A stretch of DNA of 44,080 nucleotides, taken from IMG/VR virus record IMGVR_UViG_2609460218_000014, positions 1 through 44,080 of that record; one strand, written 5' to 3'. This document shows positions 1 through 44,080 of this stretch, one piece after another (the first letter of the stretch is position 1; every line of letters starts with the position of its first letter). The notes below the pieces were generated by a model, which worked only from the letters and a program-made list of their open reading frames with translations, searched no databases and was not told where the DNA came from. A program made the translations under genes and the position numbers. The DNA is from a virus (taxonomy: Duplodnaviria > Heunggongvirae > Uroviricota > Caudoviricetes).

Positions 1-1
1 G

Positions 2-367
2 GGCAATGAGATTCTTGCCGCTTTGAATACCGAGCAGCAGGCATGGTGTCGGAACCTGGCGGGGGAAACACAGCTTGATCAAGCGGTTATCCTGATTGCA
101 GCCTGTAAAGCCATTGTCACTAACGATTCTGGCCTGATGCATGTTGCGGCGGCGCTCAATCGTCCGCTGGTTGCCCTGTATGGTCCGAGTAGCCCGGACT
201 TCACACCGCCGCTATCCCATAAAGCGCGCGTGATCCGTTTGATTACCGGCTATCACAAAGTGCGTAAAGGTGACGCTGCGGAGGGTTATCACCAGAGCTT
301 AATCGACATTACTCCCCAGCGCGTACTGGAAGAACTCAACGCGCTATTGTTACAAGAGGAAGCCTGA
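2..367 (+). CDS. waaF: ADP-heptose:LPS heptosyltransferase II, C-terminal part (5' end outside window)
   Basis: Open frame from window edge (track ORF 23..367); translation ...ALYGPSSPDFTPPLSHKARVIRLITGYHKVRKGD...LNALLLQEEA matches my recollection of the WaaF C-terminus; immediately upstream of waaC as in E. coli. Confidence 0.8.
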   Translation, partial: GNEILAALNTEQQAWCRNLAGETQLDQAVILIAACKAIVTNDSGLMHVAAALNRPLVALYGPSSPDFTPPLSHKARVIRLITGYHKVRKGDAAEGYHQSLIDITPQRVLEELNALLLQEEA

Positions 368-370
368 CGG

Positions 371-1363
371 ATGCGGGTTTTGATCGTTAAAACATCGTCG
401 ATGGGCGATGTTCTCCATACGTTGCCCGCACTCACTGATGCCCAGCAGGCAATCCCAGGGATTAAGTTTGACTGGGTGGTGGAAGAAGGGTTCGCACAGA
501 TTCCTTCCTGGCACGCTGCCGTTGAGCGAGTTATTCCTGTGGCAATACGTCGCTGGCGTAAAGCCTGGTTCTCGGCCCCCATAAAAGCGGAACGCAAAGC
601 GTTTCGTGAAGCGCTACAAGCAGAGAACTATGACGCAGTTATCGACGCTCANGGGCTGGTAAAAAGCGCGGCGCTGGTGACGCGTCTGGCGCATGGCGTA
701 AAGCATGGCATGGACTGGCAAACCGCTCGCGAACCTTTAGCCAGCCTGTTTTACAATCGTAAGCATCATATTGCAAAACAGCAGCACGCCGTAGAACGCA
801 CCCGCGAACTGTTTGCCAAAAGTTTGGGCTATAGCAAACCGCAAACCCAGGGCGATTATGCTATCGCACAGCATTTTCTGACGAACCTGCCTACAGATGC
901 TGGCGAATATGCCGTATTTCTTCATGCGACGACCCGTGATGATAAACACTGGCCGGAAGAACACTGGCGAGAATTGATTGGTTTACTGGCTGATTCAGGA
1001 ATACGGATTAAACTTCCGTGGGGCGCGCCGCATGAGGAAGAACGGGCGAAACGACTGGCGGAAGGATTTGCTTATGTTAAAGTATTGCCGAAGATGAGTC
1101 TGGAAGGCGTTGCCCGCGTGCTGGCCGGGGCTAAATTTGTAGTGTCGGTGGATACGGGGTTAAGCCATTTAACGGCGGCACTGGATAGACCCAATATCAC
1201 GGTTTATGGACCAACCGATCCGGGATTAATTGGTGGGTATGGGAAGAATCAAGTAGAGTGTCGTTCTACAAGTATGTCTCTTGCAGATTTGCCAGCTCAA
1301 ACCGTTTTTCAAAATTTAAATCTTGAAATAATAACCAATAAGTTGACATCGGAGATAAAATGA
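371..1363 (+). CDS. waaC: ADP-heptose:LPS heptosyltransferase I
   Basis: 330-aa ORF, MRVLIVKTSSMGDVLHTLPALTDA... typical GT9 heptosyltransferase; conserved position between waaF and waaL. One N inside; N's just downstream make the C-terminus uncertain. Confidence 0.85.
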   Translation: MRVLIVKTSSMGDVLHTLPALTDAQQAIPGIKFDWVVEEGFAQIPSWHAAVERVIPVAIRRWRKAWFSAPIKAERKAFREALQAENYDAVIDAXGLVKSAALVTRLAHGVKHGMDWQTAREPLASLFYNRKHHIAKQQHAVERTRELFAKSLGYSKPQTQGDYAIAQHFLTNLPTDAGEYAVFLHATTRDDKHWPEEHWRELIGLLADSGIRIKLPWGAPHEEERAKRLAEGFAYVKVLPKMSLEGVARVLAGAKFVVSVDTGLSHLTAALDRPNITVYGPTDPGLIGGYGKNQVECRSTSMSLADLPAQTVFQNLNLEIITNKLTSEIK

Positions 1364-1454
1364 CCTCAACATTANTTTTTCTCTCTCGAGNAAAAAAAAC
1401 TGGATAGCGTACTGGAACAGAGCTCTCGTATTCTTATTCATTACCACCTATTTT

Positions 1455-2630
1455 TTGGGTGGGATTACAAGGTATAAACATCTTATTGTTATTCTTATGA
1501 CAATAACGACAATCGTCTATCTCTGCAAACGGCCAAAACACTATCTCTCACTATTTAAAACATTTCTTTTTGGTAGTGTTGCCATATTAACTATTGCTGC
1601 ATTGCTGTCACTTCTTCAATCCCCTGATGCAGGTGCTAGCATGAAGGAAATTTTCAAAGCTATTATTGAGAATACTTTACTATGCACAATAGCAATACCG
1701 ATCATATTGAGAGACGAGAAAAGAGAAGATGTCGAAAAAATCGTTTTCTTCTCATTTATTAGTGCGTTGGGCTTACGCTGTTTTTCTGAATTGATTACCT
1801 ATTATAAGGACTATCAACAAGGGATAATGCCATTCGCAGATTATAGACACCGTAGCATTTCTGACTCGATGGTCTTTTTATTCCCTGCATTGTTAAATCT
1901 CTGGCTTATCAAATCAGCAAAATACCGCATTTCTTTTGTGGTTCTAAGCGTTATTTTTATTTTTCTGATATTAGGAACTTTATCCAGAGGGGCCTGGCTT
2001 TCCGTGTTAGTCATTGGATTAATATGGATTCTGATGTTTAAACAATGGAAGTTACTATTAGTAGGAGTAATGGTTGCCATCATTGCATTGTCGGTTATTT
2101 TCACACATAAGGAGATGACCGCAAAGCTAACGTATAAACTTCAACAAACTAATAGTTCTTATCGCTATGCAAATGGTACTCAAGGCAGCGCACTCGATCT
2201 AATATTAGAAAATCCTGTTATTGGTTATGGTTACGGTAACGTTGCATATAAAGATGTCTATAATAAACGTGTCATTGATTATCCAGAATGGACCTTTAGA
2301 CAATCAATAGGGCCACATAATTTTGCGCTATTCATCTGGTTTGGCACTGGTTTATTANGGCTGGTAAGTCTTATGATGCTATACTGTGCAATATTGAAAG
2401 AGTGTATAAAAAATGGCGTCAAGAATAAATATCGCTCACCATATAATGCATATTATATAATCTTACTATCTTTTATAGGTTATTTTGTTATCCGTGGAAA
2501 CGTAGAACAAATTGAACCAAATTTATTAGGCGTTTACGCCGGCTTATTATTAGCGATGAAAAACAAGTNAAAAAATNAAAAAAGGCTGCATAATGCGGCC
2601 TTTTTATTTATTCAAACCAATTATGAATAA
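1455..2630 (+). CDS. waaL: O-antigen ligase (polytopic membrane protein); true start probably downstream of the track start
   Basis: Hydrophobic multi-helix protein, low GC, downstream of waaC and convergent with the core glycosyltransferase operon. Track start is a TTG; N's near the 3' end. Confidence 0.65.
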   Translation: MGGITRYKHLIVILMTITTIVYLCKRPKHYLSLFKTFLFGSVAILTIAALLSLLQSPDAGASMKEIFKAIIENTLLCTIAIPIILRDEKREDVEKIVFFSFISALGLRCFSELITYYKDYQQGIMPFADYRHRSISDSMVFLFPALLNLWLIKSAKYRISFVVLSVIFIFLILGTLSRGAWLSVLVIGLIWILMFKQWKLLLVGVMVAIIALSVIFTHKEMTAKLTYKLQQTNSSYRYANGTQGSALDLILENPVIGYGYGNVAYKDVYNKRVIDYPEWTFRQSIGPHNFALFIWFGTGLLXLVSLMMLYCAILKECIKNGVKNKYRSPYNAYYIILLSFIGYFVIRGNVEQIEPNLLGVYAGLLLAMKNKXKNXKRLHNAAFLFIQTNYE

Positions 2631-3750
2631 CCTCTTCGAATCTTTGAGTTACGCCATCCCAACTGTAGTGATCAAACACAAAGTCCTGACCTTGCTTTGC
2701 AACTGCTGTTAATTCAGGATTCGCTAACGTTTTTAAAATATCGCTGCTTATGGAGTCTGCAGTCATAGGTTCTTTTAAATGGAATCCCGTAGTATTTTCT
2801 TTGACAAATTCCGTCATCCCCCCACGCGTACTCACTAAAACAGGCTTACCAGCACCCATAGCTTCAATTGCCACCATGCAAAATGGTTCCTGGAACTGGG
2901 AAGGAATGACGACTAAATCTGCCAGTGGGTAATAACAATGCATCTTTTCAGGCGGTATGCTTCCTAACATAATGCAACGATCCTTCAAACGTTTTGCAAT
3001 TTCCCTGACATTGCGTTGATATGCACCTTTGTCACTTTTACTCATTTCTGTATAATCACCAATCACAACTAATTTTAAATTTTTGTGAGCAGCGGCCAAT
3101 TTTTCGAATGATTGCATCAACAGCAATATGCCTTTGTCAGGGACGATACGCCCAGCATAAAAAATAATTTTCTCTTCAGGGGAGATATTAAGTTCGCTTC
3201 TAGTGATCGGCTGAAAATTAGATTGATAGGTTTCTAAATCAATTCCATTTGGTACAATCTCAATATCTGCATTTGCTAAATAAGATTGGTAATACTTTTT
3301 CAAGTATAAACTAGGCACTATCATTTTAACATTTTGCTCAAGCAATTTTGGTTCAAATGCATTATGCATATGTATAACCACTCTTGCCTGAGGAGCTCGC
3401 TTACGAATTTGAGTGTATAGCTTCATGCTATTATGAACTACAATAACACTTTCTTTCGTTATAGGAAAATCATGTGCAATATTCAATATTCTCTGTGAAT
3501 ATGGAAGAGGATCAAGTCTTGTCCATTTTTGAAATAACCGCTTATATATGCGACTGAATCCAACCCTATGAATACTACAATTATCATTAACAAAGGTGTA
3601 ATTTGAGTATCCTGGATTTTTGATACAAACAATACGATTTGGAAAATTGGTACGCTGAGCAACCTGATACATCCACGTTTCAACAGCAGCCGCTCCGCGA
3701 GGAGGAATTGAAAAAATAGGAGTAACCGTAAATATTATTTTATCAACCAT
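2608..3750 (-). CDS. LPS core glycosyltransferase, GT4-like family (WaaD/WaaK-like, distal gene of core operon)
   Basis: 380-aa ORF with the C-terminal motif pattern of retaining GT-B glycosyltransferases (...EPFCMVAIEAMGAGKPVLVSTRGG...); last gene of the waaQ operon, 3' end overlaps waaL convergently. Confidence 0.6.
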   Translation of the reverse strand: MVDKIIFTVTPIFSIPPRGAAAVETWMYQVAQRTNFPNRIVCIKNPGYSNYTFVNDNCSIHRVGFSRIYKRLFQKWTRLDPLPYSQRILNIAHDFPITKESVIVVHNSMKLYTQIRKRAPQARVVIHMHNAFEPKLLEQNVKMIVPSLYLKKYYQSYLANADIEIVPNGIDLETYQSNFQPITRSELNISPEEKIIFYAGRIVPDKGILLLMQSFEKLAAAHKNLKLVVIGDYTEMSKSDKGAYQRNVREIAKRLKDRCIMLGSIPPEKMHCYYPLADLVVIPSQFQEPFCMVAIEAMGAGKPVLVSTRGGMTEFVKENTTGFHLKEPMTADSISSDILKTLANPELTAVAKQGQDFVFDHYSWDGVTQRFEEVIHNWFE

Positions 3751-3758
3751 CTCGTATA

Positions 3759-4772
3759 TTAACCTTTCATAACATTATATTTAATTGCTGTAAAAACACC
3801 ATCGAGAAATTTTTTCTGGTAAAGCAAGTGTTTATATTTTTCTTTGTACTCATGTTTTTTAACAGCTTTTTTATAAGGTATATTTCTCCATGGTGATATA
3901 TTATAAATATTACGAAAATAATCTGCAGAGGCGTAGTTCGCCCAATCATGCCATGGCTTAGTTATACCAGTATAATGTATGAAGACAGTGTCATCATTAA
4001 TAAACCGGGTGTAATATTCACTATTTTTTTCTTCAAATTCTGACTTTATAGTATAAATACAATTATATTTTCTCGGTAATATTTTAGCATGATGTAGAAA
4101 CATTAAGTTTAAAATATCTTGATCCGGGTACTTTAATTTTTTTATAATTGACTCATCTGATAATAGATCAAAGAATTTTTCCGTTAGTCTTTGTTTTAAC
4201 CATTCCCGTAAATTAATATACATTACACCAGAGTTAAAATAGCTACCGTTAAAATCCTCATTACACAAACGCTCAGCGCTTTTACTTTGCATAGCATCTA
4301 CATCAATTACCACTGCCCCATATTCATCTTTAAACTCTAATGCTATTAACTCGTTCAATGAACCCTTACAGACGATATCAGCATCAAGATATAATAATGA
4401 ATCCAATCGCGCAGAAAAATAATCAAATGAAAGCAAACGATAATAAATAGATACTGGCCAGATATTTGATTGAGGTAGCGCCTTCAATGGCTCAGAATCA
4501 ATATGATATAATTTAATTACTGTTTGATACTTCGTTGCTAATTGTGATAATAATTCAATATACTCTTTGTCTAAGTAATCAGCGATTATGTGAAAGGTAA
4601 ATTTGTTTTGTTTATTATTTTCAAGAATTGAAGCAATTGAAATCGCAGCCCCAACCTGGTAGTTCTCATCAATACCCCATGAGACATTAAACGTTTCCCG
4701 TTCATCAAGTTTAACGGGGCGCTTGTCCAGTTCAATTATATCTTTAAATTGAGTAAGATGTTTAAAATCCAA
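3759..4772 (-). CDS. LPS core alpha-1,2/1,3-hexosyltransferase, GT8 family (WaaJ-like)
   Basis: 337 aa; GT8 hallmarks (LDADI..., HYTG..KPW) and paralogous to ORF 5531..6538; position after waaY matches R3-type order. Confidence 0.6.
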   Translation of the reverse strand: MDFKHLTQFKDIIELDKRPVKLDERETFNVSWGIDENYQVGAAISIASILENNKQNKFTFHIIADYLDKEYIELLSQLATKYQTVIKLYHIDSEPLKALPQSNIWPVSIYYRLLSFDYFSARLDSLLYLDADIVCKGSLNELIALEFKDEYGAVVIDVDAMQSKSAERLCNEDFNGSYFNSGVMYINLREWLKQRLTEKFFDLLSDESIIKKLKYPDQDILNLMFLHHAKILPRKYNCIYTIKSEFEEKNSEYYTRFINDDTVFIHYTGITKPWHDWANYASADYFRNIYNISPWRNIPYKKAVKKHEYKEKYKHLLYQKKFLDGVFTAIKYNVMKG

Positions 4773-4796
4773 TTTAATTACCCTTCATCATAATCA

Positions 4797-5505
4797 TTAT
4801 TTGCTCTTCAATCCTAGTTTGACTTTTACATCCCTGATTACTTTTTTAATTTTCTTTTTGAATATAAGATATGTATAGCCAAAGTCTTTCAATTCATTTT
4901 TTATATTATAGTGCCGTTCAAGATCAATGCGATCTTTTGCTTTTAAAACAGCGGTTGTTTTTTTACCTGAAAGGTCAATTAGTCTTAAACCTTTTTCGGA
5001 TACTATAAAATTTCCTTTATGAGGATCGCCAGACACCATTCCATGCTGATGCAACTCTTTTATCGATTCTGATAATTGATCCTTCAGATCTTCAGAAATT
5101 TCCAAATACTCATTTAACCCGACACCTTCAATATACTCAATGAGCATAATATAATAATGAGCGAAATTTAATGTTTTACGTTCAGCTAGCAAAAAATAGT
5201 CATTAATTGATTGGATGCCTTCACCACGTACCCGATCGGTTTGATAAATTAAATTTTCATAATAATCNTTTTTTTATGCAAGATTTTAAGAAACGTTCGG
5301 TCATTTTATGCTTTGGCGCATAAACTTTAAGTACAAGAGGTCCACGAGCAGTGTCAATAAGAATGACTTTAGTATCATCAATAGAACGAAAAACTTTTAA
5401 TGTTTTAACCCTGCAAGTTAAAAAGTCATTTAGAACTTGCTCATAAAAGGGATCATTATCTTTTATGAAAACTTTCAACCCATTTATCGTTTTATTATAT
5501 ATCAT
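4797..5505 (-). CDS. waaY: LPS core heptose II kinase WaaY; apparent frameshift between two track ORFs (4797..5192 and 5257..5505)
   Basis: Both fragments read as one small kinase-like protein; the break coincides with an N in a poly-T run near 5268, so probably a sequencing artefact. Confidence 0.65.
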
Positions 5506-5530
5506 AATGAATTATTTTAACCTTAAATCT

Positions 5531-6538
5531 TTAGAAGCATTTTTCTTTATAATACTTTAAATAATTAAAAATGCCTGCCATATAATGCTTTTGTTTAAAT
5601 TTATGTTTTGCACAATACCGATACTGATTGCTATTTACAGGTTTAAGTAAATCTTCTTTACTCCACGGAGAAGCTGCTTTGGCGATCAAAAAACTACGTG
5701 ACACCGGATAGTCAGCCCACTCATGCCAGGGTTTTGTAGGTCCCACATAGTGTATAAACACGGTGTCATCATTGACTGGATTATCAACTTTGTCTTTTAA
5801 TTCATAGTTAATACTATATCGGGTATTATATCTCTCCGAAATAAACTTCACTTTACCATTCAATAATACATTCAGTACATCTTGATCAAGGTGGGTGATT
5901 TTACTTACCCAATCTGGGTCACGCAACATTTCAATAGCTTTTGACGAAATGTTATTTAGATTCCACTCATCAATATTTATCAGTAAAAAACCAGCATTGA
6001 AATATCCAGAAGCTAACTGTGGTGTAGTTAATACCGAGGCTCGATTTTGCCACCATTCAACATCTCTTTCAGCTACAACTGCGGCAATTTCATTAGTAGA
6101 AAATTGATAATCTAAGAGTTCTTTAATACTACCCTTGCAAGCAATATCTGCATCAAGATATAGTATTTTTTCATGTTTATGATAGAAATAATCTGCAATT
6201 ATAAATCGAAAATATGTTGCGTAAGTCCAGTTTTTCGTGCTTGGTAATGACTTCAGCTTATCACAATTGATAACATAAATATTAATTCTTGAATTATATT
6301 GTTTTGCTAAATCAGAAAAATATAATTTGTCTTTATCACTGATATAATCTGTGAAAACATGAAATTCACAAGAGATTTCTCTATTGTTTAATAGAATAGA
6401 TGCGATGGCTACACCACATCCAAAAAGAAAATTTCTGTCAATACCAAATGCTATATCAAGAGTATTTTTAGATCTTATATTTTGATAATGAAAATTATAC
6501 TCAAAAAGGATGATGTCACTATCATTGAGTTGAGACAT
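5531..6538 (-). CDS. LPS core hexosyltransferase, GT8 family (WaaI/WaaO-like)
   Basis: 335 aa; GT8 motifs (YLDADIACKGS, HYVGPTKPW); immediately downstream of waaP. The waaS/waaB genes of K-12 are absent. Confidence 0.6.
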   Translation of the reverse strand: MSQLNDSDIILFEYNFHYQNIRSKNTLDIAFGIDRNFLFGCGVAIASILLNNREISCEFHVFTDYISDKDKLYFSDLAKQYNSRINIYVINCDKLKSLPSTKNWTYATYFRFIIADYFYHKHEKILYLDADIACKGSIKELLDYQFSTNEIAAVVAERDVEWWQNRASVLTTPQLASGYFNAGFLLINIDEWNLNNISSKAIEMLRDPDWVSKITHLDQDVLNVLLNGKVKFISERYNTRYSINYELKDKVDNPVNDDTVFIHYVGPTKPWHEWADYPVSRSFLIAKAASPWSKEDLLKPVNSNQYRYCAKHKFKQKHYMAGIFNYLKYYKEKCF

Positions 6539-6580
6539 ATTTATTCTGTATCCAAAATTTTGGCAAAAATAAGTTACGGG

Positions 6581-7387
6581 TTACAACGATTTTCGAATCG
6601 TTCTTTCCCTGATTTTTGTGGCTTTTGCTTCTGCTTGCAACAGCAGTCCTTGTTCCTGCTTGAGAATGTCTTTAAGCGGAGCGGCAAAATACACCTTCAT
6701 AAACCGCCAGATATCCCGCTGAGTCAGGCCAATATTCATCGAAGAAAAATAAAGTCCAATAAGATCTTTATCGCGCCAACGACGTGGAACTCGCGTGCGA
6801 AGCTGCGCCCGGTGCAGGTCAATTACCGAAATTTTTAACTCCTCTTCCTTACCGGAAAAAGGCAAGTGCAGCAGGAAATGACAGATATAACAGTCACGGT
6901 GATTAATGCCCGCAGCATGCATATCGCGCACCATCGTCGCGACACGCTTAATAAGCATACGCTTTACGCGAACATCTGGTGGGTTGGTCGCCCAGTCAGC
7001 ACAGTAATCTTCCAGACTTATGGTTGGTGTCAGATCTTCGGTAATAATAAACGAGGTTCTGGTCAGCGGATTCATGCCTTTTTCGCCGAATGCCACCCCA
7101 TACATAGTATCAACGCCGACATCCCGCAGTCGATGAATCGCATTCCATTCGCGGTCTGCGCCTAATACTGGCATCCGCAATGAGAGTAAATTTTTGATTA
7201 TCTCTTTCAGGGTCGTGCCGCGATGCCATTTGAGAAAATAGCTTTTTCCCGCCATTTCAAAGCGCAGAGTACGGCGAGTTTCCAGTTCACGAAATATCTC
7301 ACCCTGCAAGGTTTTAACTTCCTCAAAAGGATCTTTACCGCGCCATAACGTGGCAAACGGCTCTTTAAGTTCAACCATCCAGACCAC
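6581..7387 (-). CDS. waaP: LPS core heptose I kinase
   Basis: 268-aa ORF ...[21 protein letters not shown]... matches WaaP as I recall it; sits between waaG and the GT8 gene. Confidence 0.85.
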
Positions 7388-8484
7388 CCGTTATGATATC
7401 CGCCGCTTTCTCTGGCAGACTGTATAAATCTTGTGTATCAGCATAATGTCGCGCATTTTCCGCCCAGGCCTGGCGCAATGAAGATTGCGTTAACGCTTTG
7501 CGTAAAATCTCATTCAATGTTTCCTGGCGGAATGGCTCAGCAATAGCCTCGCCGCAATTGGCCTCGACAATATAAGGCGCATAGCCACAAACGGCTGTTG
7601 TTAGTACCGGTAATCCTGCAGTAATCGCTTCCAGCAGCACAATTCCCGCCGCTTCCTGGTAGGCAGGATGCAGTAATAAATCCGCCGCCGCCATTAATTC
7701 CGAGACATCATTGCGCCCCGAGAAGAAGTGAACATTACTGCGCACGCCGCGTTTTTCTGCCAGCGCCTCAAATTTTCGCGGTTTATCCTGCCCAACAACA
7801 TATAGCAATGTGTTGTGGCGCAGCGAATCCGGTAAAGAAGCAAGTGCTTCAATGGAACGATCGACACCTTTACGCGTGAAGTCTGAACCGACCTGCAACA
7901 ATAAATATTGTTGTTCGGTTATTCCATTCTTCTTACGGAAGATTTCACGGCTATTGGCTGGCTGCTGGCTATATTTACGATCAGGATAAATCCCCGGTGG
8001 CAGAATATGAAAACGCTCCGCTTCAGTCTGATAATGTTTCTGGAAATCGGCGATTTGCTTATCTGTCAGCATCAGCAGCTGTGTCGGCTTGCCCTGTTCG
8101 AAGGTTGCCCGCTCAAAGGCGGCATAATGGCGATAACGTGACGTCAGGCGATAGAAAAAGCCTTTCTCCTGCGCTACTTTCTCGGCATAACAAACATCAG
8201 CGGCATAATAAACGTCCAGCCCCGGCATTTTGTTGAATCCAACGACTTTATCGACGGGATGTTCGCGTAAATGTTTTTGCACCCAGGTAAAATACTCCGC
8301 ATTGCGCCCGTGATTGGTATGCGATTTAACCGGCACTTTGATCAGTTCAAATACATCAGGCATTCGNCTTCCCACGACTGGGTATAAACCCGAACATGAT
8401 GACCTCGGGCGGCGACTGTCTGAGCAATACGCATAAAATCGCGCTGCAAACCGCCAAAGGGAAAATATTTATATAAACAAAAAG
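7371..8484 (-). CDS. waaG: LPS core glucosyltransferase I
   Basis: Track ORF 7371..8375 is WaaG-like; an N at 8367 breaks the frame, and the upstream part translates as [41 protein letters not shown], the WaaG N-terminus, giving a start near 8484. Confidence 0.85.
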
Positions 8485-8490
8485 CAACGA

Positions 8491-9550
8491 TCATAACGAC
8501 GTACCTGTCGTGGAGGAGGGCAGTAATTTATCGACAGCAGCAATGACATCTGCCGCCGGAATAACCGAAAGATACATCTCATTTCGGTCACGCTGATCGC
8601 GCGTTGGCATTTCCCGGTAATCTCCCGCCCAGAATTGAATCATGTTATTTGACCAGGGACGCCAGAAAATATGGTCTGTCGCACCAAACAGCGATATCAG
8701 CGGCGTATTAACTGCAGCGGCAATATGCGCCGGTGCGGAATCAACGCCAATAAACAGCTGCGCATGATCGATTAACGCACCAAGTTCCGGGAAGGTCACC
8801 TTTCCAGCCAGCGCCGTTACTGGTGGCGTCTGGCATCCCTGCGCAATTTCATTGACGCAGGCCAGATCGTCTTTATCCGGGCCGGACGTCAGAACGACTT
8901 CATAACCACGAGCATGTAAGGCATCAATCACAGCGGAAAACTTGGCGTTGTCCCAGCATTTGAAGATTTGCCGCGCCGTAGGTTGGATAACCACATAATT
9001 TTGTCCAACACCAGCGTGATCAAGTTCGCGACGCATACGTTTCCAGCTTGCAGGCGGGTAACTCATGGTTGTCTGCTTCACCAACGAATCAAGTCCCAAT
9101 GGTGTCAGCACGGATAAGTTACTTTCCACCACATTTCCACCCTGCAACGGCACCAAATGGGTGAAACTTTTACGCCAAAAAGCAGACTGCCGATGATGAT
9201 AATCCTGGGAAATTTTCACACGAGCATTTAATAAGCGAACCAGTATAGCAACCATCCATTGATCGGTAAGATTGACGATAAGGTCATACTTATTGGCACG
9301 TAATACCTTGATGAGATGAAAAAAGTTGGCAATTTTTTCTGAGGCTTTTGCNTTTTTTATTTTTTATGCCGTAGAGCGCGTTAATCTCTGGATTTTCAGA
9401 CAGGATCGGGATGGTGTCCTGATAAAGCAGCACATCGATTTTTGCGTCAGGGTAATTTTTTTTCAGCGAACTAATGACGGGAGTAGTTAATAACATATCC
9501 CCATGAAAACGCATCTTAATGAGCAAAATTCTTCGAAATGGCTTATCCAC
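8491..9550 (-). CDS. waaQ: LPS heptosyltransferase III; split into two track ORFs (8491..9255, 9290..9550) by an apparent frameshift
   Basis: N-terminal fragment MDKPFRRILLIKMRFHGDMLLTTPVISSLKKNYPDAKIDVLLYQDT is a typical GT9 N-terminus; break coincides with an N in a T-run at 9352. First gene of the operon, divergent from waaA. Confidence 0.75.
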
Positions 9551-9599
9551 AAGTAACTCTTTTTGTTGAGATTATCCGATTAAGGTGAAGCAGAAAAAG

Positions 9600-9611
9600 C
9601 ACGCTACCGCC
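9600..9611 (-). promoter_or_regulatory. ops element (RfaH recruitment site, part of JUMPstart) in the waaQ operon leader
   Basis: Plus strand reads cacgctaccgcc, the reverse complement of GGCGGTAGCGTG, in the untranslated leader upstream of waaQ. Confidence 0.75.
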
Positions 9612-9962
9612 CCAGGCTCAACAGCTACCTGAATACTGATACCGCACTGATATTGACGCGCTAGTGTATCACTTCTTTCGCGGCAATCCGACCCGAATGA
9701 TTTTTAAGCACATTGTTGATTTTCAATAAAGAAATCAATCAAATAAAATCATTAGCAACCATATTCTTTCACTGTTGCTCTGCGATTCCTTCCTGCACGT
9801 ACAGCAGAAATCAATGAATCGCATAAAAATACAAAAAAAGTATAGATGTTCAGCAAGAATTGGCGGGTAAATTGCTATTTAAGTCAAAAACGGGAAAAGT
9901 AATGGTAAAGCCACAGCTAAATACATAGAATCCCCAGCACATCCATAAGTCAGCTATTTACT

Positions 9963-11727
<1,765 letters not shown>

Positions 11728-11765
11728 CGTTTATGCCGGATGGTATGCCATCCGGCGCGCATGAA

Positions 11766-12575
11766 TTACTTCTGGCACTGCCGACAATAAAACGTTGCCC
11801 GCTGCGCATGTTTAGTCGCCACAATCGGCGTACCGCACACCCGACACGGCTCACCTTTTCGCCCGTAAACCTGCAATTCCTGAGCGAAATAGCCCGGTTT
11901 ACCATCACTTTGCAGAAAATCTTTCAGCGTTGTACCACCCTGCTCAATCGAACGCAGCAACACCGCTTTAATCACCCGAGCTAACAATTCACACTCTGCC
12001 AGCGACAGTGATGACGCCAGCCGATCCGGATGGATCCCCGCCGCAAACAGTGATTCGCTGGCATAGATATTCCCTACCCCTACCACCAGCTTGTTATCCA
12101 TCAGCCACGGTTTAATCGCCGTTTTTTTCTTCGCGCACTTCTGATGCAGATACTCACCATTGAAATCGTCGCTAAGCGGCTCCGGTCCAAGATGGGTCAG
12201 CACATTATGNCCTTCCAGCTCTTTGGTCCACAGCCAGGCACCAAAGCGGCGCGGATCGGTGTAGCGCAGCACTTTGCCGTTGCTCATCACCAAATCCACA
12301 TGGTCATGCTTTTCAGGGGGAAGTTCTTCTGGAAGGATGCGCAGGCTGCCAGACATCCCTAAATGAATGATAATCCAGCCCTCAGGCAGCTCCAGCAGCA
12401 GATATTTAGCCCGCCGCTGCACGCTAAGCACTGGTTGGTCGCTTAAACGGTAGATCTCTTCTGAAACCGGCCAGCGCAAGCGTCCGTTGCGCACCACTGC
12501 ATGAAGAATGGTTGCACCAACGAGATGCGGTTCTATGCCGCGGCGGCTGGTTTCAACTTCGGGTAATTCAGGCAT
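11766..12575 (-). CDS. mutM: Formamidopyrimidine-DNA glycosylase
   Basis: Track ORF 11766..12602; the conserved N-terminus MPELPEVE begins at residue 10; C-terminal zinc finger CRVCGTPIV...CRQCQ. Confidence 0.9.
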
Positions 12576-12635
12576 AGCATCTCCAGGAATGAACAGATGC
12601 AATCAATATGGGGGTAAGCAGATAACAAAAAACCC

Positions 12636-12662
12636 CGCCGGAGCGAGGTTTTTCGTTACATC
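12636..12662 (-). terminator. Probable intrinsic terminator downstream of rpmB-rpmG
   Basis: GC-rich imperfect hairpin (ccccgcc/ggcgagg region) flanked by an A-run and a T-run, just 3' of rpmG on the minus strand. Confidence 0.45.
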
Positions 12663-12672
12663 AAAGCGAGAA

Positions 12673-12843
<171 letters not shown>

Positions 12844-12860
12844 TTATTTCCTCTAAGTAC

Positions 12861-13118
<258 letters not shown>

Positions 13119-13313
13119 TTAGCTCGAGCTTCGTATGGGGTATTGGCGCCTCGTCAGGCTTTACAGCCCGGTCATCGCAGTTCTATGTGAACTCTCGATT
13201 GCCAGGCCCAAATGCCAAACCCGAGATTCTCAAAGGTGGCGTAGTATACGCTGACTCAGCGATGTGCTCAAGTCCCGAACAGACAAAGATCCCGAAGGAT
13301 CGCGCATAGCGGG

Positions 13314-13988
13314 TTAAATCCAGCCGCGTTCGGCAAAAGAAACATACTCTCCACGCCCAATCACGATATGGTCGAGCACGCGTAAATCCATGAACTGACA
13401 ACTCTTTATTATCCGTTCAGTAATGAGTTTATCCGCTTTACTGGGTTCAGCACAACCCGAAGGATGATTATGTGCAAGGATCAGCGCCGAGGCGTTTATT
13501 TTTATCGCTTCGCGGATAATTTCCCGAGGATGGACTTCAACATGGTTTAGCGTGCCGGAAAAAAGACGGCTATGCGTTATAACCCGGTGTTGGGAGTCGA
13601 GAAAGATCACCATAAAGATCTCCCGCTCCTCACCCGTGAGCTGGCTTTGTAAAAATTCCCGCGTCATCTCCGGGCTGAGTAAAGGGCTTTCTTCACGCAT
13701 CCGCACGTTGTAGTAACGTCGCGCCAGTTCAGCAATCCCCTTTAACTGGGCAAATTTCGCTACGCCAATTCCATGAACACCACTAAATTGTTCATATTCA
13801 GAGGTTAACAAGCCATAAAGAGAGCCGAAATTCTCCAGCATCTCTTTTGCCAGGGTTAATACATCTTTACCGCGCGTTCCGGTACGCAGAAATAGCGCCA
13901 GCAGCTCGACATCCGTTAAGGCGCTAATACCAAACTTCAGCATTTTTTCGCGCGGCATCAACAGCTGTGCATTGTTTTTCACCTTCAC
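13314..13988 (-). CDS. yicR: UPF0758/RadC-family JAB-domain protein
   Basis: 224 aa with the JAMM motif ...[11 protein letters not shown]...; conserved position upstream of rpmB. Confidence 0.85.
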
Positions 13989-14153
13989 CTCCTTTGTGGT
14001 GCTCGCATCCTGTCATAGTCGTTCCGTTAAATCGACGGCCAGTTTTCAATCCTGGAAAGAGCCTCGCAAAGTGAATCTCAGGTGAAGGCACGACAACAAA
14101 AGTATTGTGATAAAATCGCCAACTTCTGGTGTCACCCAACAGGAAAAATCATC

Positions 14154-15374
14154 ATGAGCCTGGCCGGTAAAAAAATCGTTCTCGGCGTTAGCGGCGGTAT
14201 TGCTGCCTATAAAACCCCTGAACTGGTGCGTCGTTTGCGCGATCGCGGGGCCGACGTCCGCGTAGCCATGACCGAAGCGGCAAAAGCCTTTATCACCCCA
14301 CTTAGCTTGCAGGCGGTTTCTGGTTATCCCGTTTCCGACAGTCTGCTGGACCCGGCAGCCGAAGCCGCTATGGGCCATATTGAGCTGGGTAAATGGCTGA
14401 TTTAGTGATTCTCGCCCCTGCCACGGCAGATTTGATTGCCCGTGTTGCTGCCGGAATGGCGAATGACCTGGTATCGACGATTTGTCTGGCTACACCTGCG
14501 CCTGTAGCCGTGCTCCCCGCCATGAACCAGCAGATGTACCGTGCCGCTGCCACGCAGCATAATTTAGAGGTGCTTGCTTCCCGTGGTTTGCTGATCTGGG
14601 GGCCAGACAGTGGCAGTCAGGCTTGTGGTGATATCGGCCCAGGGCGAATGCTCGATCCATTAACCATTGTGGATATGGCGGTAGCGCATTTTTCGCCCGT
14701 CAACGACCTGAAACATCTGAACATTATGATTACCGCCGGCCCGACGCGTGAACCGCTCGATCCGGTGCGTTATATCTCTAATCACAGCTCCGGCAAGATG
14801 GGTTTTGCTATCGCCGCCGCCGCTGCCCGTCGTGGCGCGAACGTCACGCTGGTATCAGGTCCGGTTTCACTACCGACGCCACCGTTTGTTAAACGTGTTG
14901 ATGTGATGACCGCGCTGGAAATGGAAGCCGCCGTGAATGCTTCTGTACAGCAGCAAAATANTTTTTATCGGTTGCGCCGCCGTGGCGGATTATCGCGCAG
15001 CTACCGTGGCCCCAGAAAAAATCAAAAAGCAGGCCACGCAGGGTGATGAATTAACAATAAAAATGGTTAAAAACCCCGATATCGTCGCAGGCGTTGCCGC
15101 ACTAAAAGACCATCGACCCTACGTCGTTGGATTTGCCGCCGAAACAAATAATGTGGAAGAATACGCCCGGCAAAAACGTATCCGTAAAAACCTTGATCTG
15201 ATCTGCGCGAACGATGTTTCCCAGCCAACTCAAGGATTTAACAGCGACAACAACGCATTACACCTTTTCTGGCAGGACGGAGATAAAGTCTTACCGCTTG
15301 AGCGCAAAGAGCTCCTTGGCCAATTATTACTCGACGAGATCGTGACCCGTTATGATGAAAAAAATCGACGTTAA
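14154..15374 (+). CDS. coaBC: Bifunctional phosphopantothenoylcysteine decarboxylase/synthetase; broken into three track ORFs by apparent single-base frameshifts
   Basis: Track ORFs 14082..14405, 14393..15046 and 14937..15374 together read as contiguous CoaBC; restoring one G in a GGG run near 14395 and correcting a T-run with an N near 14961 gives one ORF. The gene is essential, so these are sequence errors. Confidence 0.85.
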
Positions 15375-15810
15375 GATTCTGGACCCGCGCGTTGGGAAGG
15401 AATTTCCGCTCCCGACTTATGCCACCTCTGGCTCTGCCGGACTTGACCTGCGTGCCTGTCTCGACGACGCCGTAGAACTGGCTCCGGGTGACACTACGCT
15501 GGTTCCGACCGGGCTGGCGATTCATATTGCCGATCCTTCACTGGCGGCAATGATGCTGCCGCGCTCCGGATTGGGACATAAGCACGGTATCGTGCTTGGT
15601 AACCTGGTAGGATTGATCGATTCTGACTATCAGGGCCAGTTGATGATTTCCGTTTGGAACCGTGGTCAGGACAGCTTCACCATTCAACCTGGCGAACGCA
15701 TCGCCCAGATGATTTTTGTTCCGGTAGTACAGGCTGAATTTAATCTGGTGGAAGATTTCGACGCCACCGACCGCGGTGAAGGCGGCTTTGGTCACTCTGG
15801 TCGTCAGTAA
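15352..15810 (+). CDS. dut: dUTP diphosphatase
   Basis: 152 aa, [39 protein letters not shown]..., canonical Dut. Confidence 0.95.
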
Positions 15811-15916
15811 CACATACGCATCCGAATAACGTCATAACATAGCCGCAAACATTTCGTTTGCGGTCATAGCGTGGGTGCCGCCTGGCAAGTGCTTATTTTC
15901 AGGGGTATTTTGTAAC

Positions 15917-16513
15917 ATGGCAGAAAAACAAACTGCGAAAAGGAACCGTCGCGAGGAAATACTTCAGTCTCTGGCGCTGATGCTGGAATCCAGCGATGGA
16001 AGNCAACGTATCACGACGGCAAAACTGGCCGCCTCTGTCGGCGTTTCCGAAGCGGCACTGTATCGCCACTTCCCCAGTAAGACCCGCATGTTCGATAGCC
16101 TGATTGAGTTTATCGAAGATAGCCTGATTACTCGCATCAACCTGATTCTGAAAGATGAGAAAGACACCACAGCGCGCCTGCGTCTGATTGTGTTGCTGCT
16201 TCTCGGTTTTGGTGAGCGTAATCCTGGCCTGACCCGCATCCTCACTGGTCATGCGCTGATGTTTGAACAGGATCGCCTGCAAGGGCGTATCAACCAGCTG
16301 TTCGAGCGTATTGAAGCGCAGCTGCGTCAGGTATTGCGTGAAAAGAGAATGCGTGAGGGTGAAGGTTACACCACCGATGAAACCCTGCTGGCAAGCCAGA
16401 TCCTGGCCTTCTGTGAAGGTATGCTGTCACGTTTTGTCCGCAGCGAATTTAAATACCGCCCGACGGATGATTTTGACGCCCGCTGGCCGCTAATTGCCGC
16501 GCAGTTGCAGTAA
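15917..16513 (+). CDS. slmA: Nucleoid occlusion factor SlmA (TetR family)
   Basis: In-frame ATG within track ORF 15875..16513; [24 protein letters not shown]... with HTH and TetR-like C-terminal domain. Confidence 0.9.
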
Positions 16514-16518
16514 TATGA

Positions 16519-16542
16519 CGCCGGATGACTTTTCATCCGGCG
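16519..16542. terminator. Bidirectional hairpin terminator between convergent slmA and pyrE
   Basis: Perfect inverted repeat ccggatga-cttt-tcatccgg with flanking G/C pair, between the two stop codons. Confidence 0.6.
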
Positions 16543-16549
16543 AGTTTCT

Positions 16550-17191
16550 TTAAACGCCAAACTCTTCGCGATAGGCCTTAACCGCCGCCAGATGTTCCGC
16601 CATTTCCGGCTTCTCTTCCAGATAGGCAATCAGATCTTTCAGGGTGATGATAGAGATCACTTTGCAGTTGTAATCACGCTCAACTTCCTGAATCGCCGAA
16701 ATCTCGCCGCGCCCCCGTTCCTGACGATCAAGCGAAATCAATACGCCAGCAAGCGTCGCGCCATTAGCCTGAATAATCTCCATCGATTCGCGAATCGCCG
16801 TTCCGGCGGTGATCACATCATCTACCAGCATTACGCGTCCTTGTAACGCGCTACCAACCAGATTGCCGCCTTCACCGTGGTCTTTTGCCTCTTTGCGGTT
16901 AAAGCAGTACGGCAGGTCAAGGTCATGATGCTCCGCCAGCGCCACGGCGGTAGTGGTCGCAATCGGGATCCCTTTGTAAGCAGGGCCAAACAGCAGATCG
17001 AACTCAATGCCAGAATCCACCAATGCTTCAGCGTAAAAACGGCCTAACAGTGCCAGGTCGCGCCCGGTATTAAACAGCCCGGCGTTGAAGAAATANGGGC
17101 TTTTGCGCCCGGATTTCAGCGTAAACTCGCCAAACTTTAACACCTGCTTGCTAAGCGCAAATTCAATAAACTGGCGCTGATATGGTTTCAT
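16550..17191 (-). CDS. pyrE: Orotate phosphoribosyltransferase
   Basis: Track ORF 16550..17206; real start at [31 protein letters not shown]...; PRPP-binding motif [14 protein letters not shown]. Confidence 0.95.
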
Positions 17192-17222
17192 GCCTTCGCT
17201 CCTCATCTTACTTTTCTACAGA

Positions 17223-17250
17223 CNAAAAAAAAGGCGACTCATCAGTCGCC
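17223..17250 (-). terminator. pyrE attenuator / rph-pyrE intercistronic intrinsic terminator
   Basis: Hairpin ggcgact-catc-agtcgcc followed, in the minus-strand sense, by a run of 9 T's (contains an N); lies between rph stop and pyrE start. Confidence 0.7.
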
Positions 17251-17257
17251 TTAAAAA

Positions 17258-17974
17258 TCAGTTTGCCAGCGCCGCCTTCTGCGTCGCTACAATGGATTCG
17301 ATTCCCCCTCGGGCCAGCGCCAACAAGGTGAGTAGCTCTTCATGGGTGAACGGCTCGCCTTCTGCCGTCCCCTGCACTTCAATGATGCGCCCGTCTTCGG
17401 TCATCACTACGTTCATGTCGGTCTCTGCGGCTGAGTCTTCAACGTATTCCAGATCGCAAATTGCTTCACCGTTTACAATACCGACAGAAACTGCGGCTAC
17501 CATCCCTTTCATCNGGTTGGTTTTCAGCTTGCCGTTTTCCACCAGCTTCTGTAGCGCATCTGCCAGCGCCACGCAGGCACCCGTAATCGACGCGGTACGC
17601 GTGCCACCATCAGCCTGAAGCACGTCGCAGTCCAGCGTAATGGTGAACTCACCCAGCGCTTTCAAATCTACTGCCGCGCGAAGAGCACGGGCGATCAGAC
17701 GCTGGATTTCCATTGTGCGTCCACCCTGCTTACCTTTCGCCGCTTCACGAGCGTTACGGGTGTGGGTAGAACGTGGCAGCATGCCGTACTCTGCGGTGAT
17801 CCAGCCCTGGCCCTGACCTTTCAGGAAGCGCGGCACGCCTTCTTCAATAGAGGCGGTACACAACACTTTGGTATCGCCAAATTCGACCAGCACCGAGCCT
17901 TCTGCATGTTTTGTATAGTTACGAGTCAGGGTAACGGGACGCACCTGATTATTGCTACGGCCTGCTGGACGCAT
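17258..17974 (-). CDS. rph: Ribonuclease PH, apparently full length
   Basis: Track ORF 17258..17998; [39 protein letters not shown]... intact to the C-terminus, unlike the K-12 rph-1 frameshift allele. Confidence 0.9.
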
Positions 17975-18100
17975 ATTGAAATCTCCGGCTTGAAACAAAT
18001 GTGGCTGCGCATTATACGGACTTCCGGCGGTTATTCCTATCCTGACAAGGCATCGATGGCTATAATCCTTCCACCTCTCCTTTTATAAACAGGAACGTCT

Positions 18101-18964
18101 ATGATCCGCAGTATGACCGCCTACGCCCGGCGTGAAATCAAGGGTGAATGGGGGAGCGCAACCTGGGAAATGCGCTCGGTAAACCAGCGTTATCTGGAAA
18201 CTTACTTTCGTCTGCCGGAGCAGTTCCGTAGCCTTGAACCTGTCGTTCGCGAGCGTATTCGTTCTCGCCTGACGCGCGGTAAAGTGGAATGTANCCTGCG
18301 CTATGAGCCAGATGTTAGCGCACAAGGTGAGCTGATCCTCAATGAAAAACTGGCTAAACAGCTGGTAACTGCCGCGAACTGGGTAAAAATGCAGAGTGAC
18401 GAAGGGGAAATCAACCCGGTTGATATTCTGCGCTGGCCGGGCGTGATGGCAGNCCAGGAGCAGGATCTCGACGCCATTGCCGCTGAAATTCTCGCGGCGC
18501 TGGATGGTACGCTGGACGACTTTATTGTCGCGCGCGAAACCGAAGGTCAGGCACTGAAAGCATTGATCGAGCAGCGTCTGGAAGGCGTCACCGCCGAAGT
18601 GGTCAAAGTCCGCGCCCATATGCCGGAAATCCTGCAATGGCAGCGTGAGCGTCTGGTCGCGAAGCTGGAAGATGCTCAGGTTCAGTTGGAAAACAACCGT
18701 CTGGAGCAGGAGTTGGTTCTGCTGGCACAACGAATTGACGTTGCCGAAGAACTGGACCGCCTGGAAGCGCATGTCAAAGAGACCTACAACATTCTGAAGA
18801 AAAAAGAAGCCGTTGGTCGTCGTCTGGACTTTATGATGCAGGAATTCAACCGCGAGTCGAACACTCTTGCGTCGAAATCTATCAATGCCGAAGTGACAAA
18901 CTCCGCCATCGAGCTGAAAGTGTTGATTGAGCAGATGCGCGAGCAGATTCAGAACATTGAGTAG
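18101..18964 (+). CDS. yicC: YicC-family stress-induced protein
   Basis: 287 aa, MIRSMTAYARREIKGEWGSATWEMRSVNQRYLE...; conserved neighbour of rph. Confidence 0.9.
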   Translation: MIRSMTAYARREIKGEWGSATWEMRSVNQRYLETYFRLPEQFRSLEPVVRERIRSRLTRGKVECXLRYEPDVSAQGELILNEKLAKQLVTAANWVKMQSDEGEINPVDILRWPGVMAXQEQDLDAIAAEILAALDGTLDDFIVARETEGQALKALIEQRLEGVTAEVVKVRAHMPEILQWQRERLVAKLEDAQVQLENNRLEQELVLLAQRIDVAEELDRLEAHVKETYNILKKKEAVGRRLDFMMQEFNRESNTLASKSINAEVTNSAIELKVLIEQMREQIQNIE

Positions 18965-19004
18965 CGTATCACCTCATATCATTCAGAATCACCAACCAGA
19001 AGAA

Positions 19005-19028
19005 GCCCGCTAATCACGGGCTTTTTTC
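19005..19028 (+). terminator. Intrinsic terminator of yicC
   Basis: Hairpin gcccg-ctaatca-cgggc followed by tttttt. Confidence 0.7.
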
Positions 19029-19140
19029 ATATCACAAAGTTGCAGTTAGCATCATAAAAGCGCATATTTCTCGTGTACCCAATAGTGTCCCTATGAGGCA
19101 GAGGCATTAAGTAGATAGGGTACGCAACCAATGAGGTGAT

Positions 19141-20396
19141 ATGGGCAAGCTAACAGACATTCAGATCAAGGCCTGGATAAAGGCCGGAACAAGGTTCGAG
19201 GGTAAATCGGACGGTAACGGTTTATATTTGCGCTATCGCACTACTGACACGTCCCCATCATGGCGTTTCCGCTACCGCTTCGCTGGCAAGCCTCGTGTTA
19301 TGACAATTGGCGCGTATGGCGTTATCTCACTGGCTAAAGCCGGGAGATCACCCGAGAGCTGGCTGCTCGTGTTTCTCTGGGGTATGACGTTGCCGGTGAG
19401 AAGCAGGAGCGAAAAGCCGCATTAAAAGCCCAGTTGGAAGCCGACCAGCATGACAAAACAGTGTCCGAAGTAGCTGAAGACTATTTTAAGAAGAAAGTAC
19501 TGGGTACATGGAAACACCCCGACATCCTCCGCCGTCGTCTGGCGAAAGACATTAATCCTCGCATAGGTCAGAAAAAGGTTAAGGACGTCAAACCCCGAGA
19601 TATTGATGCCTTGCTTCAGGCCATCTTAAAACGTGGTGCGCCATCTATTGCTAATGACGTCTTGCGCTGGATACGTCGTATCTTTGACCATGCGATCAAG
19701 CTGGGGATGATTGAGGTTAACCCCGCTGCTGCCTTTGATATGAGTGACGCGGGCGGTAAGGAAACATCTCGTGAACGTTGGTTAACCAGGCAGGAACTGG
19801 TTCAATTCTTTGAAGCCATGCGAATGGCAAAAGGCTTTAGTCGTGAGAACGAGTTAACTCTAAAGCTGCTGCTGGTCACTTGCGTGAGAAAGATGGAACT
19901 GTGCGCCGCACGCTGGAGCGAGTTCGATTTAGCCAACGGCATTTGGTACTTACCGGGCGAACGCACAAAGACAGGCGACGGGATTGATATTCCACTGCCA
20001 AAACAGGCTATCGAATGGTTGGAGGAGCTGCGCCTTCTCTCTTGTAACAGCAAATGGGTATTACCTGCGCGAAAACAACAGCATCGCATGATCCCCCATA
20101 TTCAGGAAAGCACCCTACCCGTTGCGCTGGCGAAGGTTAAGCATGAGATGCCTGGTGTACCGAACTTCACTATTCACGACCTTAGGCGCACCGCACGCAC
20201 CCATCTCGAAGCGTTAGGTGTGAATCCCATTGTTGCTGAGCGTTGCCTTAATCACCGCATCAAAGGCGTCGAGGGCATCTACAACCGTCACCAATATTTA
20301 AACGAACGGCGGGAAGCGCTGGCCATGCTGGGCAACCTGATGGAAGCCTTAGAGCGTGGCGAGGAATACAACGTTCAACCATTGAGGAAAGCATGA
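19141..20396 (+). CDS. Tyrosine integrase, P4 family (arm-binding N-domain plus catalytic domain); frameshifted in this sequence
   Basis: Track ORFs 19141..19425 and 19434..20396; N-terminus KLTDIQIKAW...GNGLYLRYRTT...WRFRYRFAGK and C-terminal HDLRRTARTHL...YNRHQYLNERR are typical. One missing C in a CCC run near 19337 would restore ISLAKAREITRELAARVSLGYDVAGEKQERKAA and a single ~418-aa ORF. Confidence 0.85.
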
Positions 20397-20433
20397 TGAT
20401 TCAGTGGATAGGTTTTCAATATTGTTTTTTTGC

Positions 20434-20546
20434 CTGTCCCACGCGTCCCATCTGTCCCGTTTTGTAAAGATAAAATAAATTCAATCAGTTACGAACACTA
20501 ACATGGGACAAAACACGGGACAGGACGGGACAAATTTTTCTGTCCC
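20434..20546. repeat. Array of about 7 GGGACA/TGTCCC hexamer repeats in both orientations (putative protein-binding sites)
   Basis: Three TGTCCC-type copies at about 10-bp spacing (20434-20459), an AT-rich spacer, then three GGGACA copies at 10-12 bp spacing and an inverted pair gggacaaatttttctgtccc (20527..20546); lies between int and orf179. Confidence 0.6.
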
Positions 20547-20586
20547 GTCCTCAAATTGAATAAACAATAACCGATAAGGGCAATAA

Positions 20587-21126
20587 ATGAATGATAACAA
20601 CAGTGTCCCAACGATTACGCTTCATGACCCTAAGCCGTGGTATGAGGTAGACCCATTGGTAATAAATGCTATGGAACTGACCGGCGCATCATATGAAGAA
20701 CTTAACGCCGGGGTATCTCTGTGCGTTGACGTTTGGGACGCCGATAGTCCAAATACTTTCCTTATAAATTGCAGGATCAAATGGGTTAAATACACATATG
20801 ACCTCACAGGTTTCGCCATTGCTCGTTATTTTTGGACTAACCCTGAGAAAGACACCCTGCTAAGTGAGGTAGTTACTACTGAATATCAGCGTAGGAGAGA
20901 ATCTCTTGAGCTGGAGATAAAAAAGGAGCGGGAAAAGAACGCCGGTTACGGGAAAACAAACCCGAAAAAAGATGAGATTATTGAAGAGTTTAAATTGTGG
21001 AAAGAAAAATACCCACAAGGCAGTTGTAAACAATTTCATCAACAGCTAACACGGCAAACAAAAAGAGGGGAAAAAGTCCCTTCAGTTAGAAGCATACAAG
21101 ACTGGACGAAAATACTGCGCAATTAA
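20587..21126 (+). CDS. Hypothetical protein (179 aa), island-encoded, no family recognised
   Basis: ORF with a good SD (aaggg 8 nt upstream of ATG); acidic N-half, lysine-rich charged C-half (EIKKEREKNAGYGKTNPKKDEIIEEFKLWKEKYPQ); located between int and alpA. Confidence 0.55.
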   Translation: MNDNNSVPTITLHDPKPWYEVDPLVINAMELTGASYEELNAGVSLCVDVWDADSPNTFLINCRIKWVKYTYDLTGFAIARYFWTNPEKDTLLSEVVTTEYQRRRESLELEIKKEREKNAGYGKTNPKKDEIIEEFKLWKEKYPQGSCKQFHQQLTRQTKRGEKVPSVRSIQDWTKILRN

Positions 21127-21197
21127 AAACAACTGCGCAATTAGCTCGGTATCCTCTCAGTACGTCGCAAATAGACGCGTTCACAGAGGAATTAAAT

Positions 21198-21392
21198 ATG
21201 AAAAATGATTTTCCCTTATCTGGCTACGTTCGCCCTTCTCGGGTGAGCGAATTCCTAGATATAAGCCCGGCCACAATGTGGCGCTGGGCAGCAAAGAGTG
21301 AGTTTCCAAAAAGCCGTAAGCTGAGTTCCCGCGTAACAGTTTTTGATGCCGCAGAAATCAGACGTTGGCTGGCGGCGAAAAGTGCAGATTAA
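21198..21392 (+). CDS. alpA: AlpA-family transcriptional regulator / excisionase-like winged-helix protein
   Basis: 64 aa; VRPSRVSEFLDISPATMWRWAAKSEFPKSRKLSSRVTVFDAAEIRRWL matches the AlpA signature; SD gagga upstream. Confidence 0.85.
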   Translation: MKNDFPLSGYVRPSRVSEFLDISPATMWRWAAKSEFPKSRKLSSRVTVFDAAEIRRWLAAKSAD

Positions 21393-21407
21393 TGGAGGTG
21401 GTGAGTT

Positions 21408-21884
21408 ATGAGCTTAATCGCTGAGATTCAAACGGCAGCATCNGGTAAGTGGCCTGCCGTGTTACGTGCTTTAGGCGTCGACGTGCCTGAAAAGCAGGCG
21501 CACATCCCTTGTCCCGTATGTGGCGGCAAAGACCGGTTTCACTTTAAACACGACGATGTAGGTTCGAGTTACTGCCGGGGGTGTAATAAGTGGCGCGACG
21601 GATTACAGCTAGCTCGAGATTGTGGGGCCTCTGTTTCTCAGATCGCCAATGCCGCTGGAATAAACACAACGCGCCACGCGCCGCTAGGCAGGCGAAAGGT
21701 CAGCTTGCCACCACACACAACTGCGTTACTGGCTGGGAAGCAGAAATTAAGGGAGCAGGGTGCAGAATGGATAAAAGTGTGGCTGGACTGTCAGGAGGCA
21801 GCAATTTTATGGCACGAATATGAAAAAAACGGCAGCCCCTTTGAGGAGAGCCGCCGTCTTTATGGACTACATAGACAACTTTAA
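21408..21884 (+). CDS. Primase-type zinc-ribbon protein (Cys-X2-Cys-X17-Cys-X2-Cys), no catalytic primase domain evident
   Basis: 158 aa; CPVCGGKDRFHFKHDDVGSSYCRGC as in primase-helicase zinc-binding domains; strong SD ggaggtg; start overlaps alpA stop. Confidence 0.7.
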   Translation: MSLIAEIQTAAXGKWPAVLRALGVDVPEKQAHIPCPVCGGKDRFHFKHDDVGSSYCRGCNKWRDGLQLARDCGASVSQIANAAGINTTRHAPLGRRKVSLPPHTTALLAGKQKLREQGAEWIKVWLDCQEAAILWHEYEKNGSPFEESRRLYGLHRQL

Positions 21885-21892
21885 TTCTTTGC

Positions 21893-21916
21893 GCTTCCCG
21901 GTTGCCCCCGGGAAGC
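21893..21916 (+). other. Perfect 9-bp stem hairpin between the zinc-ribbon gene and the helicase gene
   Basis: gcttcccgg-ttgccc-ccgggaagc with no following T-run; in the 56-bp gap between the two genes. Confidence 0.4.
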
Positions 21917-21940
21917 AAAACAACAAGGGACATAATCACC

Positions 21941-23377
21941 ATGTCAGAGAATACTGTAACTCACCTACCTCTCAAGTCAACCATGAAAGAACCGGTGTCC
22001 GGTGCGCCAGCACAGGCGGCTAAGTATGATTCTATGCCGCTGGCAAAGATGCAACCCGGCGAACGCATCGCCGCGTTTGTTGCAAAGACTGGCCGTTATT
22101 CACTTCATCGGGCAAGTGATACCTTGTACCGTTTTGATGGTGCTATCTGGCGGGCAATCAGCGATTCAGCTGTGAAAAGTGATTTAGCAGACTTCTACAT
22201 GACCCGCGGCTTTCAACCCGGTGCCAGTGTCTTTGAAAGCGACGCGCGAGCGCTGAAGATATATTCATCGACCAAACAATCTCCAGAGATGGCGGAACCA
22301 AAAGCCGGGGTAATCGCCTTTGCCAACGGCGTTTACTCAATCATAGACGGTTCATTTTCCAGCCATTGTGCGGAAAACTGGTTGCGCTCACATAACGGCA
22401 TAGACTATGCAGCAGCACTCCCCGGAGAGACACTGAGCGGCAGTGCCCCACATTTTAGCAAGTGGCTAGCGCACAATGCCGGTAATGATGAAGCGAAGGC
22501 CAAGCGGATACTGGCGGCTCTGTATATGGTTCTGACTCATCGCTACGAATGGCAGCTATACGTTGAGGTAACTGGCAAAGGTGGTAGCGGTAAGAGTGTA
22601 TTTATGTCTCTGTGCAGATTGCTATCAGGGGAAGACGGCTCAAAGGCTACAACCTTACACGCGCTGCGCGACTCAATGGCTCTAGAAACATTGATTGATG
22701 CCAGGCTCATTACCATGAGTGATCAGCCCGCATATAGCGGCGATTGTGCGAATTTAAAAGCCATTACCGGCGGTGACTCCATTTTCATCAATCCCAAGTA
22801 CAAGAAGGGGTTCGATGCGAAAATTAACGCCGTTGTAGTCGTGGCTAACAACGAACCTGCTGTATTTACTGAGCATAACGGGGGCATATCCCGCCGCCGG
22901 GTACTGTTTAAGTTTGGTGAACCGGTAGAAAGACCTGACCCTGAGTTTATGGCGAAGATAAAAACTGAATTGCCGGTAATCGTGCGTCACTTGCTCAAGG
23001 AATTGGATGATACTACCGCAAAAAGTCTGCTCATCCAGCAACGAGACTCAGAGGAATCGTTTGACGCTAAAGCGGAGGCCAGTAGCATTTACTCCTTCGT
23101 TAAACACCTGGACCCACTGCCAGCGCCTACAGGTATGCGCATGGGTGGCAAGGCATCATCCTCAAACGCGGAGCGGCCCAGAGAGTTCCTTTACCATGCG
23201 TATTTGGCATTTATGCAATACAACGGGTTCCAGAATCCACTTTCGGTTCTGAAATTCAGGCAAGCTGTTATTGCGATAATGAAAGAGCGCGGGCACGAGT
23301 TCGCGGATAAAAGGGACTCCGTTGGTCTCCGCTACAACGTGGAGTTGGCCGAATCAGCCAGCGAATGGCTTCCGTAA
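21941..23377 (+). CDS. SF3 (D5/P4-type) replicative helicase / NTPase, the C-terminal domain family of phage-plasmid primases
   Basis: Track ORF 21902..23377; likely start MSENTVTHLPL; Walker A VTGKGGSGKSVF, Walker B-like LITMSD, sensor-like VVVVANNEP; directly upstream of the iteron region. Confidence 0.8.
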   Translation: MSENTVTHLPLKSTMKEPVSGAPAQAAKYDSMPLAKMQPGERIAAFVAKTGRYSLHRASDTLYRFDGAIWRAISDSAVKSDLADFYMTRGFQPGASVFESDARALKIYSSTKQSPEMAEPKAGVIAFANGVYSIIDGSFSSHCAENWLRSHNGIDYAAALPGETLSGSAPHFSKWLAHNAGNDEAKAKRILAALYMVLTHRYEWQLYVEVTGKGGSGKSVFMSLCRLLSGEDGSKATTLHALRDSMALETLIDARLITMSDQPAYSGDCANLKAITGGDSIFINPKYKKGFDAKINAVVVVANNEPAVFTEHNGGISRRRVLFKFGEPVERPDPEFMAKIKTELPVIVRHLLKELDDTTAKSLLIQQRDSEESFDAKAEASSIYSFVKHLDPLPAPTGMRMGGKASSSNAERPREFLYHAYLAFMQYNGFQNPLSVLKFRQAVIAIMKERGHEFADKRDSVGLRYNVELAESASEWLP

Positions 23378-23397
23378 CATACTTTCAACATTAAAAG

Positions 23398-23425
23398 CTG
23401 GGGCGCATGATTGCGCCCTTTTTTA
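23398..23425 (+). terminator. Intrinsic terminator after the helicase gene
   Basis: gggcgca-tgat-tgcgccc followed by tttttt. Confidence 0.7.
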
Positions 23426-23466
23426 ATTCCATCGATAGATCAGAATATTTAGNTTTTTTTATGAAA

Positions 23467-23690
23467 GTCCTACATGTCTTACACCAAATGAAATTAAATT
23501 ATATATAACAATAAATTAGATAATGTAGGACCTTAAAAATATCCTACACAGGTCCTACATAACTCCTGCACTCGAAGCCTCGTAGTGTAGGGTTTAAGGA
23601 AGCCCCTCGCCAGTCCTACACAAGTCCTGCACTTTCTAACAAATTGTTTTAAATGATTTTTTTAATGGAGAATGTAGGAGTGTAGGACAT
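23467..23690. repeat. Iteron cluster (about 8 copies of GTCCTACA / TGTAGGAC in both orientations) next to an AT-rich stretch: putative island replication origin
   Basis: Copies at about 23467, 23523, 23543, 23552, 23585, 23613, 23672, 23681; preceded by an AT-rich segment (23440-23520); no ORF of 60 aa or more on either strand between 23378 and 24087. Confidence 0.6.
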
Positions 23691-24195
23691 GAAGGACTTT
23701 CCAGGAAAAACTATATTTTGAATATTTGAGCCTAAAAAATGGACACCCTTGCGCTACGCGCCGCTAGGCAGGGAAAGTGGTTTTCATAACATGTATTTAA
23801 CAATCGCATTCCCATTCGGAACCAGCGGGCCGGAATGATCCTGATACAGGCGTTCAGCATGGAGTGAGAATCAACGTTTTTTGATGCCCTACTGACCCCA
23901 GATTAATCTTTGGTCGGTAGCGGGAAGCCTTCGTTCTGGTCAGGGTAATGTCAGGGTGATGCTTACGTTTTATGACTATTTTAGTTAGCAATAGTTAGCA
24001 ACCTACTCAAATCAAAACTTCTCAAAGTTAATTCCTAAAACGAAAAAGCCCCCACATTTCTGTAGGGGCCGTTTCGTCATTCTGCGCTTGATGGTCGGAA
24101 GGATGGCCGACAAATATATACTATCTCTTTATGTACTCACGAACCAGTACGATAGTACAATAAGCCGTCAATTCTTCAAAATGATGGTGATAGCG

Positions 24196-24588
24196 ATGAA
24201 CGAAGTAGATTCAATTCTGGCCGAGCAGAAAAGAGCCGCAGAACAACGCCGCTTGGCTAATGAGAAGAAGCGCCATCCATCCGGCCTGTACGCCGTTGGT
24301 GATGGGTGGTATGTGAAGCAAATCGAAGAGCTTCACTCCCCGCTTGGTCTTAGCAAGGTGGTTCTGGTAAGCCCTGATGATGTTTGTGTGAGATATCAGC
24401 GCCAATATGGCAAAGCACTCACCACTGACAAATTGAAGGAATGGAGCAGGGACGGGAACTTCCCTTTGCCGCGCTCTATTAATGGGGTTATCGGTTGGGA
24501 ATCGAATGTTGTGACCAATGGCCTGAATGAACTGAGCAAAGCAGCCGGTCGAGGTTATACCAGTATTACACGAGGGTTCGCACGATGA
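24196..24588 (+). CDS. Hypothetical protein (track ORF 24088..24588, 166 aa; likely start at MNEVD giving about 130 aa), first gene of cargo cassette
   Basis: Protein-like composition; SD-like ggtgat upstream of the internal ATG; stop overlaps the next ORF start (ATGA). No family recognised. Confidence 0.5.
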   Translation: MNEVDSILAEQKRAAEQRRLANEKKRHPSGLYAVGDGWYVKQIEELHSPLGLSKVVLVSPDDVCVRYQRQYGKALTTDKLKEWSRDGNFPLPRSINGVIGWESNVVTNGLNELSKAAGRGYTSITRGFAR

Positions 24589-24782
24589 GCAAAGAATCTG
24601 TAATGGCGGCATTGAGAAAGGCGCGTGAAGGCAATATCTTTGGCGGTACTGGTCAGGCCGAATTTAACAAAAATTTTTACGCTGGCCGCGTCACCAAAAC
24701 AGATGGTGTTAGTAAGACCGACAGTAACGAGCCGATGAACCAAAAGGCATTTAATGCCCGGTTCTATGCGGGGAAATCATGA
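24585..24782 (+). CDS. Hypothetical small protein (65 aa) with internal duplicated N-x-x-F-Y-A-G-[RK] motif
   Basis: ATGA overlap with the upstream ORF and SD gaggg; NKNFYAGRV and NARFYAGKS repeat within the protein. Confidence 0.5.
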   Translation: MSKESVMAALRKAREGNIFGGTGQAEFNKNFYAGRVTKTDGVSKTDSNEPMNQKAFNARFYAGKS

Positions 24783-24841
24783 CTGAGGCATATGCGCTCT
24801 GTGTGATGCTGTACTGCTACCTGATGCTTATCTGCCCGTAA
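24779..24841 (+). CDS. Possible 20-aa hydrophobic Cys-rich peptide (MTEAYALCVMLYCYLMLICP)
   Basis: Start overlaps the ORF65 stop (ATGA), SD-like gggga upstream, followed by a hairpin terminator. Too short for any compositional statistics. Confidence 0.3.
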   Translation: MTEAYALCVMLYCYLMLICP

Positions 24842-24860
24842 CCTTCCCTCACTGCCAAGC

Positions 24861-24884
24861 GCCGCCGAAAGGCGGTTTCTTTTG
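24861..24884 (+). terminator. Putative short intrinsic terminator/attenuator after the coupled ORFs
   Basis: ccgcc-gaaa-ggcgg (GNRA-type loop) followed by tttcttttg. Confidence 0.4.
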
Positions 24885-24901
24885 ACCTGATGGAGTCTGT
24901 C

Positions 24902-25183
24902 ATGCTGAATGTGAACCGCTTGCCCAACAGCACCCGCCTACAGATTGCCGCCGCTATTGCTGAAGAGGTTTACGCGCTGGATCTGGATGATGAGGCGTTA
25001 ATTCATGAGCTGCGTCGTTATGGATTCAGCCAGGCTTATGCGGAAGCAATGACTTTCAGATTTATGACGCCAGCCTTTGAAATCGCAGATCCACGGCGCG
25101 AACGTAAAACAAAAATGCCAGCGCCCACCTCTCANCCCGAATGGGTTTTTGTTGATAATGTTTTAATGAAGATCACGGCGTGA
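24902..25183 (+). CDS. Hypothetical protein (track ORF 24890..25183, 97 aa; likely start at MLNVNRL)
   Basis: SD ggag 9 nt upstream of the second ATG; contains one N; last ORF before the island's right end. No family recognised. Confidence 0.5.
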   Translation: MLNVNRLPNSTRLQIAAAIAEEVYALDLDDEALIHELRRYGFSQAYAEAMTFRFMTPAFEIADPRRERKTKMPAPTSXPEWVFVDNVLMKITA

Positions 25184-25382
25184 CTTACACAAAATTACAA
25201 TTGGTCATAAATCACACAATAAAAATTGTAATCCCTGTAAATCCATGTACCCATACGTGTACACAAGCAAAACAAGAAAAACAAAAATCATTTAAATATC
25301 AATACATATAACCCACAATTCAATATTCAGATTCAATATTGAGTAACTCGTAACACTAATTCTTACTTTTCAGCCTTCACAA

Positions 25383-25416
25383 ATGCCGCCCACTCAAACA
25401 GAGCGGCATTTTTCTT
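25383..25416 (+). terminator. Putative intrinsic terminator near the right end of the island
   Basis: atgccgc-(13-nt loop)-gcggcat followed by tttttct. Confidence 0.4.
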
Positions 25417-25503
25417 CCCCGCAACTTCAATTCTGTTTTGCGTGCCTGCTCCAGATTTTGCGATGTTTTTTTGCCCAGCACACTGAGAACGTGAGATACT
25501 CAC

Positions 25504-25523
25504 AACTGTATATAAATACAGTT
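25504..25523 (+). promoter_or_regulatory. LexA (SOS) box in the dinD promoter
   Basis: aactgtatataaatacagtt, a perfect palindrome matching the CTGT-N8-ACAG LexA consensus, about 45 bp upstream of the dinD start. Confidence 0.85.
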
Positions 25524-25566
25524 ACAGATTTACTTTCTTTGCAATCGATATCACATGGAGTGGGCA

Positions 25567-26391
25567 ATGAACGAACATCATCAACCTTTTGAAGAAATAC
25601 GGCATTATGGCACTGAAGGGCAAGAATTTTGGTCAGCTAGAGAATTGGCACCGTTACTGGATTATCGGGACTGGCGCAATTTTCAAAAGGTACTGGCCCG
25701 CGCGACTCAAGCGTGCGAAGCCAGCAATCAAGCTGCATCTGACCATTTCGTTGAAACCACCAAAATGGTTGTATTAGGTTCAGGGGCTCAACGAGAACTT
25801 GAAGATGTTCATCTCTCCCGCTATGCCTGTTACCTGGTAGTACAAAACGGCGACCCTGCGAAACCGGTTATTGCGGCAGGGCAAACTTATTTTGCTATCC
25901 AGACCCGACGGCAGGAGCTGGCTGACGATGAAGCTTTCAGGCAACTTCGTGAAGACGAAAAGCGTCTTTTTCTGAGAAATGAATTGAAAGAACATAACAA
26001 ACAATTGGTTGAGGCAGCGCAGCAAGCTGGGGGAGCGACAGCTATCGATTTCGCCATATTTCAGAATCATGGTTACCGGGGGCTGTATGGTGGATTAGAT
26101 CAGAAAGCTATTCATCAGCGGAAGGGGCTGAAAAAGAATCAGAAGATCCTGGATCATATGGGTTCAACAGAACTGGCGGCTAATCTCTTTCGAGCTACCC
26201 AAACAGAAGAAAAACTCAAGCGGGATGGCGTGAATTCAAAACAGCAAGCAAACACCACACACTTTGACGTGGGTCGCAAGGTGAGGCAAACCATTCAGGA
26301 ACTTGGCGGAACCATGCCTGAGGAGTTGCCGACCCCGCAGGTCAGCATCAAGCAGTTGGAAAACAGTGTAAAAATTACAGAGAAGAAATAG
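25567..26391 (+). CDS. dinD: DNA damage-inducible protein D
   Basis: Track ORF 25555..26391; MNEHHQPFEEIRHYGTEGQEFWSARELAPLLDYRDWRNF... matches DinD as recalled; LexA box upstream. Confidence 0.9.
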   Translation: MNEHHQPFEEIRHYGTEGQEFWSARELAPLLDYRDWRNFQKVLARATQACEASNQAASDHFVETTKMVVLGSGAQRELEDVHLSRYACYLVVQNGDPAKPVIAAGQTYFAIQTRRQELADDEAFRQLREDEKRLFLRNELKEHNKQLVEAAQQAGGATAIDFAIFQNHGYRGLYGGLDQKAIHQRKGLKKNQKILDHMGSTELAANLFRATQTEEKLKRDGVNSKQQANTTHFDVGRKVRQTIQELGGTMPEELPTPQVSIKQLENSVKITEKK

Positions 26392-26681
26392 CAGAAACTA
26401 AAAACTCTTTTTGTTGATTGAGACACCCGATGCGTAAGCCAAGGTCCAGGTGCAGTGAACACAATGGCTAAATATTGCACCTTTCTTTTCCCCCCTCAGT
26501 TTTAACCTATTTTTTCTTATGCATTTTCTCAGACAAGAAGTCAGAAGAATGCATCTCTGCTACAGAAAATAGCGATTTCACATAACTACAAGTTATCAAT
26601 TTCCCCTCACCTTAAAAAATCTCAATCGTGACAATGCGCACAAATCGCTACCCTGCCAGACAGATTTTTAGGGAGAGAACC

Positions 26682-29858
<3,177 letters not shown>

Positions 29859-29912
29859 ACCTGATTTCAGTATCATGCCCAGTCATTTCTTCACCTGTGG
29901 AGCTTTTTAAGT

Positions 29913-30188
29913 ATGGCACGCGTAACTGTTCAGGACGCTGTAGAGAAAATTGGTAACCGTTTTGACCTGGTACTGGTCGCCGCGCGTCGCGCTCGTCAGA
30001 TGCAGGTAGGCGGAAAGGATCCGCTGGTACCGGAAGAAAACGATAAAACCACTGTAATCGCGCTGCGCGAAATCGAAGAAGGTCTGATCAACAACCAGAT
30101 CCTCGACGTTCGCGAACGCCAGGAACAGCAAGAGCAGGAAGCCGCTGAATTACAAGCCGTTACCGCTATTGCTGAAGGTCGTCGTTAA
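29913..30188 (+). CDS. rpoZ: RNA polymerase omega subunit
   Basis: 91 aa, [31 protein letters not shown]... Confidence 0.95.
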
Positions 30189-30206
30189 TCACAAAGCGGG
30201 TCGCCC

Positions 30207-32315
30207 TTGTATCTGTTTGAAAGCCTGAATCAACTGATTCAAACCTACCTGCCGGAAGACCAAATCAAGCGTCTGCGGCAGGCGTATCTCGTTGCACGTG
30301 ATGCTCACGAGGGGCAAACACGTTCAAGCGGTGAACCCTATATCACGCACCCGGTAGCGGTTGCCTGCATTCTGGCCGAGATGAAACTCGACTATGAAAC
30401 GCTGATGGCGGCGCTGCTGCATGACGTGATTGAAGATACTCCCGCCACCTACCAGGATATGGAACAGCTTTTTGGTAAAAGCGTCGCCGAGCTGGTAGAG
30501 GGGGTGTCGAAACTTGATAAACTCAAGTTCCGCGATAAGAAAGAGGCGCAGGCCGAAAACTTTCGCAAGATGATTATGGCGATGGTGCAGGATATCCGCG
30601 TCATCCTCATCAAACTTGCCGACCGTACCCACAACATGCGCACGCTGGGCTCACTTCGCCCGGACAAACGTCGCCGCATCGCCCGTGAAACTCTCGAAAT
30701 TTACAGCCCGCTGGCGCACCGTTTAGGTATCCACCACATTAAAACCGAACTCGAAGAGCTGGGTTTTGAGGCGCTGTATCCCAATCGTTACCGCGTAATT
30801 AAAGAAGTGGTGAAAGCCGCGCGCGGCAACCGTAAAGAGATGATCCAAAAAATCCTCTCTGAAATCGAAGGGCGTTTGCAGGAAGCGGGAATACCGTGCC
30901 GCGTCAGTGGTCGCGAAAAGCATCTTTATTCGATTTACTGCAAAATGGTGCTCAAAGAGCAGCGTTTTCACTCAATCATGGACATCTACGCTTTCCGCGT
31001 GATCGTCAATGATTCTGACACCTGTTATCGCGTGCTGGGCCAGATGCACAGCCTGTACAAGCCGCGTCCGGGCCGCGTGAAAGACTATATCGCCATTCCA
31101 AAAGCGAACGGCTATCAGTCGTTGCACACCTCGATGATTGGCCCGCACGGCGTGCCGGTTGAGGTCCAGATCCGTACCGAAGATATGGATCAGATGGCGG
31201 AGATGGGTGTTGCCGCGCACTGGGCTTATAAAGAGCACGGCGAAACCAGTACTACCGCACAAATCCGCGCCCAGCGCTGGATGCAAAGCCTGCTGGAGCT
31301 GCAACAGAGCGCCGGTAGTTCGTTTGAATTTATCGAGAGCGTTAAATCCGATCTCTTCCCGGATGAGATTTACGTTTTCACACCGGAAGGGCGCATTGTC
31401 GAGCTGCCTGCCGGTGCAACGCCCGTCGACTTCGCTTATGCAGTGCATACCGATATCGGTCATGCCTGCGTGGGCGCACGCGTTGACCGCCAGCCTTACC
31501 CGCTGTCGCAGCCGCTTACCAGCGGTCAAACCGTTGAAATCATTACCGCTCCGGGCGCTCGCCCGAATGCCGCTTGGCTGAACTTTGTCGTTAGCTCGAA
31601 AGCGCGCGCCAAAATTCGTCAGTTGCTGAAAAACCTCAAGCGTGATGATTCTGTAAGCCTGGGCCGTCGTCTGCTCAACCATGCTTTGGGTGGTAGCCGT
31701 AAGCTGAATGAAATCCCGCAGGAAAATATTCAGCGCGAGCTGGATCGCATGAAGCTGGCAACGCTTGACGATCTGCTGGCAGAAATCGGACTTGGTAACG
31801 CAATGAGCGTGGTGGTCGCGAAAAATCTGCAACATGGGGACGCCTCCATTCCACCGGCAACCCAAAGCCACGGACATCTGCCCATTAAAGGTGCCGATGG
31901 CGTGCTGATCACCTTTGCGAAATGCTGCCGCCCTATTCCTGGCGACCCGATTATCGCCCACGTCAGCCCCGGTAAAGGTCTGGTGATCCACCATGAATCC
32001 TGCCGTAATATCCGTGGCTACCAGAAAGAGCCAGAGAAGTTTATGGCTGTGGAATGGGATAAAGAGACGGCGCAGGAGTTCATCACCGAAATCAAGGTGG
32101 AGATGTTCAATCATCAGGGTGCGCTGGCAAACCTGACGGCGGCAATTAACACCACGACTTCGAATATTCAAAGTTTGAATACGGAAGAGAAAGATGGTCG
32201 CGTCTACAGCGCCTTTATTCGTCTGACCGCTCGTGACCGTGTGCATCTGGCGAATATCATGCGCAAAATCCGCGTGATGCCAGACGTGATTAAAGTCACC
32301 CGAAACCGAAATTAA
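30207..32315 (+). CDS. spoT: Bifunctional (p)ppGpp synthetase/hydrolase
   Basis: 702 aa; HD domain (HDVIEDT), RelA/SpoT synthetase, TGS and ACT regions; starts at a TTG (LYLFESLNQ...) as known for spoT. Confidence 0.95.
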   Translation: MYLFESLNQLIQTYLPEDQIKRLRQAYLVARDAHEGQTRSSGEPYITHPVAVACILAEMKLDYETLMAALLHDVIEDTPATYQDMEQLFGKSVAELVEGVSKLDKLKFRDKKEAQAENFRKMIMAMVQDIRVILIKLADRTHNMRTLGSLRPDKRRRIARETLEIYSPLAHRLGIHHIKTELEELGFEALYPNRYRVIKEVVKAARGNRKEMIQKILSEIEGRLQEAGIPCRVSGREKHLYSIYCKMVLKEQRFHSIMDIYAFRVIVNDSDTCYRVLGQMHSLYKPRPGRVKDYIAIPKANGYQSLHTSMIGPHGVPVEVQIRTEDMDQMAEMGVAAHWAYKEHGETSTTAQIRAQRWMQSLLELQQSAGSSFEFIESVKSDLFPDEIYVFTPEGRIVELPAGATPVDFAYAVHTDIGHACVGARVDRQPYPLSQPLTSGQTVEIITAPGARPNAAWLNFVVSSKARAKIRQLLKNLKRDDSVSLGRRLLNHALGGSRKLNEIPQENIQRELDRMKLATLDDLLAEIGLGNAMSVVVAKNLQHGDASIPPATQSHGHLPIKGADGVLITFAKCCRPIPGDPIIAHVSPGKGLVIHHESCRNIRGYQKEPEKFMAVEWDKETAQEFITEIKVEMFNHQGALANLTAAINTTTSNIQSLNTEEKDGRVYSAFIRLTARDRVHLANIMRKIRVMPDVIKVTRNRN

Positions 32316-32321
32316 TGTTTT

Positions 32322-33010
32322 ATGAACCCAACACGTTATGCACGCATCTGCGAAATGCTCGCCAGGCGGCAGCCTGATCTGACCGTCTGCATGGAGCAGG
32401 TCCACAAACCTCATAACGTTTCTGCGATTATTCGTACCGCAGATGCCGTTGGCGTACATGAAGTTCACGCCGTCTGGCCTGGTAGCCGCATGCGCACCAT
32501 GGCTTCGGCAGCGGCGGGTAGTAACAGCTGGGTACAGGTGAAAACACACCGCACCATTGGCGATGCCGTCGCTCATCTCAAAGGCCAGGGCATGCAGATT
32601 CTGGCAACCCATCTTTCTGATAACGCTGTCGATTTCCGCGAAATTGATTACACTCGCCCGACCTGCATTTTGATGGGACAGGAGAAAACGGGCATCACGC
32701 AGGAAGCATTGGCCCTGGCGGATCAGGACATCATCATTCCGATGATCGGCATGGTGCAGTCGCTGAATGTTTCCGTTGCCTCAGCCTCATTCTTTACGAA
32801 GCCCAGCGTCAGCGGCAAAATGCAGGCATGTACCTGCGTGAAAACAGCATGTTGCCGGAAGCAGAGCAACAACGCCTGTTGTTTGAAGGCGGCTATCCGG
32901 TGCTGGCGAAAGTCGCAAAACGCAAAGGCCTGCCTTATCCCCACGTCAATCAGCAAGGCGAGATCGAAGCTGATGCCGACTGGTGGGCTACTATGCAGGC
33001 TGCAGGGTAA
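32322..33010 (+). CDS. trmH: tRNA (Gm18) 2'-O-methyltransferase; C-terminal third out of frame (apparent frameshift near 32790)
   Basis: Track ORF 32322..33080 matches TrmH for about 155 aa then diverges; the true C-terminus (...YLRENSMLPEAEQQRLLFEGGYPVLAKVAKRKGLPYPHVNQ...) is in the separate track ORF 32828..33010. Probable sequencing error. Confidence 0.8.
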
Positions 33011-33015
33011 GTGCC

Positions 33016-35097
33016 ATGAAAGGTCGCCTGTTAGATGCTGTCCCACTCAGTTCCCTAACGGGCGTTGGCGCAGCACTTAGTAACAAACTGGCGAAAATCA
33101 ACCTGCATACCGTGCAGGATCTACTCTTACACCTTCCCCTGCGCTACGAAGATCGCACCCATCTCTACCCCATCGGAGAACTACTGCCGGGCGTTTATGC
33201 CACGGTGGAAGGCGAAGTGCTGAACTGCAATATCTCCTTCGGCGGTCGGCGGATGATGACCTGCCAGATCAGCGACGGTTCCGACATCCTCACCATGCGC
33301 TTTTTCAATTTCAGCGCGGCAATGAAAAATAGCCTGGCGGCGGGCCGCCGTGTACTGGCTTATGGCGAAGCAAAGCGCGGTAAATATGGTGCGGAGATGA
33401 TCCACCCGGAATACCGCGTGCAGGGCGATCTCAGCACGCCAGAATTACAGGAAACGCTCACGCCGGTTTATCCAACAACGGAAGGCGTAAAGCAGGCCAC
33501 GCTGCGTAAATTAACCGACCAGGCGCTGGATCTGCTCGACACCTGCGCCATTGAAGAACTCCTGCCGCCGGAACTGTCACAAGGAATGATGACGCTACCG
33601 GAAGCGTTGCGCACTTTGCACCGCCCGCCACCGACGCTACAGCTTAGCGATCTGGAAACCGGGCAGCATCCGGCGCAACGTCGTCTGATTCTGGAAGAAC
33701 TGCTGGCGCACAACCTCAGCATGTTAGCCTTACGTGCCGGAGCACAGCGTTTTCATGCCCAGCCGCTGAGCGCCAATGACACGCTGAAAAATAAACTCCT
33801 CGCCGCCTTACCGTTCAAGCCAACGGGCGCACAGGCACGCGTAGTGGCGGAGATCGAGCGCGATATGGCGCTGGATGTGCCGATGATGCGTCTGGTGCAG
33901 GGCGATGTAGGTTCCGGTAAAACGCTGGTCGCCGCCCTCGCCGCGTTGCGTGCGATTGCCCACGGCAAACAGGTAGCATTGATGGCACCAACCGAATTAC
34001 TCGCCGAGCAGCACGCCAATAACTTCCGCAACTGGTTTGCACCGCTCGGTATCGAAGTGGGCTGGCTCGCCGGTAAGCAGAAAGGTAAAGCACGGCTGGC
34101 ACAGCAGGAAGCCATCGCCAGCGGTCAGGTGCAGATGATTGTCGGTACACACGCCATCTTCCAGGAACAGGTGCAGTTTAACGGCCTGGCGCTGGTGATT
34201 ATCGACGAACAGCATCGTTTTGGCGTGCATCAGCGTCTGGCATTGTGGGAGAAAGGCCAGCAGCAGGGCTTCCATCCGCATCAGTTGATCATGACCGCCA
34301 CGCCGATCCCCCGCACGCTGGCAATGACTGCGTATGCCGATCTCGATACCTCGGTGATAGATGAGCTGCCGCCAGGCCGCACGCCAGTGACTACGGTCGC
34401 TATTCCTGATACCCGCCGTACCGACATCATTGACCGCGTGCACCACGCCTGCATAACTGAAGGTCGTCAGGCATACTGGGTTTGTACGTTGATTGAAGAG
34501 TCGGAATTGCTGGAAGCGCAGGCGGCGGAAGCTACCTGGGAAGAGTTGAAACTGGCGCTACCAGAGTTGAACGTTGGCCTGGTACACGGGCGGATGAAAC
34601 CTGCCGAGAAACAGGCGGTGATGGCGTCGTTTAAACAAGGTGAGCTACACCTGCTGGTTGCCACAACCGTTATTGAAGTCGGCGTTGATGTGCCTAACGC
34701 CAGTCTGATGATTATCGAAAACCCGGAGCGTCTGGGTCTGGCGCAGTTACACCAGCTGCGCGGGCGCGTAGGTCGTGGCGCGGTGGCTTCTCACTGCGTG
34801 CTGCTCTACAAAACGCCGCTTTCTAAAACGGCGCAAATTCGCCTGCAAGTGCTGCGCGACAGTAACGACGGTTTTGTGATTGCGCAAAAAGATCTGGAGA
34901 TTCGCGGCCCTGGCGAATTGTTAGGCACGCGTCAGACGGGTAATGCTGAATTTAAAGTGGCGGATTTACTGCGCGATCAGGCGATGATCCCGGAAGTTCA
35001 GCGCCTGGCACGCCATATTCACGAACGTTACCCACAACAGGCAAAAGCCCTGATAGAACGCTGGATGCCGGAGACGGAACGTTACTCGAATGCGTAA
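33016..35097 (+). CDS. recG: ATP-dependent DNA helicase RecG
   Basis: Track ORF 32983..35097; MKGRLLDAVPLSSLTGVGAALSNKLAKI..., Walker A GDVGSGKT, DEQH box. Confidence 0.95.
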   Translation: MKGRLLDAVPLSSLTGVGAALSNKLAKINLHTVQDLLLHLPLRYEDRTHLYPIGELLPGVYATVEGEVLNCNISFGGRRMMTCQISDGSDILTMRFFNFSAAMKNSLAAGRRVLAYGEAKRGKYGAEMIHPEYRVQGDLSTPELQETLTPVYPTTEGVKQATLRKLTDQALDLLDTCAIEELLPPELSQGMMTLPEALRTLHRPPPTLQLSDLETGQHPAQRRLILEELLAHNLSMLALRAGAQRFHAQPLSANDTLKNKLLAALPFKPTGAQARVVAEIERDMALDVPMMRLVQGDVGSGKTLVAALAALRAIAHGKQVALMAPTELLAEQHANNFRNWFAPLGIEVGWLAGKQKGKARLAQQEAIASGQVQMIVGTHAIFQEQVQFNGLALVIIDEQHRFGVHQRLALWEKGQQQGFHPHQLIMTATPIPRTLAMTAYADLDTSVIDELPPGRTPVTTVAIPDTRRTDIIDRVHHACITEGRQAYWVCTLIEESELLEAQAAEATWEELKLALPELNVGLVHGRMKPAEKQAVMASFKQGELHLLVATTVIEVGVDVPNASLMIIENPERLGLAQLHQLRGRVGRGAVASHCVLLYKTPLSKTAQIRLQVLRDSNDGFVIAQKDLEIRGPGELLGTRQTGNAEFKVADLLRDQAMIPEVQRLARHIHERYPQQAKALIERWMPETERYSNA

Positions 35098-35143
35098 AAG
35101 GCGGCAGTGAGAAGACCGCCATTTCAGGTTACCCTACCTTCCT

Positions 35144-35223
35144 GCCGGATGCGATTCATCACCCTACAAATTCAATAAATTATGAATCAATACGCAGGCT
35201 TGATAAGCGAAGCGTATCAGGCA
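35144..35223. repeat. REP-like extragenic palindromic elements between recG and gltS
   Basis: gccggatgcg...cctac and ggcttgataagcgaagcgtatcaggc resemble E. coli REP/BIME units; intergenic between convergent genes. Confidence 0.45.
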
Positions 35224-35265
35224 TTTGTCTTTGTTGCGGCGGCACTTCTACCGCCGCTTCATCGG

Positions 35266-36471
35266 TTAACCGGCAAAAATCGGCAACATTAAATACAGCT
35301 TAATCACCAGCGCATTGACGATATCGATAAAGAACGCACCGACCATCGGCACCACCAAAAACGCCATGTGCGACGGGCCAAAGCGTTCAGTGATCGCCTG
35401 CATGTTGGCGATTGCCGTTGGCGTTGCACCGAGGCCAAAACCACAGTGACCCGCAGCCAGCACTGCCGCATCGTAGTTTTTGCCCATCATGCGCCAGGTA
35501 ACGAAGATGGCATACAACGCCATGAAGATGGTCTGTACCACCAGAATCGCCAGCATCGGCAGCGCCAGCGAAGCCAGCTCCCACAGTTTCAGCCCCATCA
35601 GCGCCATCGCCAGGAACAACGACAGGCTTACGTTACCCAGCACGGATACCGCACGCTCAAAGACGCGGTAAAAGCCCATCATTGACAGACCGTTGCTCAG
35701 AATCACGCCAACAAACAGTACACAGACGAAGGTCGGCAGTTCAAAAGCAGTGCCAGCCAAAAGTTGCGCAACAATTTTCCCCACCGTCAGGCAGATAGCA
35801 ATCAGCGCGATAGTTTCAATCAGCACCAGCGAGGTGATCATGCGGCCCACATCCGGCTTTTCAAACGCCGTCGGGACTTCCTGGTCATCCGGAATACCGT
35901 TCGGCGTGGTGGAGTGTTTCACCAGATAGCGCGCCACCGGACCGCCAATCAAGCCGCCCAGCACCAGACCGAACGTTGCACAGGCCATCGCCACTTCCGT
36001 CGCATTGGTGAAGCCATAACGTTCAATGAACAATTTACTCCACGCAGCGCCCGTACCGTGACCGCCGGAAAGCGTAATAGAACCGGCCAACAGCCCCATC
36101 AGCGGATCAAGCCCTAACAGGCTAGCCATACCAATGCCAATGGCATTTTGCATCACCAACAGACCAACAACCACAATCAAGAAGATGCCAACCACACGCC
36201 CACCGGCACGCAAACTGGCAATGTTGGCGTTCAGGCCAATGGTGGCGAAGAAAGCCAGCATTAACGGATCGCGCAGGGACATATCAAAGTTGACTTCCCA
36301 GCCCATGCTTTTTTTCAGTACCAGTAGCGCTAGCGCCACCAACAAACCACCCGCAACAGGTTCCGGTATGGTGTATTTCTTCAAAAAGGAGACGGAATGG
36401 ACCAACTTACGCCCGAGCAGCAACGTCAGCGTTGCGGCAACAAGCGTTGCTAAAGTATCGAGATGAAACAT
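35266..36471 (-). CDS. gltS: Sodium/glutamate symporter
   Basis: 401-aa polytopic membrane protein MFHLDTLATLVAATLTLLLGRKLVHSVSFLKKYTIPEPVAGG..., as GltS. Confidence 0.9.
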   Translation of the reverse strand: MFHLDTLATLVAATLTLLLGRKLVHSVSFLKKYTIPEPVAGGLLVALALLVLKKSMGWEVNFDMSLRDPLMLAFFATIGLNANIASLRAGGRVVGIFLIVVVGLLVMQNAIGIGMASLLGLDPLMGLLAGSITLSGGHGTGAAWSKLFIERYGFTNATEVAMACATFGLVLGGLIGGPVARYLVKHSTTPNGIPDDQEVPTAFEKPDVGRMITSLVLIETIALIAICLTVGKIVAQLLAGTAFELPTFVCVLFVGVILSNGLSMMGFYRVFERAVSVLGNVSLSLFLAMALMGLKLWELASLALPMLAILVVQTIFMALYAIFVTWRMMGKNYDAAVLAAGHCGFGLGATPTAIANMQAITERFGPSHMAFLVVPMVGAFFIDIVNALVIKLYLMLPIFAG

Positions 36472-36750
36472 AGTTACTCCTTTGTATCCGCATCACTCTT
36501 TCATACTCGTCATACTTCATCGCGCAGTGGCAACCTCATGAACTATGACGGGTATCGAGTTATGCTTTCCTGGGTCAAATTCTCAGCTGTTAATGAACAA
36601 ATGGCATGGATTTTAAGCAGAAAAATACCAAAAGTTATATAAAAAAGTGCATTTATCTCATTTAAATATTTAGATGAGGATGTGGCAAACGTTTGCTTTT
36701 CTCTTTCGGTCAGCTAAAATGCCCGCTTTGCTACCACGGGATTGTTTTCG

Positions 36751-38142
36751 ATGTCTGTTTCCACCCTCGAGTCAGAAAATGCGCAACCGGTTGCGCAGAC
36801 TCAAAACAGCGAACTGATTTACCGTCTTGAAGATCGTCCGCCGCTTCCTCAAACCCTGTTTGCCGCCTGTCAGCATCTGCTGGCGATGTTCGTTGCGGTG
36901 ATCACGCCAGCGCTATTAATCTGCCAGGCGCTGGGTTTACCGGCACAAGACACGCAACACATTATTAGTATGTCGCTGTTTGCCTCCGGTGTGGCATCGA
37001 TTATTCAAATTAAGGCCTGGGGTCCGGTTGGCTCCGGGCTGTTGTCTATTCAGGGCACCAGCTTCAACTTTGTTGCCCCGCTGATTATGGGCGGTACCGC
37101 GCTGAAAACCGGTGGTGCTGATGTTCCTACCATGATGGCGGCTTTGTTCGGCACGTTGATGCTGGCAAGTTGCACCGAGATGGTGATCTCCCGCGTTCTG
37201 CATCTGGCGCGCCGCATTATTACGCCGCTGGTTTCTGGCGTTGTGGTGATGATTATCGGCCTGTCGCTAATTCAGGTTGGGTTAACGTCCATTGGCGGCG
37301 GTTACGCAGCCATGAGCGATAACACCTTCGGCGCACCGAAAAATCTGCTGCTGGCAGGCGTGGTCTTAGCCTTAATTATCCTGCTTAACCGTCAACGTAA
37401 CCCTTACTTACGCGTGGCCTCACTGGTAATTGCGATGGCGGCCGGATATGCGCTGGCGTGGTTTATGGGCATGTTGCCAGAAAGCAACGAACCTATGACG
37501 CAAGAACTGATTATGGTGCCAACGCCGCTCTATTACGGTCTTGGCATTGAATGGAGTCTGCTGCTGCCGCTGATGCTGGTCTTTATGATCACTTCGCTGG
37601 AAACCATTGGCGATATCACGGCGACCTCTGACGTTTCCGAACAGCCAGTGTCCGGTCCGCTGTACATGAAACGCCTGAAAGGCGGCGTGCTGGCAAACGG
37701 CCTGAACTCGTTTGTTTCGGCGGTGTTTAACACCTTCCCGAACTCCTGCTTCGGGCAAAACAACGGAGTGATCCAGTTGACTGGTGTTGCCAGCCGCTAT
37801 GTCGGTTTTGTCGTCGCGCTGATGTTGATCGTGCTGGGTCTGTTCCCGGCAGTGAGCGGTTTTGTACAACACATTCCAGAACCGGTTCTGGGCGGCGCAA
37901 CGCTTGTAATGTTTGGCACCATCGCCGCCTCCGGTGTGCGTATCGTTTCTCGTGAGCCGCTGAACCGTCGGGCGATTCTGATTATCGCGCTGTCGCTGGC
38001 GGTTGGTCTGGGCGTGTCTCAGCAGCCGCTGATTTTGCAGTTTGCCCCTGAATGGCTGAAAAACCTGCTCTCCTCCGGGATCGCCGCGGGCGGTATTACT
38101 GCCATCGTGCTGAATCTGATTTTCCCACCAGAAAAACAGTAA
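36751..38142 (+). CDS. xanP: Xanthine permease (NCS2 family)
   Basis: Track ORF 36742..38142; [34 protein letters not shown]... NCS2 transporter. Confidence 0.9.
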
Positions 38143-38262
38143 TTCACTGGCGGCGGTAAGATAATTACCGCCGCAGTCTCACCTCTTTAACCATTCCCGC
38201 CTTGAGGATTGCGCGTAAATCGTGCATAACTCCCTTATGTGCATTTCACGGGATGGAAGACC

Positions 38263-39972
38263 ATGAAATTTATTGGGAAGCTGCTTCTCTACATTCTCAT
38301 CGCTCTGTTAGTGGCGATCGCTGGCCTCTATTTTCTTCTGCAAACCCGCTGGGGAGCAGAACATATCAGCGCATGGGTTTCCGAGAATAGCGACTATCAT
38401 CTGGCCTTCGGGGCGATGGATCACCGTTTTTCCGCGCCATCTCATATCGTGCTGGAGAACGTCACGTTTGGTCGTGATGGCCAGCCCGCGACCCTGGTGG
38501 CCAAAAGTGTCGACATTGCGCTAAGCAGTCGGCAACTGACCGAACCACGCCATGTCGATACCATCCTGCTGGAAAACGGGACGCTGAATCTCACCGACCA
38601 GACCGCGCCGCTACCGTTCAAAGCCGATCGTCTGCAACTGCGTGATATGGCGTTTAATAGCCCGAATAGCGAATGGAAACTGAGCGCGCAGCGGGTAAAT
38701 GGCGGCGTAGTTCCGTGGTCACCAAAAGCCGGTAAAGTGCTGGGTACGAAGGCGCAGATTCAGTTTAGTGCCGGATCGCTTTCGCTCAATGATGTTCCTG
38801 CCACCAATGTACTGATTGAAGGCAGTATTGATAACGATCGCGTTACGCTGACTAACCTGGGTGCCGACATCGCCCGCGGGACATTAACCGGAAACGCGCA
38901 GCGTAACGCCGACGGCAGCTGGCAAGTGGAAAACCTGCGCATGGCGGATATACGTCTACAAAGCGAAAAATCGCTAACCGACTTCTTTGCGCCATTACGC
39001 TCTGTCCCGTCGTTGCAGATTGGTCGCCTGGAAGTGATCGATGCTCGTTTGCAAGGTCCGGACTGGGCGGTGACCGACCTCGATCTCAGCTTGCGCAACA
39101 TGACCTTCAGTAAAGATGACTGGCAGACACAGGAAGGCAAACTGTCGATGAACGCTAGCGAGTTCATTTATGGTTCGCTGCATTTATTTGACCCGATTAT
39201 AAACACGGAATTTTCCCCGCAGGGCGTAGCGCTGCGCCAGTTCACCAGNCGCTGGGAAGGGGGTATGGTCAGAACGTCAGGGAACTGGCTGCGTGACGGG
39301 AAAACGTTGATCCTTGATGATGCGGCAATTGCCGGGCTGGAATATACCTTGCCGAAAAACTGGCAACAGTTGTGGATGGAAACGACACCCGGTTGGTTAA
39401 ACAGCCTGCAACTGAAGAGATTTAGCGCCAGCCGCAATCTGATCATTGATATCGACCCTGACTTCCCGTGGCAGCTCACCGCGCTCGATGGTTACGGTGC
39501 CAACCTGACGCTGGTTACCGATCATAAATGGGGCGTCTGGAGTGGCTCGGCGAATCTGAATGCCGCCGCCGCGACATTCAATCGTGTTGATGTTCGTCGC
39601 CCGTCGCTGGCGCTGACCGCCAACAGCAGCACGGTGAATATCAGCGAACTGAGTGCATTTACTGAAAAAGGCATTCTGGAAGCCACCGCCAGTGTTTCAC
39701 AAACGCCACAACGTCAGACACATATCAGCCTGAATGGACGCGGTGTGCCGGTGAATATTTTGCAACAGTGGGGATGGCCTGAATTACCGTTGACTGGCGA
39801 CGGCAATATTCAGCTTACCGCCAGTGGCGATATTCAGGCCAATGTCCCGTTGAAACCTACGGTTAGCGGGCAATTGCATGCCGTGAACGCCGCAAAGCAG
39901 CAAGTGACTCAAACCATGAATGCTGGCATCGTTTCCAGCGGTGAAGTTACATCGACGGAGCCGGTGCGGTAA
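38263..39972 (+). CDS. yicH: AsmA-family protein
   Basis: Track ORF 38239..39972; N-terminal signal anchor MKFIGKLLLYILIALLVAIAGLYFLL then a long periplasmic domain. Confidence 0.85.
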   Translation: MKFIGKLLLYILIALLVAIAGLYFLLQTRWGAEHISAWVSENSDYHLAFGAMDHRFSAPSHIVLENVTFGRDGQPATLVAKSVDIALSSRQLTEPRHVDTILLENGTLNLTDQTAPLPFKADRLQLRDMAFNSPNSEWKLSAQRVNGGVVPWSPKAGKVLGTKAQIQFSAGSLSLNDVPATNVLIEGSIDNDRVTLTNLGADIARGTLTGNAQRNADGSWQVENLRMADIRLQSEKSLTDFFAPLRSVPSLQIGRLEVIDARLQGPDWAVTDLDLSLRNMTFSKDDWQTQEGKLSMNASEFIYGSLHLFDPIINTEFSPQGVALRQFTXRWEGGMVRTSGNWLRDGKTLILDDAAIAGLEYTLPKNWQQLWMETTPGWLNSLQLKRFSASRNLIIDIDPDFPWQLTALDGYGANLTLVTDHKWGVWSGSANLNAAAATFNRVDVRRPSLALTANSSTVNISELSAFTEKGILEATASVSQTPQRQTHISLNGRGVPVNILQQWGWPELPLTGDGNIQLTASGDIQANVPLKPTVSGQLHAVNAAKQQVTQTMNAGIVSSGEVTSTEPVR

Positions 39973-40024
39973 ACATCAATCTCGCCGGGTACGACTCAGA
40001 CGTACCCGGCATTCCATCAATAGA

Positions 40025-42343
40025 TTACAACGTAATTGTCAGCGCATTCCCTTGAGGCTTCACCCCCAGCCCCTGCTCACTTTCAGCCTGCGAACCGTCT
40101 TGCAGACCATTTACTTTCACAACATTGCGCAGGCACAGTGTCCAGTTCTTCGCCTCGCCCGCACCAGTCACAGTAATCGTGTTGCCAGTACGTGCTGCTT
40201 TTAAAGTAAAGATCACCGATCCGTCAGCAGCGGGCACTTCACAGACGGCTTCATGCCCGTCTTGCAGATTAAAGAGGTGGAATGCCGTGCCTTCGTGCCA
40301 CACGTAATCGGGACGTTGATCGTTGTTGCCCAGCGCCAGTAGAGTGTTATCACGCACATAAACGGGCAGACTCAGGAAGCCGTGCTGCTGTTTATGCCAG
40401 CGACTACCGTCGAGTTCATCGTTGTGCCACAGGTGTGTCCAGCGACCTTCCGGCAGGTAGAACTGCACATCGCCCGCTTCAGTGAACACCGGCGCAACCA
40501 TCACGTTGTCGCCTAACATGTATTGACGGTCAAGGTAATCACAAGCCGGATCGTCCGGGAACTCCATCATCATGGCCCGCATCATCGGCGTACCCCGCGC
40601 GTTCGCACGCGCAGCTTCACGATACAGATACGGCATCATGCGGCATTTCAGTTGCGTGAAGAAGCGCACCACATCACAGGACTCATCATCGTAGGCCCAC
40701 GGCACACGATAAGATTTGCTACCGTGTAAACGGCTATGGCTGGAGAGCAAACCAAACGCGCACCAGCGTTTGTAAACGTGCGCCGGAGCGGTATTTTCAA
40801 AGCCGCCGATATCGTGGCTCCAGAAGCCAAAACCTGAAAGGCCAATAGACAAACCACCGCGCAGGCTTTCCGCCATTGATTCGTAGTTAGCGTAACAATC
40901 GCCACCCCAGTGTACCGGGAATTTCTGCGCACCGACGGAGGCCGAGCGGGCAAACAAGACAGCTTCTTCCTCACCAACGGTGTCCTTGAGCACGTTCCAC
41001 ACCAGTTCGTTGTAGATGTACGCATAATGGTTATGCATTTTCTGCGGATCGGAACCGTCAAACCACTGAACATCAGTTGGGATACGTTCGCCAAAGTCGG
41101 TCTTAAAGCAATCAACGCCCATCGCGACCAGACCTTTCAGTTTGTCGGCGTACCATTTGCAGGCATCCGGATTGGTAAAGTCATAAATCGCCAGACCTGG
41201 CTGCCATTTATCCCACTGCCATAGCGAACCGTCCGGGCGTTTGAGTAAATAGCCTTTCTCTTGTAACTCTTTAAAGACGGGGGATTTTTGACCGATATAG
41301 GGGTTAATCCAGACGCAGATTTTCAGCCCTTTCGCTTTCAGGCGGCGGATCATCCCTTCCGGGTCAGGGAAAGTCAGCGGGTCCCACTCAAAATCGCACC
41401 ACTGGAAGGCTTTCATCCAGAAACAGTCAAAGTGGAAAACATGCAGCGGCAGATTGCGTTCCGCCATACCATCGATAAAGCTGTTTACCGTCGCTTCGTC
41501 GTAGTTGGTGGTAAATGAAGTGGTTAGCCACAGGCCGAAGGACCACGCGGGCGGCAGCGCCGGACGACCAGTAAAGCGGGTATAACGATCAAGTACCGCT
41601 TTCGGCGTCGGGCCGTCGATAACAAAGTATTCGAGATATTCACTCTCAACGCTGAACTGCACTTTGGAGACTTTCTCCGATCCCACTTCAAAAGAGACAC
41701 ACTGGGGATGATTGACCAGTACCCCATAACCACGGTTAGTCATGTAGAACGGGATATTTTTATACGCCTGTTCAGTACTTGTGCCGCCGTCCCGGTTCCA
41801 GGTCTCTACCGTCTGGCCATTGCGCACCANGGCAGTAAAGCGCTCTCCCAGACCGTAAACTGTTTCGCCAACGCCAAGATCAAGCCGCTCAAACATATAA
41901 TTGCGTTGATTATTCGTGTCCTGCACGTAGCCATTATTTTTCACCTGACTACCGGTAATACGTTCGCCGTTGCGCAGAAAATCCAGTGACCAGAACTCAC
42001 CTTTGCTGACACGCGCACTTAAGTTGCCACTTTTAAACTCAGCATAACGTTCTGTGTTTTCGATTGTGACCTTCACGTCCTGCAAAATATTGAGCGGATA
42101 ATGAGGACCGTTATTCAGCGCCCCCTGAAAATGCTCAATCCGCACACCGACAATACCTTCCTGTGGGGAGAAAAAGCGCAGCGTAAATAAAGGCGTATCA
42201 AGCTGCCAGGTACGTTCACGCACATCACGGGGGGCAGCATAGACCACCATTTCATTATCCTGCTGTTCAACCTCGAACACCTGAAGCGGGTGAATCAAAT
42301 TGAGGCCAGGTTGAATCAACCAGTTTCCATCGCTAATTTTCAT
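40025..42343 (-). CDS. yicI: Alpha-xylosidase (GH31)
   Basis: 772 aa; GH31 catalytic region (...WINPYI..., ...KTDFGE...); conserved partner of yicJ. Confidence 0.9.
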
Positions 42344-42352
42344 TGCCGTTCC

Positions 42353-43735
42353 TTAGTTCTGCACTTCTTGAGAGGTGAATTGTTGCTGGCAACGGCGTTT
42401 ACCCTGAGCCAGCTGTTCCATAACGGTTTTCAGATTGTGCGTCGTGAGTGAGTAGTAGCGTTTAGCGATAATCGCGCTCAGCAAATAACAGATCGCCGGA
42501 ACAATCGTGAATAGCGCAATAATGATGCTAATCGTGGCGCTGTTCTGCGCTTTTTCTGCCGCATCATATCCGCCATAAGCCAGCATCCAGCCGATAAGAG
42601 CGCCGCCGAAGGCCAACCCCAGTTTGAGCACAAACAGCGTGCCAGCAAAACTGATCCCGGTCAGGCGTTTACCATTGCACCACTCGCCGTAGTCGACGGT
42701 ATCGGACATCATTACCCACTGGATAGGTGTCACCAGTTGATGCAACACACCAATCACGAAGATGAAGACAAACATAGTGATGCTGGCCTGCATGGGAACA
42801 AAGAACATCGCGAGGCTAATCACTGCCAGCAGGGCGTTCGTCCACCAGAAGATAGTGACTTTACATTTCCAGTCGGTCAGAGGTTTTGCCAGTGCGGAAC
42901 CAATCAGGTTACCCACGCAATAAGTGGTGAGAAAAGCGACAAACACTTCCGGCGTGCCCAAAATCCATGTGACGTAATACATCATCGCCCCACCGCGTAC
43001 GCACACCGCCAGGATATTGAAAATGGTTAGTAAACCGACAATCCGCCACTGGTCGTTTTGCCAGATATCACGTAAATCTTCCCGCATAGACGTTGTTGTA
43101 GGTGGTGCTTCAACGCGTTCTTTAGTGGTGAAGAAACAAAATGCCAGCATCATGAATGCCACCACGGAAAGGACCGCGATACCGCCCTGGAAACCGAGTG
43201 GTTTATTATCACCGCCAATTAAATTAACCAGTGGCATCATCAGAACAGTAGAAAGCATGCCTCCCGCGGTCGCCAGCACAAAACGCCAGGATTGCAGCGA
43301 GATACGCTGAGTCGGGTCATTGGTGATTACACCACCCAATGCGCAGTAAGGGATATTGACGACGGTATAAAGTAAGGTAAGTAGGGTGTAAGTAATTGCT
43401 GCATAGATCATTTTGCCGTTCATACTGAGATCTGGCGTGCTATAGGCCAGTACACAGACGATCCCGAATGGCAGTGCGCCAAACAGTACCCACGGACGAA
43501 ATTTACCCCAGCGAGAGCGCGTTCGATCGGCCAACAACCCCATGCAAGGATCGGAAATCGCATCCAGTGCACGAGCGACCAAAAACATGGTTCCGACAAA
43601 TCCGGCAGGAATGCCAAAAATATCGGTATAAAAGAACATCATATATAACATTACGTTATCGAAAATAATGTGGCTGGCGGCGTCTCCCATGCCATAACCA
43701 ATTTTCTCTTTAACGGACAACACTTCACTCTTCAT
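42353..43735 (-). CDS. yicJ: GPH-family glycoside/cation symporter (putative xyloside transporter)
   Basis: Track ORF 42353..43792; MKSEVLSVKEKIGYGMGDAASHIIFDNVMLYMMFFYTDIFGIPAGFVGT..., 12-TM MFS/GPH transporter. Confidence 0.85.
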   Translation of the reverse strand: MKSEVLSVKEKIGYGMGDAASHIIFDNVMLYMMFFYTDIFGIPAGFVGTMFLVARALDAISDPCMGLLADRTRSRWGKFRPWVLFGALPFGIVCVLAYSTPDLSMNGKMIYAAITYTLLTLLYTVVNIPYCALGGVITNDPTQRISLQSWRFVLATAGGMLSTVLMMPLVNLIGGDNKPLGFQGGIAVLSVVAFMMLAFCFFTTKERVEAPPTTTSMREDLRDIWQNDQWRIVGLLTIFNILAVCVRGGAMMYYVTWILGTPEVFVAFLTTYCVGNLIGSALAKPLTDWKCKVTIFWWTNALLAVISLAMFFVPMQASITMFVFIFVIGVLHQLVTPIQWVMMSDTVDYGEWCNGKRLTGISFAGTLFVLKLGLAFGGALIGWMLAYGGYDAAEKAQNSATISIIIALFTIVPAICYLLSAIIAKRYYSLTTHNLKTVMEQLAQGKRRCQQQFTSQEVQN

Positions 43736-43920
43736 CTGCTTTTCCTTGATGCTATAGGGGTGCTGAGACCGATAACGCATTTTGTAAACCATCCCTGTGA
43801 GAGCGAATATTCCGATATCTGGTTATTAATTTATGATTCTTGTTTTATGTGATCGTGGTAGCGTTAATTCCGCTCATATATCATTGTAAAATATGGGTTT
43901 TATATGAACTATAATGCTTT

Positions 43921-44080
43921 GGTAATGACTCCAACTTATTGATAGTGTTTTATGTTCAGATAATGCCCGATGACTTTGTCATGCAGCTCCACCGATTTTG
44001 AGAACGACAGCGACTTCCGTCCCAGCCGTGCCAGGTGCTGCCTCAGATTCAGGTTATGCCGCTCAATTCGCTGCGTATAT
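43921..44080 (-). mobile_element. IS1 right end, truncated by the window edge (terminal inverted repeat plus 3' end of insB)
   Basis: Plus strand ggtaatgactccaacttattgatagtgttttatgttcagataatgcccgatgac... is the reverse complement of the IS1 terminus as I recall it (...CATTATCTGAACATAAAACACTATCAATAAGTTGGAGTCATTACC). Confidence 0.9.

What the first reader, a model, noticed from the sequence alone, without database searches (positions are those of the whole stretch)
19031..25420. Compact (~6.4 kb) integrase-AlpA-primase/helicase island inserted between yicC and dinD
Core genes yicC and dinD are adjacent in E. coli K-12 as I recall, but here they are separated by a unidirectional block: P4-family tyrosine integrase, 179-aa ORF, AlpA, primase-type zinc-ribbon protein, SF3 helicase, iteron-rich ORF-free region, and three or four small unknown ORFs. 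This is the replication/regulation core of phage satellites (PICI or P4-like) with no recognisable capsid-remodelling or packaging genes (no psu/delta/sid, no terS), and is much smaller than classical enterobacterial PICIs. It may be a minimalist satellite whose cargo is not described.
Basis: partly seen in the sequence, partly recalled or inferred. Interest (0 to 1): 0.85.

Follow-up and report, generated by a model that had tools for sequence, protein, structure and literature searches.

The report
Minimal PICI-type island in yicC
A 6.4-kb mobile island sits in the 3' end of yicC; it is an unusually small relative of phage-satellite islands (PICIs) already recorded at this E. coli site, with integration and replication genes plus three genes of unknown function and no packaging genes, and whether it still moves has not been tested.

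Summary
A 6.4-kb one-directional block separates yicC from dinD, which are adjacent in K-12. It is bounded by an imperfect 20-bp direct repeat made of the last 20 nt of yicC. It encodes a P4-type arm-binding integrase, an orphan 179-aa protein, AlpA, a split P4-alpha-like replication protein without its Toprim part, an 8-mer iteron origin, and three conserved orphan genes.

The reading as a minimal phage satellite is only partly supported. The anatomy matches Gram-negative PICIs and Vibrio PICMIs. The helicase's best matches in the phage collection are satellites (P4, a cfPICI, Pasteurella PICIs). A relative with the same att core exists as a 12.2-kb circle.

The kind is already described:
- yicC-dinD is a published PICI site (EcCIRM13514, 2018).
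- Int+AlpA+primase elements are SatelliteFinder "Type C PICIs".
- EcCIMP1 and PICMI115 are validated precedents.

No helper, pac/cos site or attP junction of this island was found, so mobility is inferred. The integrase frameshift is probably a sequencing artefact, because the same CCC-to-CC deletions hit coaBC, yicG and trmH. What is new is modest: the small size for an enterobacterial PICI-type element, the two-module mosaic structure, and the orphan trio. Interest is about 0.35.

The parts
18944..18963 (+). attL core: CAGATTCAGAACATTGAGTA, the last 20 nt of yicC. The island supplies the end of the reading frame and the TAG stop codon.
   Evidence: Alignment with the empty K-12 site and with relatives. 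A near-identical 21-mer, taken as the attP core, lies upstream of int in the circular relative L019.
19003..19029 (+). Island-borne GC hairpin followed by a T run (aagcccgctaatcacgggcttttttc). It replaces the native yicC terminator, which now lies beyond attR.
   Evidence: Read from the sequence. The terminator scan listed this hairpin on the - strand only. It is conserved in all variants and in the attP region of L019.
19072..19080 (+). Candidate arm-type integrase site (CGTGTACCC) in the P' arm.
   Evidence: CRTGTACMC occurs 4 times in 44 kb, always at the island ends. None of 100 shuffles reached 4. GTGTACA motifs flank attP in L019.
19141..20396 (+). P4-type tyrosine integrase (418 aa in relatives). 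Here it is split into 19141-19425 and 19434-20396 by a 1-nt deletion in a CCC run at about 19339.
   Evidence: Pfam Arm-DNA-bind_3, Phage_int_M and Phage_integrase on the intact L001 copy. Frameshift located. The same type of homopolymer deletion occurs in coaBC, yicG and trmH. The protein is 69% identical to the EcCIRM13514 integrase.
20433..20551 (.). Cluster of TGTCCC(G) repeats in both orientations between int and the next gene. This is a candidate operator/promoter region of the rightward operon.
   Evidence: 4 of the 9 exact TGTCCCG matches in the window fall within 95 bp here.
20587..21126 (+). 179-aa orphan protein in the hypervariable slot between int and alpA.
   Evidence: No match at E <= 0.1 in Pfam or NCBIfam, and none at E <= 0.01 in PHROG or PADLOC. 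Only 2 clusters found among 5.8 billion sequences. Relatives carry unrelated proteins of 201, 204, 249 or 307 aa in this slot.
21198..21392 (+). AlpA-family winged-helix regulator/excisionase (64 aa).
   Evidence: PF05930 E 2.5e-10 and HTH_17 E 3.6e-7. PHROG 'excisionase and transcriptional regulator'.
21408..21884 (+). 158-aa primase-type zinc-ribbon protein, homologous to P4 alpha residues 3-151.
   Evidence: PF08273 E 1.4e-8. tblastn against P4: 33% identity over 158 aa, E 3e-13.
21941..23377 (+). SF3 (D5/P4-alpha type) helicase-initiator, 478 aa, homologous to P4 alpha residues about 356-768. The Toprim domain is absent.
   Evidence: DUF5906, Pox_D5 and D5_N. TIGR01613. 38% identical to P4 alpha, 36% to the cfPICI vB_KppS-Ant, 33-35% to the Pasteurella PICIs Pmp7/8. 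P4 alpha domain map.
23400..23425 (+). Intrinsic terminator after the helicase gene.
   Evidence: 8-bp stem with 6 GC pairs, followed by TTTTTT.
23460..23700 (.). Putative origin: about 10-12 copies of the 8-mer GTCCTACA in both orientations, flanking AT-rich stretches. The layout is the same as the P4 alpha - terminator - crr/ori type-1 repeat arrangement.
   Evidence: 10 of 19 window-wide matches fall here. P4 annotation for comparison.
23701..23879 (.). ORF-free stretch at the variable cargo slot. It is empty here. Relatives carry 1-3 genes in it: 146 aa + TM2 protein; 138 aa; or 205 aa + DUF5681 protein + 54 aa.
   Evidence: Similarity to the other variants resumes at 23880.
23880..24183 (+). 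Conserved non-coding leader of the right-hand module. It holds a palindrome at 23889-23920, tandem repeats GTCAGGGTRAT x2 (23939-23960) and TAGTTAGCAA x2 (23982-24001), and a GC hairpin at 24047-24070. It could be a regulatory region or a packaging site.
   Evidence: Conserved at about 98% among variants.
24184..24588 (+). ORF-A, 134 aa (annotated as 161 aa from 24103 in RefSeq). A coiled N-terminus is followed by a probable AlpA/Xis/PrtN-type winged helix containing the motif GNFPLPRSINGVIGW.
   Evidence: Homologues only in Enterobacteriaceae. Only 5 hits among 1.84 billion representatives. One homologue is named 'pyocin activator PrtN family' by NCBI, but Pfam PyocinActivator scores only E 0.16-0.28. 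hhalign against AlpA: probability 38%, E 3e-4. The AF2 model is poor (pLDDT 53).
24585..24782 (+). ORF-B, 65 aa (68 aa in relatives). Its start overlaps the ORF-A stop codon. It has an internal repeat FNxxFYxG. Function unknown.
   Evidence: No tblastn hit in phages. It travels with ORF-A in a 13.3-13.9-kb circular element.
24902..25183 (+). ORF-C, 93 aa. The N-terminal three-helix domain and the C-terminal tail are highly conserved. Function unknown.
   Evidence: AF2 pLDDT 73.6. No fold match in PDB or BFVD at E <= 0.001; best 1.9 and 0.2. No phage hit.
25244..25264 (+). Two candidate arm-type integrase sites (CATGTACCC and CGTGTACAC) in the AT-rich P arm.
25328..25345 (+). attR core: CAGATTCAATATTGAGTA. 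It is 18 nt long, 2 nt shorter than in relatives.

Best explanation
This is a site-specific integrative replicon of the P4/PICI lineage. It is the smallest variant seen here of the PICI-type islands that target the 3' end of yicC. In SatelliteFinder terms it is a 'Type C PICI'. In gene order it resembles a Vibrio PICMI.

Shown by this analysis:
- It is inserted into the last 20 nt of yicC and is flanked by that 20-mer as a direct repeat.
- It regenerates the yicC stop codon and brings its own terminator.
- It carries an arm-binding tyrosine integrase, AlpA, a split Toprim-less P4-alpha-type helicase-initiator, and an adjacent iteron array.
- It is a mosaic of two modules. One is a conserved block, ORF-A/B/C - attP - int, which is contiguous in the excised circle. 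The other is an exchangeable block: slot gene - alpA - replication - ori - cargo.

Inferred by analogy with EcCICFT073, EcCIMP1 and PICMI115:
1. An infecting or induced helper phage switches on the alpA operon.
2. AlpA, possibly with the second winged-helix protein ORF-A, directs Int to excise the circle.
3. The helicase melts the iteron origin. Host or helper enzymes prime and copy the DNA, producing concatemers.
4. Because the island has no capsid or terminase genes, the concatemers are packaged into full-size helper heads through a pac/cos-like site or by headful packaging.
5. The island re-integrates into yicC in the recipient.

This particular copy may be impaired, or simply mis-sequenced, in int and attR.
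For: - Empty site and junctions.
- Domain content.
- Iterons. The layout mirrors P4 alpha - terminator - crr.
- The helicase's best phage-collection hits are satellites: P4 alpha 38%, the cfPICI vB_KppS-Ant 36%, Pasteurella PICIs 33-35%.
- Compared with the published yicC-dinD PICI EcCIRM13514: integrase 69%, AlpA 41%, helicase 35%.
- An E. coli 12,152-bp circular 'plasmid' (NZ_CP148430.1) is a PICI-type element. A 21-mer matching the yicC 3' end, CAGATTCAGAATATCGAATAA, lies upstream of its int, where attP is expected. So elements of this att lineage do excise and persist as circles.
- Arm-type repeats occur only at the island ends.
- The same 6.4-kb arrangement, with an intact int in the copy inspected (L001), recurs in 6-9 E. 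coli genomes from humans, pigs, poultry and frogs.
- The integration module is shared with Citrobacter, and ORF-A at 97% identity with Kluyvera. This implies recent horizontal transfer.
- Precedents for functional satellites with only int, alpA and a primase-type gene: PMC11773190 and PMC10803314.
Against: - No helper is known.
- The island has no DNA similarity to any of 50,697 phage records.
- There is no lambda-type cosN or P2/P4 cos site in it.
- No terS, rpp or capsid homologue was found.
- The predicted attP junction of this island is absent from IMG/VR and JGI metagenome contigs.
- No relative of the helicase was found in viral contigs; one relative of ORF-A was, in L004, a prophage-derived UViG.
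- In this copy int has a frameshift and attR lacks 2 nt.
- A 4.9-kb relative has lost the replication module, which shows that the family can decay in place.
- The catalytic Toprim part of the primase is absent.
Confidence: 0.55

Rival explanations
1. It is a defective, decaying remnant of a larger yicC PICI. It is vertically inherited, no longer excises or transfers, and has lost the Bro zone, the late/packaging zone and primase catalysis.
For: - It is half the size of EcCIRM13514 and CfCIP10159.
- int has a frameshift.
- attR has a 2-nt deletion.
- The Toprim domain is missing from a split alpha homologue.
- The cargo slot is empty.
- A relative (L016) has deleted its replication module.
- No attP junction was found in public contigs.
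Against: - The int frameshift is a CCC-to-CC deletion of the same kind seen in the essential gene coaBC and in yicG and trmH of this window, so it is most probably a sequencing error.
- The int of L001 is intact.
- The 6.4-kb arrangement recurs in 6-9 strains from different hosts and countries.
- The published PICI EcCIRM13514 and the element I read as a cfPICI (vB_KppS-Ant) also lack Toprim.
- Near-identical modules occur in Kluyvera and related ones in Citrobacter.
- The modules are shuffled between variants, which implies ongoing exchange.
Confidence: 0.25
2. It is an integrative mobilisable element that is transferred by conjugation, using the machinery of a helper plasmid or ICE through an unrecognised oriT. 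Other yicC-targeting islands behave this way (MGIVmi1 and SGI1-like islands mobilised by IncA/C, or PIMEs mobilised by IncP).
For: - The 3' end of yicC is a known att site of IncA/C-mobilised genomic islands (PMC4207636 and PMC8409611, found).
- PIMEs also combine int, alpA and a replicase.
- The absence of packaging genes is equally compatible with this reading.
Against: - No relaxase, mobilisation or trb/tra gene was found.
- The only similarities to 72,556 plasmids are integrase-like genes, an 89-bp stretch of the helicase gene matching a plasmid DUF5906 gene, and ORF-A/B on a non-mobilisable 13-kb circle. Nothing oriT-like turned up.
- The closest relatives of the replication protein are phage satellites.
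- The PIME core genes trbJ, trbL and repA are absent.
Confidence: 0.07
3. It is a self-replicating integrative episome with no dedicated helper. It excises and replicates autonomously as a plasmid-like circle and spreads only by generalised transduction, vesicles or transformation. The orphan genes would serve maintenance or host-benefit functions.
For: - Relatives are recorded as small 'non-mobilisable plasmids' in complete genomes: L019 (12.2 kb) and L018 (13.3 kb).
- ORF-A/B travel with a ParA partition system in the 13.3-13.9-kb circle.
- No helper-specific gene can be recognised.
Against: - The island has no partition or addiction genes.
- The AlpA-controlled, unidirectional int-alpA-rep layout is the hallmark of helper-induced satellites (PMC6092414).
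- Uncontrolled replication of such islands is toxic to the host (PMC6092414).
Confidence: 0.1

Closest known systems
EcCIRM13514 and CfCIP10159, the Gram-negative PICIs listed at yicC-dinD and yicC-yicG (Fillol-Salom et al. 2018, ISME J, Table S1)
   Same: - Same att site at the 3' end of yicC.
- Same orientation and order: int, AlpA, D5/DUF5906/Pox_D5 replication protein, origin.
- Integrase 69% identical, AlpA 41%, helicase 35%.
- The replication protein lacks Toprim in both.
- No phage structural genes.
   Different: - They are 11.9-12.4 kb; this island is 6.4 kb.
- This island has no Bro/Rha/AntA zone, no Icd-like gene, and no SSB, ProQ or PerC genes.
- It carries a separate zinc-ribbon ORF.
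- It has the ORF-A/B/C trio instead of their right-hand genes.
PICMI115 and PICMI-like elements of Vibrionaceae (Barcia-Cruz et al. 2024, Nat Commun)
   Same: - Size: 6.1-6.7 kb there, 6.4 kb here.
- Gene order: int, small variable gene, alpA, small gene, DUF5906-type 'primase', a long non-coding region, then accessory gene(s).
- No capsid-remodelling or terminase genes.
- Flanked by short direct repeats (17 bp there, 20 bp here).
   Different: - PICMIs integrate downstream of fis, which their authors call a hallmark, and were found complete only in Vibrionaceae. This island is in yicC of Enterobacteriaceae.
- The slot gene does not overlap int.
- The helper and packaging mode are unknown here.
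Satellite phage P4
   Same: - Arm-binding P4-type integrase (26% identity).
- AlpA-like ORF88.
- Alpha-type replication protein: the zinc-ribbon ORF matches alpha 3-151 and the helicase matches alpha 356-768.
- A terminator followed by 8-mer iterons downstream of the helicase, as in P4 crr.
   Different: - No psu, delta, sid, epsilon, cI or cos.
- Alpha is split and lacks its Toprim domain.
- Gene orientation relative to int differs.
- Integration is into a protein-coding gene, not a tRNA gene.
EcCIMP1 (E. coli MP1; ISME J 2025)
   Same: - It is classed as a Type C PICI (int, AlpA and primase only, no identifiable packaging genes), yet it was shown to be induced and transduced by a helper phage, Kapi1.
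- It carries a second AlpA/Xis-like gene at the far end, as ORF-A may be here.
   Different: - It is 20 kb and integrates in tRNA-Thr.
- It carries antirepressor, PerC and virulence-related genes.
- No sequence similarity to it was tested here.

Membership tests
Gram-negative PICI (Fillol-Salom 2018; SatelliteFinder PICI model) | Integrase at one end, with the other genes transcribed unidirectionally away from it | tested here: met
   All ORFs lie on the + strand, downstream of int.
Gram-negative PICI (Fillol-Salom 2018; SatelliteFinder PICI model) | AlpA-family regulator downstream of int | tested here: met
   PF05930, E 2.5e-10.
Gram-negative PICI (Fillol-Salom 2018; SatelliteFinder PICI model) | Primase/replicase module with an origin downstream of it | tested here: met
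   D5_N/DUF5906/Pox_D5 helicase plus a zinc-ribbon ORF, followed by a GTCCTACA iteron array. The Toprim catalytic domain is absent, as it is in EcCIRM13514.
Gram-negative PICI (Fillol-Salom 2018; SatelliteFinder PICI model) | A dedicated att site | tested here: met
   yicC-dinD is listed as the att site of EcCIRM13514. All occupants of the site inspected here are PICI-type.
Gram-negative PICI (Fillol-Salom 2018; SatelliteFinder PICI model) | Capsid-morphogenesis component | tested here: not met
   No Pfam or PHROG structural hit in any ORF.
Gram-negative PICI (Fillol-Salom 2018; SatelliteFinder PICI model) | Small terminase or another packaging-redirection component | tested here: not met
   No terS-like hit. 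No lambda cosN or P2/P4 cos in the island. Rpp was not compared directly. With 3 of the 5 core components the island is a 'Type C' element, which de Sousa et al. did not accept as a confident PICI.
Gram-negative PICI (Fillol-Salom 2018; SatelliteFinder PICI model) | Helper-phage-induced excision, replication and packaging | not testable with these tools
   Indirect evidence only: a circular relative with the same att core. The attP junction of this island was not found in public contigs.
PICMI (Barcia-Cruz 2024) | Co-located int, alpA and prim (DUF5906 or DUF3987) in an element of about 6-7 kb without capsid-remodelling genes | tested here: met
   The island is 6.4 kb.
PICMI (Barcia-Cruz 2024) | Integration downstream of fis (the authors' stated hallmark) in a Vibrionaceae host | tested here: not met
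   The island is integrated in the 3' end of yicC, in Escherichia, Citrobacter and Kluyvera.
PICMI (Barcia-Cruz 2024) | Packaged as concatemers by a virulent helper phage | not testable with these tools
   No helper is known.
P4-like satellite (SatelliteFinder P4 model) | psu, delta, sid, epsilon and alpha together with alpA and int | tested here: not met
   Only int, alpA and a split, Toprim-less alpha homologue are present. There is no P2/P4 cos site.
Integrative mobilisable elements at yicC (SGI1-like islands, MGIs) and PIMEs | Mobilisation genes or an oriT related to a helper conjugative element (mpsA, traG/H/N; trbJ, trbL, traJ/I) | tested here: not met
   No such domains were found. Apart from integrase-like genes, ORF-A/B and an 89-bp helicase-gene match, there was no similarity to plasmid DNA. 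An unrecognised oriT cannot be excluded.

The most novel reading that the evidence does not exclude
Enterobacteriaceae harbour a PICMI-like lineage of minimal phage satellites at yicC. Their only helper-exploitation functions would be the conserved orphan trio ORF-A/B/C and its conserved repeat-rich leader. ORF-A would be a PrtN/AlpA-like winged-helix protein that either activates helper late genes, as P4 Delta does, or acts as the recombination directionality factor. ORF-B and ORF-C would redirect packaging of 6.4-kb concatemers into full-size heads. That would be a hijacking module unrelated to Sid/Psu, Rpp, TerS or capsid-scaffold strategies.
Probability: 0.15. Interest if true: 0.6.

Novelty: new variant of a known kind. 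Interest (0 to 1): 0.35.

Why it matters
If intact copies prove mobile, this family would show that stripped-down satellites of the PICMI grade are not a marine Vibrio peculiarity. They would also exist in E. coli, Citrobacter and Kluyvera, at a site where full-size PICIs are already recorded.

That would give a tractable E. coli system for asking three questions. What is the minimum a satellite needs in order to be packaged? What do the many 'Type C PICI' calls really represent? What do the conserved orphan genes ORF-A, ORF-B and ORF-C do?

The hypervariable slot between int and alpA and the cargo slot after the origin are also natural places to look for new single-gene anti-phage systems. 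As it stands, this is a genomic description of a small member of a known class, and this copy carries no cargo of evident medical or ecological importance.

Tried and rejected
1. DNA similarity of the whole island to 50,697 phage records at blastn sensitivity: none. No helper or shared cos/pac site could be proposed.
2. Lambda cosN and P2/P4 cos patterns: none in the island.
3. PADLOC on all ORFs: no defence-system hit apart from trivial HTH noise.
4. Rfam, including P4 CI/C4/isrK-type RNAs: nothing near threshold.
5. Predicted attP junction pattern in IMG/VR and JGI metagenome contigs: no match.
6. Helicase relatives in viral contigs and in one genome per species: none by the pattern method.
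7. ORF-A:
   - Exhaustive profile search of 1.84 billion representatives gave only 5 hits.
   - No PDB sequence match.
   - The AF2 model is too poor to use (pLDDT 53).
   - The PrtN label rests on one NCBI name and sub-threshold Pfam scores, so I kept it as a lead only.
8. ORF-C: the AF2 model is acceptable (pLDDT 73.6), but there is no significant fold match in PDB or BFVD.
9. ORF-B and ORF-C by tblastn against phages: none.
10. 179-aa protein: an orphan with 2 clusters, so no structure job was worthwhile.
11. Integrase pseudogene: rejected as firm evidence after finding the same CCC/GGG-run deletions in coaBC, yicG and trmH.
12. PIME and SGI1-like IME membership: rejected for lack of any transfer gene.
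13. The 5.8-kb Logan contig L009 as a possible circular form: rejected. It is a chromosomal fragment without terminal overlap.

Full report
OBSERVATION

The window carries the core-genome stretch from the waa (LPS core) genes through yicC, dinD, yicG and ligB to yicJ. In K-12, yicC and dinD are neighbours separated by 220 bp. Here 6.4 kb lie between them.

Aligning the K-12 intergenic region with both ends of the insert, and comparing several relatives, puts the junctions at a 20-bp direct repeat:
- attL core, 18944-18963: CAGATTCAGAACATTGAGTA. These are the last 20 nt of yicC, including two bases of its stop codon.
- attR core, 25328-25345: CAGATTCAATATTGAGTA. Relatives have the full 20-mer with one C/T difference; this copy lacks 2 nt.

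The island therefore integrates into the 3' end of yicC. It regenerates the reading frame and the stop codon. It also brings a GC hairpin plus T run (19003-19029) that replaces the native terminator, which now lies right of attR.

- An arm-binding P4-type tyrosine integrase.
- A 179-aa ORF without family.
- AlpA (PF05930, E 2.5e-10).
- A 158-aa primase-type zinc-ribbon protein.
- A D5_N/DUF5906/Pox_D5 superfamily-3 helicase.
- An ORF-free repeat region.
- Three small ORFs without any Pfam, PHROG, NCBIfam or PADLOC match.

The repeats are real. Ten of the 19 matches to GTCCTACA (up to 1 mismatch) in the whole 44-kb window lie within 23467-23697, in both orientations, around AT-rich stretches.

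SEQUENCE QUALITY AND THE 'BROKEN' INTEGRASE

In this window the integrase is split by a 1-nt deletion in a CCC run at about 19339, relative to the intact 418-aa gene of E. coli 30EVA2.

The window also has 25 Ns. Against a 99.5%-identical genome it shows the same kind of single-base loss in CCC/GGG runs in three core genes: coaBC (14394, essential), yicG (27231) and trmH (32784). The frameshift is therefore most probably a sequencing artefact and cannot be used as evidence of decay.

The 2-nt loss in attR is not in a homopolymer and may be real.

WHAT THE PARTS ARE

The replication genes are a split version of the P4 alpha protein. P4 alpha has this domain order: Zn_Ribbon_Prim (30-66), Toprim (210-299), D5_N, DUF5906, Pox_D5.
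- The 158-aa ORF aligns with alpha 3-151 (33% identity, E 3e-13).
- The helicase aligns with alpha 356-768 (38% identity).
- The Toprim catalytic segment is absent.

This is not by itself a sign of degeneracy. The replication proteins of the published PICI EcCIRM13514 and of the cfPICI vB_KppS-Ant also lack Toprim.

The layout 'helicase gene - terminator (23400-23425) - 8-mer iterons in both orientations' mirrors P4 'alpha - t-alpha - crr type-1 repeats'. I take 23460-23700 to be the origin. This is an inference.

In the phage collection the best relatives of the helicase are satellites: P4, a 16.5-kb capsid-forming PICI, and the Pasteurella PICIs Pmp7/8. Two Serratia phages also appear.

Candidate arm-type integrase sites (CRTGTACMC) occur four times in the window, always at the island ends (19072, 19502, 25244, 25256). 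None of 100 shuffles gave four.

A cluster of TGTCCC(G) repeats between int and the next gene (20433-20551), and a tandem ACTGCGCAATTA before alpA, look like operators.

THE FAMILY AND ITS MOSAIC STRUCTURE

Among 5426 complete E. coli genomes:
- 5403 match the query that includes the flanking sequence.
- 33 carry this integrase (at least 84% identical over at least 80% of its length).
- 37 match the right-hand module, 30 of them over at least 80% of its length.
- Only 6-9 carry this exact 6.4-kb arrangement.
- About 50 more have a 74%-identical integrase. The one example inspected (L007) also lies at yicC.

Other occupants of the site:
- 8.3-kb variants with a Toprim protein plus a DUF927 helicase (L002, L008).
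- A 12.5-kb element with AntA/Bro, Icd-like, TOPRIM-DUF927, SSB and PerC genes (L007).

In Citrobacter portucalensis the same int and the same final trio flank yet another middle section.

Similarity between variants covers int plus about 135 nt (to 20532) and resumes at 23880. In the excised circle the conserved part is therefore one contiguous 3-kb block, ORF-A/B/C - attP - int. The exchangeable 3.3-kb block is slot gene - alpA - replication - ori - cargo.

Two slots are hypervariable:
- Between int and alpA: unrelated proteins of 179, 201, 204, 249 and 307 aa. The 179-aa protein is an orphan with two clusters among 5.8 billion sequences.
- Between the origin and ORF-A: empty here, but holding one to three genes in relatives.

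So this copy has essentially no cargo.

A food-metagenome contig shows a 4.9-kb derivative that has lost the helicase and the origin. The family can therefore decay in place.

THE ORPHAN TRIO

ORF-A (134 aa from 24184):
- It has homologues only in Enterobacteriaceae.
- A profile search found only 5 hits among 1.84 billion representatives.
- Its conserved C-terminal half (LVSPEQVC..YQRQYGK.LT...LK.W...GNFPLPRSINGVIGW) reads like an AlpA/Xis/PrtN-type winged helix.
- One homologue is named 'pyocin activator PrtN family' by NCBI. However, Pfam PyocinActivator reaches only E 0.16-0.28, and hhalign against an AlpA alignment gives probability 38%, E 3e-4.
- The AF2 model is poor.
- I treat 'second winged-helix DNA-binding protein' as a lead, not a finding.

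ORF-B (65 aa) overlaps the stop codon of ORF-A and contains an FNxxFYxG repeat.

ORF-C (93 aa) has a very conserved three-helix N-terminal domain. Its model is acceptable (pLDDT 73.6), but it has no significant fold match in PDB or BFVD.

None of the three has a phage homologue.

ORF-A and ORF-B also occur on a separate element of 13.3-13.9 kb that encodes int, Toprim, VapE, ParA, Arc, DUF5681 and tail-like proteins.
- It was assembled as circularly permuted, 100%-identical contigs from two samples, with a 78-bp terminal overlap.
- It is also recorded as a Shigella 'plasmid'.

EVIDENCE ON MOBILITY

In favour:
- A 12,152-bp circular 'plasmid' of E. coli Z1323CEC0013 (NZ_CP148430.1) is a PICI-type element with int, an int-overlapping ORF, AntA, Icd, TOPRIM-DUF927 and PerC.
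- Upstream of its int, where attP is expected, lies the 21-mer CAGATTCAGAATATCGAATAA, which matches the yicC 3' end. It is followed by the same kind of replacement terminator and flanked by GTGTACA repeats. Elements of this att lineage therefore excise and persist as circles.
- The module's presence at 97% identity in Kluyvera, and in related form in Citrobacter, argues for recent transfer.

Against, or missing:
- No DNA similarity to any phage record.
- No known cos sequence.
- No attP junction of this island in IMG/VR or JGI contigs.
- No helper candidate.

COMPARISON WITH WHAT IS KNOWN

- Fillol-Salom et al. 2018 list EcCIRM13514 (11.9 kb, yicC-dinD, att GAGCAGATTCAA) and CfCIP10159 (12.4 kb, yicC-yicG) among their reference Gram-negative PICIs. 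The island's integrase, AlpA and helicase are 69%, 41% and 35% identical to those of EcCIRM13514.
- A Williams-lab preprint notes attB drift among yicC PICIs.
- By the SatelliteFinder scheme the island has three of the five PICI core components. That makes it 'Type C', a class of more than 6000 elements that the authors set aside as ambiguous.
- One Type C element, EcCIMP1, has since been shown to be helper-induced and transduced. It also has a second AlpA/Xis-like gene at its far end.
- In size and gene order the island is closest to the Vibrio PICMIs: int, small variable gene, alpA, small gene, DUF5906 'primase', a long non-coding region, then accessory genes, in 6.1-6.7 kb. But the PICMI authors define integration at fis as a hallmark and found complete PICMIs only in Vibrionaceae. 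The island works like a PICMI on paper but is not a member by their definition.
- It is not a P4-like satellite: it has no psu, sid, delta, epsilon or cos.
- It is not a PIME or an SGI1-type mobilisable island: it has no transfer genes, and its only similarities to plasmids are integrase-like genes, ORF-A/B on a non-mobilisable circle and an 89-bp helicase-gene match.

VERDICT

The element is best described as a minimal, cargo-free, Type C PICI/PICMI-like integrative replicon of the yicC att lineage. Integration, regulation and replication functions are recognisable. Helper dependence and packaging are inferred by analogy.

The kind is known. What is new is the 6.4-kb minimal form in Enterobacteriaceae, the two-module mosaic architecture, the split Toprim-less alpha homologue, and a conserved orphan trio of unknown role.

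Interest is moderate to low (0.35). It would rise if an intact copy were shown to be packaged by a phage using only these genes.

Noticed in passing
window 14394, 19339, 27231, 32784, and 25 Ns scattered through the window: The window has single-base deletions in CCC/GGG runs relative to a 99.5%-identical genome. They fall in coaBC (essential), int, yicG and trmH. Together with the 25 ambiguous bases, this suggests a homopolymer-error-prone assembly, so apparent frameshifts in this window should not be read as pseudogenes.
   Followed up: yes
L010 1-13958, L011, L018 (NZ_CP055032.1), L005 10432-16111: A 13.3-13.9-kb circular element encodes a short tyrosine integrase, Toprim and VapE helicase proteins, ParA, Arc/RHH and DUF5681 proteins, two tail-like proteins (PhageMin_Tail and Dit/baseplate), and the same ORF-A/ORF-B pair. 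It was recovered as 100%-identical, circularly permuted contigs from two metagenomic samples and as a Shigella flexneri 'plasmid'. In E. coli C10 part of it is fused to a truncated prophage tail operon. It may be a satellite or phage-plasmid of an undescribed type.
   Followed up: partly
L019 (NZ_CP148430.1) 1-12152; attP core at 9349-9369: A 12.2-kb 'non-mobilisable plasmid' of E. coli is in fact an excised yicC-targeting PICI. A 21-mer matching the 3' end of yicC, which I take to be its attP core, lies upstream of int. Other small 'plasmids' with P4-type integrases (K. pneumoniae 19-22 kb, Raoultella 17.8 kb) may be similar excised islands.
   Followed up: partly
L007 25591-27581; L013 11434: The 12.5-kb yicC island of E. 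coli STN0717-20 carries its own dinD copy just inside attR, next to the chromosomal dinD. In Citrobacter the equivalent site is yicC-yicG, with no dinD. The E. coli dinD gene, which lies immediately next to attB, might itself be a fixed remnant of an island of this kind.
   Followed up: no
L016 1-5240: A food-metagenome contig holds a complete 4.9-kb relative, attL to attR, in which the 3' part of the Toprim gene, the DUF927 helicase gene and the origin are deleted. This is an in-situ decay product of the family.
   Followed up: partly
window 20433-20551 and 21114-21145: There are dense TGTCCC(G) repeats in both orientations between int and the 179-aa gene, and a tandem ACTGCGCAATTA pair overlapping the end of that gene just before alpA. 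These are possible operator sites where the inducing signal acts.
   Followed up: partly
window 23880-24183: The leader of ORF-A is conserved at about 98% across replication-module variants. It contains a 32-nt palindrome, two different tandem 10-11-mers, and a strong GC hairpin that scores as a terminator only on the minus strand. Its function (regulatory, antisense termination or packaging site) is unknown.
   Followed up: no
window 1-6684: The left end of the window (LPS core waa region) has no megablast match to the K-12 waa genes. The next 12 kb are only 92.9% identical. The strain therefore has a non-K-12 LPS core type.
   Followed up: no
L017 2929-3579; L019 10823-11473: In the larger yicC PICIs, the gene after int overlaps the int stop codon by 4 nt. 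This is the same int-overlapping arrangement described for the iolg gene of Vibrio PICMIs. In the window's island the slot gene is separated from int by 190 nt instead.
   Followed up: no

What the first reader, a model, noticed from the sequence alone, without database searches (positions are those of the whole stretch)
20434..20546. Helically phased GGGACA/TGTCCC repeat array downstream of int
About seven hexamer copies at 10-12 bp spacing in two oppositely oriented groups plus a perfect inverted pair, directly upstream of the orf179-alpA-primase-helicase operon. Phasing on one face of the helix suggests cooperative binding by a regulator (AlpA-like or orf179 product) or integrase arm-type sites.
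Basis: seen in the sequence. Interest (0 to 1): 0.5.

Follow-up and report, generated by a model that had tools for sequence, protein, structure and literature searches.

The report
Orphan replication-origin-like repeat cassette
The repeat array is real and conserved, but it is most likely a second copy of the replication-origin cassette of a family of small E. coli satellite-like islands, left beside the integrase gene after this island swapped its replication genes, and not a binding site for AlpA, orf179 or the integrase.

Summary
20435-20546 carries six exact GGGACA/TGTCCC copies and one degenerate copy (CGTCCC). They form three left copies (9-bp spacing), a 46-bp 76%-AT spacer, three right copies (12 and 10 bp), and an outer inverted copy that makes a perfect 11-bp inverted repeat.

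The window holds a ~6.4-kb P4/PICI-like island inserted in the 3' end of yicC. All 15 sibling islands that carry the array keep the hexamers, while linkers, the first gene, the AlpA type and the replicase type vary.

In siblings with a Toprim+DUF927 replicase, the same cassette also sits just 3' of the helicase gene, the canonical PICI origin position. There it is 94-95% identical in reverse complement to sibling int-side arrays. A Citrobacter relative has a different motif (CGGTTTCA) at both positions.

This island carries a D5/DUF5906 replicase instead. Its own origin iterons are GTCCTACA (23467-23697) and covary with the helicase C-terminus. Lesions in the int-side array occur only in D5-type islands, and one D5-type sibling lacks it.

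Best reading: an origin-type iteron cassette matched to DUF927-type initiators, non-cognate here. orf179, integrase arm sites and AlpA are disfavoured. No binding or replication was tested.

The parts
20435..20458 (+). Left iteron set: TGTCCC (20435), degenerate CGTCCC (20444) and TGTCCC (20453), spaced 9 bp apart.
   Evidence: The middle copy is TGTCCC in every sibling island.
20459..20504 (.). 46-bp AT-rich spacer (76% A+T, against 52% for the island). Candidate DNA-unwinding region.
   Evidence: The spacer is 46 bp in all int-side arrays and 46-48 bp in origin-position arrays.
20505..20532 (+). Right iteron set: GGGACA at 20505, 20517 and 20527 (spacing 12 and 10 bp), in the opposite orientation to the left set.
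   Evidence: These copies are invariant in siblings, and several siblings have four copies.
20522..20551 (.). Perfect inverted repeat AGGACGGGACA-N8-TGTCCCGTCCT, containing the outer inverted TGTCCC copy (20541-20546).
   Evidence: As RNA it folds at about -21 kcal/mol with z = -3.05. The right arm is not conserved: it reads TGCCCC or TGGCCC in many siblings. No T-run follows it.
20552..20586 (+). Conserved leader and ribosome-binding site, running up to the start codon of the variable first gene.
   Evidence: In alignments A1, homology among islands continues to the ATG although the first genes are unrelated.
19141..20396 (+). P4-type tyrosine integrase (Arm-DNA-bind_3, Phage_int_M and Phage_integrase domains). 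Frameshifted in this window into 94-aa and 320-aa pieces.
   Evidence: Siblings carry an intact 418-aa gene.
20587..21126 (+). orf179, a variable first gene occupying a cargo hotspot. Not the likely binder.
21198..21392 (+). alpA (Phage_AlpA / HTH_17), type A.
21408..23377 (+). Resident replication genes: a Zn-ribbon primase-helicase protein (21408-21884) and a D5_N/DUF5906/Pox_D5 helicase (21902-23377). The helicase C-terminal ~90 aa (about 23102-23377) covaries with the iteron type.
23467..23697 (.). Resident (cognate) origin: ten GTCCTACA-like iterons in both orientations around AT-rich stretches, immediately 3' of the helicase gene.
   Evidence: There is no other cluster of this motif in the island.
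18956..18963 (+). attL core ATTGAGTA, overlapping the yicC stop codon.
   Evidence: by comparison with the empty site L395.
25338..25345 (+). attR core ATTGAGTA.

Best explanation
The array is an origin-of-replication-type iteron cassette. It has two opposed sets of three TGTCCC iterons flanking a 46-bp AT-rich spacer, the layout on which replicative initiator-helicases assemble. It is a paralogue of the true origin of the Toprim+DUF927 members of this family of yicC-inserted P4/PICI-like islands.

In those members the same cassette occurs twice, in inverted orientation. One copy lies after int at the head of the replication operon and the other lies just 3' of the helicase gene. I infer that the int-side copy serves there as a second initiator-binding locus, for copy control or handcuffing and/or autoregulation of the operon, as with P4 crr or P1/F iteron control loci.

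The island in this window has exchanged its replication module for a D5/DUF5906 helicase whose own iterons are GTCCTACA (23467-23697). Here the GGGACA array is therefore most likely a non-cognate leftover under relaxed selection, carried along with the int module.

Shown: the architecture, the paralogy, the covariation, the module swap and the lesion pattern. Inferred: that the DUF927-type replicase is the binder, and what the int-side copy does.
For: [quoted passage not shown]

(2) All DUF927-type siblings inspected (LR-06, 09A22, ET490, L37, ES3, Kluyvera, L441, L443, L444) carry TGTCCC x3-4, a 46-48-bp AT-rich spacer and GGGACA x3 immediately 3' of the helicase gene, in addition to the int-side array.

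(3) The origin-position cassette of Kluyvera and ET490, read in reverse complement, is 94-95% identical over 109 bp, spacer included, to the int-side cassette of 09A22 and L441, and 78% identical to the window's. In the forward orientation the figures are 73-74% and 67%.

(4) Covariation. Citrobacter island L129/L458 (Int 70% identical) has CGGTTTCA repeats in the same 3-spacer-2(+1) layout after int. GAAACCG copies start 116 bp after the stop of its 915-aa PriCT_2/DUF927 replicase.

(5) DUF927-type helicases only 32-36% identical, in other backbones (L112, L028, L046), also have TGTCCC arrays just 3' of the gene and none after int.

(6) In viral contigs, 16 of 26 clean paired TGTCCC arrays lie within 300 bp of the 3' end of a large replicase gene, and only 3 lie near a 5' end.

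(7) In D5-type islands the origin iterons differ (GTCCTACA; GTCC(A/G)TCA; CTACTACAC) and track the helicase allele, while the int-side array stays TGTCCC. Window-type and PSS-10-type helicases are 100% identical over residues 81-360 but only 81-87% identical after residue 400. ET474 is divergent throughout.

(8) L443 has the window's int, array, orf179 (98%) and AlpA (97%) joined to a DUF927 replicon. This shows the module swap directly.

(9) Lesions in the int-side array occur only in D5-type islands: CGTCCC here, GGGGCA in 2017CC, ET474 and LR-71-1, TGCCCC in 30EVA2, and the whole array absent in L442. By contrast, 9 of 9 DUF927-type islands have every copy exact.
Against: No binding or replication assay exists, so the binder is inferred from position and covariation only.

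Five of the seven D5-type islands still keep the core 3+3 copies exact. These islands are recent mosaics, so the intact copies may reflect youth or a replicase-independent function.

The lesion contrast involves few and partly non-independent events; the GGGGCA change is probably a single event.

The Citrobacter origin-position array is cut off by the end of the fetched locus, so only two copies are seen.

The array sits exactly where an operon promoter or operator would be expected, and the leader down to the RBS is conserved.

Replicases next to TGTCCC arrays in viral contigs belong to several unrelated families (AAA_25, VapE, DUF5906, DUF927, Prim-Pol). The hexamer alone therefore does not identify one binding domain.

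TGTCCC and GTCCTACA share GTCC, so weak cross-recognition by the resident helicase is not excluded.
Confidence: 0.6

Rival explanations
1. The array is a transcriptional control region of the orf179-alpA-replicase operon. It would be an activator- or repressor-binding site flanking a weak promoter in the AT-rich spacer, bound by AlpA (known to activate its own promoter in EcCICFT073) or by a helper-phage inducer.
For: The array lies directly upstream of the operon and has a conserved leader and RBS. No consensus sigma-70 promoter or terminator lies between int and orf179, which is compatible with a factor-dependent promoter. TAAAAT lies 12 nt after the last left copy. In EcCICFT073, AlpA is auto-activating and alpA expression is helper-induced (PMC6092414). 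In low-GC viral contigs a TGTCCC triplet sits 12-13 nt upstream of a -10 box, next to an activator gene. The array is conserved whatever the replicase type.
Against: The hexamers are invariant across two AlpA types that are about 42% identical. Each AlpA type has its own inverted repeat immediately upstream of alpA. The same cassette, spacer included, sits inverted at the origin position after the helicase terminator. The array motif changes together with the origin motif in Citrobacter. L442 lacks the array altogether yet keeps the operon. An AlpA profile hits only 2 of 120 TGTCCC-array contigs. No enterobacterial phage with a close DUF927 relative was found.
Confidence: 0.2
2. The array is still a working replication element in this island. 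It would be either a second origin or crr-like site used by the resident D5-type helicase through cross-recognition of the shared GTCC core, or a site used in trans by DUF927-type replicases of co-resident elements.
For: The core 3+3 copies and the exact 46-bp spacer are retained. The iterons TGTCCC, GTCCTACA and GTCCRTCA share GTCC. From my own knowledge, P4 needs two separated iteron clusters, ori and crr.
Against: Origin iterons in D5-type islands track the helicase allele tightly, which argues for high specificity. No GTCCTACA-like copy lies in or near the array. D5-type islands show lesions and one complete loss of the array.
Confidence: 0.12
3. The repeats are integrase arm-type binding sites.
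For: The repeats are short, in two orientations and next to int. Int has an Arm-DNA-bind_3 domain. The TGTACCC-like arm repeats resemble TGTCCC, and one arm position in the window actually reads GTGTCCC.
Against: The array lies 1.47 kb from the att core, with int in between. Neither att arm carries a conserved TGTCCC. In Citrobacter L129 the arm repeats remain TGTACCC while the array motif is CGGTTTCA. TGTCCC arrays occur far from any int in other elements.
Confidence: 0.03
4. The functional unit is the RNA/DNA hairpin formed by the perfect inverted repeat, acting as an int terminator or a leader attenuator, and the other copies are incidental.
For: The stem has 11 bp, folds at about -21 kcal/mol and scores z = -3.05.
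Against: There is no T-run and no terminator call. The right arm is mutated in most siblings without compensating changes. A hairpin does not explain six conserved copies around a spacer of fixed length.
Confidence: 0.03

Closest known systems
[quoted passage not shown]
   Same: Two opposed sets of short iterons surround an AT-rich stretch of about 46 bp. Sibling islands carry the very same cassette at the canonical position 3' of the helicase gene.
   Different: This copy lies after int, at the 5' end of the operon. Its iterons do not match those of the resident replicase's origin (GTCCTACA, 23467-23697).
Satellite phage P4 ori plus crr (own knowledge: Flensburg & Calendar 1987; Ziegelin et al. 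1993)
   Same: The setting is a P4-type integrase, an AlpA/Vis-like gene and a primase-helicase. In DUF927-type siblings two clusters of the same iteron lie about 4.2 kb apart.
   Different: The iteron sequence and the replicase family differ. No requirement in cis has been shown. In this island the two clusters have different motifs.
Iteron plasmid control loci (P1 incC-repA-incA, F incB-repE-incC; own knowledge)
   Same: Iteron arrays lie on both sides of the rep gene or operon. The upstream array lies at the promoter, where Rep binding autoregulates and handcuffs.
   Different: The initiator families are unrelated. Here the element is an integrated satellite-like island, and there are no functional data.
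Lambda-type integrase arm sites
   Same: Short repeats in direct and inverted orientation lie close to int.
   Different: The repeats are not in the att arms. The motif differs from the TGTACCC arm repeats and does not covary with Int.
Pseudomonas aeruginosa AlpA binding element GGGACG (PMC9371919)
   Same: The hexamer differs by one base, and the window's degenerate copy is exactly GGGACG.
   Different: That AlpA is a Q-like antiterminator, unrelated to the 64-aa Phage_AlpA protein here, and it binds a single site between -35 and -10. No such protein was found here: orf179 has no PDB sequence match.

Membership tests
PICI/SaPI-type iteron origin | Two sets of short repeats flanking an AT-rich region | tested here: met
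   There are 3 left and 3 right opposed hexamers around a 46-bp spacer with 76% A+T. The definition comes from PMC6092414.
PICI/SaPI-type iteron origin | Located immediately 3' of the replication initiator gene | tested here: not met
   The array lies between the int stop and orf179. The position 3' of the helicase gene is occupied by GTCCTACA iterons.
PICI/SaPI-type iteron origin | Iteron sequence cognate to (covarying with) the element's own initiator | tested here: not met
   In D5-type islands the origin iterons track the helicase allele, while this array stays TGTCCC. TGTCCC matches the origins of DUF927-type siblings.
PICI/SaPI-type iteron origin | Supports initiator-dependent replication | not testable with these tools
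   This needs a plasmid maintenance or replication assay.
Second iteron locus (P4 crr / P1 incA-like) | A second cluster of the same iterons as the origin, within one replicon | tested here: not met
   The feature is not met in this island (TGTCCC against GTCCTACA). It is met in 9 DUF927-type siblings and, as far as the truncated locus shows, in Citrobacter L129.
Second iteron locus (P4 crr / P1 incA-like) | Affects replication, copy number or rep expression | not testable with these tools
Integrase arm-type sites | Lie in the att arms, within about 200 bp of the core | tested here: not met
   The core ATTGAGTA is at 18956-18963 and 25338-25345. The array starts 1.47 kb from attL.
Integrase arm-type sites | Motif shared with the repeats next to attL/attR and covarying with Int | tested here: not met
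   The arm repeats are TGTACCC-like in the E. coli islands and in Citrobacter, whereas the array motifs are TGTCCC and CGGTTTCA respectively.
AlpA (Phage_AlpA/HTH_17) operator | Motif covaries with the AlpA allele | tested here: not met
   The hexamers are identical with AlpA type A and type B, which are about 42% identical. Type-specific inverted repeats lie directly upstream of alpA.
AlpA (Phage_AlpA/HTH_17) operator | Bound by AlpA | not testable with these tools
   This needs EMSA or footprinting.
Intrinsic terminator | GC-rich hairpin followed by a T-run | tested here: not met
   A hairpin is present, but there is no T-run and no terminator call. The right arm is not conserved.
Q-like antiterminator loading site (Pae AlpA ABE) | A Q-like protein encoded nearby and a single site between -35 and -10 | tested here: inconclusive
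   orf179 has no sequence match in the PDB or in Pfam. No consensus promoter was found. No fold comparison was made.

The most novel reading that the evidence does not exclude
The retained non-cognate cassette may not be a relic. It could be an incompatibility or decoy element. All these islands compete for one attachment site (the yicC 3' end). A D5-type island carrying a full set of TGTCCC iterons could therefore titrate or handcuff the DUF927-type initiator of a rival sibling island. Alternatively, it could hitch-hike on that initiator for its own amplification. More generally, iteron cassettes flanking the replication operon would be a P4-crr-like copy-control system of PICI-like satellites that has not been described.
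Probability: 0.12. Interest if true: 0.6.

Novelty: new variant of a known kind. Interest (0 to 1): 0.4.

Why it matters
The result re-assigns a conspicuous repeat array from "regulator or integrase site" to the replication system. It also shows that a family of very small yicC-inserted satellite-like islands carries its origin cassette twice, inverted, on both sides of the replication operon, and exchanges replication modules independently of the int-linked copy.

If the int-side copy acts in copy control or in competition between islands, it offers a simple and testable model for how PICI/P4-like satellites regulate replication and exclude each other.

For annotation, the lesson is that the iteron motif, and not position alone, tells which replicase an array belongs to.

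Tried and rejected
orf179 as the binder. It has no hit in Pfam, PHROGs, NCBIfam or the PDB and only 2 homologue clusters. A shared "PSVR" HTH-like motif that I saw by eye in other first-gene families was not supported by profile comparison (probability 0.3%).

AlpA as the common factor of TGTCCC arrays. An AlpA profile hits 2 of 120 contigs.

A common origin-binding domain in the replicases next to TGTCCC arrays. BLAST clustering plus hhalign on the C-terminal 160 aa gave at least five unrelated groups. Pfam shows AAA_25, DUF5906, VapE, DUF927 and Prim-Pol.

TGTCCC as a universal or special motif. Inverted partners are commoner than for control hexamers (46/120 against 4/120 and 15/120). However, the hits collapse into roughly a dozen lineages by my own rough count, so independent reuse of one hexamer is sufficient and no universal host factor is needed.

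A packaging (cos/pac) site. Arrays in viral contigs lie upstream of terS/TerL modules, but this is explained by the replication module preceding the late genes. The spacer has no cos-like sequence.

A helper-phage link. tblastn of the DUF927 helicase against GenBank phages gave no close enterobacterial relative. blastn of the array against phages gave only noise.

Relatives of the window's helicase in IMG/VR: none found.

Completing the Citrobacter origin-position array: there was no match in E. coli genomes or viral contigs.

Literature on TGTCCC/GGGACA repeats and on P4 crr in the held library: nothing relevant.

orf166 as an Xis-like DNA binder: no Pfam support.

Full report
**What is in the sequence**

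Window 20435-20546 carries TGTCCC at 20435 and 20453 and a degenerate CGTCCC at 20444. A 46-bp spacer with 76% A+T follows. Then come GGGACA at 20505, 20517 and 20527, and an outer TGTCCC at 20541. That last copy completes a perfect 11-bp inverted repeat, AGGACGGGACA-N8-TGTCCCGTCCT.

The start-to-start spacing is 9 and 9 bp in the left group, 12 and 10 bp in the right group, then 14 bp to the outer copy.

The window as a whole is not enriched for the hexamer (19 copies against 14.6 expected). Six copies in 112 bp, however, compare with a maximum of 2 in 300 Markov resamplings.

**Context**

The window is E. coli chromosome. A ~6.4-kb island lies between yicC and dinD. Comparison with an empty site places the 8-bp core ATTGAGTA at the yicC stop codon (18956-18963) and again at 25338-25345.

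All island genes are on the + strand:
- a P4-type integrase, frameshifted in this window
- orf179
- alpA (Phage_AlpA)
- a Zn-ribbon primase-helicase protein
- a D5_N/DUF5906/Pox_D5 helicase
- three small ORFs

Downstream of the helicase gene lies a second, different repeat array: GTCCTACA iterons at 23467-23697.

**Conservation**

I compared sibling islands at the same locus:
- eleven besides the window from E. coli genomes and Kluyvera
- six related metagenome contigs, of which L440 is the window's own island, L442 lacks the array and L445 is short with a decayed array

The left triplet and the right three or four copies are invariant, and the spacer is always 46 bp. The linkers, much of the spacer and everything downstream vary.

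Homology between islands runs through int and the array and stops at the start codon of the next gene. That gene belongs to at least five unrelated families. AlpA occurs in two types about 42% identical. Int is 84-98% identical.

The replication module comes in two kinds: Zn-ribbon plus D5/DUF5906 as here, or Toprim plus DUF927.

**The key comparison**

Every DUF927-type island has a second array right after the terminator of its helicase gene. It reads TGTCCC x3-4, a 46-48-bp AT-rich spacer, then GGGACA x3. [quoted passage not shown]

The origin-position cassette of Kluyvera and ET490, read in reverse complement, is 94-95% identical over 109 bp, spacer included, to the int-side cassette of 09A22 and L441. 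It is 78% identical to the window's array. The forward-orientation figures are 73-74% and 67%. The int-side array and the canonical origin are therefore the same cassette in inverted orientation.

D5-type islands instead carry GTCCTACA (window, 30EVA2), GTCC(A/G)TCA (PSS-10, 2017CC, LR-71-1) or CTACTACAC (ET474) at the origin position. These types follow the helicase. Window-type and PSS-10-type proteins are 100% identical over residues 81-360 but only 81-87% identical after residue 400. ET474 is divergent throughout. In that class, origin iterons are read by the replicase allele, and TGTCCC is not its motif.

**Covariation**

A Citrobacter amalonaticus island (L129, also L458; Int 70% identical; same yicC insertion) has the same layout after int, but with CGGTTTCA/TGAAACCG repeats. 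GAAACCG copies begin 116 bp after the stop of its 915-aa PriCT_2/DUF927 replicase, at the point where the fetched locus ends. The att-arm repeats of that island are still TGTACCC, as in E. coli.

So the array motif changes together with the origin motif and not with the integrase.

DUF927-type helicases only 32-36% identical, in other backbones (L112, L028, L046), also have TGTCCC arrays 3' of the gene and no array after int.

**Module swap and relaxed constraint**

Metagenome contig L443 has the window's int, array, orf179 (98%) and AlpA (97%), followed by a DUF927 replicon with a TGTCCC origin. Its int-side array has every copy exact: 3 left, 4 right and the outer copy.

The window's island is thus the same backbone with the replication module exchanged.

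All nine DUF927-type islands have only exact copies. Among seven D5-type islands:
- the window has CGTCCC
- 2017CC, ET474 and LR-71-1 have GGGGCA in the fourth right copy
- 30EVA2 has TGCCCC in the outer copy
- L442 lacks the array altogether, with its first gene starting 54 bp after int

Counting five lesioned D5-type islands against none of nine DUF927-type islands gives a hypergeometric p of about 0.005 by my own arithmetic. The events are few and partly shared by descent, so this is only suggestive.

**Wider occurrence**

Of these, 46 have at least two inverted copies within 180 bp, against 4 and 15 for two control hexamers.

In 26 clean paired arrays, 16 lie within 300 bp of the 3' end of a large replicase gene and 3 lie near a 5' end. 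The replicases belong to several unrelated families, and I found no common C-terminal domain.

I read this as one general origin architecture with the hexamer reused in about a dozen lineages by my own rough count, and not as evidence for a universal binder.

A separate low-GC class has a single triplet 12-13 nt upstream of a -10 box, beside a sigma-r4/Alt-like activator gene and terS. There the hexamer seems to serve transcription.

**Rivals**

orf179 is excluded as a specific binder. It is a variable, orphan gene.

Integrase arm sites are excluded by distance (1.47 kb from the core), by motif (TGTACCC in the arms) and by the Citrobacter comparison.

AlpA is disfavoured. The hexamers are invariant across two AlpA types. 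Each type has its own inverted repeat 25-35 bp upstream of alpA. The cassette also sits at origin positions, and in elements without detectable AlpA.

A promoter or operator role cannot be excluded. No consensus promoter or terminator lies between int and orf179. The leader is conserved. AlpA-dependent, helper-induced transcription is documented for EcCICFT073. In iteron replicons the two roles usually coincide.

The perfect inverted repeat folds well as RNA (z = -3.05). It lacks a T-run, however, and is not conserved.

The one-base resemblance to the P. aeruginosa AlpA element GGGACG concerns an unrelated Q-like protein, and I treat it as coincidence.

**Verdict**

The array is a real, conserved cis element. 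It is best explained as an origin-type iteron cassette belonging to the DUF927-type replicons of this island family, sitting as a second inverted copy at the head of the replication operon.

In this window it is non-cognate to the resident D5-type replicase and probably a relic or a trans-acting site (confidence 0.6). The binder and the function of the int-side copy are inferred, not shown.

It is a new variant of a known kind of element, of moderate interest.

Noticed in passing
window 23467-23697: There is a second, different iteron array: ten GTCCTACA-like copies in both orientations around two AT-rich stretches, immediately 3' of the D5-type helicase gene. It is the probable resident origin. 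The iteron type covaries with the helicase allele among siblings.
   Followed up: yes
window 18956-18963 and 25338-25345: The island inserts into the 3' end of yicC. The 8-bp core ATTGAGTA is duplicated, and the island supplies a new stop codon. No tRNA gene is present in the window.
   Followed up: yes
window 19073-19124 and 25246-25266: Probable integrase arm-type repeats are TGTACCC-like: GTGTACCCA, a variant GTGTCCC, an inverted GGGTAC, and on the attR side ATGTACCCA and CGTGTACACA. They are conserved in siblings and in the Citrobacter island.
   Followed up: partly
window 19141-20396: The integrase reading frame is broken into 94-aa and 320-aa pieces, where siblings have an intact 418-aa gene. 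The window also has an N at 23453 and one inside orf97, so this may be a sequencing error and not a pseudogene.
   Followed up: partly
window 20587-21126 (orf179) and equivalents in L002-L006, L128, L391-L393: The first gene after the array is a swap hotspot with at least five unrelated families of 179-282 aa. The junction lies exactly at the start codon, behind a conserved leader. orf179 itself has only two homologue clusters in 5.8 billion proteins.
   Followed up: partly
window 21109-21143 and about 21162-21179: A direct repeat ACTGCGCAATTA x2 spans the orf179 stop. A small inverted repeat CGTC-N7-GACG lies about 20 bp upstream of alpA. AlpA type B islands have a different inverted repeat (CGGGGATATCCCG) at the same place. 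These are candidate AlpA-type-specific elements.
   Followed up: partly
window 24088-24588 (orf166): By eye, the C-terminal part (TTDKLKEWSRDGNFPLPRSINGVIGWES) resembles an Xis/AlpA-type winged helix, which would make it a possible excisionase. No Pfam or NCBIfam hit supports this. orf166, orf65 and orf97 are the most conserved island proteins across replicase types.
   Followed up: partly
L397-L434 (IMG/VR), L137-L143, L028, L112: first ~100 bp after int: Islands with 57-69% identical integrases carry, in place of the array, a conserved long hairpin-like element (for example GATTGAGCC...N40...GGCTCAATC) just before the first gene. Its nature is unknown.
   Followed up: no
L010-L020, L053 and similar low-GC viral contigs: A TGTCCC x3 triplet sits 12-13 nt upstream of a TATAGT/TACAAT -10 box, directly after a sigma-r4/Alt-like activator gene (phrog_36) and upstream of terS/TerL. 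It looks like a late-promoter element that uses the same hexamer.
   Followed up: partly
L442 (metagenome contig UMET01014687.1) 11254-11310: This D5-type sibling island has a 99% identical integrase but lacks the whole GGGACA array. Its first gene starts 54 bp after the int stop.
   Followed up: partly

What the first reader, a model, noticed from the sequence alone, without database searches (positions are those of the whole stretch)
20587..21126. Unrecognised 179-aa ORF between integrase and alpA
Well-formed ORF with a good SD in the slot where satellites often carry a regulator (repressor or anti-repressor) or accessory gene. Acidic N-half and lysine-rich C-half; no family identifiable by eye.
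Basis: inference. Interest (0 to 1): 0.5.

Follow-up and report, generated by a model that had tools for sequence, protein, structure and literature searches.

The report
Orphan swappable gene in mini-satellite

Summary
The ORF (20587-21126, +) is real. It has an ATG start and an AAGGG Shine-Dalgarno, an acidic N-half and a basic C-half, dN/dS of 0.2-0.3, and conserved synteny. It matches nothing in Pfam, PHROGs, NCBIfam, PADLOC, PDB sequences, phages or plasmids. Its family has five clusters among 5.8 billion proteins, all Enterobacteriaceae. Every member with recoverable context lies between an integrase and an AlpA/HTH_17 gene of a ~6.4-kb int-alpA-primase island, here inserted in the 3' end of yicC.

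The slot is a cassette site. At least four unrelated families (179-283 aa) replace each other exactly at the start codon. An island 95% identical elsewhere carries a different gene plus a different alpA.

AlphaFold gives a confident C-terminal three-helix, HTH-like domain. The N-domain fold is unknown.

The GGGACA array is not this protein's operator. It stays the same under all four cassette families. It is duplicated at the ori position of Toprim/DUF927 islands. Both copies change together to GAGACA while this protein's HTH half stays identical.

The closest analogue is the iolg/icg gene of Vibrio PICMIs, which is variable, of unknown function and needed for excision. My best guess (about 0.4) is a DNA-binding adaptor in the AlpA/Int induction switch. 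The main rival is anti-phage or helper-interference cargo.

The parts
18956..18963 (.). attL core copy (ATTGAGTA) at the 3' end of yicC; left end of the island
   Evidence: Homology with the K-12 empty site ends at 18957 and resumes at 25344. The same octamer is present at both junctions.
19141..20396 (+). Tyrosine integrase (Arm-DNA-bind_3 / Phage_integrase type), split here by a 1-nt deletion (19141-19425 and 19434-20396)
   Evidence: ORFs. Intact 418-aa orthologues in L001 and L002. CCC is read as CC near 19342. Pfam domains on orthologues.
20429..20551 (.). Iteron-like array: 3 x (T)GTCCC (the middle copy reads CGTCCC), about 45 bp of AT-rich spacer, 3 x GGGACA, then 1 x TGTCCC
   Evidence: Conserved in all related islands. 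Duplicated after DUF927 in other islands and co-varying there.
20568..21365 (+). Exchange module: ORF179 plus almost all of alpA-1. This is the only segment that differs from the otherwise 95%-identical PSS-10 island.
   Evidence: blastn of the window island against L002.
20576..20580 (+). Shine-Dalgarno AAGGG, 6 nt before the ATG
   Evidence: Sequence.
20587..21126 (+). ORF179, slot family A, 179 aa plus stop
20587..20871 (+). Acidic, most conserved N-terminal domain (aa 1-95); fold not predicted with confidence
   Evidence: Alignment A3. dN/dS 0.09-0.23. pI 4.2. pLDDT below 50.
20962..21123 (+). Basic C-terminal three-helix, HTH-like domain (aa 126-179)
21109..21143 (+). Direct repeat (A)ACTGCGCAATTA x2 spanning the ORF179 stop codon; significance unknown
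   Evidence: family D4.
21198..21392 (+). alpA-1 allele (AlpA / HTH_17 excisionase-like regulator)
   Evidence: Pfam PF05930 E=2.5e-10. Allele comparison.
21408..21884 (+). Primase-helicase zinc-ribbon protein
   Evidence: PF08273 E=1.4e-8.
21902..23377 (+). D5_N / DUF5906 / Pox_D5 primase-helicase
23467..23697 (.). Putative ori of this island: about 10 GTCCTACA-type iterons around AT-rich DNA, just downstream of the primase-helicase
24088..25183 (+). Conserved right arm: three small ORFs (24088-24588, 24585-24782, 24890-25183) of unknown function
   Evidence: Present in 40 of 5,426 complete E. coli genomes.
25338..25345 (.). attR core copy (ATTGAGTA); K-12 homology resumes at 25344

Best explanation
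SHOWN: ORF179 is a genuine gene of a tiny orphan family ('slot family A'). In every context recovered, the family is the first gene after the integrase and before an AlpA/HTH_17 gene of ~6.4-kb int-alpA-primase islands of Enterobacteriaceae. These islands are PICI/PICMI-like mini-satellites. The one in this window is inserted in the 3' end of yicC. The position is a cassette slot. At least four unrelated proteins (A 179-206 aa, B 187-221, C 204, D 283) replace one another exactly at the start codon. They do so under the same upstream region and independently of the integrase type and the replicase type. The protein has an acidic, strongly constrained N-domain, a charged helical linker, and a basic C-terminal three-helix HTH-like domain. 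INFERRED: it is transcribed with alpA as the first gene of the island's early operon, since no terminator lies between them. It acts as a DNA-binding adaptor in the induction/excision switch, as IOLG/ICG does in Vibrio PICMIs. The HTH tethers it to DNA. The N-domain contacts a partner, either a helper-phage protein or AlpA/Int. The alternative cassettes are isofunctional replacements that change partner specificity.
Confidence: 0.4

Rival explanations
1. Cargo gene of a satellite hotspot. ORF179 is an anti-phage or helper-interference factor, for example an HTH protein that misregulates phage genes as PLE CapR or SaPI Pti proteins do. It is carried for the host's or island's benefit and is not part of the excision/induction machinery.
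For: Precise cassette exchange among unrelated families. Independence from the integrase and replicase types. Low GC, 42% against 49-52%. Fast-evolving, mosaic C-half. Satellites are known to carry defence hotspots, and PICMI UP2 is a defence gene (PMC9122126 listed; PMC10803314). EcCIMP1_002, a small gene between int and alpA of a validated E. coli PICI, was treated as an accessory gene.
Against: No PADLOC hit for families A, B or C; family D has only a marginal mad1 hit (E about 0.01) over its HTH. The slot always held a single gene of narrow size (179-283 aa), unlike typical defence hotspots, which vary widely in gene number and size. The slot was never empty in the islands examined. A second variable region that looks more cargo-like (a TM2-domain gene and others) lies after the ori in some islands.
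Confidence: 0.27
2. One reading: ORF179 is the island's repressor or anti-repressor, and it binds the upstream GGGACA repeat array as its operator.
For: It lies next to the array, it has a predicted HTH-like domain, and the array has an AT-rich centre where a promoter could lie.
Against: The same array precedes the unrelated families B, C and D. A second copy sits at the ori position after DUF927. In L055 both copies change from GGGACA to GAGACA while residues 113-198 of the family-A protein are identical to those of the GGGACA island L041; the DUF927 C-terminal region carries 28 of that protein's 38 differences.
Confidence: 0.06
3. Helper-exploitation factor for packaging or replication. This could be a TerS-like or Rpp-like protein that redirects the helper terminase, or an origin accessory protein. 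The different cassettes would match different helper phages.
For: The size and layout (DNA-binding domain plus helical linker) resemble small terminases. The islands encode no recognisable packaging gene. The cassettes vary as would be expected for helper matching.
Against: No PHROG or Pfam terminase, Rpp or replication-initiator signal. The HTH is C-terminal, whereas TerS proteins carry it N-terminally. The conserved right-arm ORFs are equally good candidates for packaging functions.
Confidence: 0.1
4. Not a functional gene: a chance or decaying ORF in an intergenic spacer.
For: No known domain. The integrase of this window copy is frameshifted, so this island copy may be decaying.
Against: Purifying selection acts on the family. 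Full-length homologues exist in four genera or sources with conserved synteny. The ORF has a proper SD and ATG.
Confidence: 0.02

Closest known systems
iolg / icg genes of Vibrio PICMIs (phage-inducible chromosomal minimalist islands; PMC10803314)
   Same: A single gene of unknown function between int and alpA, on the same strand, in a ~6-kb int-alpA-primase satellite. It falls into many mutually unrelated families (13 in PICMIs, at least 4 here). No known domains.
   Different: iolg overlaps int by 1-13 nt and icg abuts it. ORF179 is separated from int by a 190-bp iteron array. PICMIs sit next to fis in Vibrionaceae, whereas this island sits in the 3' end of yicC in E. coli. Sequence relatedness was not tested, and the excision requirement is shown only for PICMI115 iolg.
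SaPI Stl master repressors
   Same: They lie next to int, beside the island's control region. They are extremely diverse between otherwise similar islands. They combine an HTH with a variable partner-binding domain, and they are the helper-specificity determinant.
   Different: stl is transcribed divergently from the early operon, carries an N-terminal HTH and binds operators that co-vary with it. ORF179 is co-oriented with alpA, its HTH-like domain is C-terminal, and the adjacent repeats do not co-vary with it.
EcCIMP1_002 of E. coli PICI EcCIMP1 (PMC11773190)
   Same: A small uncharacterised gene between the integrase and the master regulator alpA of an experimentally validated E. coli PICI.
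   Different: It is much smaller (about a tenth the size of UvrB), sits in a 20-kb PICI at tRNA-Thr, and was not compared by sequence here.
P4 ori / crr iteron pair bound by the alpha primase-helicase
   Same: This comparison concerns the array, not the ORF. Two separated clusters of one short repeat occur in the same element, one after the replicase gene and one near int, and they co-vary with the replicase C-terminal region.
   Different: In this window's island the replicase is of the D5_N/DUF5906 type with different ori iterons (GTCCTACA). The int-proximal GGGACA array is therefore unmatched here, probably as a result of recombination.
Dynamic 'Bro zone' of Gram-negative PICIs (PMC10111431)
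   Same: A fast-swapping zone of domain-shuffling DNA-interactive proteins next to the int/alpA integration zone.
   Different: The Bro zone lies after alpA and holds Bro-N/KilA-N/ANT-type domains. Family A has no such Pfam signal and lies before alpA.

Membership tests
PICMI iolg/icg slot genes | Gene lies between int and alpA, co-oriented, in a small int-alpA-primase island | tested here: met
PICMI iolg/icg slot genes | Overlaps int by 1-13 nt (iolg) or is contiguous to it (icg) | tested here: not met
   A 190-bp gap (20397-20586) holds the repeat array.
PICMI iolg/icg slot genes | Host element integrated beside fis in Vibrionaceae (the PICMI search model) | tested here: not met
   The island is in the 3' end of yicC of E. 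coli.
PICMI iolg/icg slot genes | Sequence homology to one of the 13 iolg/icg families | not tested
The exhaustive HMMER search found only Enterobacteriaceae relatives, which argues against close homology.
PICMI iolg/icg slot genes | Required for helper-induced excision | not testable with these tools
   Needs genetics.
Helix-turn-helix DNA-binding proteins | Three-helix bundle with HTH geometry | tested here: inconclusive
Helix-turn-helix DNA-binding proteins | Match to a curated HTH sequence model | tested here: not met
   No Pfam or NCBIfam HTH hit for any of 6 members, even at E<=10. The only signal is P0003 against PHROG 310 (transposase), E=0.015.
SaPI Stl-type master repressor | Adjacent operator repeats co-vary with the repressor | tested here: not met
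   The array is unchanged under families A-D, and it changes without any change in the family-A HTH half.
SaPI Stl-type master repressor | Divergent transcription from the early operon | tested here: not met
   ORF179 is on the same strand as alpA and the primase genes.
Known anti-phage defence proteins (PADLOC-DB 2.0) | Match to a defence-system profile | tested here: not met
   No hit at E<=1 for four family-A members or for families B and C.
Small terminase / packaging redirectors | Match to TerS or Rpp-type profiles | tested here: not met
   No Pfam or PHROG hit.
Gram-negative PICI (the host island) | int, alpA and pri co-oriented, with ori iterons downstream of pri | tested here: met
   Definition taken from PMC10111431.
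Gram-negative PICI (the host island) | Induction and packaging by a helper phage; late or packaging genes present | not testable with these tools
   No recognisable capsid or packaging gene. The helper is unknown.

The most novel reading that the evidence does not exclude
The int-alpA slot cassettes (families A-D) are the missing helper-sensing specificity determinants of Gram-negative PICI/PICMI-type satellites. Each would be a two-domain adaptor whose variable domain captures a particular helper-phage protein. Its HTH domain would then license the AlpA/Int switch. This would be a positive-acting functional counterpart of SaPI Stl, and it would explain how helper infection turns on the early regulon.
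Probability: 0.15. Interest if true: 0.75.

Novelty: new variant of a known kind. Interest (0 to 1): 0.4.

Why it matters
It is an open question how Gram-negative PICI/PICMI satellites sense their helper phage and trigger AlpA-dependent excision; the PICMI paper poses it explicitly. The role of the variable gene between int and alpA is also unknown. These E. coli islands offer a compact natural experiment. The backbones are nearly identical (95%) and differ only in which of four unrelated about-200-aa cassettes fills that slot. If the cassettes set helper specificity or are needed for excision, swapping them is a direct test in a tractable host. If they are cargo, they are four new candidate single-gene anti-phage or interference factors. 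The work also re-assigns the conspicuous GGGACA array to the replicon as paired, co-varying iterons. That prevents a misdirected EMSA programme.

Tried and rejected
1. Sequence searches with ORF179 alone and with family profiles against Pfam, PHROGs, NCBIfam, PADLOC and PDB found nothing significant. The L23 ribosomal protein, Complex1_51K and Dickkopf hits (E 0.25-1.2) are noise.
2. The exhaustive HMMER search hit a 797-aa Cna-B/SpaA-like repeat protein (P0005, E=1.3e-7, 7 stretches). I judged it spurious because the score is inflated by repeats.
3. A genome-contig scan with the pattern GTCCCACGNGTCCCAYNNGTCCCG returned mostly chance matches in high-GC genomes. Only Shimwellia L036 was relevant.
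4. An AlpA-based search of viral contigs found nothing. A blastn search of the array against phages found nothing.
5. Profile-profile comparisons A/B, A/C and B/C showed no homology. The 'PSVR' and 'GG..RG' resemblances I noticed by eye are unsupported.
6. My first att guess, TGTACCCA at 19074 and 25246, was wrong. No empty site matched that junction. Comparison with K-12 places the ends at 18956-18963 and 25338-25345.
7. The consensus promoter scan found no convincing sigma-70 promoter in the array. Rfam gave only sub-threshold noise.
8. The array folds into a stable RNA hairpin (z = -4.6). This is expected from its inverted repeats, and I did not take it as evidence for an RNA element.
9. 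The AF2 N-domain model has pLDDT below 50, so no fold inference was drawn from it.

Full report
OBSERVATION. An AAGGG Shine-Dalgarno lies 6 nt upstream. Upstream is a tyrosine integrase (19141-20396). Downstream are alpA (21198-21392; Phage_AlpA E=2.5e-10), a primase zinc-ribbon protein and a D5_N/DUF5906 primase-helicase. The N-half is acidic (aa 1-95, pI 4.2) and the C-terminal part is basic and lysine-rich (aa 126-179, pI 9.9). Pfam, PHROGs, NCBIfam, PADLOC and PDB sequences gave nothing, either for the single protein or for six family members.

IS IT A GENE? Yes. Two word-indexed searches of 5.8 billion proteins and one exhaustive HMMER search of 1.84 billion representatives found five clusters: P0001 (98% identical), P0002, P0003, P0006 and P0007 (39-49% identical). 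All come from Enterobacteriaceae: E. coli, Enterobacter, Citrobacter and a food metagenome. Nei-Gojobori dN/dS between members is 0.20-0.29. The N-terminal 95 residues are more constrained (0.09-0.23) than the C-half (0.30-0.65). In the L041/L038 pair the N-half is almost identical (dS 0.05) while the C-half has dS 0.52, which indicates an intragenic mosaic. tblastn found no relative in 50,697 phage or 72,556 plasmid records. blastn found the gene in 6 of 5,426 complete E. coli genomes.

THE HOST ELEMENT. The window is E. coli chromosome (waa ... pyrE-rph-yicC | island | dinD ...). Comparison with the K-12 empty site shows that homology stops at 18957 and resumes at 25344. An ATTGAGTA octamer sits at both junctions. 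The island is therefore about 6.4 kb and is inserted in the 3' end of yicC, whose last codons it re-supplies. My earlier att guess was wrong. The gene order is int, ORF179, alpA, zinc-ribbon protein, primase-helicase, AT-rich iteron region, then three small conserved ORFs. About ten GTCCTACA-type repeats cluster at 23467-23697, directly after the primase-helicase, which is the canonical ori position of PICIs (PMC10111431). No capsid or packaging gene is recognisable. By architecture it is a minimal PICI-type satellite, closest to the Vibrio PICMIs. Those also comprise int, alpA, a DUF5906/DUF3987 primase and about 6 kb (PMC10803314). It sits at a different site in a different family of bacteria. 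The conserved right arm occurs once per genome in 40 of 5,426 complete E. coli genomes.

THE SLOT IS A CASSETTE SITE. Every family-A member with recoverable context lies between an integrase and an AlpA/HTH_17 gene. This holds for L003 and L038-40 at yicC. It also holds for L041-44 and L055/56 at yhbW/yhbU, where the integrase is only 24% identical and the HTH_17 protein is unrelated. Conversely, islands with the same integrase and upstream region carry other genes in the slot. Family B (187-221 aa) is in L002, L045, L049, L050, L052 and L057. Family C (204 aa) is in L046, L047, L048 and L051. Family D (283 aa) is in L058. BLAST and profile-profile comparisons detect no homology between A, B and C. 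D matches none of them.

The exchanges are precise. B and C share the 5'UTR up to the ATG, and so do A (L038) and B' (L052), and B (L057) and D (L058). The window island and the PSS-10 island are 95% identical from yicC to 20567 and from 21366 to dinD. They differ only in 20568-21365, which is ORF179 plus alpA-1 in the window and family B plus alpA-2 in PSS-10 (51% identical AlpA). Family A goes with alpA-1 in four backgrounds, and B, C and D go with alpA-2-type alleles. This linkage may be functional. It may also only reflect the lack of recombination homology between the two alpA alleles. Slot families are independent of replicase type: A, B and C each occur with both D5_N/DUF5906 and Toprim+DUF927 modules. 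ORF179 has 41.9% GC (GC3 41%), against 49-52% for the other island genes. The slot held one gene of 179-283 aa in every intact island examined.

THE GGGACA ARRAY IS NOT ITS OPERATOR. The array (20429-20551) has three (T)GTCCC copies (the middle one reads CGTCCC), an AT-rich spacer of about 45 bp, three GGGACA copies and one more TGTCCC. Three comparative results bear on it.

First, it is conserved, with 3-5 right-hand copies, upstream of all four slot families.

Second, Toprim/DUF927-type islands carry a second array of the same design directly after the DUF927 gene, at the ori position. This is seen in L038-40, L041, L044, L053 and Shimwellia L036.

Third, in Enterobacter L055 both arrays read TGTCTC/GAGACA instead of TGTCCC/GGGACA. 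Compared with the GGGACA island L041, residues 113-198 of the family-A protein (the whole HTH half) are 100% identical. The HTH_17 protein and the right-arm proteins differ by 1-2 residues. The DUF927 protein has 28 of its 38 differences in residues 351-568. The same-motif pair L041/L038 has only 3 differences in that region.

The array therefore behaves as paired replicon iterons, read most plausibly by the DUF927 C-terminal region. This resembles the ori/crr pair of P4, which I recall from memory and did not check. In the window island the replicase is of the other type, with its own GTCCTACA iterons. The int-proximal GGGACA array is thus unmatched here, probably carried in by recombination. 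It may still contain the promoter of the ORF179-alpA operon, but no good sigma-70 consensus was found.

MECHANISM. The following are shown: a real gene, an orphan family, a fixed position as first gene after int and before alpA, a cassette-swapping slot, two-domain constraints and no tie to the array. The following are inferred. The gene is co-transcribed with alpA, since no + strand terminator lies between them. It acts as a DNA-binding adaptor in the induction/excision switch. The closest precedent is PICMI, where the gene between int and alpA belongs to 13 unrelated families of unknown function. In PICMI115 (iolg) that gene is required, together with int and alpA, for helper-induced excision. 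The uniform size, the single-gene content, the constant occupancy and the recurrent HTH-type domains fit isofunctional replacements better than random cargo. I therefore place this model first, at about 0.4.

The main rival (about 0.27) is that the slot is a cargo hotspot for anti-phage or helper-interference factors. Low GC, precise cassette exchange and independence from Int and Rep all fit that reading. A small gene in the same slot of EcCIMP1 was treated as accessory. The array-binding repressor idea is now unlikely (about 0.06).

NOVELTY AND VERDICT. The kind of gene, a variable gene of unknown function between int and alpA of a minimal satellite, has been described. This family, its E. 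coli host element at yicC, and the four-way cassette exchange have not been described in anything I could find. I rate it a new variant of a known kind, with moderate interest (0.4). It is an orphan gene without a demonstrated function. It sits in a very clean natural swap experiment that could make the helper-sensing and excision question testable in E. coli.

Noticed in passing
window 19141-20396 (near 19342): The integrase is split into two ORFs by a 1-nt deletion in a C run (AAAGCCGGGAG here, AAAGCCCGGGAG in intact 418-aa orthologues). The window also contains 25 N, so this may be a sequencing error and not a true pseudogene.
   Followed up: partly
L038 7848-7957 and 12010-12119; L041, L044, L053, L036; L055 6840-6960 and 11040-11165: Toprim/DUF927-type islands carry two copies of the TGTCCC/GGGACA array, one after int and one after DUF927. 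In Enterobacter both copies read TGTCTC/GAGACA. This co-variation tracks the C-terminal third of the DUF927 protein and suggests a P4 ori/crr-like two-site replicon.
   Followed up: yes
window 23467-23697; L002 9140-9380: The ori-like iterons downstream of the D5_N/DUF5906 primase-helicase are GTCCTACA in the window and GTCCGTCA/GTCCATCA in the otherwise 95%-identical PSS-10 island. The replicon specificity appears to differ between near-identical islands.
   Followed up: partly
window 21671-21692 and 23751-23772: A 22-nt direct repeat (GCGCYACGCGCCGCTAGGCAGG) lies inside the zinc-ribbon primase gene and again after the ori. The second copy coincides with the point (23753) where identity to the D72 island resumes after a divergent primase-helicase segment (22078-23753). 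It may be a recombination joint.
   Followed up: no
window 22078-23753 vs L001: Even the four E. coli genomes that share ORF179 at 99.6% carry a different primase-helicase and ori segment from the window. The islands are highly mosaic.
   Followed up: partly
window 21109-21143: A 12-nt direct repeat ACTGCGCAATTA spans the ORF179 stop codon. It is present only in this allele, and its meaning is unknown.
   Followed up: no
window 21155-21185; L003 2395-2425; L038 8585-8615: A conserved small inverted repeat (GCGTCGCAAAWAGACGC) lies upstream of alpA-1 alleles only. It is absent where family A is followed by the other HTH_17 gene. It could be an alpA-1-specific regulatory site.
   Followed up: no
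window 24088-24588: The conserved right-arm protein has a C-terminal stretch (KLKEWSRDGNFPLPRSINGVIGW) that looks to my eye like an AlpA/Xis-type HTH_17 motif. Pfam gave no hit.
   Followed up: no
L057 5408-6140; L058 5344-6076: Some DUF927-type islands have a second variable region between the ori array and the right arm. It carries a 146-aa protein and a TM2-domain protein, which are candidate cargo or defence genes.
   Followed up: no
L054 (E. coli GPT21-003) and L059 (E. coli 2017-02-1CC): Degenerate or rearranged relatives exist. One is an int-less remnant at yicC with a truncated DUF927. In another, the right-arm ORFs lie in a different element with VapE and ParA near caiC.
   Followed up: no
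window 25500-25520: The dinD SOS box (CTGTATATAAATACAG) is intact about 160 bp to the right of the island end, so the island does not disturb dinD regulation.
   Followed up: no

What the first reader, a model, noticed from the sequence alone, without database searches (positions are those of the whole stretch)
21672..23772. 21-bp near-perfect direct repeat: inside the zinc-ribbon gene and in the ORF-free region
cgccacgcgccgctaggcagg (21672..21692) recurs as cgctacgcgccgctaggcagg (23752..23772), with weaker similarity extending a few bases either side. This could mark an ancestral duplication or deletion, a shared protein-binding site, or a site for recombination that would delete the helicase and ori.
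Basis: seen in the sequence. Interest (0 to 1): 0.4.

Follow-up and report, generated by a model that had tools for sequence, protein, structure and literature searches.

The report
Origin-border DNA motif copied into neighbouring gene
The 21-bp repeat is real and not chance: one copy is a conserved DNA motif at the edge of a small phage-satellite island's replication origin, and the other is an optional extra copy inside a variable stretch of the Zn-ribbon gene. It is an ordinary feature of a mosaic mobile element, not a deletion switch.

Summary
The repeat is real. It is 20/21 identical as reported, 21/22 at 21671-21692 vs 23751-23772, and 27 of 28 aligned columns with one indel. It is the longest one-mismatch direct repeat in the window; no shuffle reached it.

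It lies in a ~6.3-kb PICI/P4-like satellite between yicC and dinD: int, alpA, a 158-aa Zn-ribbon protein, a D5/SF3 helicase, an iteron origin and three small ORFs.

Copy 2 sits at the right edge of the origin in all 17 other islands seen here with this replicon whose sequence reaches that point (E. coli, Citrobacter, Enterobacter, Kluyvera-type loci; two integration sites; four iteron types). Mosaic breakpoints fall just before it in some comparisons and just after it in another.

Copy 1 lies in the hypervariable linker after the Zn ribbon. It is complete only in linker allele A. Allele B keeps the 11-bp core in another reading frame. Allele C lacks it.

The near-perfect pair occurs only in this lineage. 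No deletion junction exists in 5,426 E. coli genomes.

The unit is bipartite (GCTAnGC, then CGCTWGGCAGG about 10 bp on). It recurs inverted upstream of late genes in relatives.

Best reading: a family-specific cis element, probably a protein-binding site with an unknown binder, plus a dispensable paralogous copy. Interest is low to moderate.

The parts
21671..21692 (+). Copy 1 (site 1A): GCGCCACGCGCCGCTAGGCAGG, inside the Zn-ribbon ORF in its hypervariable linker. The gapped match extends to 21698.
   Evidence: Present only in linker allele A (window, L002, L003, L007, L020, L021, L030-L032). Allele B reads CGCTTGGCAGG in another frame; allele C has nothing.
23751..23777 (+). Copy 2 (site 2): GCGCTACGCGCCGCTAGGCAGGGAAAG, the bipartite motif at the right border of the iteron origin.
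   Evidence: Present after the origin in all 17 other Zn-ribbon/D5 loci whose sequence reaches that point. Absent from the toprim/DUF927 islands at the same att site.
24852..24861 (-). Possible third, inverted core copy (CGCTTGGCAG on the minus strand). It abuts a plus-strand intrinsic terminator (24861-24876 plus T-run) between two late ORFs.
   Evidence: Present in nearly all island types. Weak on its own in this window (my estimate p about 0.1-0.2); an exact 11-mer in L032.
21408..21884 (+). Zn-ribbon protein gene (158 aa; PF08273 at residues 32-65). It corresponds to residues 4-73 of P4-alpha-type primase-helicases followed by a variable linker. No catalytic primase domain.
21941..23377 (+). 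D5_N/DUF5906/Pox_D5 SF3 helicase (478 aa). It aligns to residues 360-801 of the alpha-type protein P0033. Its C-terminal part is exchanged together with the iterons.
23400..23429 (+). Intrinsic terminator ending the alpA / Zn-ribbon / helicase operon.
23467..23697 (.). Replication origin: 10 GTCCTACA-type iterons in both orientations flanking AT-rich DNA.
   Evidence: Iteron type varies among relatives: GTCCTACA; GTCCGTCA-rich; a GTCCATCA/GTCCGTCA mix; CTACTACAC.
23778..23879 (.). Rest of the conserved non-coding block that follows copy 2 in most Zn-ribbon/D5 islands. It is replaced or strongly diverged in Enterobacter L032.
   Evidence: No Rfam match and no unusual RNA folding.
19141..25400 (+). 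The host element: a ~6.3-kb PICI/P4-like satellite island between yicC (18101-18964) and dinD (25555-26391). It carries int, an unknown ORF, alpA, the replicon above and three small conserved ORFs (24088-24588, 24585-24782, 24890-25183). The right end is approximate.

Best explanation
The repeat is two paralogous copies of a short, family-specific bipartite cis element. The element has two GCTAnGC-like half-sites about one helical turn apart, the second extended to CGCTWGGCAGG and followed by a purine run.

Copy 2 is the constant member. It forms the right-hand border of the iteron origin of the Zn-ribbon + D5-helicase replicon and travels with that replicon. It most likely works as a binding site for a protein that binds tandem half-sites. 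That protein is not AlpA and not the iteron-reading part of the helicase. It could be the Zn-ribbon protein, the conserved N-terminal part of the helicase, or a helper- or host-encoded factor. The site would act as an accessory part of the origin and/or a control site for the genes to its right.

Copy 1 is an extra copy that landed in the hypervariable linker that took the place of the lost toprim primase domain. It probably arose by a single ectopic duplication or recombination event with a v1-type copy 2 as the source. The island does not need it.

Shown: the homology, the distribution, the position at mosaic junctions, the lack of deletion products. Inferred: protein binding, the identity of the binder, the one-off copying event.
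For: Not chance.

Copy 2 is universal after the origin in all 17 other Zn-ribbon/D5 loci that reach that point. They span four iteron types, three AlpA alleles, two integrases/att sites and at least four source labels (E. coli, Citrobacter freundii, Enterobacter hormaechei, Kluyvera-type protein loci).

It is the shared piece between mosaic junctions. Identity between E. coli origin types starts exactly at the motif. Between L006 and Enterobacter L032, identity ends exactly after it.

The bipartite pattern gives 18 hits in 261 kb of loci against 0.45 in shuffles. These include inverted full copies upstream of TM2 and DUF5681 genes in L032, and upstream of DUF5681 in a toprim island (L013).

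Alleles A and B of the Zn-ribbon linker share CGCTWGGCAGG.G.AAGG although they read it in different frames (PLGRRK vs AWQGEG), in a segment otherwise saturated with substitutions.

Copy 1 is dispensable and static. It is absent from allele C and partial in B. It is identical in every allele A island whatever the resident copy-2 variant.

Copy 1 lies just beyond the end of Zn-ribbon homology, where the toprim domain is missing.
Against: Diversity is shallow. Most islands are 95-99% identical in the block around copy 2, so conservation there is weak evidence of selection. The argument leans heavily on one diverged island (L032).

No binder is identified, and no promoter is predicted next to copy 2.

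Spacing between the motif and the nearest -10-like hexamers differs between the L032 copies (my reading).

The third copy in the window is not significant on its own.

Retention of the core in alleles A and B could reflect homology through compensated frameshifts rather than selection.
Confidence: 0.55

Rival explanations
1. Pure evolutionary scar. A ~28-40-bp patch was duplicated once during the rearrangements that split the alpha-type primase-helicase and removed its toprim domain. Neither copy has a sequence-specific function, and conservation only reflects the youth of these islands.
For: Islands are very similar overall. Copy 1 lies in filler sequence after the homology breakpoint. These islands carry several other short exact repeats. 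The pair is not co-conserved.
Against: In L032 the flanks of copy 2 diverge to about 55-60% with many indels, while the motif keeps 20 of 23 positions matching copy 1 and, by my count, about 27 of 29 matching the v1 copy 2. Junctions fall on both sides of it. Full inverted copies lie upstream of late genes. The core is kept in two linker alleles in different frames.
Confidence: 0.2
2. Both copies are working sites for the same factor in allele A islands. For example, two accessory replication sites bracketing the helicase gene and origin, as P4's ori and crr bracket the alpha operon, or two operator sites.
For: Same orientation, 2,080 bp apart, bracketing helicase + origin. P4 has two cis replication regions flanking alpha. 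The core is retained in alleles A and B in different frames.
Against: Allele C islands have no copy 1 and allele B has only half of it, yet they keep the same replicon. Copy 1 does not co-vary with copy-2 variants v1, v2 and v3. Iterons occur only at the origin. P4 lacks the motif.
Confidence: 0.12
3. Packaging signal. The motif is a cos- or pac-like site for a helper phage terminase. Two copies would parallel the E. coli PICI EcCICFT073, which has two functional cos sites.
For: The core CGCTAGGCAGGGAAAGTGG matches the P2/P4 cohesive end GGCGAGGCGGGGAAAGCAC at 13 of 19 positions, with a GC-rich dyad just upstream in both (my alignment). EcCICFT073 carries two working cos sites (PMC6092414). 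The island has no terminase gene.
Against: No match to P2 cos within 3 mismatches. No phage record or other E. coli genome carries the motif at a detectable length. Toprim/DUF927 islands share the late genes but lack the full after-origin element and any within-one-mismatch match to the 11-mer core; a 10-mer core copy at site 3 and one upstream-of-DUF5681 copy in L013 remain. L032 has four full copies plus an exact core copy, in both orientations, which would fragment the DNA if each were cut. The 13/19 match was noticed after the fact.
Confidence: 0.08
4. Recombination substrate. Direct repeats that allow RecA- or phage-recombinase-mediated deletion of the helicase and origin. Or plain chance similarity.
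For: 22-28 bp of direct homology is within reach of phage single-strand-annealing recombinases (general knowledge). The orientation is direct.
Against: No deletion junction in 5,426 complete E. coli genomes or in metagenome contigs. The product would be a non-replicating island. The full pair exists only in this lineage (window and L021, 99.87% identical). Chance is excluded.
Confidence: 0.04

Closest known systems
Accessory (often G+C-rich) elements next to the iterons and AT-rich region of iteron-type origins, e.g. the G+C-rich segment of RK2 oriV (from general knowledge, not tested here)
   Same: A short GC-rich conserved element directly beside the iteron / AT-rich origin. It travels with the replicon and does not co-vary with the iterons.
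   Different: No sequence relationship. Here the element is bipartite with direct half-sites, has extra copies elsewhere in the element family, and no function has been tested.
P4 satellite replicon: alpha primase-helicase with two cis regions, ori and crr
   Same: The helicase is homologous to the alpha family (about 40% identity to a ZnR-toprim-D5 protein). An iteron region lies directly after the helicase terminator, where P4 has crr. Two related cis sequences bracket the helicase gene.
   Different: In P4 both regions carry the same Rep-binding iterons. Here iterons are only at the origin, and the repeated unit is a different motif that P4 lacks. The alpha gene is split and has lost the toprim domain.
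E. coli PICIs such as EcCICFT073 (Fillol-Salom et al. 2018, PMC6092414)
   Same: The order int - alpA - replication protein - iteron origin with two iteron sets around AT-rich DNA. That paper also gives a precedent for a short sequence (cosN) present twice in one island.
   Different: This island is much smaller (~6.3 kb). It has no recognisable lambda-type cosN and no identified packaging or interference genes. The repeated motif is not a known cos.
Short conserved boundary sequences at module junctions of mosaic phages (modular-exchange idea; general knowledge)
   Same: Copy 2 lies exactly where homology starts or stops in several independent module swaps.
   Different: Those sequences are usually seen between genomes, not as a direct repeat within one. 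Whether the motif promotes exchange, or is merely the conserved island at which exchange becomes visible, is unknown.

Membership tests
PICI / P4-like phage satellite (context of the repeat) | Tyrosine integrase at one end, inserted at a fixed chromosomal site | tested here: met
   Phage_integrase domains. The same yicC-dinD site is used in nine E. coli genomes. The window copy carries a 1-nt deletion.
PICI / P4-like phage satellite (context of the repeat) | AlpA-type regulator followed by a replication protein and an adjacent iteron origin | tested here: met
   PF05930 AlpA, PF08273 Zn ribbon and a D5_N/DUF5906/Pox_D5 helicase. Ten iterons at 23467-23697.
PICI / P4-like phage satellite (context of the repeat) | Primase catalytic domain (toprim or AEP) in the replication module | tested here: not met
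   The Zn-ribbon protein aligns only to residues 4-73, and the helicase to residues 360-801, of a ZnR-toprim-D5 protein. No toprim hit in Pfam.
PICI / P4-like phage satellite (context of the repeat) | Helper-dependent induction and packaging; packaging or interference genes, or a helper cos/pac site | not testable with these tools
   The three right-end ORFs have no Pfam or PHROG family. No lambda cosN in the island. No helper identified.
cos site of P2/P4 type | 19-nt cohesive-end sequence GGCGAGGCGGGGAAAGCAC or a close variant | tested here: not met
   No match within 3 mismatches in the window. The best alignment to copy 2 is 13/19 (my count).
cos site of P2/P4 type | The same sequence present in a helper phage | tested here: not met
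   No phage record matches. Only the nine island-bearing E. coli genomes carry it. The detection limit is about 18-20 identical bases.
Iterons (Rep-binding repeats of the origin) | Multiple clustered copies that co-vary with the origin-binding part of the Rep/helicase | tested here: not met
   The motif is unchanged across four iteron types and their matching helicase C-termini.
Direct repeats bounding an excisable or deletable segment | Natural variants in which the intervening segment is missing and one repeat copy remains | tested here: not met
   A synthetic deletion junction finds no full-length match in 5,426 E. coli genomes. Metagenome contigs keep the about 2.08-2.10-kb spacing.
AlpA operator | The site co-occurs or co-varies with the AlpA allele | tested here: not met
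   Three AlpA alleles (20-50% identity) sit beside an identical copy 2. The same AlpA allele occurs in toprim islands that lack it.
Intrinsic terminator | GC-rich stem of at least 5 bp followed by a T-run | tested here: not met
   Copy 2 is not called. Its dyad is only 4-5 bp; copy 1 has a similar 4-bp dyad but its region was not scanned. Only the terminator beside the third core copy is called (24861-24876).
Known structured RNA (Rfam) | A covariance-model match, or unusually stable folding | tested here: not met
   No gathering-level hit in the island. Only weak chance hits at E >= 0.097. Folding z-scores are -0.70 and +1.34.

The most novel reading that the evidence does not exclude
The 22-bp unit is the recognition site of an as yet unidentified DNA-binding factor that ties together origin function and late-gene expression in an undescribed family of minimal (~6-10 kb) enterobacterial satellites. 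Their P4-alpha-type replicon has been split and has lost its primase domain. The in-gene copies (alleles A and B, read in different frames) would then be working sites kept by selection at the DNA level inside a coding linker.
Probability: 0.2. Interest if true: 0.45.

Novelty: new member of a known kind. Interest (0 to 1): 0.3.

Why it matters
In itself this matters little. It is a short repeated cis motif in a rare mosaic satellite island, found in 9 of 5,426 complete E. coli genomes.

It is still useful in three ways. It marks the right border of the origin module of this replicon, which helps define exchangeable modules. It gives a concrete 22-27-bp target for finding the factor that acts at this origin. 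It also shows that this island family runs on a Zn-ribbon protein plus SF3 helicase with no recognisable primase domain, which raises the question of how replication is primed.

It does not indicate a programmed deletion or a phase switch.

Tried and rejected
- Chance: rejected by shuffles.
- Deletion variants: a synthetic junction found none in E. coli genomes. Metagenome hits keep the normal spacing.
- Known RNA families or structured RNA: none.
- Sigma-70 promoter next to copy 2: none predicted. My hand-read -10 candidates were weak and not conserved between origin types.
- Lambda cosN and P2 cos: no convincing match.
- DNA relatives of the conserved block or of the replicon in phage and plasmid collections: none.
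- Wider occurrence of the motif. Scans of genome representatives and IMG/VR gave only chance-level hits in unrelated high-GC contigs. The protein-seeded genome scan found no relatives.
- AlpA as the binder: rejected because the alleles do not correlate with the motif.
- Iteron-like role: rejected.
- Integrase arm-type site: considered because of the tandem half-sites (compare the P4 attP arm repeats). Rejected because the copies lie 1.5-2.5 kb from the island ends and are shared by islands with two different integrases.
- dif/cer-like Xer site, Tus-Ter site, sigma-54 promoter and nut/boxA: read by eye in the flanks and dropped because key positions do not match or are not conserved in L032.
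- The 4-bp dyad with an apparent compensatory swap (GCGC..GCGC vs CGGC..GCCG): noted but not relied on, because the inverted copies in L032 and L013 lack it.
- Small ORFs across copy 2 (a 46-aa minus-strand ORF and a 15-aa plus-strand ORF): no ribosome-binding site and not conserved between variants.
Full report
**Observation.**
One more G matches on the left, giving 21/22 at 21671-21692 vs 23751-23772 (family D12). With a single-base indel the match runs on through GAAAG, 27 identical of 28 aligned columns. This is the longest direct repeat with at most one mismatch in the 44-kb window. None of 60 first-order Markov randomisations of the window (largest 20) and none of 500 of the island (largest 19) reached 22 nt. 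The gapped local score is 44, against a maximum of 26 in 300 shuffles. Chance can be set aside.

**Context.**
The repeat lies in a small island between yicC (18101-18964) and dinD (25555-26391) of an E. coli-type chromosome. The island carries these parts:
- a tyrosine integrase
- an ORF of unknown function
- alpA (21198-21392)
- a 158-aa protein with only a primase-helicase zinc-binding domain (21408-21884)
- a D5_N/DUF5906/Pox_D5 SF3 helicase (21941-23377)
- a terminator (23400-23419)
- an origin with ten GTCCTACA-type iterons around AT-rich DNA (23467-23697)
- about 330 bp of conserved non-coding DNA
- three small ORFs without known families

This is the layout of Gram-negative PICIs and of P4-like satellites (PMC6092414; P4 annotation), but unusually small (~6.3 kb). 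Against a full-length ZnR-toprim-D5 protein (P0033), the Zn-ribbon protein covers residues 4-73 and the helicase covers residues 360-801. The alpha-type gene is therefore split and its toprim primase domain is gone. Calling the gene a 'zinc-ribbon primase' overstates it.

**Relatives.**
Nine of 5,426 complete E. coli genomes carry this replicon at the same site. I read eight of them (L001-L008). I also read four metagenome contigs of this replicon (L020, L021, L023 and L027). I read further islands with the same replicon but a different integrase and att site, next to dusB/fis: Citrobacter freundii (L030, L031), Enterobacter hormaechei (L032) and loci carrying a protein named from Kluyvera ascorbata (L033-L035). 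One more yicC island (L036) came. Other islands at yicC-dinD carry a toprim + DUF927 replicon and share only the DNA from 23880 rightwards (L009-L011, L013 and L014); L012, by contrast, lies inside a prophage at a different locus and shares only the DNA from about 24027 rightwards.

**Copy 2.**
In all 17 other Zn-ribbon/D5 loci whose sequence reaches that point, the motif sits about 50-60 bp to the right of the last iteron. Three close variants occur, plus a more diverged one in L032:
- v1: GCGCTACGCGC-CGCTAGGCAGG
- v2: CGGCTACGCCGT-CGCTAGGCAGG
- v3: CGGCTACGCCG-CGCTAGGCAGG
- L032: GCGCTTCGCGC[TTCGCGC]-CGCTAAGCAGG

The E. coli islands have four iteron types, exchanged together with the C-terminal part or the whole of the helicase. 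In each comparison the sequences become near-identical exactly at the motif. The converse holds for L032 against L006. They share the same origin type and stay identical up to and through the motif (apart from a 7-bp tandem duplication). Right after ...GCAGGG they fall to roughly 55-60% identity with many indels.

The motif is therefore the common piece between junctions on either side. That is expected of a constrained cis element, and it is the best evidence that copy 2 is more than a passenger. It does not correlate with AlpA: three alleles at 20-50% identity sit beside an identical copy 2, and one of those alleles also occurs in toprim islands that lack the after-origin element. It does not correlate with iteron type or with the integrase. 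It correlates only with the Zn-ribbon/D5 replicon. The full bipartite element occurs only once in the six toprim loci, upstream of DUF5681 in L013. The 10-mer core also lies beside the late-gene terminator in five of them. None has a match to the 11-mer core within one mismatch.

**Copy 1.**
The Zn-ribbon gene has a conserved N-terminus and a mosaic middle. Three linker alleles exist:
- A: ...INTTRHAPLGRRKVS...
- B: ...KKKNAWQGEGLE...
- C: ...ELKRQQHRNAAR..., in a 178-aa protein

Copy 1 is the allele A linker, codons 88-95, about 15 codons past the end of homology to alpha-type proteins. Allele B keeps CGCTTGGCAGGGGGAAGG at the homologous place but reads it in another frame: GCT TGG CAG GGG, against CCG CTA GGC AGG in A. 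This is a segment where even synonymous sites have diverged. Allele C has no trace of the motif.

Linker allele and copy-2 variant assort independently:
- A + v1: only the window and L021, which is 99.87% identical to the window and so the same lineage
- A + v2: L002 and L003
- A + v3: L007 and L030
- A + the L032 variant
- B + v1, B + v2 and B + v3
- C + v1, C + v2 and C + v3

Copy 1 is letter-for-letter the same in all allele A islands whatever copy 2 looks like. There is thus no ongoing conversion between the copies and no co-variation. The near-perfect pair is not a conserved feature of the family.

**A wider motif family.**
Read as two half-sites, the unit is GCTA(A)CGC - N2-5 - CGCTWRGMAGG. 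That is two GCTAnGC-like words 10-11 bp apart start to start (13 bp in the copies upstream of DUF5681). This pattern gives 18 hits in 261 kb of fetched loci, against 0.45 in shuffles.

Besides sites 1A and 2, it finds inverted full copies in L032: 173 bp upstream of a TM2-domain gene and 58 bp upstream of a DUF5681 gene. It also finds the homologous copy upstream of DUF5681 in a toprim island, L013.

The 10-mer core CGCTTGGCAG also occurs once more in the window, on the minus strand at 24861-24852. There it abuts a plus-strand intrinsic terminator between two late ORFs, and it is found there in almost all island types. By itself that hit is not significant; I estimate p of about 0.1-0.2. In L032 the same place carries the exact 11-mer.

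A dispersed, orientation-independent, bipartite word with direct half-sites one helical turn apart is what a binding site for a tandemly binding protein looks like. That is an inference; nothing here shows binding.

**What it is not.**
- No deletion junction exists.
- There is no Rfam family and no unusual RNA folding.
- No sigma-70 promoter is predicted.
- Neither copy qualifies as a terminator: the scan did not call copy 2, and the dyads beside copies 1 and 2 are only 4-5 bp.
- There is no lambda cosN in the island.
- The P2/P4 cohesive end resembles the core (13 of 19 positions, with a GC dyad just upstream in both). But it fails a 3-mismatch search. No phage or other E. coli genome has the sequence. 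Toprim islands that share the late genes lack the after-origin copy. L032 has four full copies plus an exact core copy, in both orientations. I keep packaging as a minor rival only because EcCICFT073 shows that a PICI can carry two working cos sites.
- P4 itself lacks the motif, and its ori/crr pair is made of iterons. Here iterons occur only at the origin.

**Verdict.**
The most likely account is this. Copy 2 is a constrained accessory element at the border of the origin of this replicon, probably a protein-binding site with an unknown binder. Copy 1 is a dispensable paralogue, fixed once in one allele of a fast-evolving linker, and possibly dating from the rearrangement that removed the primase domain. 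My confidence in that account is about 0.55.

The rivals are:
- a functionless scar (0.2)
- two working sites in allele A islands (0.12)
- a packaging signal (0.08)
- a deletion substrate, or chance (0.04)

The feature is a new example of a familiar kind of thing, of modest interest. The surrounding toprim-less split replicon and the rampant module exchange at this att site are arguably more interesting than the repeat itself.

Noticed in passing
window 21408-23377: The replication module looks like a P4-alpha-type primase-helicase that has been split in two and has lost its toprim primase domain. The Zn-ribbon protein matches residues 4-73 and the helicase matches residues 360-801 of an 813-aa ZnR-toprim-D5 protein. 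How this replicon is primed is unclear.
   Followed up: partly
window 23000-23750, and L001-L008, L036: The iteron type (GTCCTACA; GTCCGTCA-rich; a GTCCATCA/GTCCGTCA mix; CTACTACAC) is swapped together with the C-terminal part, or the whole, of the helicase. This is a tidy example of origin-specificity modules being exchanged among otherwise near-identical islands.
   Followed up: partly
window 19141-20396: The integrase is split into two ORFs (19141-19425 and 19434-20396) by a 1-nt deletion near 19339, relative to the intact 1257-nt gene in relatives. This is either a real frameshift (an immobilised island) or a sequencing error. The window also has 25 scattered single N positions, including 21443 and 23453.
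   Followed up: partly
window 21335-21350 and 23873-23888: A 16-mer, AACRKTTTTTGATGCC (14/16 identical between the copies), sits at both edges of the exchangeable Zn-ribbon/D5 cassette. The left edge is where islands with another alpA allele become homologous (about 21351-21366). The right edge is where toprim/DUF927 islands become homologous (about 23880). The match itself is at chance level, but its position is suggestive.
   Followed up: no
window 24047-24070 (minus strand) and 24088-24612: A strong minus-strand intrinsic terminator (GNRA loop, T-run) lies just upstream of the first late ORF. That ORF (24088-24588, plus strand) overlaps almost completely a 133-aa minus-strand ORF (24211-24612). 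Which strand is really coding was not resolved.
   Followed up: no
L009-L014 (E. coli): L009-L011, L013 and L014 at the yicC-dinD site; L012 inside a prophage at another locus: The same att site hosts a second island type with a toprim + DUF927 replicon. It shares the three right-end ORFs and the non-coding DNA from 23880 onwards. Some of these islands carry extra TM2 and DUF5681 genes. One relative of the late module (L012) lies inside a prophage next to tail genes.
   Followed up: partly
L032 4788-4802 and 7454-7468; 7477-7491 and 8494-8508: The Enterobacter island has further exact 15-nt repeats. AACATAGGGTGATAA occurs just upstream of alpA and again beside an inverted motif copy. CCTGCCAAGCGGGAG occurs upstream of two late genes that have good -10 hexamers but no -35. 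These may be activator-dependent late promoters.
   Followed up: partly
window 9600-9638 (minus strand): A JUMPstart RNA element (Rfam RF01707, 55 bits) lies in the low-GC LPS-core (waa) region on the left of the window. It is unrelated to the island.
   Followed up: no
L032 7340-7372: Copy 2 in the Enterobacter island carries a 7-bp tandem duplication (TTCGCGC TTCGCGC) within its left half-site region.
   Followed up: no

What the first reader, a model, noticed from the sequence alone, without database searches (positions are those of the whole stretch)
21408..23377. Replication module split into a zinc-ribbon-only protein and an SF3 helicase, with no recognisable primase catalytic domain
Phage-plasmid primases of the P4 alpha type fuse zinc ribbon, primase and helicase in one polypeptide. 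Here a 158-aa zinc-ribbon protein and a separate helicase are divided by a 56-bp gap with a perfect 9-bp hairpin, and neither shows obvious TOPRIM or AEP motifs by eye. Either the island depends on host or helper priming, or the primase fold is divergent, or a draft-sequence frameshift splits a single gene.
Basis: partly seen in the sequence, partly recalled or inferred. Interest (0 to 1): 0.4.

Follow-up and report, generated by a model that had tools for sequence, protein, structure and literature searches.

The report
Satellite replicon: orphan primase zinc domain plus helicase
A 6.4-kb mobile island in E. coli carries the two ends of a phage P4-type primase-helicase as two separate, intact genes and has lost the primer-making middle part, so it probably borrows a primase from its host or a helper phage; the hairpin between the genes probably belongs to a small antisense RNA that controls the helicase.

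Summary

The split is not a draft frameshift. It recurs in 9 complete E. coli genomes and in Kluyvera and Enterobacter. The gap length (55, 56, 57 or 64 nt) changes the frame relation between the genes. The ZBD is under purifying selection (dN/dS about 0.04-0.1).

The module is alpA-zbd-rep-ori of a minimalist island inserted in the 3' end of yicC. Relatives sit at fis, flanked by the PICMI att repeat. GTCCTRCA iterons lie directly downstream of rep.

New result: the hairpin lies inside a candidate antisense RNA of about 125 nt. It has a conserved -35/-10, a GC hairpin and a covarying terminator, and it is complementary to the helicase start.

Priming in trans by the host or a helper is inferred, not shown. 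I rate this a new variant of a known kind, of moderate interest.

The parts
18944..18963 (.). Left island border (attL): imperfect direct repeat at the 3' end of yicC (CAGATTCA..ATTGAGTA)
   Evidence: Homology to island-free E. coli genomes stops at about 18963-18966. The repeat halves are shared with 25328-25345.
19141..20396 (+). Tyrosine integrase. In this window it is broken by a 1-nt deletion near 19340; it is an intact 1257-nt gene in complete genomes.
   Evidence: Pfam Arm-DNA-bind_3, Phage_int_M and Phage_integrase. Alignment to L100 shows the single 1-nt gap.
20587..21126 (+). orf179, unknown function. It sits between int and alpA, the position of iolg/icg in PICMIs.
   Evidence: No match in Pfam, NCBIfam, PHROGs, PADLOC or PDB sequences. 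Annotated as hypothetical in complete genomes.
21198..21392 (+). alpA (AlpA-family regulator), first gene of the alpA-zbd-rep operon
   Evidence: Pfam Phage_AlpA, E=2.5e-10. Only 15 nt separate it from the ZBD gene.
21408..21884 (+). zbd: 158-aa protein. Residues 1-85 (21408-21662) are the primase zinc-binding domain, with C35/C38/C56/C59 at 21510, 21519, 21573 and 21582. Residues 86-158 are a variable helical tail.
21893..21916 (.). Perfect 9-bp GC-rich hairpin with a 6-nt loop in the 56-nt gap. It is stem-loop I of the candidate antisense RNA and of its mRNA target.
   Evidence: Sequence and fold. Relatives carry four unrelated perfect stems at the same place, and the loop is reverse-complemented twice.
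21818..21980 (-). Candidate antisense RNA unit on the minus strand. It comprises -35 TTGACT (21980-21975), -10 TACAGT (21958-21953), a predicted 5' end near 21945 opposite the helicase SD/ATG, stem-loop I, and an intrinsic terminator (21861-21825 plus a T7 run). Predicted length is about 125 nt.
   Evidence: Promoter and terminator scan. The same layout occurs in 16 loci, including ones with unrelated sequence. In the terminator stem 98% of cells are paired and 6 of 10 pairs change on both sides; 0 of 500 shuffles reach this. No Rfam family matches.
21941..23377 (+). rep: 478-aa self-loading SF3 helicase-initiator. Residues 1-33 are a disordered N-peptide, 34-180 are D5_N (22040-22480), about 200-330 are the ATPase with Walker A GKGGSGKS at 22574-22597, and about 410-478 are a winged-helix origin-binding domain (23168-23374).
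23400..23425 (+). Intrinsic terminator after rep
   Evidence: GGGGCGCATGATTGCGCCC followed by a T run.
23455..23710 (.). Putative origin. Six exact GTCCTRCA iterons in both orientations, plus degenerate copies, flank an AT-rich stretch (about 23486-23522).
   Evidence: The window has 8 matches, 6 of them clustered here. The expected number is 1.8, and 0 of 100 shuffles reach 8. Repeat families D2, D11, I1 and I9. The layout matches SaPI ori, which lies immediately downstream of rep (PMC9371898, PMC7581432).
24088..25183 (+). Cargo ORFs (orf166, orf65, orf97) of unknown function
   Evidence: No hits in Pfam, PHROGs or PADLOC. The gene set is conserved in relatives.
25328..25345 (.). Right island border (attR)
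   Evidence: Homology to island-free genomes resumes at 25328, where it is annotated as the end of yicC. Repeat halves.

Best explanation
This is the replication module (alpA-zbd-rep-ori) of a roughly 6.4-kb helper-dependent minimalist island of the PICMI type. It descends from a P4 alpha-type ZBD-TOPRIM-helicase.

Rep (478 aa) is a self-loading SF3 helicase-initiator. Its C-terminal P4-type winged helix probably binds the GTCCTRCA iterons just downstream and opens the AT-rich origin.

The TOPRIM catalytic core has been lost, so the island makes no primase of its own. Primers must come in trans, from host DnaG (probably after host primosome loading on the unwound origin) or from a helper phage primase.

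The zinc-binding domain has been kept as a separate, selected protein: ZBD, then a linker-like helix, then a short tail. It most likely still works in priming or template handling next to Rep, but its exact role is unknown.

The gap between the two genes is a control point. A roughly 125-nt antisense RNA, transcribed from a promoter inside the first rep codons, contains the hairpin and is complementary to the rep ribosome-binding site. It would hold Rep synthesis down, as plasmid countertranscripts do.

Shown: domain content, absence of TOPRIM/AEP, genuine split, purifying selection, iterons, conservation and covariation of the antisense unit.
Inferred: iteron binding, priming in trans, the role of the ZBD, expression and action of the antisense RNA, helper dependence.
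For: - Domain content and missing core.
- Fused relatives carry Zn_Ribbon_Prim + Toprim_3 + D5_N + DUF5906 + Pox_D5.
- The split is real.
- Selection on the ZBD: synonymous sites are saturated while dN is 0.15-0.24, and measurable pairs give dN/dS of 0.04-0.10.
- Iteron cluster immediately after rep. This is the SaPI/P4 arrangement (PMC9371898), and the origin-binding domain is 35% identical to P4 alpha's.
- Precedent for a dispensable element primase: PMC7581432, citing Ubeda 2008.
- Island type: int-alpA-x-prim(DUF5906) in about 6 kb. Relatives are flanked by TCAGTTCATGCCGTAT, the 3' end of fis and the same att repeat as PICMIs (PMC10803314).
- Antisense unit.
- No other island ORF matches any primase family.
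Against: - No experiment or expression data were available.
- The ZBD tail model has low confidence (pLDDT 46-65), so a contact with Rep is unproven.
- The tail type does not strictly co-vary with the Rep N-peptide: tail A occurs with two different N-peptides.
- In Vibrio PICMI115, the gene in the same position (up1, not shown to be related) is dispensable for transfer (PMC10803314).
- SF3 helicases do not normally recruit DnaG, so the route to host priming is unclear.
- The antisense promoter is only a consensus match. Its -35 overlaps a conserved K-S-T in Rep, which could be conserved for protein reasons.
- The 10 sequences used for covariation are related, and the structure was derived from them.
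Confidence: 0.6

Rival explanations
1. A sequencing or assembly frameshift in a draft genome splits what is really one P4 alpha-type gene.
For: The window is draft quality. It has 25 N, and the neighbouring integrase carries a 1-nt deletion relative to complete genomes.
Against: - The same split occurs in 9 complete E. coli chromosomes and in other genera.
- The gap length varies (55, 56, 57, 64 nt), so the frame relation varies.
- In-frame stops lie in the gap.
- About 150 codons of TOPRIM are simply absent.
Confidence: 0.01
2. A cryptic or novel primase is present. It could be a divergent catalytic fold in the ZBD tail or the Rep N-terminus, a composite active site formed by ZBD plus Rep, or one of the unannotated island ORFs (orf179, orf166). 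The precedent is the non-canonical CCPol-MP primase of SCCmec.
For: - Mobile elements do hide non-canonical primases that work with small partner proteins (PMC7581432, PMC10061031).
- The ZBD is under selection, which suggests priming-related work.
- Four island ORFs have no detectable family.
Against: - The AF2 models account for all ordered residues of both proteins with ZBD, helices, D5_N, SF3 ATPase and winged helix.
- The tail is about 70 residues of helix and differs between close relatives.
- The unannotated ORFs are small (65-179 aa) and sit in positions that PICMIs use for excision helpers and cargo (PMC10803314).
Confidence: 0.1
3. The ZBD protein does not serve island replication. 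It could be a decoy or inhibitor aimed at the primase-helicase of a helper or competing phage (interference or defence), or a DNA-binding regulator.
For: - Satellites commonly interfere with helpers and carry defence genes.
- up1, in the same position in PICMI115, is dispensable for transfer yet conserved (PMC10803314).
- The ZBD core and the tail recombine as modules.
- A divergent ZBD-only protein occurs in a temperate-phage early region with no adjacent helicase.
Against: - It is co-transcribed and tightly linked with rep in every relative.
- Its sequence is closest to the N-terminus of fused primase-helicases.
- No PADLOC match.
Confidence: 0.15
4. The module is a decaying remnant of a P4-like primase gene and no longer replicates anything.
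For: TOPRIM has been lost. The window's integrase is frameshifted. One E. coli copy has a shortened 124-aa ZBD gene.
Against: - Both ORFs are intact across E. coli, Citrobacter, Enterobacter and Kluyvera, at two integration sites.
- dN/dS is well below 1.
- Walker A and the arginine-finger residues are invariant.
- Iterons and regulatory elements are conserved.
Confidence: 0.05

Closest known systems
Phage P4 gp alpha-type primase-helicase (Zn_Ribbon_Prim + Toprim_3 + D5_N + SF3 helicase + origin-binding domain; e.g. the 813-aa Enterobacter protein P0033)
   Same: The ZBD is 46% identical over residues 1-70. The helicase is 40% identical over 448 residues. The origin-binding domain is 35% identical to the solved P4 domain 1ka8. 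Iterons lie near the gene.
   Different: The TOPRIM catalytic region (about residues 100-340 of the fused protein) is absent. The ZBD and the helicase are separate genes with a regulated gap. A new helical tail follows the ZBD.
SaPI / PICI pri-rep-ori replicons (self-loading Rep helicases; PDB 7ola, 7pds)
   Different: SaPI Pri is an AEP primase with a catalytic domain. Here the upstream gene encodes only a DnaG-type ZBD. The host is Gram-negative and the regulator is AlpA.
PICMI minimalist satellites of Vibrionaceae (PMC10803314)
   Same: About 6 kb. Gene order is int, a small gene, alpA, one small gene, 'prim' defined by DUF5906, then cargo. There are no capsid or packaging genes. Kluyvera and Enterobacter relatives sit at the 3' end of fis with the same att repeat.
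   Different: The window copy is inserted at the 3' end of yicC with a different integrase, and the host is E. coli. The PICMI paper reported no complete PICMI outside Vibrio. Helper dependence is untested here. Homology of the ZBD gene to up1 was not established.
Split ZBD-TOPRIM plus helicase pairs (e.g. Shewanella loci L010 and L011: 337-aa ZBD-TOPRIM overlapping a 481-524-aa helicase)
   Same: Two genes, with the ZBD-bearing one first and a D5_N/SF3 helicase second.
   Different: Those first genes keep the TOPRIM domain.
Plasmid countertranscript control of rep (R1 CopA, ColE2 RNA I, pT181 RNA I; from general knowledge)
   Same: A short antisense RNA with stem-loops and an intrinsic terminator, complementary to the rep translation-initiation region.
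   Different: No sequence or Rfam relationship. The setting is an integrated satellite rather than a plasmid. The RNA overlaps the 3' end of the preceding coding gene. Expression has not been shown.

Membership tests
P4 alpha-type primase-helicase | N-terminal C4 zinc-binding domain (PF08273) | tested here: met
P4 alpha-type primase-helicase | TOPRIM primase catalytic domain (Toprim_3, PF13362) | tested here: not met
   No hit in Pfam, NCBIfam or PHROGs. A TOPRIM HMM built from fused relatives finds nothing in this family. The AF2 models show no such fold.
P4 alpha-type primase-helicase | D5_N plus SF3 helicase with Walker A/B and an arginine finger | tested here: met
P4 alpha-type primase-helicase | C-terminal winged-helix origin-binding domain | tested here: met
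P4 alpha-type primase-helicase | All activities in one polypeptide | tested here: not met
   Two genes in all 16 loci examined.
SaPI/PICI-type Rep-ori replicon | Iteron origin immediately downstream of rep, flanking AT-rich DNA | tested here: met
   Six GTCCTRCA copies at 23467-23688 around an AT-rich core; 0 of 100 shuffles reach the observed count. Binding by Rep was not tested.
SaPI/PICI-type Rep-ori replicon | Separate or fused primase (AEP) gene upstream of rep | tested here: not met
   The upstream gene has a ZBD only.
PICMI satellites | Co-located int, alpA and prim (DUF5906/DUF3987) in an element of about 6 kb with no morphogenesis genes | tested here: met
   The island spans about 18944-25345.
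PICMI satellites | Integration next to fis | tested here: not met
   The window copy is at the 3' end of yicC. The feature is met by relatives L003, L004 and L089, which are flanked by the fis 3'-end repeat.
PICMI satellites | Induction, replication and packaging by a helper phage | not testable with these tools
   Needs infection experiments.
DnaG-type primase | ZBD plus RNA-polymerase (TOPRIM) domain plus helicase-binding domain | tested here: not met
   Only the ZBD is present. The tail has low confidence and has no match.
Antisense-RNA (countertranscript) control of rep | Promoter on the opposite strand within the rep leader or start | tested here: inconclusive
   -35 TTGACT is invariant, the spacer is 16 nt and the -10 is TAnnnT in all 16 loci, even though the coding sequence differs. 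This is consensus evidence only.
Antisense-RNA (countertranscript) control of rep | Stem-loop(s) and an intrinsic terminator kept by compensatory change; complementarity to the rep RBS | tested here: met
   There are four unrelated perfect stem-loop I sequences. In the terminator 98% of cells are paired, 6 of 10 pairs change on both sides, and it exceeds all shuffles and all slid controls. The predicted 5' end lies opposite the ATG at 21941.
Antisense-RNA (countertranscript) control of rep | The RNA is expressed and lowers Rep synthesis or copy number | not testable with these tools
   Needs RNA-seq or Northern blots and reporter assays.

The most novel reading that the evidence does not exclude
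The free-standing ZBD is a trans-acting adaptor. Tethered to the satellite's SF3 helicase by its tail, it would present template to a foreign TOPRIM primase (host DnaG or the helper phage's primase), forming a hybrid primosome and letting a minimal satellite do without its own catalytic domain. Standalone ZBD genes in phages, such as P0263 in a temperate-phage early region with no helicase, would then belong to a wider, unrecognised class of primase-recruiting factors. A satellite-specific antisense RNA would gate the whole module.
Probability: 0.15. Interest if true: 0.7.

Novelty: new variant of a known kind. Interest (0 to 1): 0.45.

Why it matters
Phage satellites are routinely said to encode a 'primase' because their Rep proteins hit DUF5906 or primase_Cterm models. 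This case shows cleanly that such a gene can be a helicase-initiator with no primase chemistry, so annotation and satellite-finding models overstate what these elements can do.

The module also gives a natural dissection of a P4 alpha-type enzyme. The zinc domain is kept and selected without its catalytic partner. That makes a specific question testable: what does a primase ZBD do by itself, and can it work with a foreign primase?

The work extends PICMI-like minimalist satellites to Enterobacteriaceae, both at fis and at a second site (yicC). It also points to an antisense RNA as a possible brake on satellite replication; I did not find such a brake described for these elements in the papers I searched.

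Tried and rejected
1. Draft frameshift. Rejected by complete genomes, variable gap lengths and missing coding space.

2. Programmed -1 frameshift or read-through fusion. Rejected. The helicase frame is closed by a stop at 21872, only two codons before the ZBD stop. The frame relation differs between relatives, and the in-frame relative L002 has a second stop in the gap.

3. The hairpin as a plus-strand intrinsic terminator. Rejected, because no T run follows it in any of the four sequence types.

4. Co-variation of the ZBD tail with the Rep N-terminal peptide as evidence of contact. The first loci suggested it, but L089 combines tail A with a third N-peptide, so it is not supported.

5. Middle-length 'DNA primase family' relatives (571-611 aa) as TOPRIM-bearing intermediates. 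hhalign of their N-termini against TOPRIM gives probability 0.1%, and Pfam finds nothing there. Only P0035 is a truncated TOPRIM form.

6. Known RNA family for the gap or the antisense unit. Nothing in Rfam reaches threshold, and the best E-value hits are far below gathering scores.

7. Primase or defence function in the other island ORFs. No hits in Pfam, NCBIfam, PHROGs, PADLOC or PDB sequences.

8. Other ZBD-only plus helicase pairs.
- Among 80 species-representative genome loci, every complete ORF with a ZBD is long (at least 286 aa, apart from one 232-aa ORF, L084) and most carry a detectable TOPRIM. The two ZBD ORFs split from their partner are L026 and L072, which look like pseudogenes.
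- Among 80 viral loci, no complete ZBD ORF is shorter than 284 aa.
- Many short hits in the representative search are truncated copies of fused genes.

9. Whether PICMI115 up1 is a ZBD. The paper and its supplements give no sequence-level annotation, and 'zinc' does not occur in them. Unresolved.

10. A structural alignment of stem-loop I for pair counting. MAFFT did not place the unrelated stems in register, so stem-loop I is argued from direct reading only.
Full report
**Observation**

The ORF table and sequence show a 158-aa ORF at 21408-21884. It has a good Shine-Dalgarno sequence and starts 15 nt after an alpA gene (21198-21392). A 56-nt gap follows (21885-21940), then a 478-aa ORF from the ATG at 21941 to 23377.

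- Pfam places Zn_Ribbon_Prim (PF08273) on residues 32-65 of the first protein (E=1.4e-8).
- Pfam places D5_N, DUF5906 and Pox_D5 on the second protein.
- NCBIfam gives only TIGR01613 'primase_Cterm', below its cut-off.
- The gap holds GCTTCCCGG/TTGCCC/CCGGGAAGC at 21893-21916. It folds at -19.9 kcal/mol, z = -3.0.

**Is a primase domain hidden?**

Sequence profiles say no. PHROGs 'DNA primase' families match the two proteins only at their ends. For phrog_2249, with 802 positions, the ZBD protein covers positions 13-56 and the helicase covers 396-793.

Fused relatives found with the helicase have the architecture Zn_Ribbon_Prim + Toprim_3 + D5_N + DUF5906 + Pox_D5 (P0033, 813 aa).
- The window's first protein aligns to P0033 residues 4-73 (46% identity).
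- The second aligns to residues 360-801 (40% identity).
- The intervening segment of about 290 residues, which contains TOPRIM at 222-319, has no counterpart.

The structures agree.
- The AF2 model of the first protein is confident for residues 1-85 (pLDDT 83-92) and shows helix-helix-three-stranded ribbon-helix-helix. Three low-confidence helices follow.
- The other island ORFs (179, 166, 65 and 97 aa) match nothing in Pfam, NCBIfam, PHROGs, PADLOC or PDB sequences.

**Is the split real?**

Yes.
- Megablast finds the module in 9 complete E. coli chromosomes. Each is annotated with a 'primase-helicase zinc-binding domain-containing protein' followed by a 'DNA primase family' or DUF5906 protein.
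- It also occurs in Kluyvera ascorbata, Enterobacter hormaechei, Citrobacter and metagenome contigs.
- The gap is 55, 56, 57 or 64 nt in different relatives, so the two genes stand in all three frame relations. The helicase frame is closed by a stop at 21872.
- A Nei-Gojobori comparison of ZBD codons 1-73 gives dN of 0.15-0.24 with saturated synonymous sites. Where it can be measured, dN/dS is 0.04-0.10; one pair with very few changes gives 0.36.

The ZBD gene is therefore a maintained gene, not debris.

The family alignment shows an almost invariant N-terminal 85 residues and three different tails, giving proteins of 158, 161/162 and 178 aa. ZBD alleles and tails recombine freely. The first part of the tail resembles the charged helical linker that follows the ZBD in fused proteins.

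**How unusual is it?**

A profile search of 1.8 billion representatives finds 2010 ZBD relatives in three length classes: short, about 270-370 aa, and 650-960 aa. Many of the short ones I inspected are truncated copies of fused genes.

- Among 80 species-representative genome loci, ZBD ORFs are nearly all long. They are either ZBD-TOPRIM-helicase fusions or ORFs of about 290-400 aa, many of which carry a TOPRIM that my narrow HMM detects. The two ZBD ORFs that are split from their partner, L026 and L072, look like pseudogenes.
- Among 80 viral loci, no complete ZBD ORF is shorter than 284 aa.
- The nearest split design is in Shewanella, where the first gene keeps TOPRIM (L010, L011).
- One divergent ZBD-only protein (P0263, 159 aa) lies in the early region of a temperate-phage-like contig with no helicase beside it.

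Helicase-only 'primases' are not rare. Relatives of 452-480 aa exist, and a class of 571-611 aa has an N-terminal 124-169 residues with no TOPRIM similarity. The rare feature here is the retained orphan ZBD, not the missing primase.

**Context**

The window is E. coli-like chromosome, with yicC at 18101-18964 and dinD at 25555-26391.
- Homology to island-free genomes ends at about 18965 and resumes at 25328.
- The borders carry an imperfect repeat of the yicC 3' end.
- The island is about 6.4 kb. About 35 of 5426 complete E. coli genomes carry the left junction.
- Gene order is int, orf179, alpA, zbd, rep, origin, then three small ORFs.

Relatives in Kluyvera (5.8 kb) and Enterobacter (7.4 kb) use a different integrase. 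They sit at the 3' end of fis, flanked by TCAGTTCATGCCGTAT. That is the att repeat listed for fis-associated elements in the PICMI study.

That study (PMC10803314) describes elements of about 6 kb with int, alpA and a 'prim' recognised by the DUF5906 or DUF3987 models. Usually one small gene of unknown function lies between alpA and prim. [quoted passage not shown] The authors found no complete PICMI outside Vibrio. The present family looks like an enterobacterial counterpart. I could not test whether up1 is related to the ZBD gene.

**Origin**

After rep comes an intrinsic terminator (23400-23425). A 250-bp region follows, with six exact GTCCTRCA repeats in both orientations plus degenerate copies around an AT-rich core. 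The window has 8 matches against 1.8 expected, and 0 of 100 shuffles reach 8. SaPI origins have the same layout and position and are bound by the Rep C-terminal winged helix (PMC9371898, PMC7581432).

**The hairpin**

Relatives carry four unrelated perfect GC-rich stems at the same position (8-10 bp, loops of 6-7 nt). Twice, the loop is reverse-complemented between close relatives. None is followed by a T run.

Reading the minus strand explains this. All 16 loci have the following features in order:
- an invariant -35 TTGACT inside rep codons 12-14, which accounts for the K-S-T conserved in otherwise unrelated Rep N-peptides;
- a 16-nt spacer;
- a -10 TAnnnT (TACAGT, TAGACT or TAGAAT);
- a predicted start opposite the rep ATG and Shine-Dalgarno sequence;
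- the GC hairpin;
- a strong intrinsic terminator with 7-8 T inside the last codons of the ZBD gene (only 4 T in L001 and L101).

This holds even where the tail and gap sequences are unrelated. On a 10-sequence alignment of the 10-bp terminator stem:
- 98% of cells are paired;
- 6 pairs change on both sides;
- no shuffle (0 of 500) reaches the observed score;
- slid controls give 36-60% paired.

Some of these changes alter ZBD-tail amino acids (S145R, S149T), which suggests the RNA stem is the selected feature. Two caveats apply: the sequences are related, and the structure was derived from them. Rfam has no matching family.

I read this as a countertranscript of about 125 nt that controls rep translation, by analogy with plasmid copy-control RNAs (general knowledge). 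Expression is unproven.

**Mechanism**

Shown:
- domain content;
- loss of TOPRIM;
- a genuine two-gene design under selection;
- iterons downstream of rep;
- a conserved antisense unit.

Inferred:
- Rep binds the iterons and self-loads.
- Primers come from host DnaG or a helper primase. The SaPI primase is reported as not essential (PMC7581432).
- The ZBD protein assists priming or template handling.
- The antisense RNA keeps Rep low until induction.

The weakest step is how an SF3 helicase would engage a foreign primase. The ZBD-as-adaptor idea is attractive but untested, and an anti-phage decoy role cannot be excluded.

**Verdict**

Its frameshift and cryptic-primase alternatives are rejected or unsupported, and its 'host or helper priming' alternative is the best remaining reading. 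This is a new variant of a known kind: a P4 alpha / SaPI-type replicon in a PICMI-like island. Interest is moderate (0.45), raised somewhat by the orphan ZBD under selection and by the antisense-RNA candidate.

Noticed in passing
window 21818-21980 (- strand): Candidate antisense RNA of about 125 nt opposite the ZBD 3' end, the gap and the rep start. It has a conserved promoter, a GC hairpin and a covarying terminator, and no Rfam family matches.
   Followed up: yes
window 21893-21916; L001 5794-5850; L003/L005 gaps: The loop of the intergenic hairpin is reverse-complemented between close relatives on two independent occasions (TTGCCC vs GGGCAA; CTCGCAA vs TTGCGAG) while the stems stay identical. 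This is a flip-flop of a perfect palindrome.
   Followed up: partly
window 21671-21698 and 23751-23777: A 27-nt near-identical direct repeat lies inside the ZBD tail coding region and again in the non-coding region beyond the origin. Other loci carry only one of the two copies. Unexplained.
   Followed up: partly
L003 4211-10059, L004, L089 (Kluyvera ascorbata, Enterobacter hormaechei): Islands of 5.8-7.4 kb with int-alpA-zbd-rep are flanked by the fis 3'-end repeat TCAGTTCATGCCGTAT. By the published criteria these are PICMI-like elements in Enterobacteriaceae, where the PICMI study reported none complete.
   Followed up: partly
window 19141-20396: The integrase is split by a 1-nt deletion near 19340 relative to the intact gene of E. 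coli D72. This is either a draft error (the window has 25 N) or a recent pseudogene.
   Followed up: partly
window 18944-18963 and 25328-25345: The island is inserted in the 3' end of yicC and supplies a replacement end for the gene. The left junction is present in about 35 of 5426 complete E. coli genomes.
   Followed up: yes
window 23700-24088, terminator 24070-24047 (- strand): A non-coding stretch of about 390 bp between the origin and orf166 has a strong minus-strand intrinsic terminator (GGCCCCTACAGAAATGTGGGGGC followed by a T run) but no annotated minus-strand gene. It may encode another small RNA.
   Followed up: no
L182 5001-5480, L183: A divergent ZBD-only protein (P0263, 159 aa) lies in the early region of a temperate-phage-like contig (ERF, Sipho_Gp157, DUF968, head-tail connector) with no helicase or TOPRIM nearby.
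   Followed up: partly
proteins P0029-P0032, P0036, P0037 etc. (571-611 aa); loci L006-L008: Many satellite 'DNA primase family proteins' have an N-terminal domain of 124-169 aa with no similarity to TOPRIM or to any Pfam family. Their primase annotation therefore also rests only on the helicase part.
   Followed up: partly
window 9600-9638 (- strand): JUMPstart RNA element (Rfam RF01707, 55 bits). It is unrelated to the island.
   Followed up: no
L101 4043-4417 (E. coli ET474): This copy has a shortened 124-aa ZBD gene and a 207-nt gap before rep. It may be a decaying variant.
   Followed up: no

What the first reader, a model, noticed from the sequence alone, without database searches (positions are those of the whole stretch)
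23440..23700. Iteron cluster immediately downstream of the helicase gene: putative island ori
About eight copies of GTCCTACA/TGTAGGAC in both orientations within 230 bp, next to an AT-rich stretch and just after the helicase terminator. This is the classic arrangement of satellite and plasmid replication origins bound by their cognate initiator/helicase, and supports the island being replication-competent.
Basis: partly seen in the sequence, partly recalled or inferred. Interest (0 to 1): 0.5.

Follow-up and report, generated by a model that had tools for sequence, protein, structure and literature searches.

The report
Replication origin of a mini-satellite island
Twelve copies of a short repeat just after the helicase gene of a 6.4-kb E. 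coli chromosomal island are almost certainly the island's replication origin, of a type already known from phage P4 and phage-inducible chromosomal islands (PICIs), so the find is solid but ordinary.

Summary
There are 12 copies (5 exact, 7 degenerate) of GTCCTACA in both orientations at 23467-23697. They sit just after the helicase terminator and bracket two AT-rich spacers, one of which is the least stable duplex in the island.

The origin reading is strongly supported by comparison. Sister islands at the same yicC/dinD site keep the number, spacing and orientation of the repeats. All copies change in concert to another word: TCCRTCA or CTACTACA.

Only one island protein segment is never identical between repeat classes: the C-terminal about 100 residues of the helicase. 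That segment is homologous to the phage P4 alpha origin-binding winged-helix domain (PDB 1KA8). The whole protein models best onto the SaPI5 primase-helicase (7OLA). The switch from TCCTACA to TCCRTCA tracks with a few residues in the wing hairpin.

The same layout follows the helicase gene in wider relatives, including the reference PICI EcCIRM13514, which uses P4-type TGTTCACC repeats. Origins of this design were described and functionally tested for Gram-negative PICIs in 2018.

This is therefore a new member of a known kind, with an unlisted repeat specificity. No replication experiment exists for it.

The parts
18946..25347 (+). The whole island, about 6.4 kb, inserted at the 3' end of yicC. 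Gene order: int, orf179, alpA, zinc-ribbon gene, helicase, origin, conserved non-coding stretch, three small ORFs. attL is CAGATTCAGAACATTGAGTAG at about 18946-18966. attR is CAGATTCAATATTGAGTAA at about 25328-25347.
   Evidence: Flanking genes and Pfam hits. att halves read from the sequence. The reference PICI EcCIRM13514 is listed at yicC-dinD with att GAGCAGATTCAA. Annotated sister islands.
21408..21884 (+). Gene for a 158-aa protein carrying only the primase-helicase zinc-ribbon domain, with no catalytic primase domain.
   Evidence: Pfam Zn_Ribbon_Prim at aa 32-65. PHROG matches cover only the N-terminal ends of primases. Alleles can be 100% identical between islands with different repeat classes.
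21941..23377 (+). Gene for a 478-aa superfamily-3 (SF3) helicase/initiator of the P4 alpha family (DUF5906 / D5_N / Pox_D5). It has no primase domain.
   Evidence: Pfam, PHROGs, TIGR01613 at E 1e-23 but below the curated cutoff. AlphaFold model with pLDDT 87. Best fold match is the SaPI5 primase-helicase 7OLA, TM 0.64-0.70.
23078..23374 (+). Codons 380-478 of the helicase: the C-terminal winged-helix origin-binding domain. Helix 2 is aa 417-428 with the conserved LYHAYL motif. Helix 3 is aa 436-449. The wing hairpin is aa 456-469.
   Evidence: phmmer match to PDB 1KA8 (P4 alpha origin-binding domain), E 9e-14 over aa 380-478. Secondary structure from the model. The conserved helix-2 tyrosines and the role of the wing are described in PMC2777425.
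23303..23347 (+). Codons 455-469, the wing hairpin. These are the only residues that consistently separate TCCTACA-class helicases from TCCRTCA-class ones: D455E, R457K, D458G/N, L462V, E467Y/T.
   Evidence: Alignments. L014 shares this wing and the TCCTACA repeats although its helicase differs elsewhere (88% identity).
23400..23429 (+). Intrinsic terminator of the helicase operon.
   Evidence: Terminator scan. A hairpin plus T run is present at the same place in all sister islands.
23467..23483 (+). Left repeat pair: two direct copies, starts 9 bp apart (GTCCTACA, GTCTTACA).
23484..23523 (.). AT-rich spacer 1 (87.5% AT), the candidate site where the duplex first unwinds. It is the least stable 40-mer of the island and contains a one-mismatch IHF-like site.
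23524..23531 (-). Single inverted repeat copy (TGTAGGAC) facing the left pair across spacer 1.
23541..23570 (+). Central triplet of direct copies at 11-bp spacing (ATCCTACA, GTCCTACA, CTCCTGCA).
   Evidence: (family D1).
23585..23592 (-). Degenerate inverted copy (ACCCTACA on the minus strand) in the more GC-rich middle spacer.
   Evidence: (D8).
23613..23631 (+). Right direct pair at 11-bp spacing (GTCCTACA, GTCCTGCA).
23632..23672 (.). AT-rich spacer 2 (80% AT), the fourth least stable 40-mer of the island.
23673..23697 (-). Right inverted group of three copies at 8-9 bp spacing (CTCCTACA, GTCCTACA, GTCCTTCA on the minus strand), facing the right pair across spacer 2.
   Evidence: Inverted-repeat pair I2 (31 nt, 81% complementary) links this end to the left end.

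Best explanation
The cluster at 23467-23697 is the vegetative replication origin of a small PICI-like satellite island.

Proposed mechanism.
1. The island's own SF3 helicase (21941-23377) acts as initiator. Its C-terminal winged-helix domain recognises the 8-bp repeats (consensus A-R-G-T-C-C-T-A-C-A-Y).
2. The repeats are arranged as two units. In each unit, repeat groups of opposite orientation flank an AT-rich spacer of about 40 bp.
3. Helicase subunits bound on both sides of a spacer assemble into hexamers, melt the AT-rich DNA (most likely 23484-23523) and load themselves. No separate loader is needed, as shown for SaPI Rep proteins.
4. The island has no catalytic primase, so priming and synthesis must come from the host or a helper phage.

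Shown here: the repeats, their architecture, their concerted turnover, their exclusive co-variation with the helicase C-terminus, and the homology of that domain to a known origin-binding domain.

Inferred: binding, melting, self-loading and actual replication.
For: 1. Position and design. The cluster lies directly 3' of the initiator gene and its terminator. Repeat groups of opposite orientation flank AT-rich spacers. This is the organisation described for Gram-negative PICI origins and shown to work for EcCICFT073 (PMC6092414). [quoted passage not shown]

2. Architecture kept, sequence replaced. Eleven sister islands at the yicC site keep the pattern: two direct, AT spacer, one inverted, three direct, spacer, two direct, AT spacer, two or three inverted. 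Every copy changes in concert to TCCRTCA or CTACTACA.

3. Exclusion test. Across the window and these 11 sister islands, int, orf179, alpA, the zinc-ribbon protein, helicase residues before the last 100, and the three downstream ORFs all occur as 99.4-100% identical alleles with different repeat classes. Only the last 100 residues of the helicase (at most 87% identical between classes) and the last 30 (at most 77%) never do.

4. Fine mapping. Class A and B helicases are 99-100% identical up to about residue 379. The consistent differences lie in the wing hairpin, 455-467. L014 has a diverged helicase but the class A wing and class A repeats.

5. Homology. Residues 380-478 match the P4 alpha origin-binding domain 1KA8 at E 9e-14. 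The whole model is closest to the SaPI5 primase-helicase.

6. Generality. In 13 of 14 loci encoding relatives, the strongest repeated 7-mer cluster of the locus lies right after the helicase gene, with the same layout. Two pairs have similar helicase cores but dissimilar C-terminal domains and different repeats: L018/L019 (core 78%, C-terminal domain 31%) and L020/L022 (83%, 55%).

7. Uniqueness. No second cluster of this word exists in the window.
Against: No experiment exists for this element or for any island with this repeat.

The wing codons lie only about 120-400 bp from the repeats. Their co-inheritance could partly reflect physical linkage within one recombination block rather than functional coupling.

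In phage P4, the cluster placed right after alpha is crr, a cis-required region, while initiation maps to a second cluster 4.5 kb away. Position alone therefore does not prove that initiation occurs here.

The island carries a second, different repeat cluster (GGGACA, 20435-20547) whose role is unknown.

The island lacks a primase catalytic domain, so autonomous replication may depend on host or helper functions.

The raw count statistic is not extreme under a crude local shuffle.
Confidence: 0.85

Rival explanations
1. The cluster is a crr-like, cis-acting helper region bound by the helicase. Initiation would occur elsewhere in the island, for example at the GGGACA cluster next to int, as in phage P4 where ori and crr are separate.
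For: In P4 the repeat cluster directly after the alpha terminator is crr, and ori lies 4.5 kb away on the far side of the operon. This island also has a second repeat cluster with two opposed groups around a 44-bp AT-rich spacer at 20435-20547, upstream of the operon.
Against: The two clusters use different words, whereas P4 ori and crr share one. No other TCCTACA cluster exists. The GGGACA cluster does not co-vary with the helicase. PICI relatives L017, L018 and L022 have a single cluster. For EcCICFT073 the segment 3' of rep sufficed as origin (PMC6092414). The least stable DNA of the island lies inside the TCCTACA cluster.
Confidence: 0.07
2. The repeats are operator sites for transcriptional control or copy-number control only. 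They would be autoregulatory or would control the downstream small ORFs, with no origin function.
For: Winged-helix proteins often act as repressors. Repeats in plasmids also serve copy control. The cluster lies upstream of three co-oriented ORFs.
Against: The cluster follows a terminator. No sigma-70-like promoter was found in 23300-24300. About 500 bp of conserved non-coding DNA separate it from the most likely start of the next ORF (about 24196; a longer TTG ORF starts at 24088). The binding domain is attached to a hexameric helicase homologous to known initiators. The AT-rich spacers framed by opposed repeats are typical of origins.
Confidence: 0.04
3. The repeats are binding sites for a different machine: integrase arm sites, a packaging (pac/cos) site for a helper terminase, a partition site, or a host OmpR-type regulator that binds direct repeats 11 bp apart.
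For: Triple TCCTACA at 11-bp spacing is common in unrelated metagenome contigs. One example, L036, sits between an integrase gene and a tRNA gene, as arm sites do.
Against: Integrases 99.5% identical occur with different repeat classes. The cluster is 4.5 kb from attL and 1.6 kb from attR. Sister islands in the same host species, with identical remaining genes, carry different words, which argues against a host factor or a shared helper terminase. There are no partition genes. No lambda cos is present in the island.
Confidence: 0.03
4. The repeats are a chance or decaying tandem duplication with no function.
For: One of 20 crude local shuffles reached the same 7-mer count somewhere in 44 kb.
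Against: All 5 exact 8-mers fall within 222 bp. Both orientations are present with helical-turn spacing. The architecture is conserved while all copies change in concert in relatives.
Confidence: 0.01

Closest known systems
Replication origins of Gram-negative phage-inducible chromosomal islands (EcCICFT073; EcCIRM13514 at yicC-dinD), Fillol-Salom et al. 2018 (PMC6092414)
   Same: The origin lies immediately 3' of the initiator gene, with sets of repeats flanking AT-rich DNA. Gene order is unidirectional: int, alpA, initiator. The integration site is the same as for EcCIRM13514, whose integrase is 69% identical. The repeat layout matches that of L022.
   Different: The repeat word is GTCCTACA rather than TGTTCACC. 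The helicase is only 35% identical to that of EcCIRM13514 and lacks the N-terminal extension (478 versus 607 aa). The island is 6.4 kb, against 10-20 kb, and has no recognisable capsid, packaging, SSB, ProQ or PerC genes.
Phage P4 alpha protein with its type 1 repeats in ori and crr (X51522; origin-binding domain PDB 1KA8)
   Same: The C-terminal origin-binding winged helix is homologous (E 9e-14). A repeat cluster lies directly after the helicase terminator. Repeat pairs with starts 9 bp apart and opposed copies across a spacer of about 35-40 bp are shared.
   Different: P4 needs two separate clusters of one word (ori and crr), whereas here the word forms a single cluster. P4 alpha carries zinc-ribbon and toprim primase domains in the same chain; here the zinc ribbon is a separate protein and no toprim domain is present. 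The repeat word differs.
SaPI Rep / PriRep self-loading helicases and SaPI origins (PMC9371898)
   Same: An SF3 helicase with a C-terminal winged-helix domain that reads the repeats. There are 6-12 repeats just downstream of rep, with an AT-rich centre and opposed repeats on each side. SaPI5 PriRep is the best structural match of the model.
   Different: Sequence identity is only about 15%. The host is Gram-negative. There are two AT-rich spacers rather than one central region. The overall island organisation differs: unidirectional and alpA-controlled, not Stl-controlled.
PICMIs, minimalist satellites of Vibrionaceae (PMC10803314)
   Same: Size is about 6 kb. The core is int, alpA and a DUF5906-type 'primase', plus a few small unknown genes and long non-coding stretches. 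There are no capsid-remodelling genes.
   Different: PICMIs are defined by integration next to fis in Vibrionaceae. This island is at yicC in E. coli. No helper is known, and PICMI origins were not described in the text read.
Iteron plasmids (Rep_3-type initiators, e.g. F, R6K, pPS10; author's own knowledge)
   Same: Short repeats spaced about one helical turn apart, next to an AT-rich unwinding region, read by a winged-helix initiator.
   Different: The initiator here is itself the helicase. There is no Rep_3 domain, no DnaA box, and repeats occur in both orientations.

Membership tests
Gram-negative PICI replicon/origin | Origin located immediately 3' of the replication initiator gene | tested here: met
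   The cluster starts 90 bp after the helicase stop codon and 38 bp after the terminator. The same placement holds in 13 of 14 related loci.
Gram-negative PICI replicon/origin | Sets of repeats flanking an AT-rich region | tested here: met
   Two such units. Unit 1 is 23467-23483, an AT spacer at 23484-23523, then 23524-23531. Unit 2 is 23613-23631, an AT spacer at 23632-23672, then 23673-23697.
Gram-negative PICI replicon/origin | Unidirectional int, alpA, pri/rep gene order at a specific attachment site | tested here: met
   Pfam hits and gene order. yicC-dinD is a listed PICI attachment site.
Gram-negative PICI replicon/origin | The rep-ori segment drives replication, and deleting ori impairs it | not testable with these tools
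   Shown only for EcCICFT073 in PMC6092414.
Gram-negative PICI (the island as a whole) | Helper-phage induction and packaging; size about 10-20 kb, usually with late, packaging or interference genes | tested here: not met
   The island is 6.4 kb. No Pfam, PHROG or NCBIfam hit was found for the four unknown ORFs. No lambda cos is present. No match was found in phage, plasmid or viral-contig collections. Induction itself is not testable here.
P4 alpha-type initiator and origin | C-terminal origin-binding winged-helix domain homologous to 1KA8 | tested here: met
   phmmer E 9e-14 over aa 380-478. The helix-2 LYHAYL motif is conserved.
P4 alpha-type initiator and origin | Type 1 repeat TGTTCACC | tested here: not met
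   The repeat here is GTCCTACA. TGTTCACC is used by L017, L018, L022 and P4.
P4 alpha-type initiator and origin | Two separate cis regions (ori and crr) carrying the same repeat | tested here: not met
   There is a single cluster of this word in 44 kb. The other cluster in the island uses GGGACA.
P4 alpha-type initiator and origin | Primase (zinc ribbon plus toprim) fused to the helicase | tested here: not met
   The zinc ribbon is on a separate 158-aa protein. No toprim or archaeo-eukaryotic primase domain was found in the island.
SaPI Rep/ori system | SF3 self-loading helicase with a C-terminal winged helix | tested here: met
   The best Foldseek hit is 7OLA, with TMq 0.64, TMt 0.70 and 456 aligned columns. 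The phmmer match to 7OLA has E 2e-5.
SaPI Rep/ori system | [quoted passage not shown] | tested here: met
   There are 12 copies. Spacer 2 has 2 copies on one side and 3 on the other, opposed. Spacer 1 has 2 and 1, followed by a triplet. Criterion taken from PMC9371898.
Iteron plasmid origin (Rep_3 type) | Rep_3-family initiator and DnaA box(es) beside the repeats | tested here: not met
   No Rep_3 hit. No DnaA box with up to one mismatch in 23378-23760.

The most novel reading that the evidence does not exclude
The island family may be a natural swap series for origin specificity.

A handful of wing-hairpin substitutions (D455E, R457K, D458G/N, L462V, E467Y/T) may retarget an otherwise identical helicase from TCCTACA to TCCRTCA. 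That would give a readable recognition code for P4-type origin-binding domains.

The islands also keep a second origin-like element (GGGACA, 20435-20547). This word is the repeat found at the origin position in sister islands that carry a DUF927 helicase. One island type might therefore be replicated in trans by the helicase of another, or might use a two-site scheme like P4 ori and crr.
Probability: 0.15. Interest if true: 0.5.

Novelty: new member of a known kind. Interest (0 to 1): 0.3.

Why it matters
The result marks the 6.4-kb yicC island as a probable self-replicating satellite rather than a dead remnant. It also pins down the island's cis-acting origin and the protein domain that reads it.

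The sister islands offer a ready-made specificity series. Near-identical helicases differ only in the wing and carry different repeats. This could be used to work out how P4/PICI-type origin-binding domains read DNA, or to build mutually compatible small replicons.

It does not change the current picture of satellite replication.

Tried and rejected
- The genome-contig scan with a helicase alignment returned only four distant relatives (23-24% identity) in non-enterobacterial bacteria (Firmicutes, Actinobacteria, Armatimonadota). It was useless for the comparison.
- The viral-contig scan found no relative.
- Searches of the helicase-plus-origin segment (21941-23760) against phage and plasmid collections gave nothing, or an 89-bp helicase fragment. 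The separate search of 23700-24100 against phages, done for the conserved non-coding stretch, also found nothing.
Of 120 loci, only L050 carries this helicase (100% identical, probably the source contig). The rest are unrelated 11-bp-period repeats, for example integrase arm sites in L036. It gave no independent test.
- Rfam found only sub-threshold hits.
- A P2/P4-like cos reading of GCTAGGCAGGGAAAG at 23760 was considered and dropped: 6 of 19 positions mismatch by eye, and there was no phage match. Lambda cosN is absent from the island.
- A 28-nt direct repeat (21671 and 23751) bracketing the helicase-origin module was checked as a possible recombination site. It is present in only some sister islands.
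- A local-shuffle test of 7-mer counts was not clean: one of 20 shuffles reached 7.
- DnaA boxes are absent. IHF-like sites are only one-mismatch matches.

Full report
**Setting.** The window is an Escherichia coli chromosome segment: coaBC, dut, slmA, pyrE, rph, yicC, then an island, then dinD, yicG, ligB, gmk, rpoZ, spoT. The island is about 6.4 kb and sits at the 3' end of yicC. Its att half-sites are at about 18946-18966 and 25328-25347.

Its genes all point rightward:
- a tyrosine integrase;
- a 179-aa unknown protein;
- AlpA;
- a 158-aa protein with only a primase-type zinc ribbon;
- a 478-aa SF3 helicase (DUF5906 / D5_N / Pox_D5);
- about 800 bp of non-coding DNA, counted to the most likely start of the next ORF at about 24196 (a longer TTG ORF starts at 24088);
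- three small unknown ORFs.

yicC-dinD is a listed attachment site of Gram-negative phage-inducible chromosomal islands, with EcCIRM13514 as the reference example (supplement of PMC6092414).

All five exact GTCCTACA copies in the 44 kb lie within 23467-23688, against 0.65 expected for the whole window. With degenerate copies there are twelve: seven on the plus strand and five on the minus strand.

Reading left to right, the order is:
1. the helicase stop codon at 23377;
2. an intrinsic terminator at 23400-23429;
3. two direct copies with starts 9 bp apart;
4. a 40-bp spacer of 87.5% AT;
5. one inverted copy;
6. three direct copies 11 bp apart;
7. a more GC-rich spacer with one weak inverted copy;
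8. two direct copies 11 bp apart;
9. a 41-bp spacer of 80% AT;
10. three inverted copies.

The first spacer is the least stable 40-mer of the island, at -37 kcal/mol against a mean of -54 +/- 4. It falls in the top 0.06% of the window for AT content. A crude local-shuffle test of 7-mer counts was not clean: one of 20 shuffles reached the observed count. I therefore rest the case on clustering and comparison, not on the count.

**Comparative test.** Only one of 5,426 complete E. coli genomes has this origin sequence at high identity. About ten carry sister islands at the same site. I fetched eight of these and three more from other assemblies.

In all of them the region after the helicase terminator has repeats at the same positions, spacings and orientations. 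The word differs:
- class A, TCCTACA: the window, L001, L014;
- class B, TCC(A/G)TCA: L002 to L006;
- class C, CTACTACA(CC): L007, L008, L015, L016.

Concerted replacement of ten or more sites within a fixed scaffold is what a set of binding sites for one sequence-specific protein should show.

**Which protein reads the repeats.** I compared every island protein across the three classes. Int, orf179, AlpA, the zinc-ribbon protein, the helicase apart from its last 100 residues, and the three downstream ORFs each occur as 99.4-100% identical alleles in islands with different repeat classes. Only the last 100 residues of the helicase (at most 87% identical between classes) and the last 30 (at most 77%) never do.

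Class A and B helicases are 99-100% identical up to about residue 379. Their consistent differences lie at residues 455-467. L014 has a helicase 88% identical elsewhere, yet it carries the class A residues there and class A repeats.

Linkage is a caveat. These codons lie only about 120-400 bp from the repeats, so part of the association could be co-inheritance within one recombination block.

**What that segment is.** Residues 380-478 match the crystal structure of the phage P4 alpha origin-binding domain (1KA8) at E 9e-14. An AlphaFold model (pLDDT 87) shows a winged helix:
- helix 2 at 417-428, with the conserved LYHAYL tyrosines noted for this domain family (PMC2777425);
- helix 3 at 436-449;
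- a beta-hairpin wing at 456-469.

The class A to B switch changes two central bases of the repeat and maps to the wing. Class C changes more of the word and differs in helix 3 as well. In the related RFX domain, helix 3 and the wing make the DNA contacts (PMC2777425).

The whole model is closest to the SaPI5 primase-helicase, with TMq 0.64 and TMt 0.70. That protein belongs to the self-loading helicases whose C-terminal winged helix binds repeats placed just downstream of rep (PMC9371898).

**Generality.** Relatives of the helicase at 35-60% identity from Vibrio, Serratia, Enterobacter, Erwinia and the reference PICI EcCIRM13514 were fetched with their flanks. In 13 of 14 loci examined, the strongest repeated 7-mer cluster of the whole locus lies directly after the helicase gene. 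The layout is the same: two direct, AT spacer, one inverted, three direct, and so on.

EcCIRM13514, the Vibrio locus and the Serratia locus use TGTTCAC(C), the type 1 repeat of P4. Two pairs with similar helicase cores but dissimilar C-terminal domains have different repeats: L018/L019 (core 78%, C-terminal domain 31%) and L020/L022 (83%, 55%).

**Comparison with what is known.** Fillol-Salom et al. 2018 described this origin organisation for Gram-negative PICIs. They showed that the EcCICFT073 rep-ori segment drives plasmid replication and that deleting ori impairs it (PMC6092414). The present cluster is therefore a member of a known kind.

It departs from known systems in several ways.
- From P4: there is one cluster of the word rather than the ori plus crr pair, and there is no primase domain.
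- From reference PICIs: the island is small (6.4 kb), lacks recognisable late or packaging genes, and uses a different repeat word.
- In gene content it resembles the minimalist PICMI satellites of Vibrio (PMC10803314), but it sits at another site in another host.

**Rivals considered.**
- A crr-like accessory role, with initiation elsewhere, cannot be excluded without experiments. It is disfavoured because no second cluster of the word exists and because PICI relatives have a single cluster.
- An operator-only role is disfavoured. The cluster follows a terminator, and no promoter-like site was found nearby.
- Integrase arm sites, packaging sites and host-regulator sites are disfavoured by the exclusion test and by position.
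- Chance is contradicted by the comparative data.

**Quality of the window.** The window carries 25 N characters and a 1-base deletion in int at about 19340, relative to L001 and to the otherwise identical metagenome contig L050. The split integrase is therefore most likely an artefact of this copy, not a sign of decay.

**Verdict.** This is a new member of a known kind and of modest interest. The most useful by-product is the natural series of near-identical helicases that differ in the wing and in their cognate repeats.

Noticed in passing
window 20435-20547 (between int and orf179): A second origin-like repeat cluster. Three TGTCCC copies with starts 9 bp apart are followed by a 44-bp AT-rich spacer, three GGGACA copies 10-12 bp apart in the opposite orientation, and one more inverted copy. 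It is conserved in all sister islands whatever their helicase type or repeat class, so it does not track the helicase. Its role is unknown; it could be an AlpA or other operator, or an orphan origin.
   Followed up: partly
L009:6750-6865, L024:5920-6025, L025:5835-5945 (sister islands with toprim plus DUF927 helicase at the same yicC site): In these islands the cluster right after the helicase terminator uses the same GGGACA word and layout as the int-proximal cluster. In L009 it is a near-identical inverted copy. Two like clusters therefore flank the operon, the same topology as P4 ori and crr. This suggests GGGACA is the cognate repeat of the DUF927 module.
   Followed up: partly
window 21671-21698 and 23751-23777: A 28-nt direct repeat, GCGC(C/T)ACGCGCCGCTAGGCAGG(C)GAAAG. 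One copy lies inside the zinc-ribbon gene and the other at the right edge of the origin, so together they bracket the helicase-origin module. Both copies are present only in some sister islands. It may be a recombination joint for module exchange.
   Followed up: partly
window 23750-24195: About 450 bp of non-coding DNA that is nearly invariant in all sister islands, including, from about 23885 onward, those with a different replication module. It contains a good minus-strand intrinsic terminator (stem 24070-24047, T run to about 24037). There is no Rfam hit, no phage match and no promoter-like site. It could be a packaging site or a small RNA.
   Followed up: partly
window 21408-23377: The replication module has no catalytic primase. 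The primase zinc ribbon is a separate 158-aa protein whose middle part is mosaic between islands. The helicase corresponds only to the D5_N, SF3 and winged-helix part of relatives of about 780 aa that carry toprim.
   Followed up: partly
window about 19340; N at 21443, 23453, 25135 and 22 other positions: A 1-base deletion splits the integrase into two ORFs. The otherwise identical metagenome contig L050 and strain 30EVA2 have an intact gene. coaBC (14082-15374) is likewise split. The window appears to be a degraded copy, so frameshifts here should not be read as pseudogenes.
   Followed up: yes
L026-L145 (metagenome contigs), e.g. L036:2926-3045: Three TCCTACA copies at 11-bp spacing occur in many unrelated contigs. 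In L036 and L038 they lie between a tyrosine integrase gene and a tRNA gene, as integrase arm sites would. Several rumen contigs share another recurring context. The same word has been adopted by unrelated DNA-binding systems.
   Followed up: partly
window about 1000-7000: A stretch of markedly low GC (0.30-0.40, against about 0.50-0.55 elsewhere) with negative GC skew. It probably marks another horizontally acquired region and was not examined.
   Followed up: no
window 24196-25183: Three small ORFs (about 130, 65 and 93 aa) at the right end of the island have no Pfam, PHROG or NCBIfam match. They are 95-100% conserved in all sister islands, including those with a different replication module. 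They are candidates for helper-interaction or packaging functions.
   Followed up: partly
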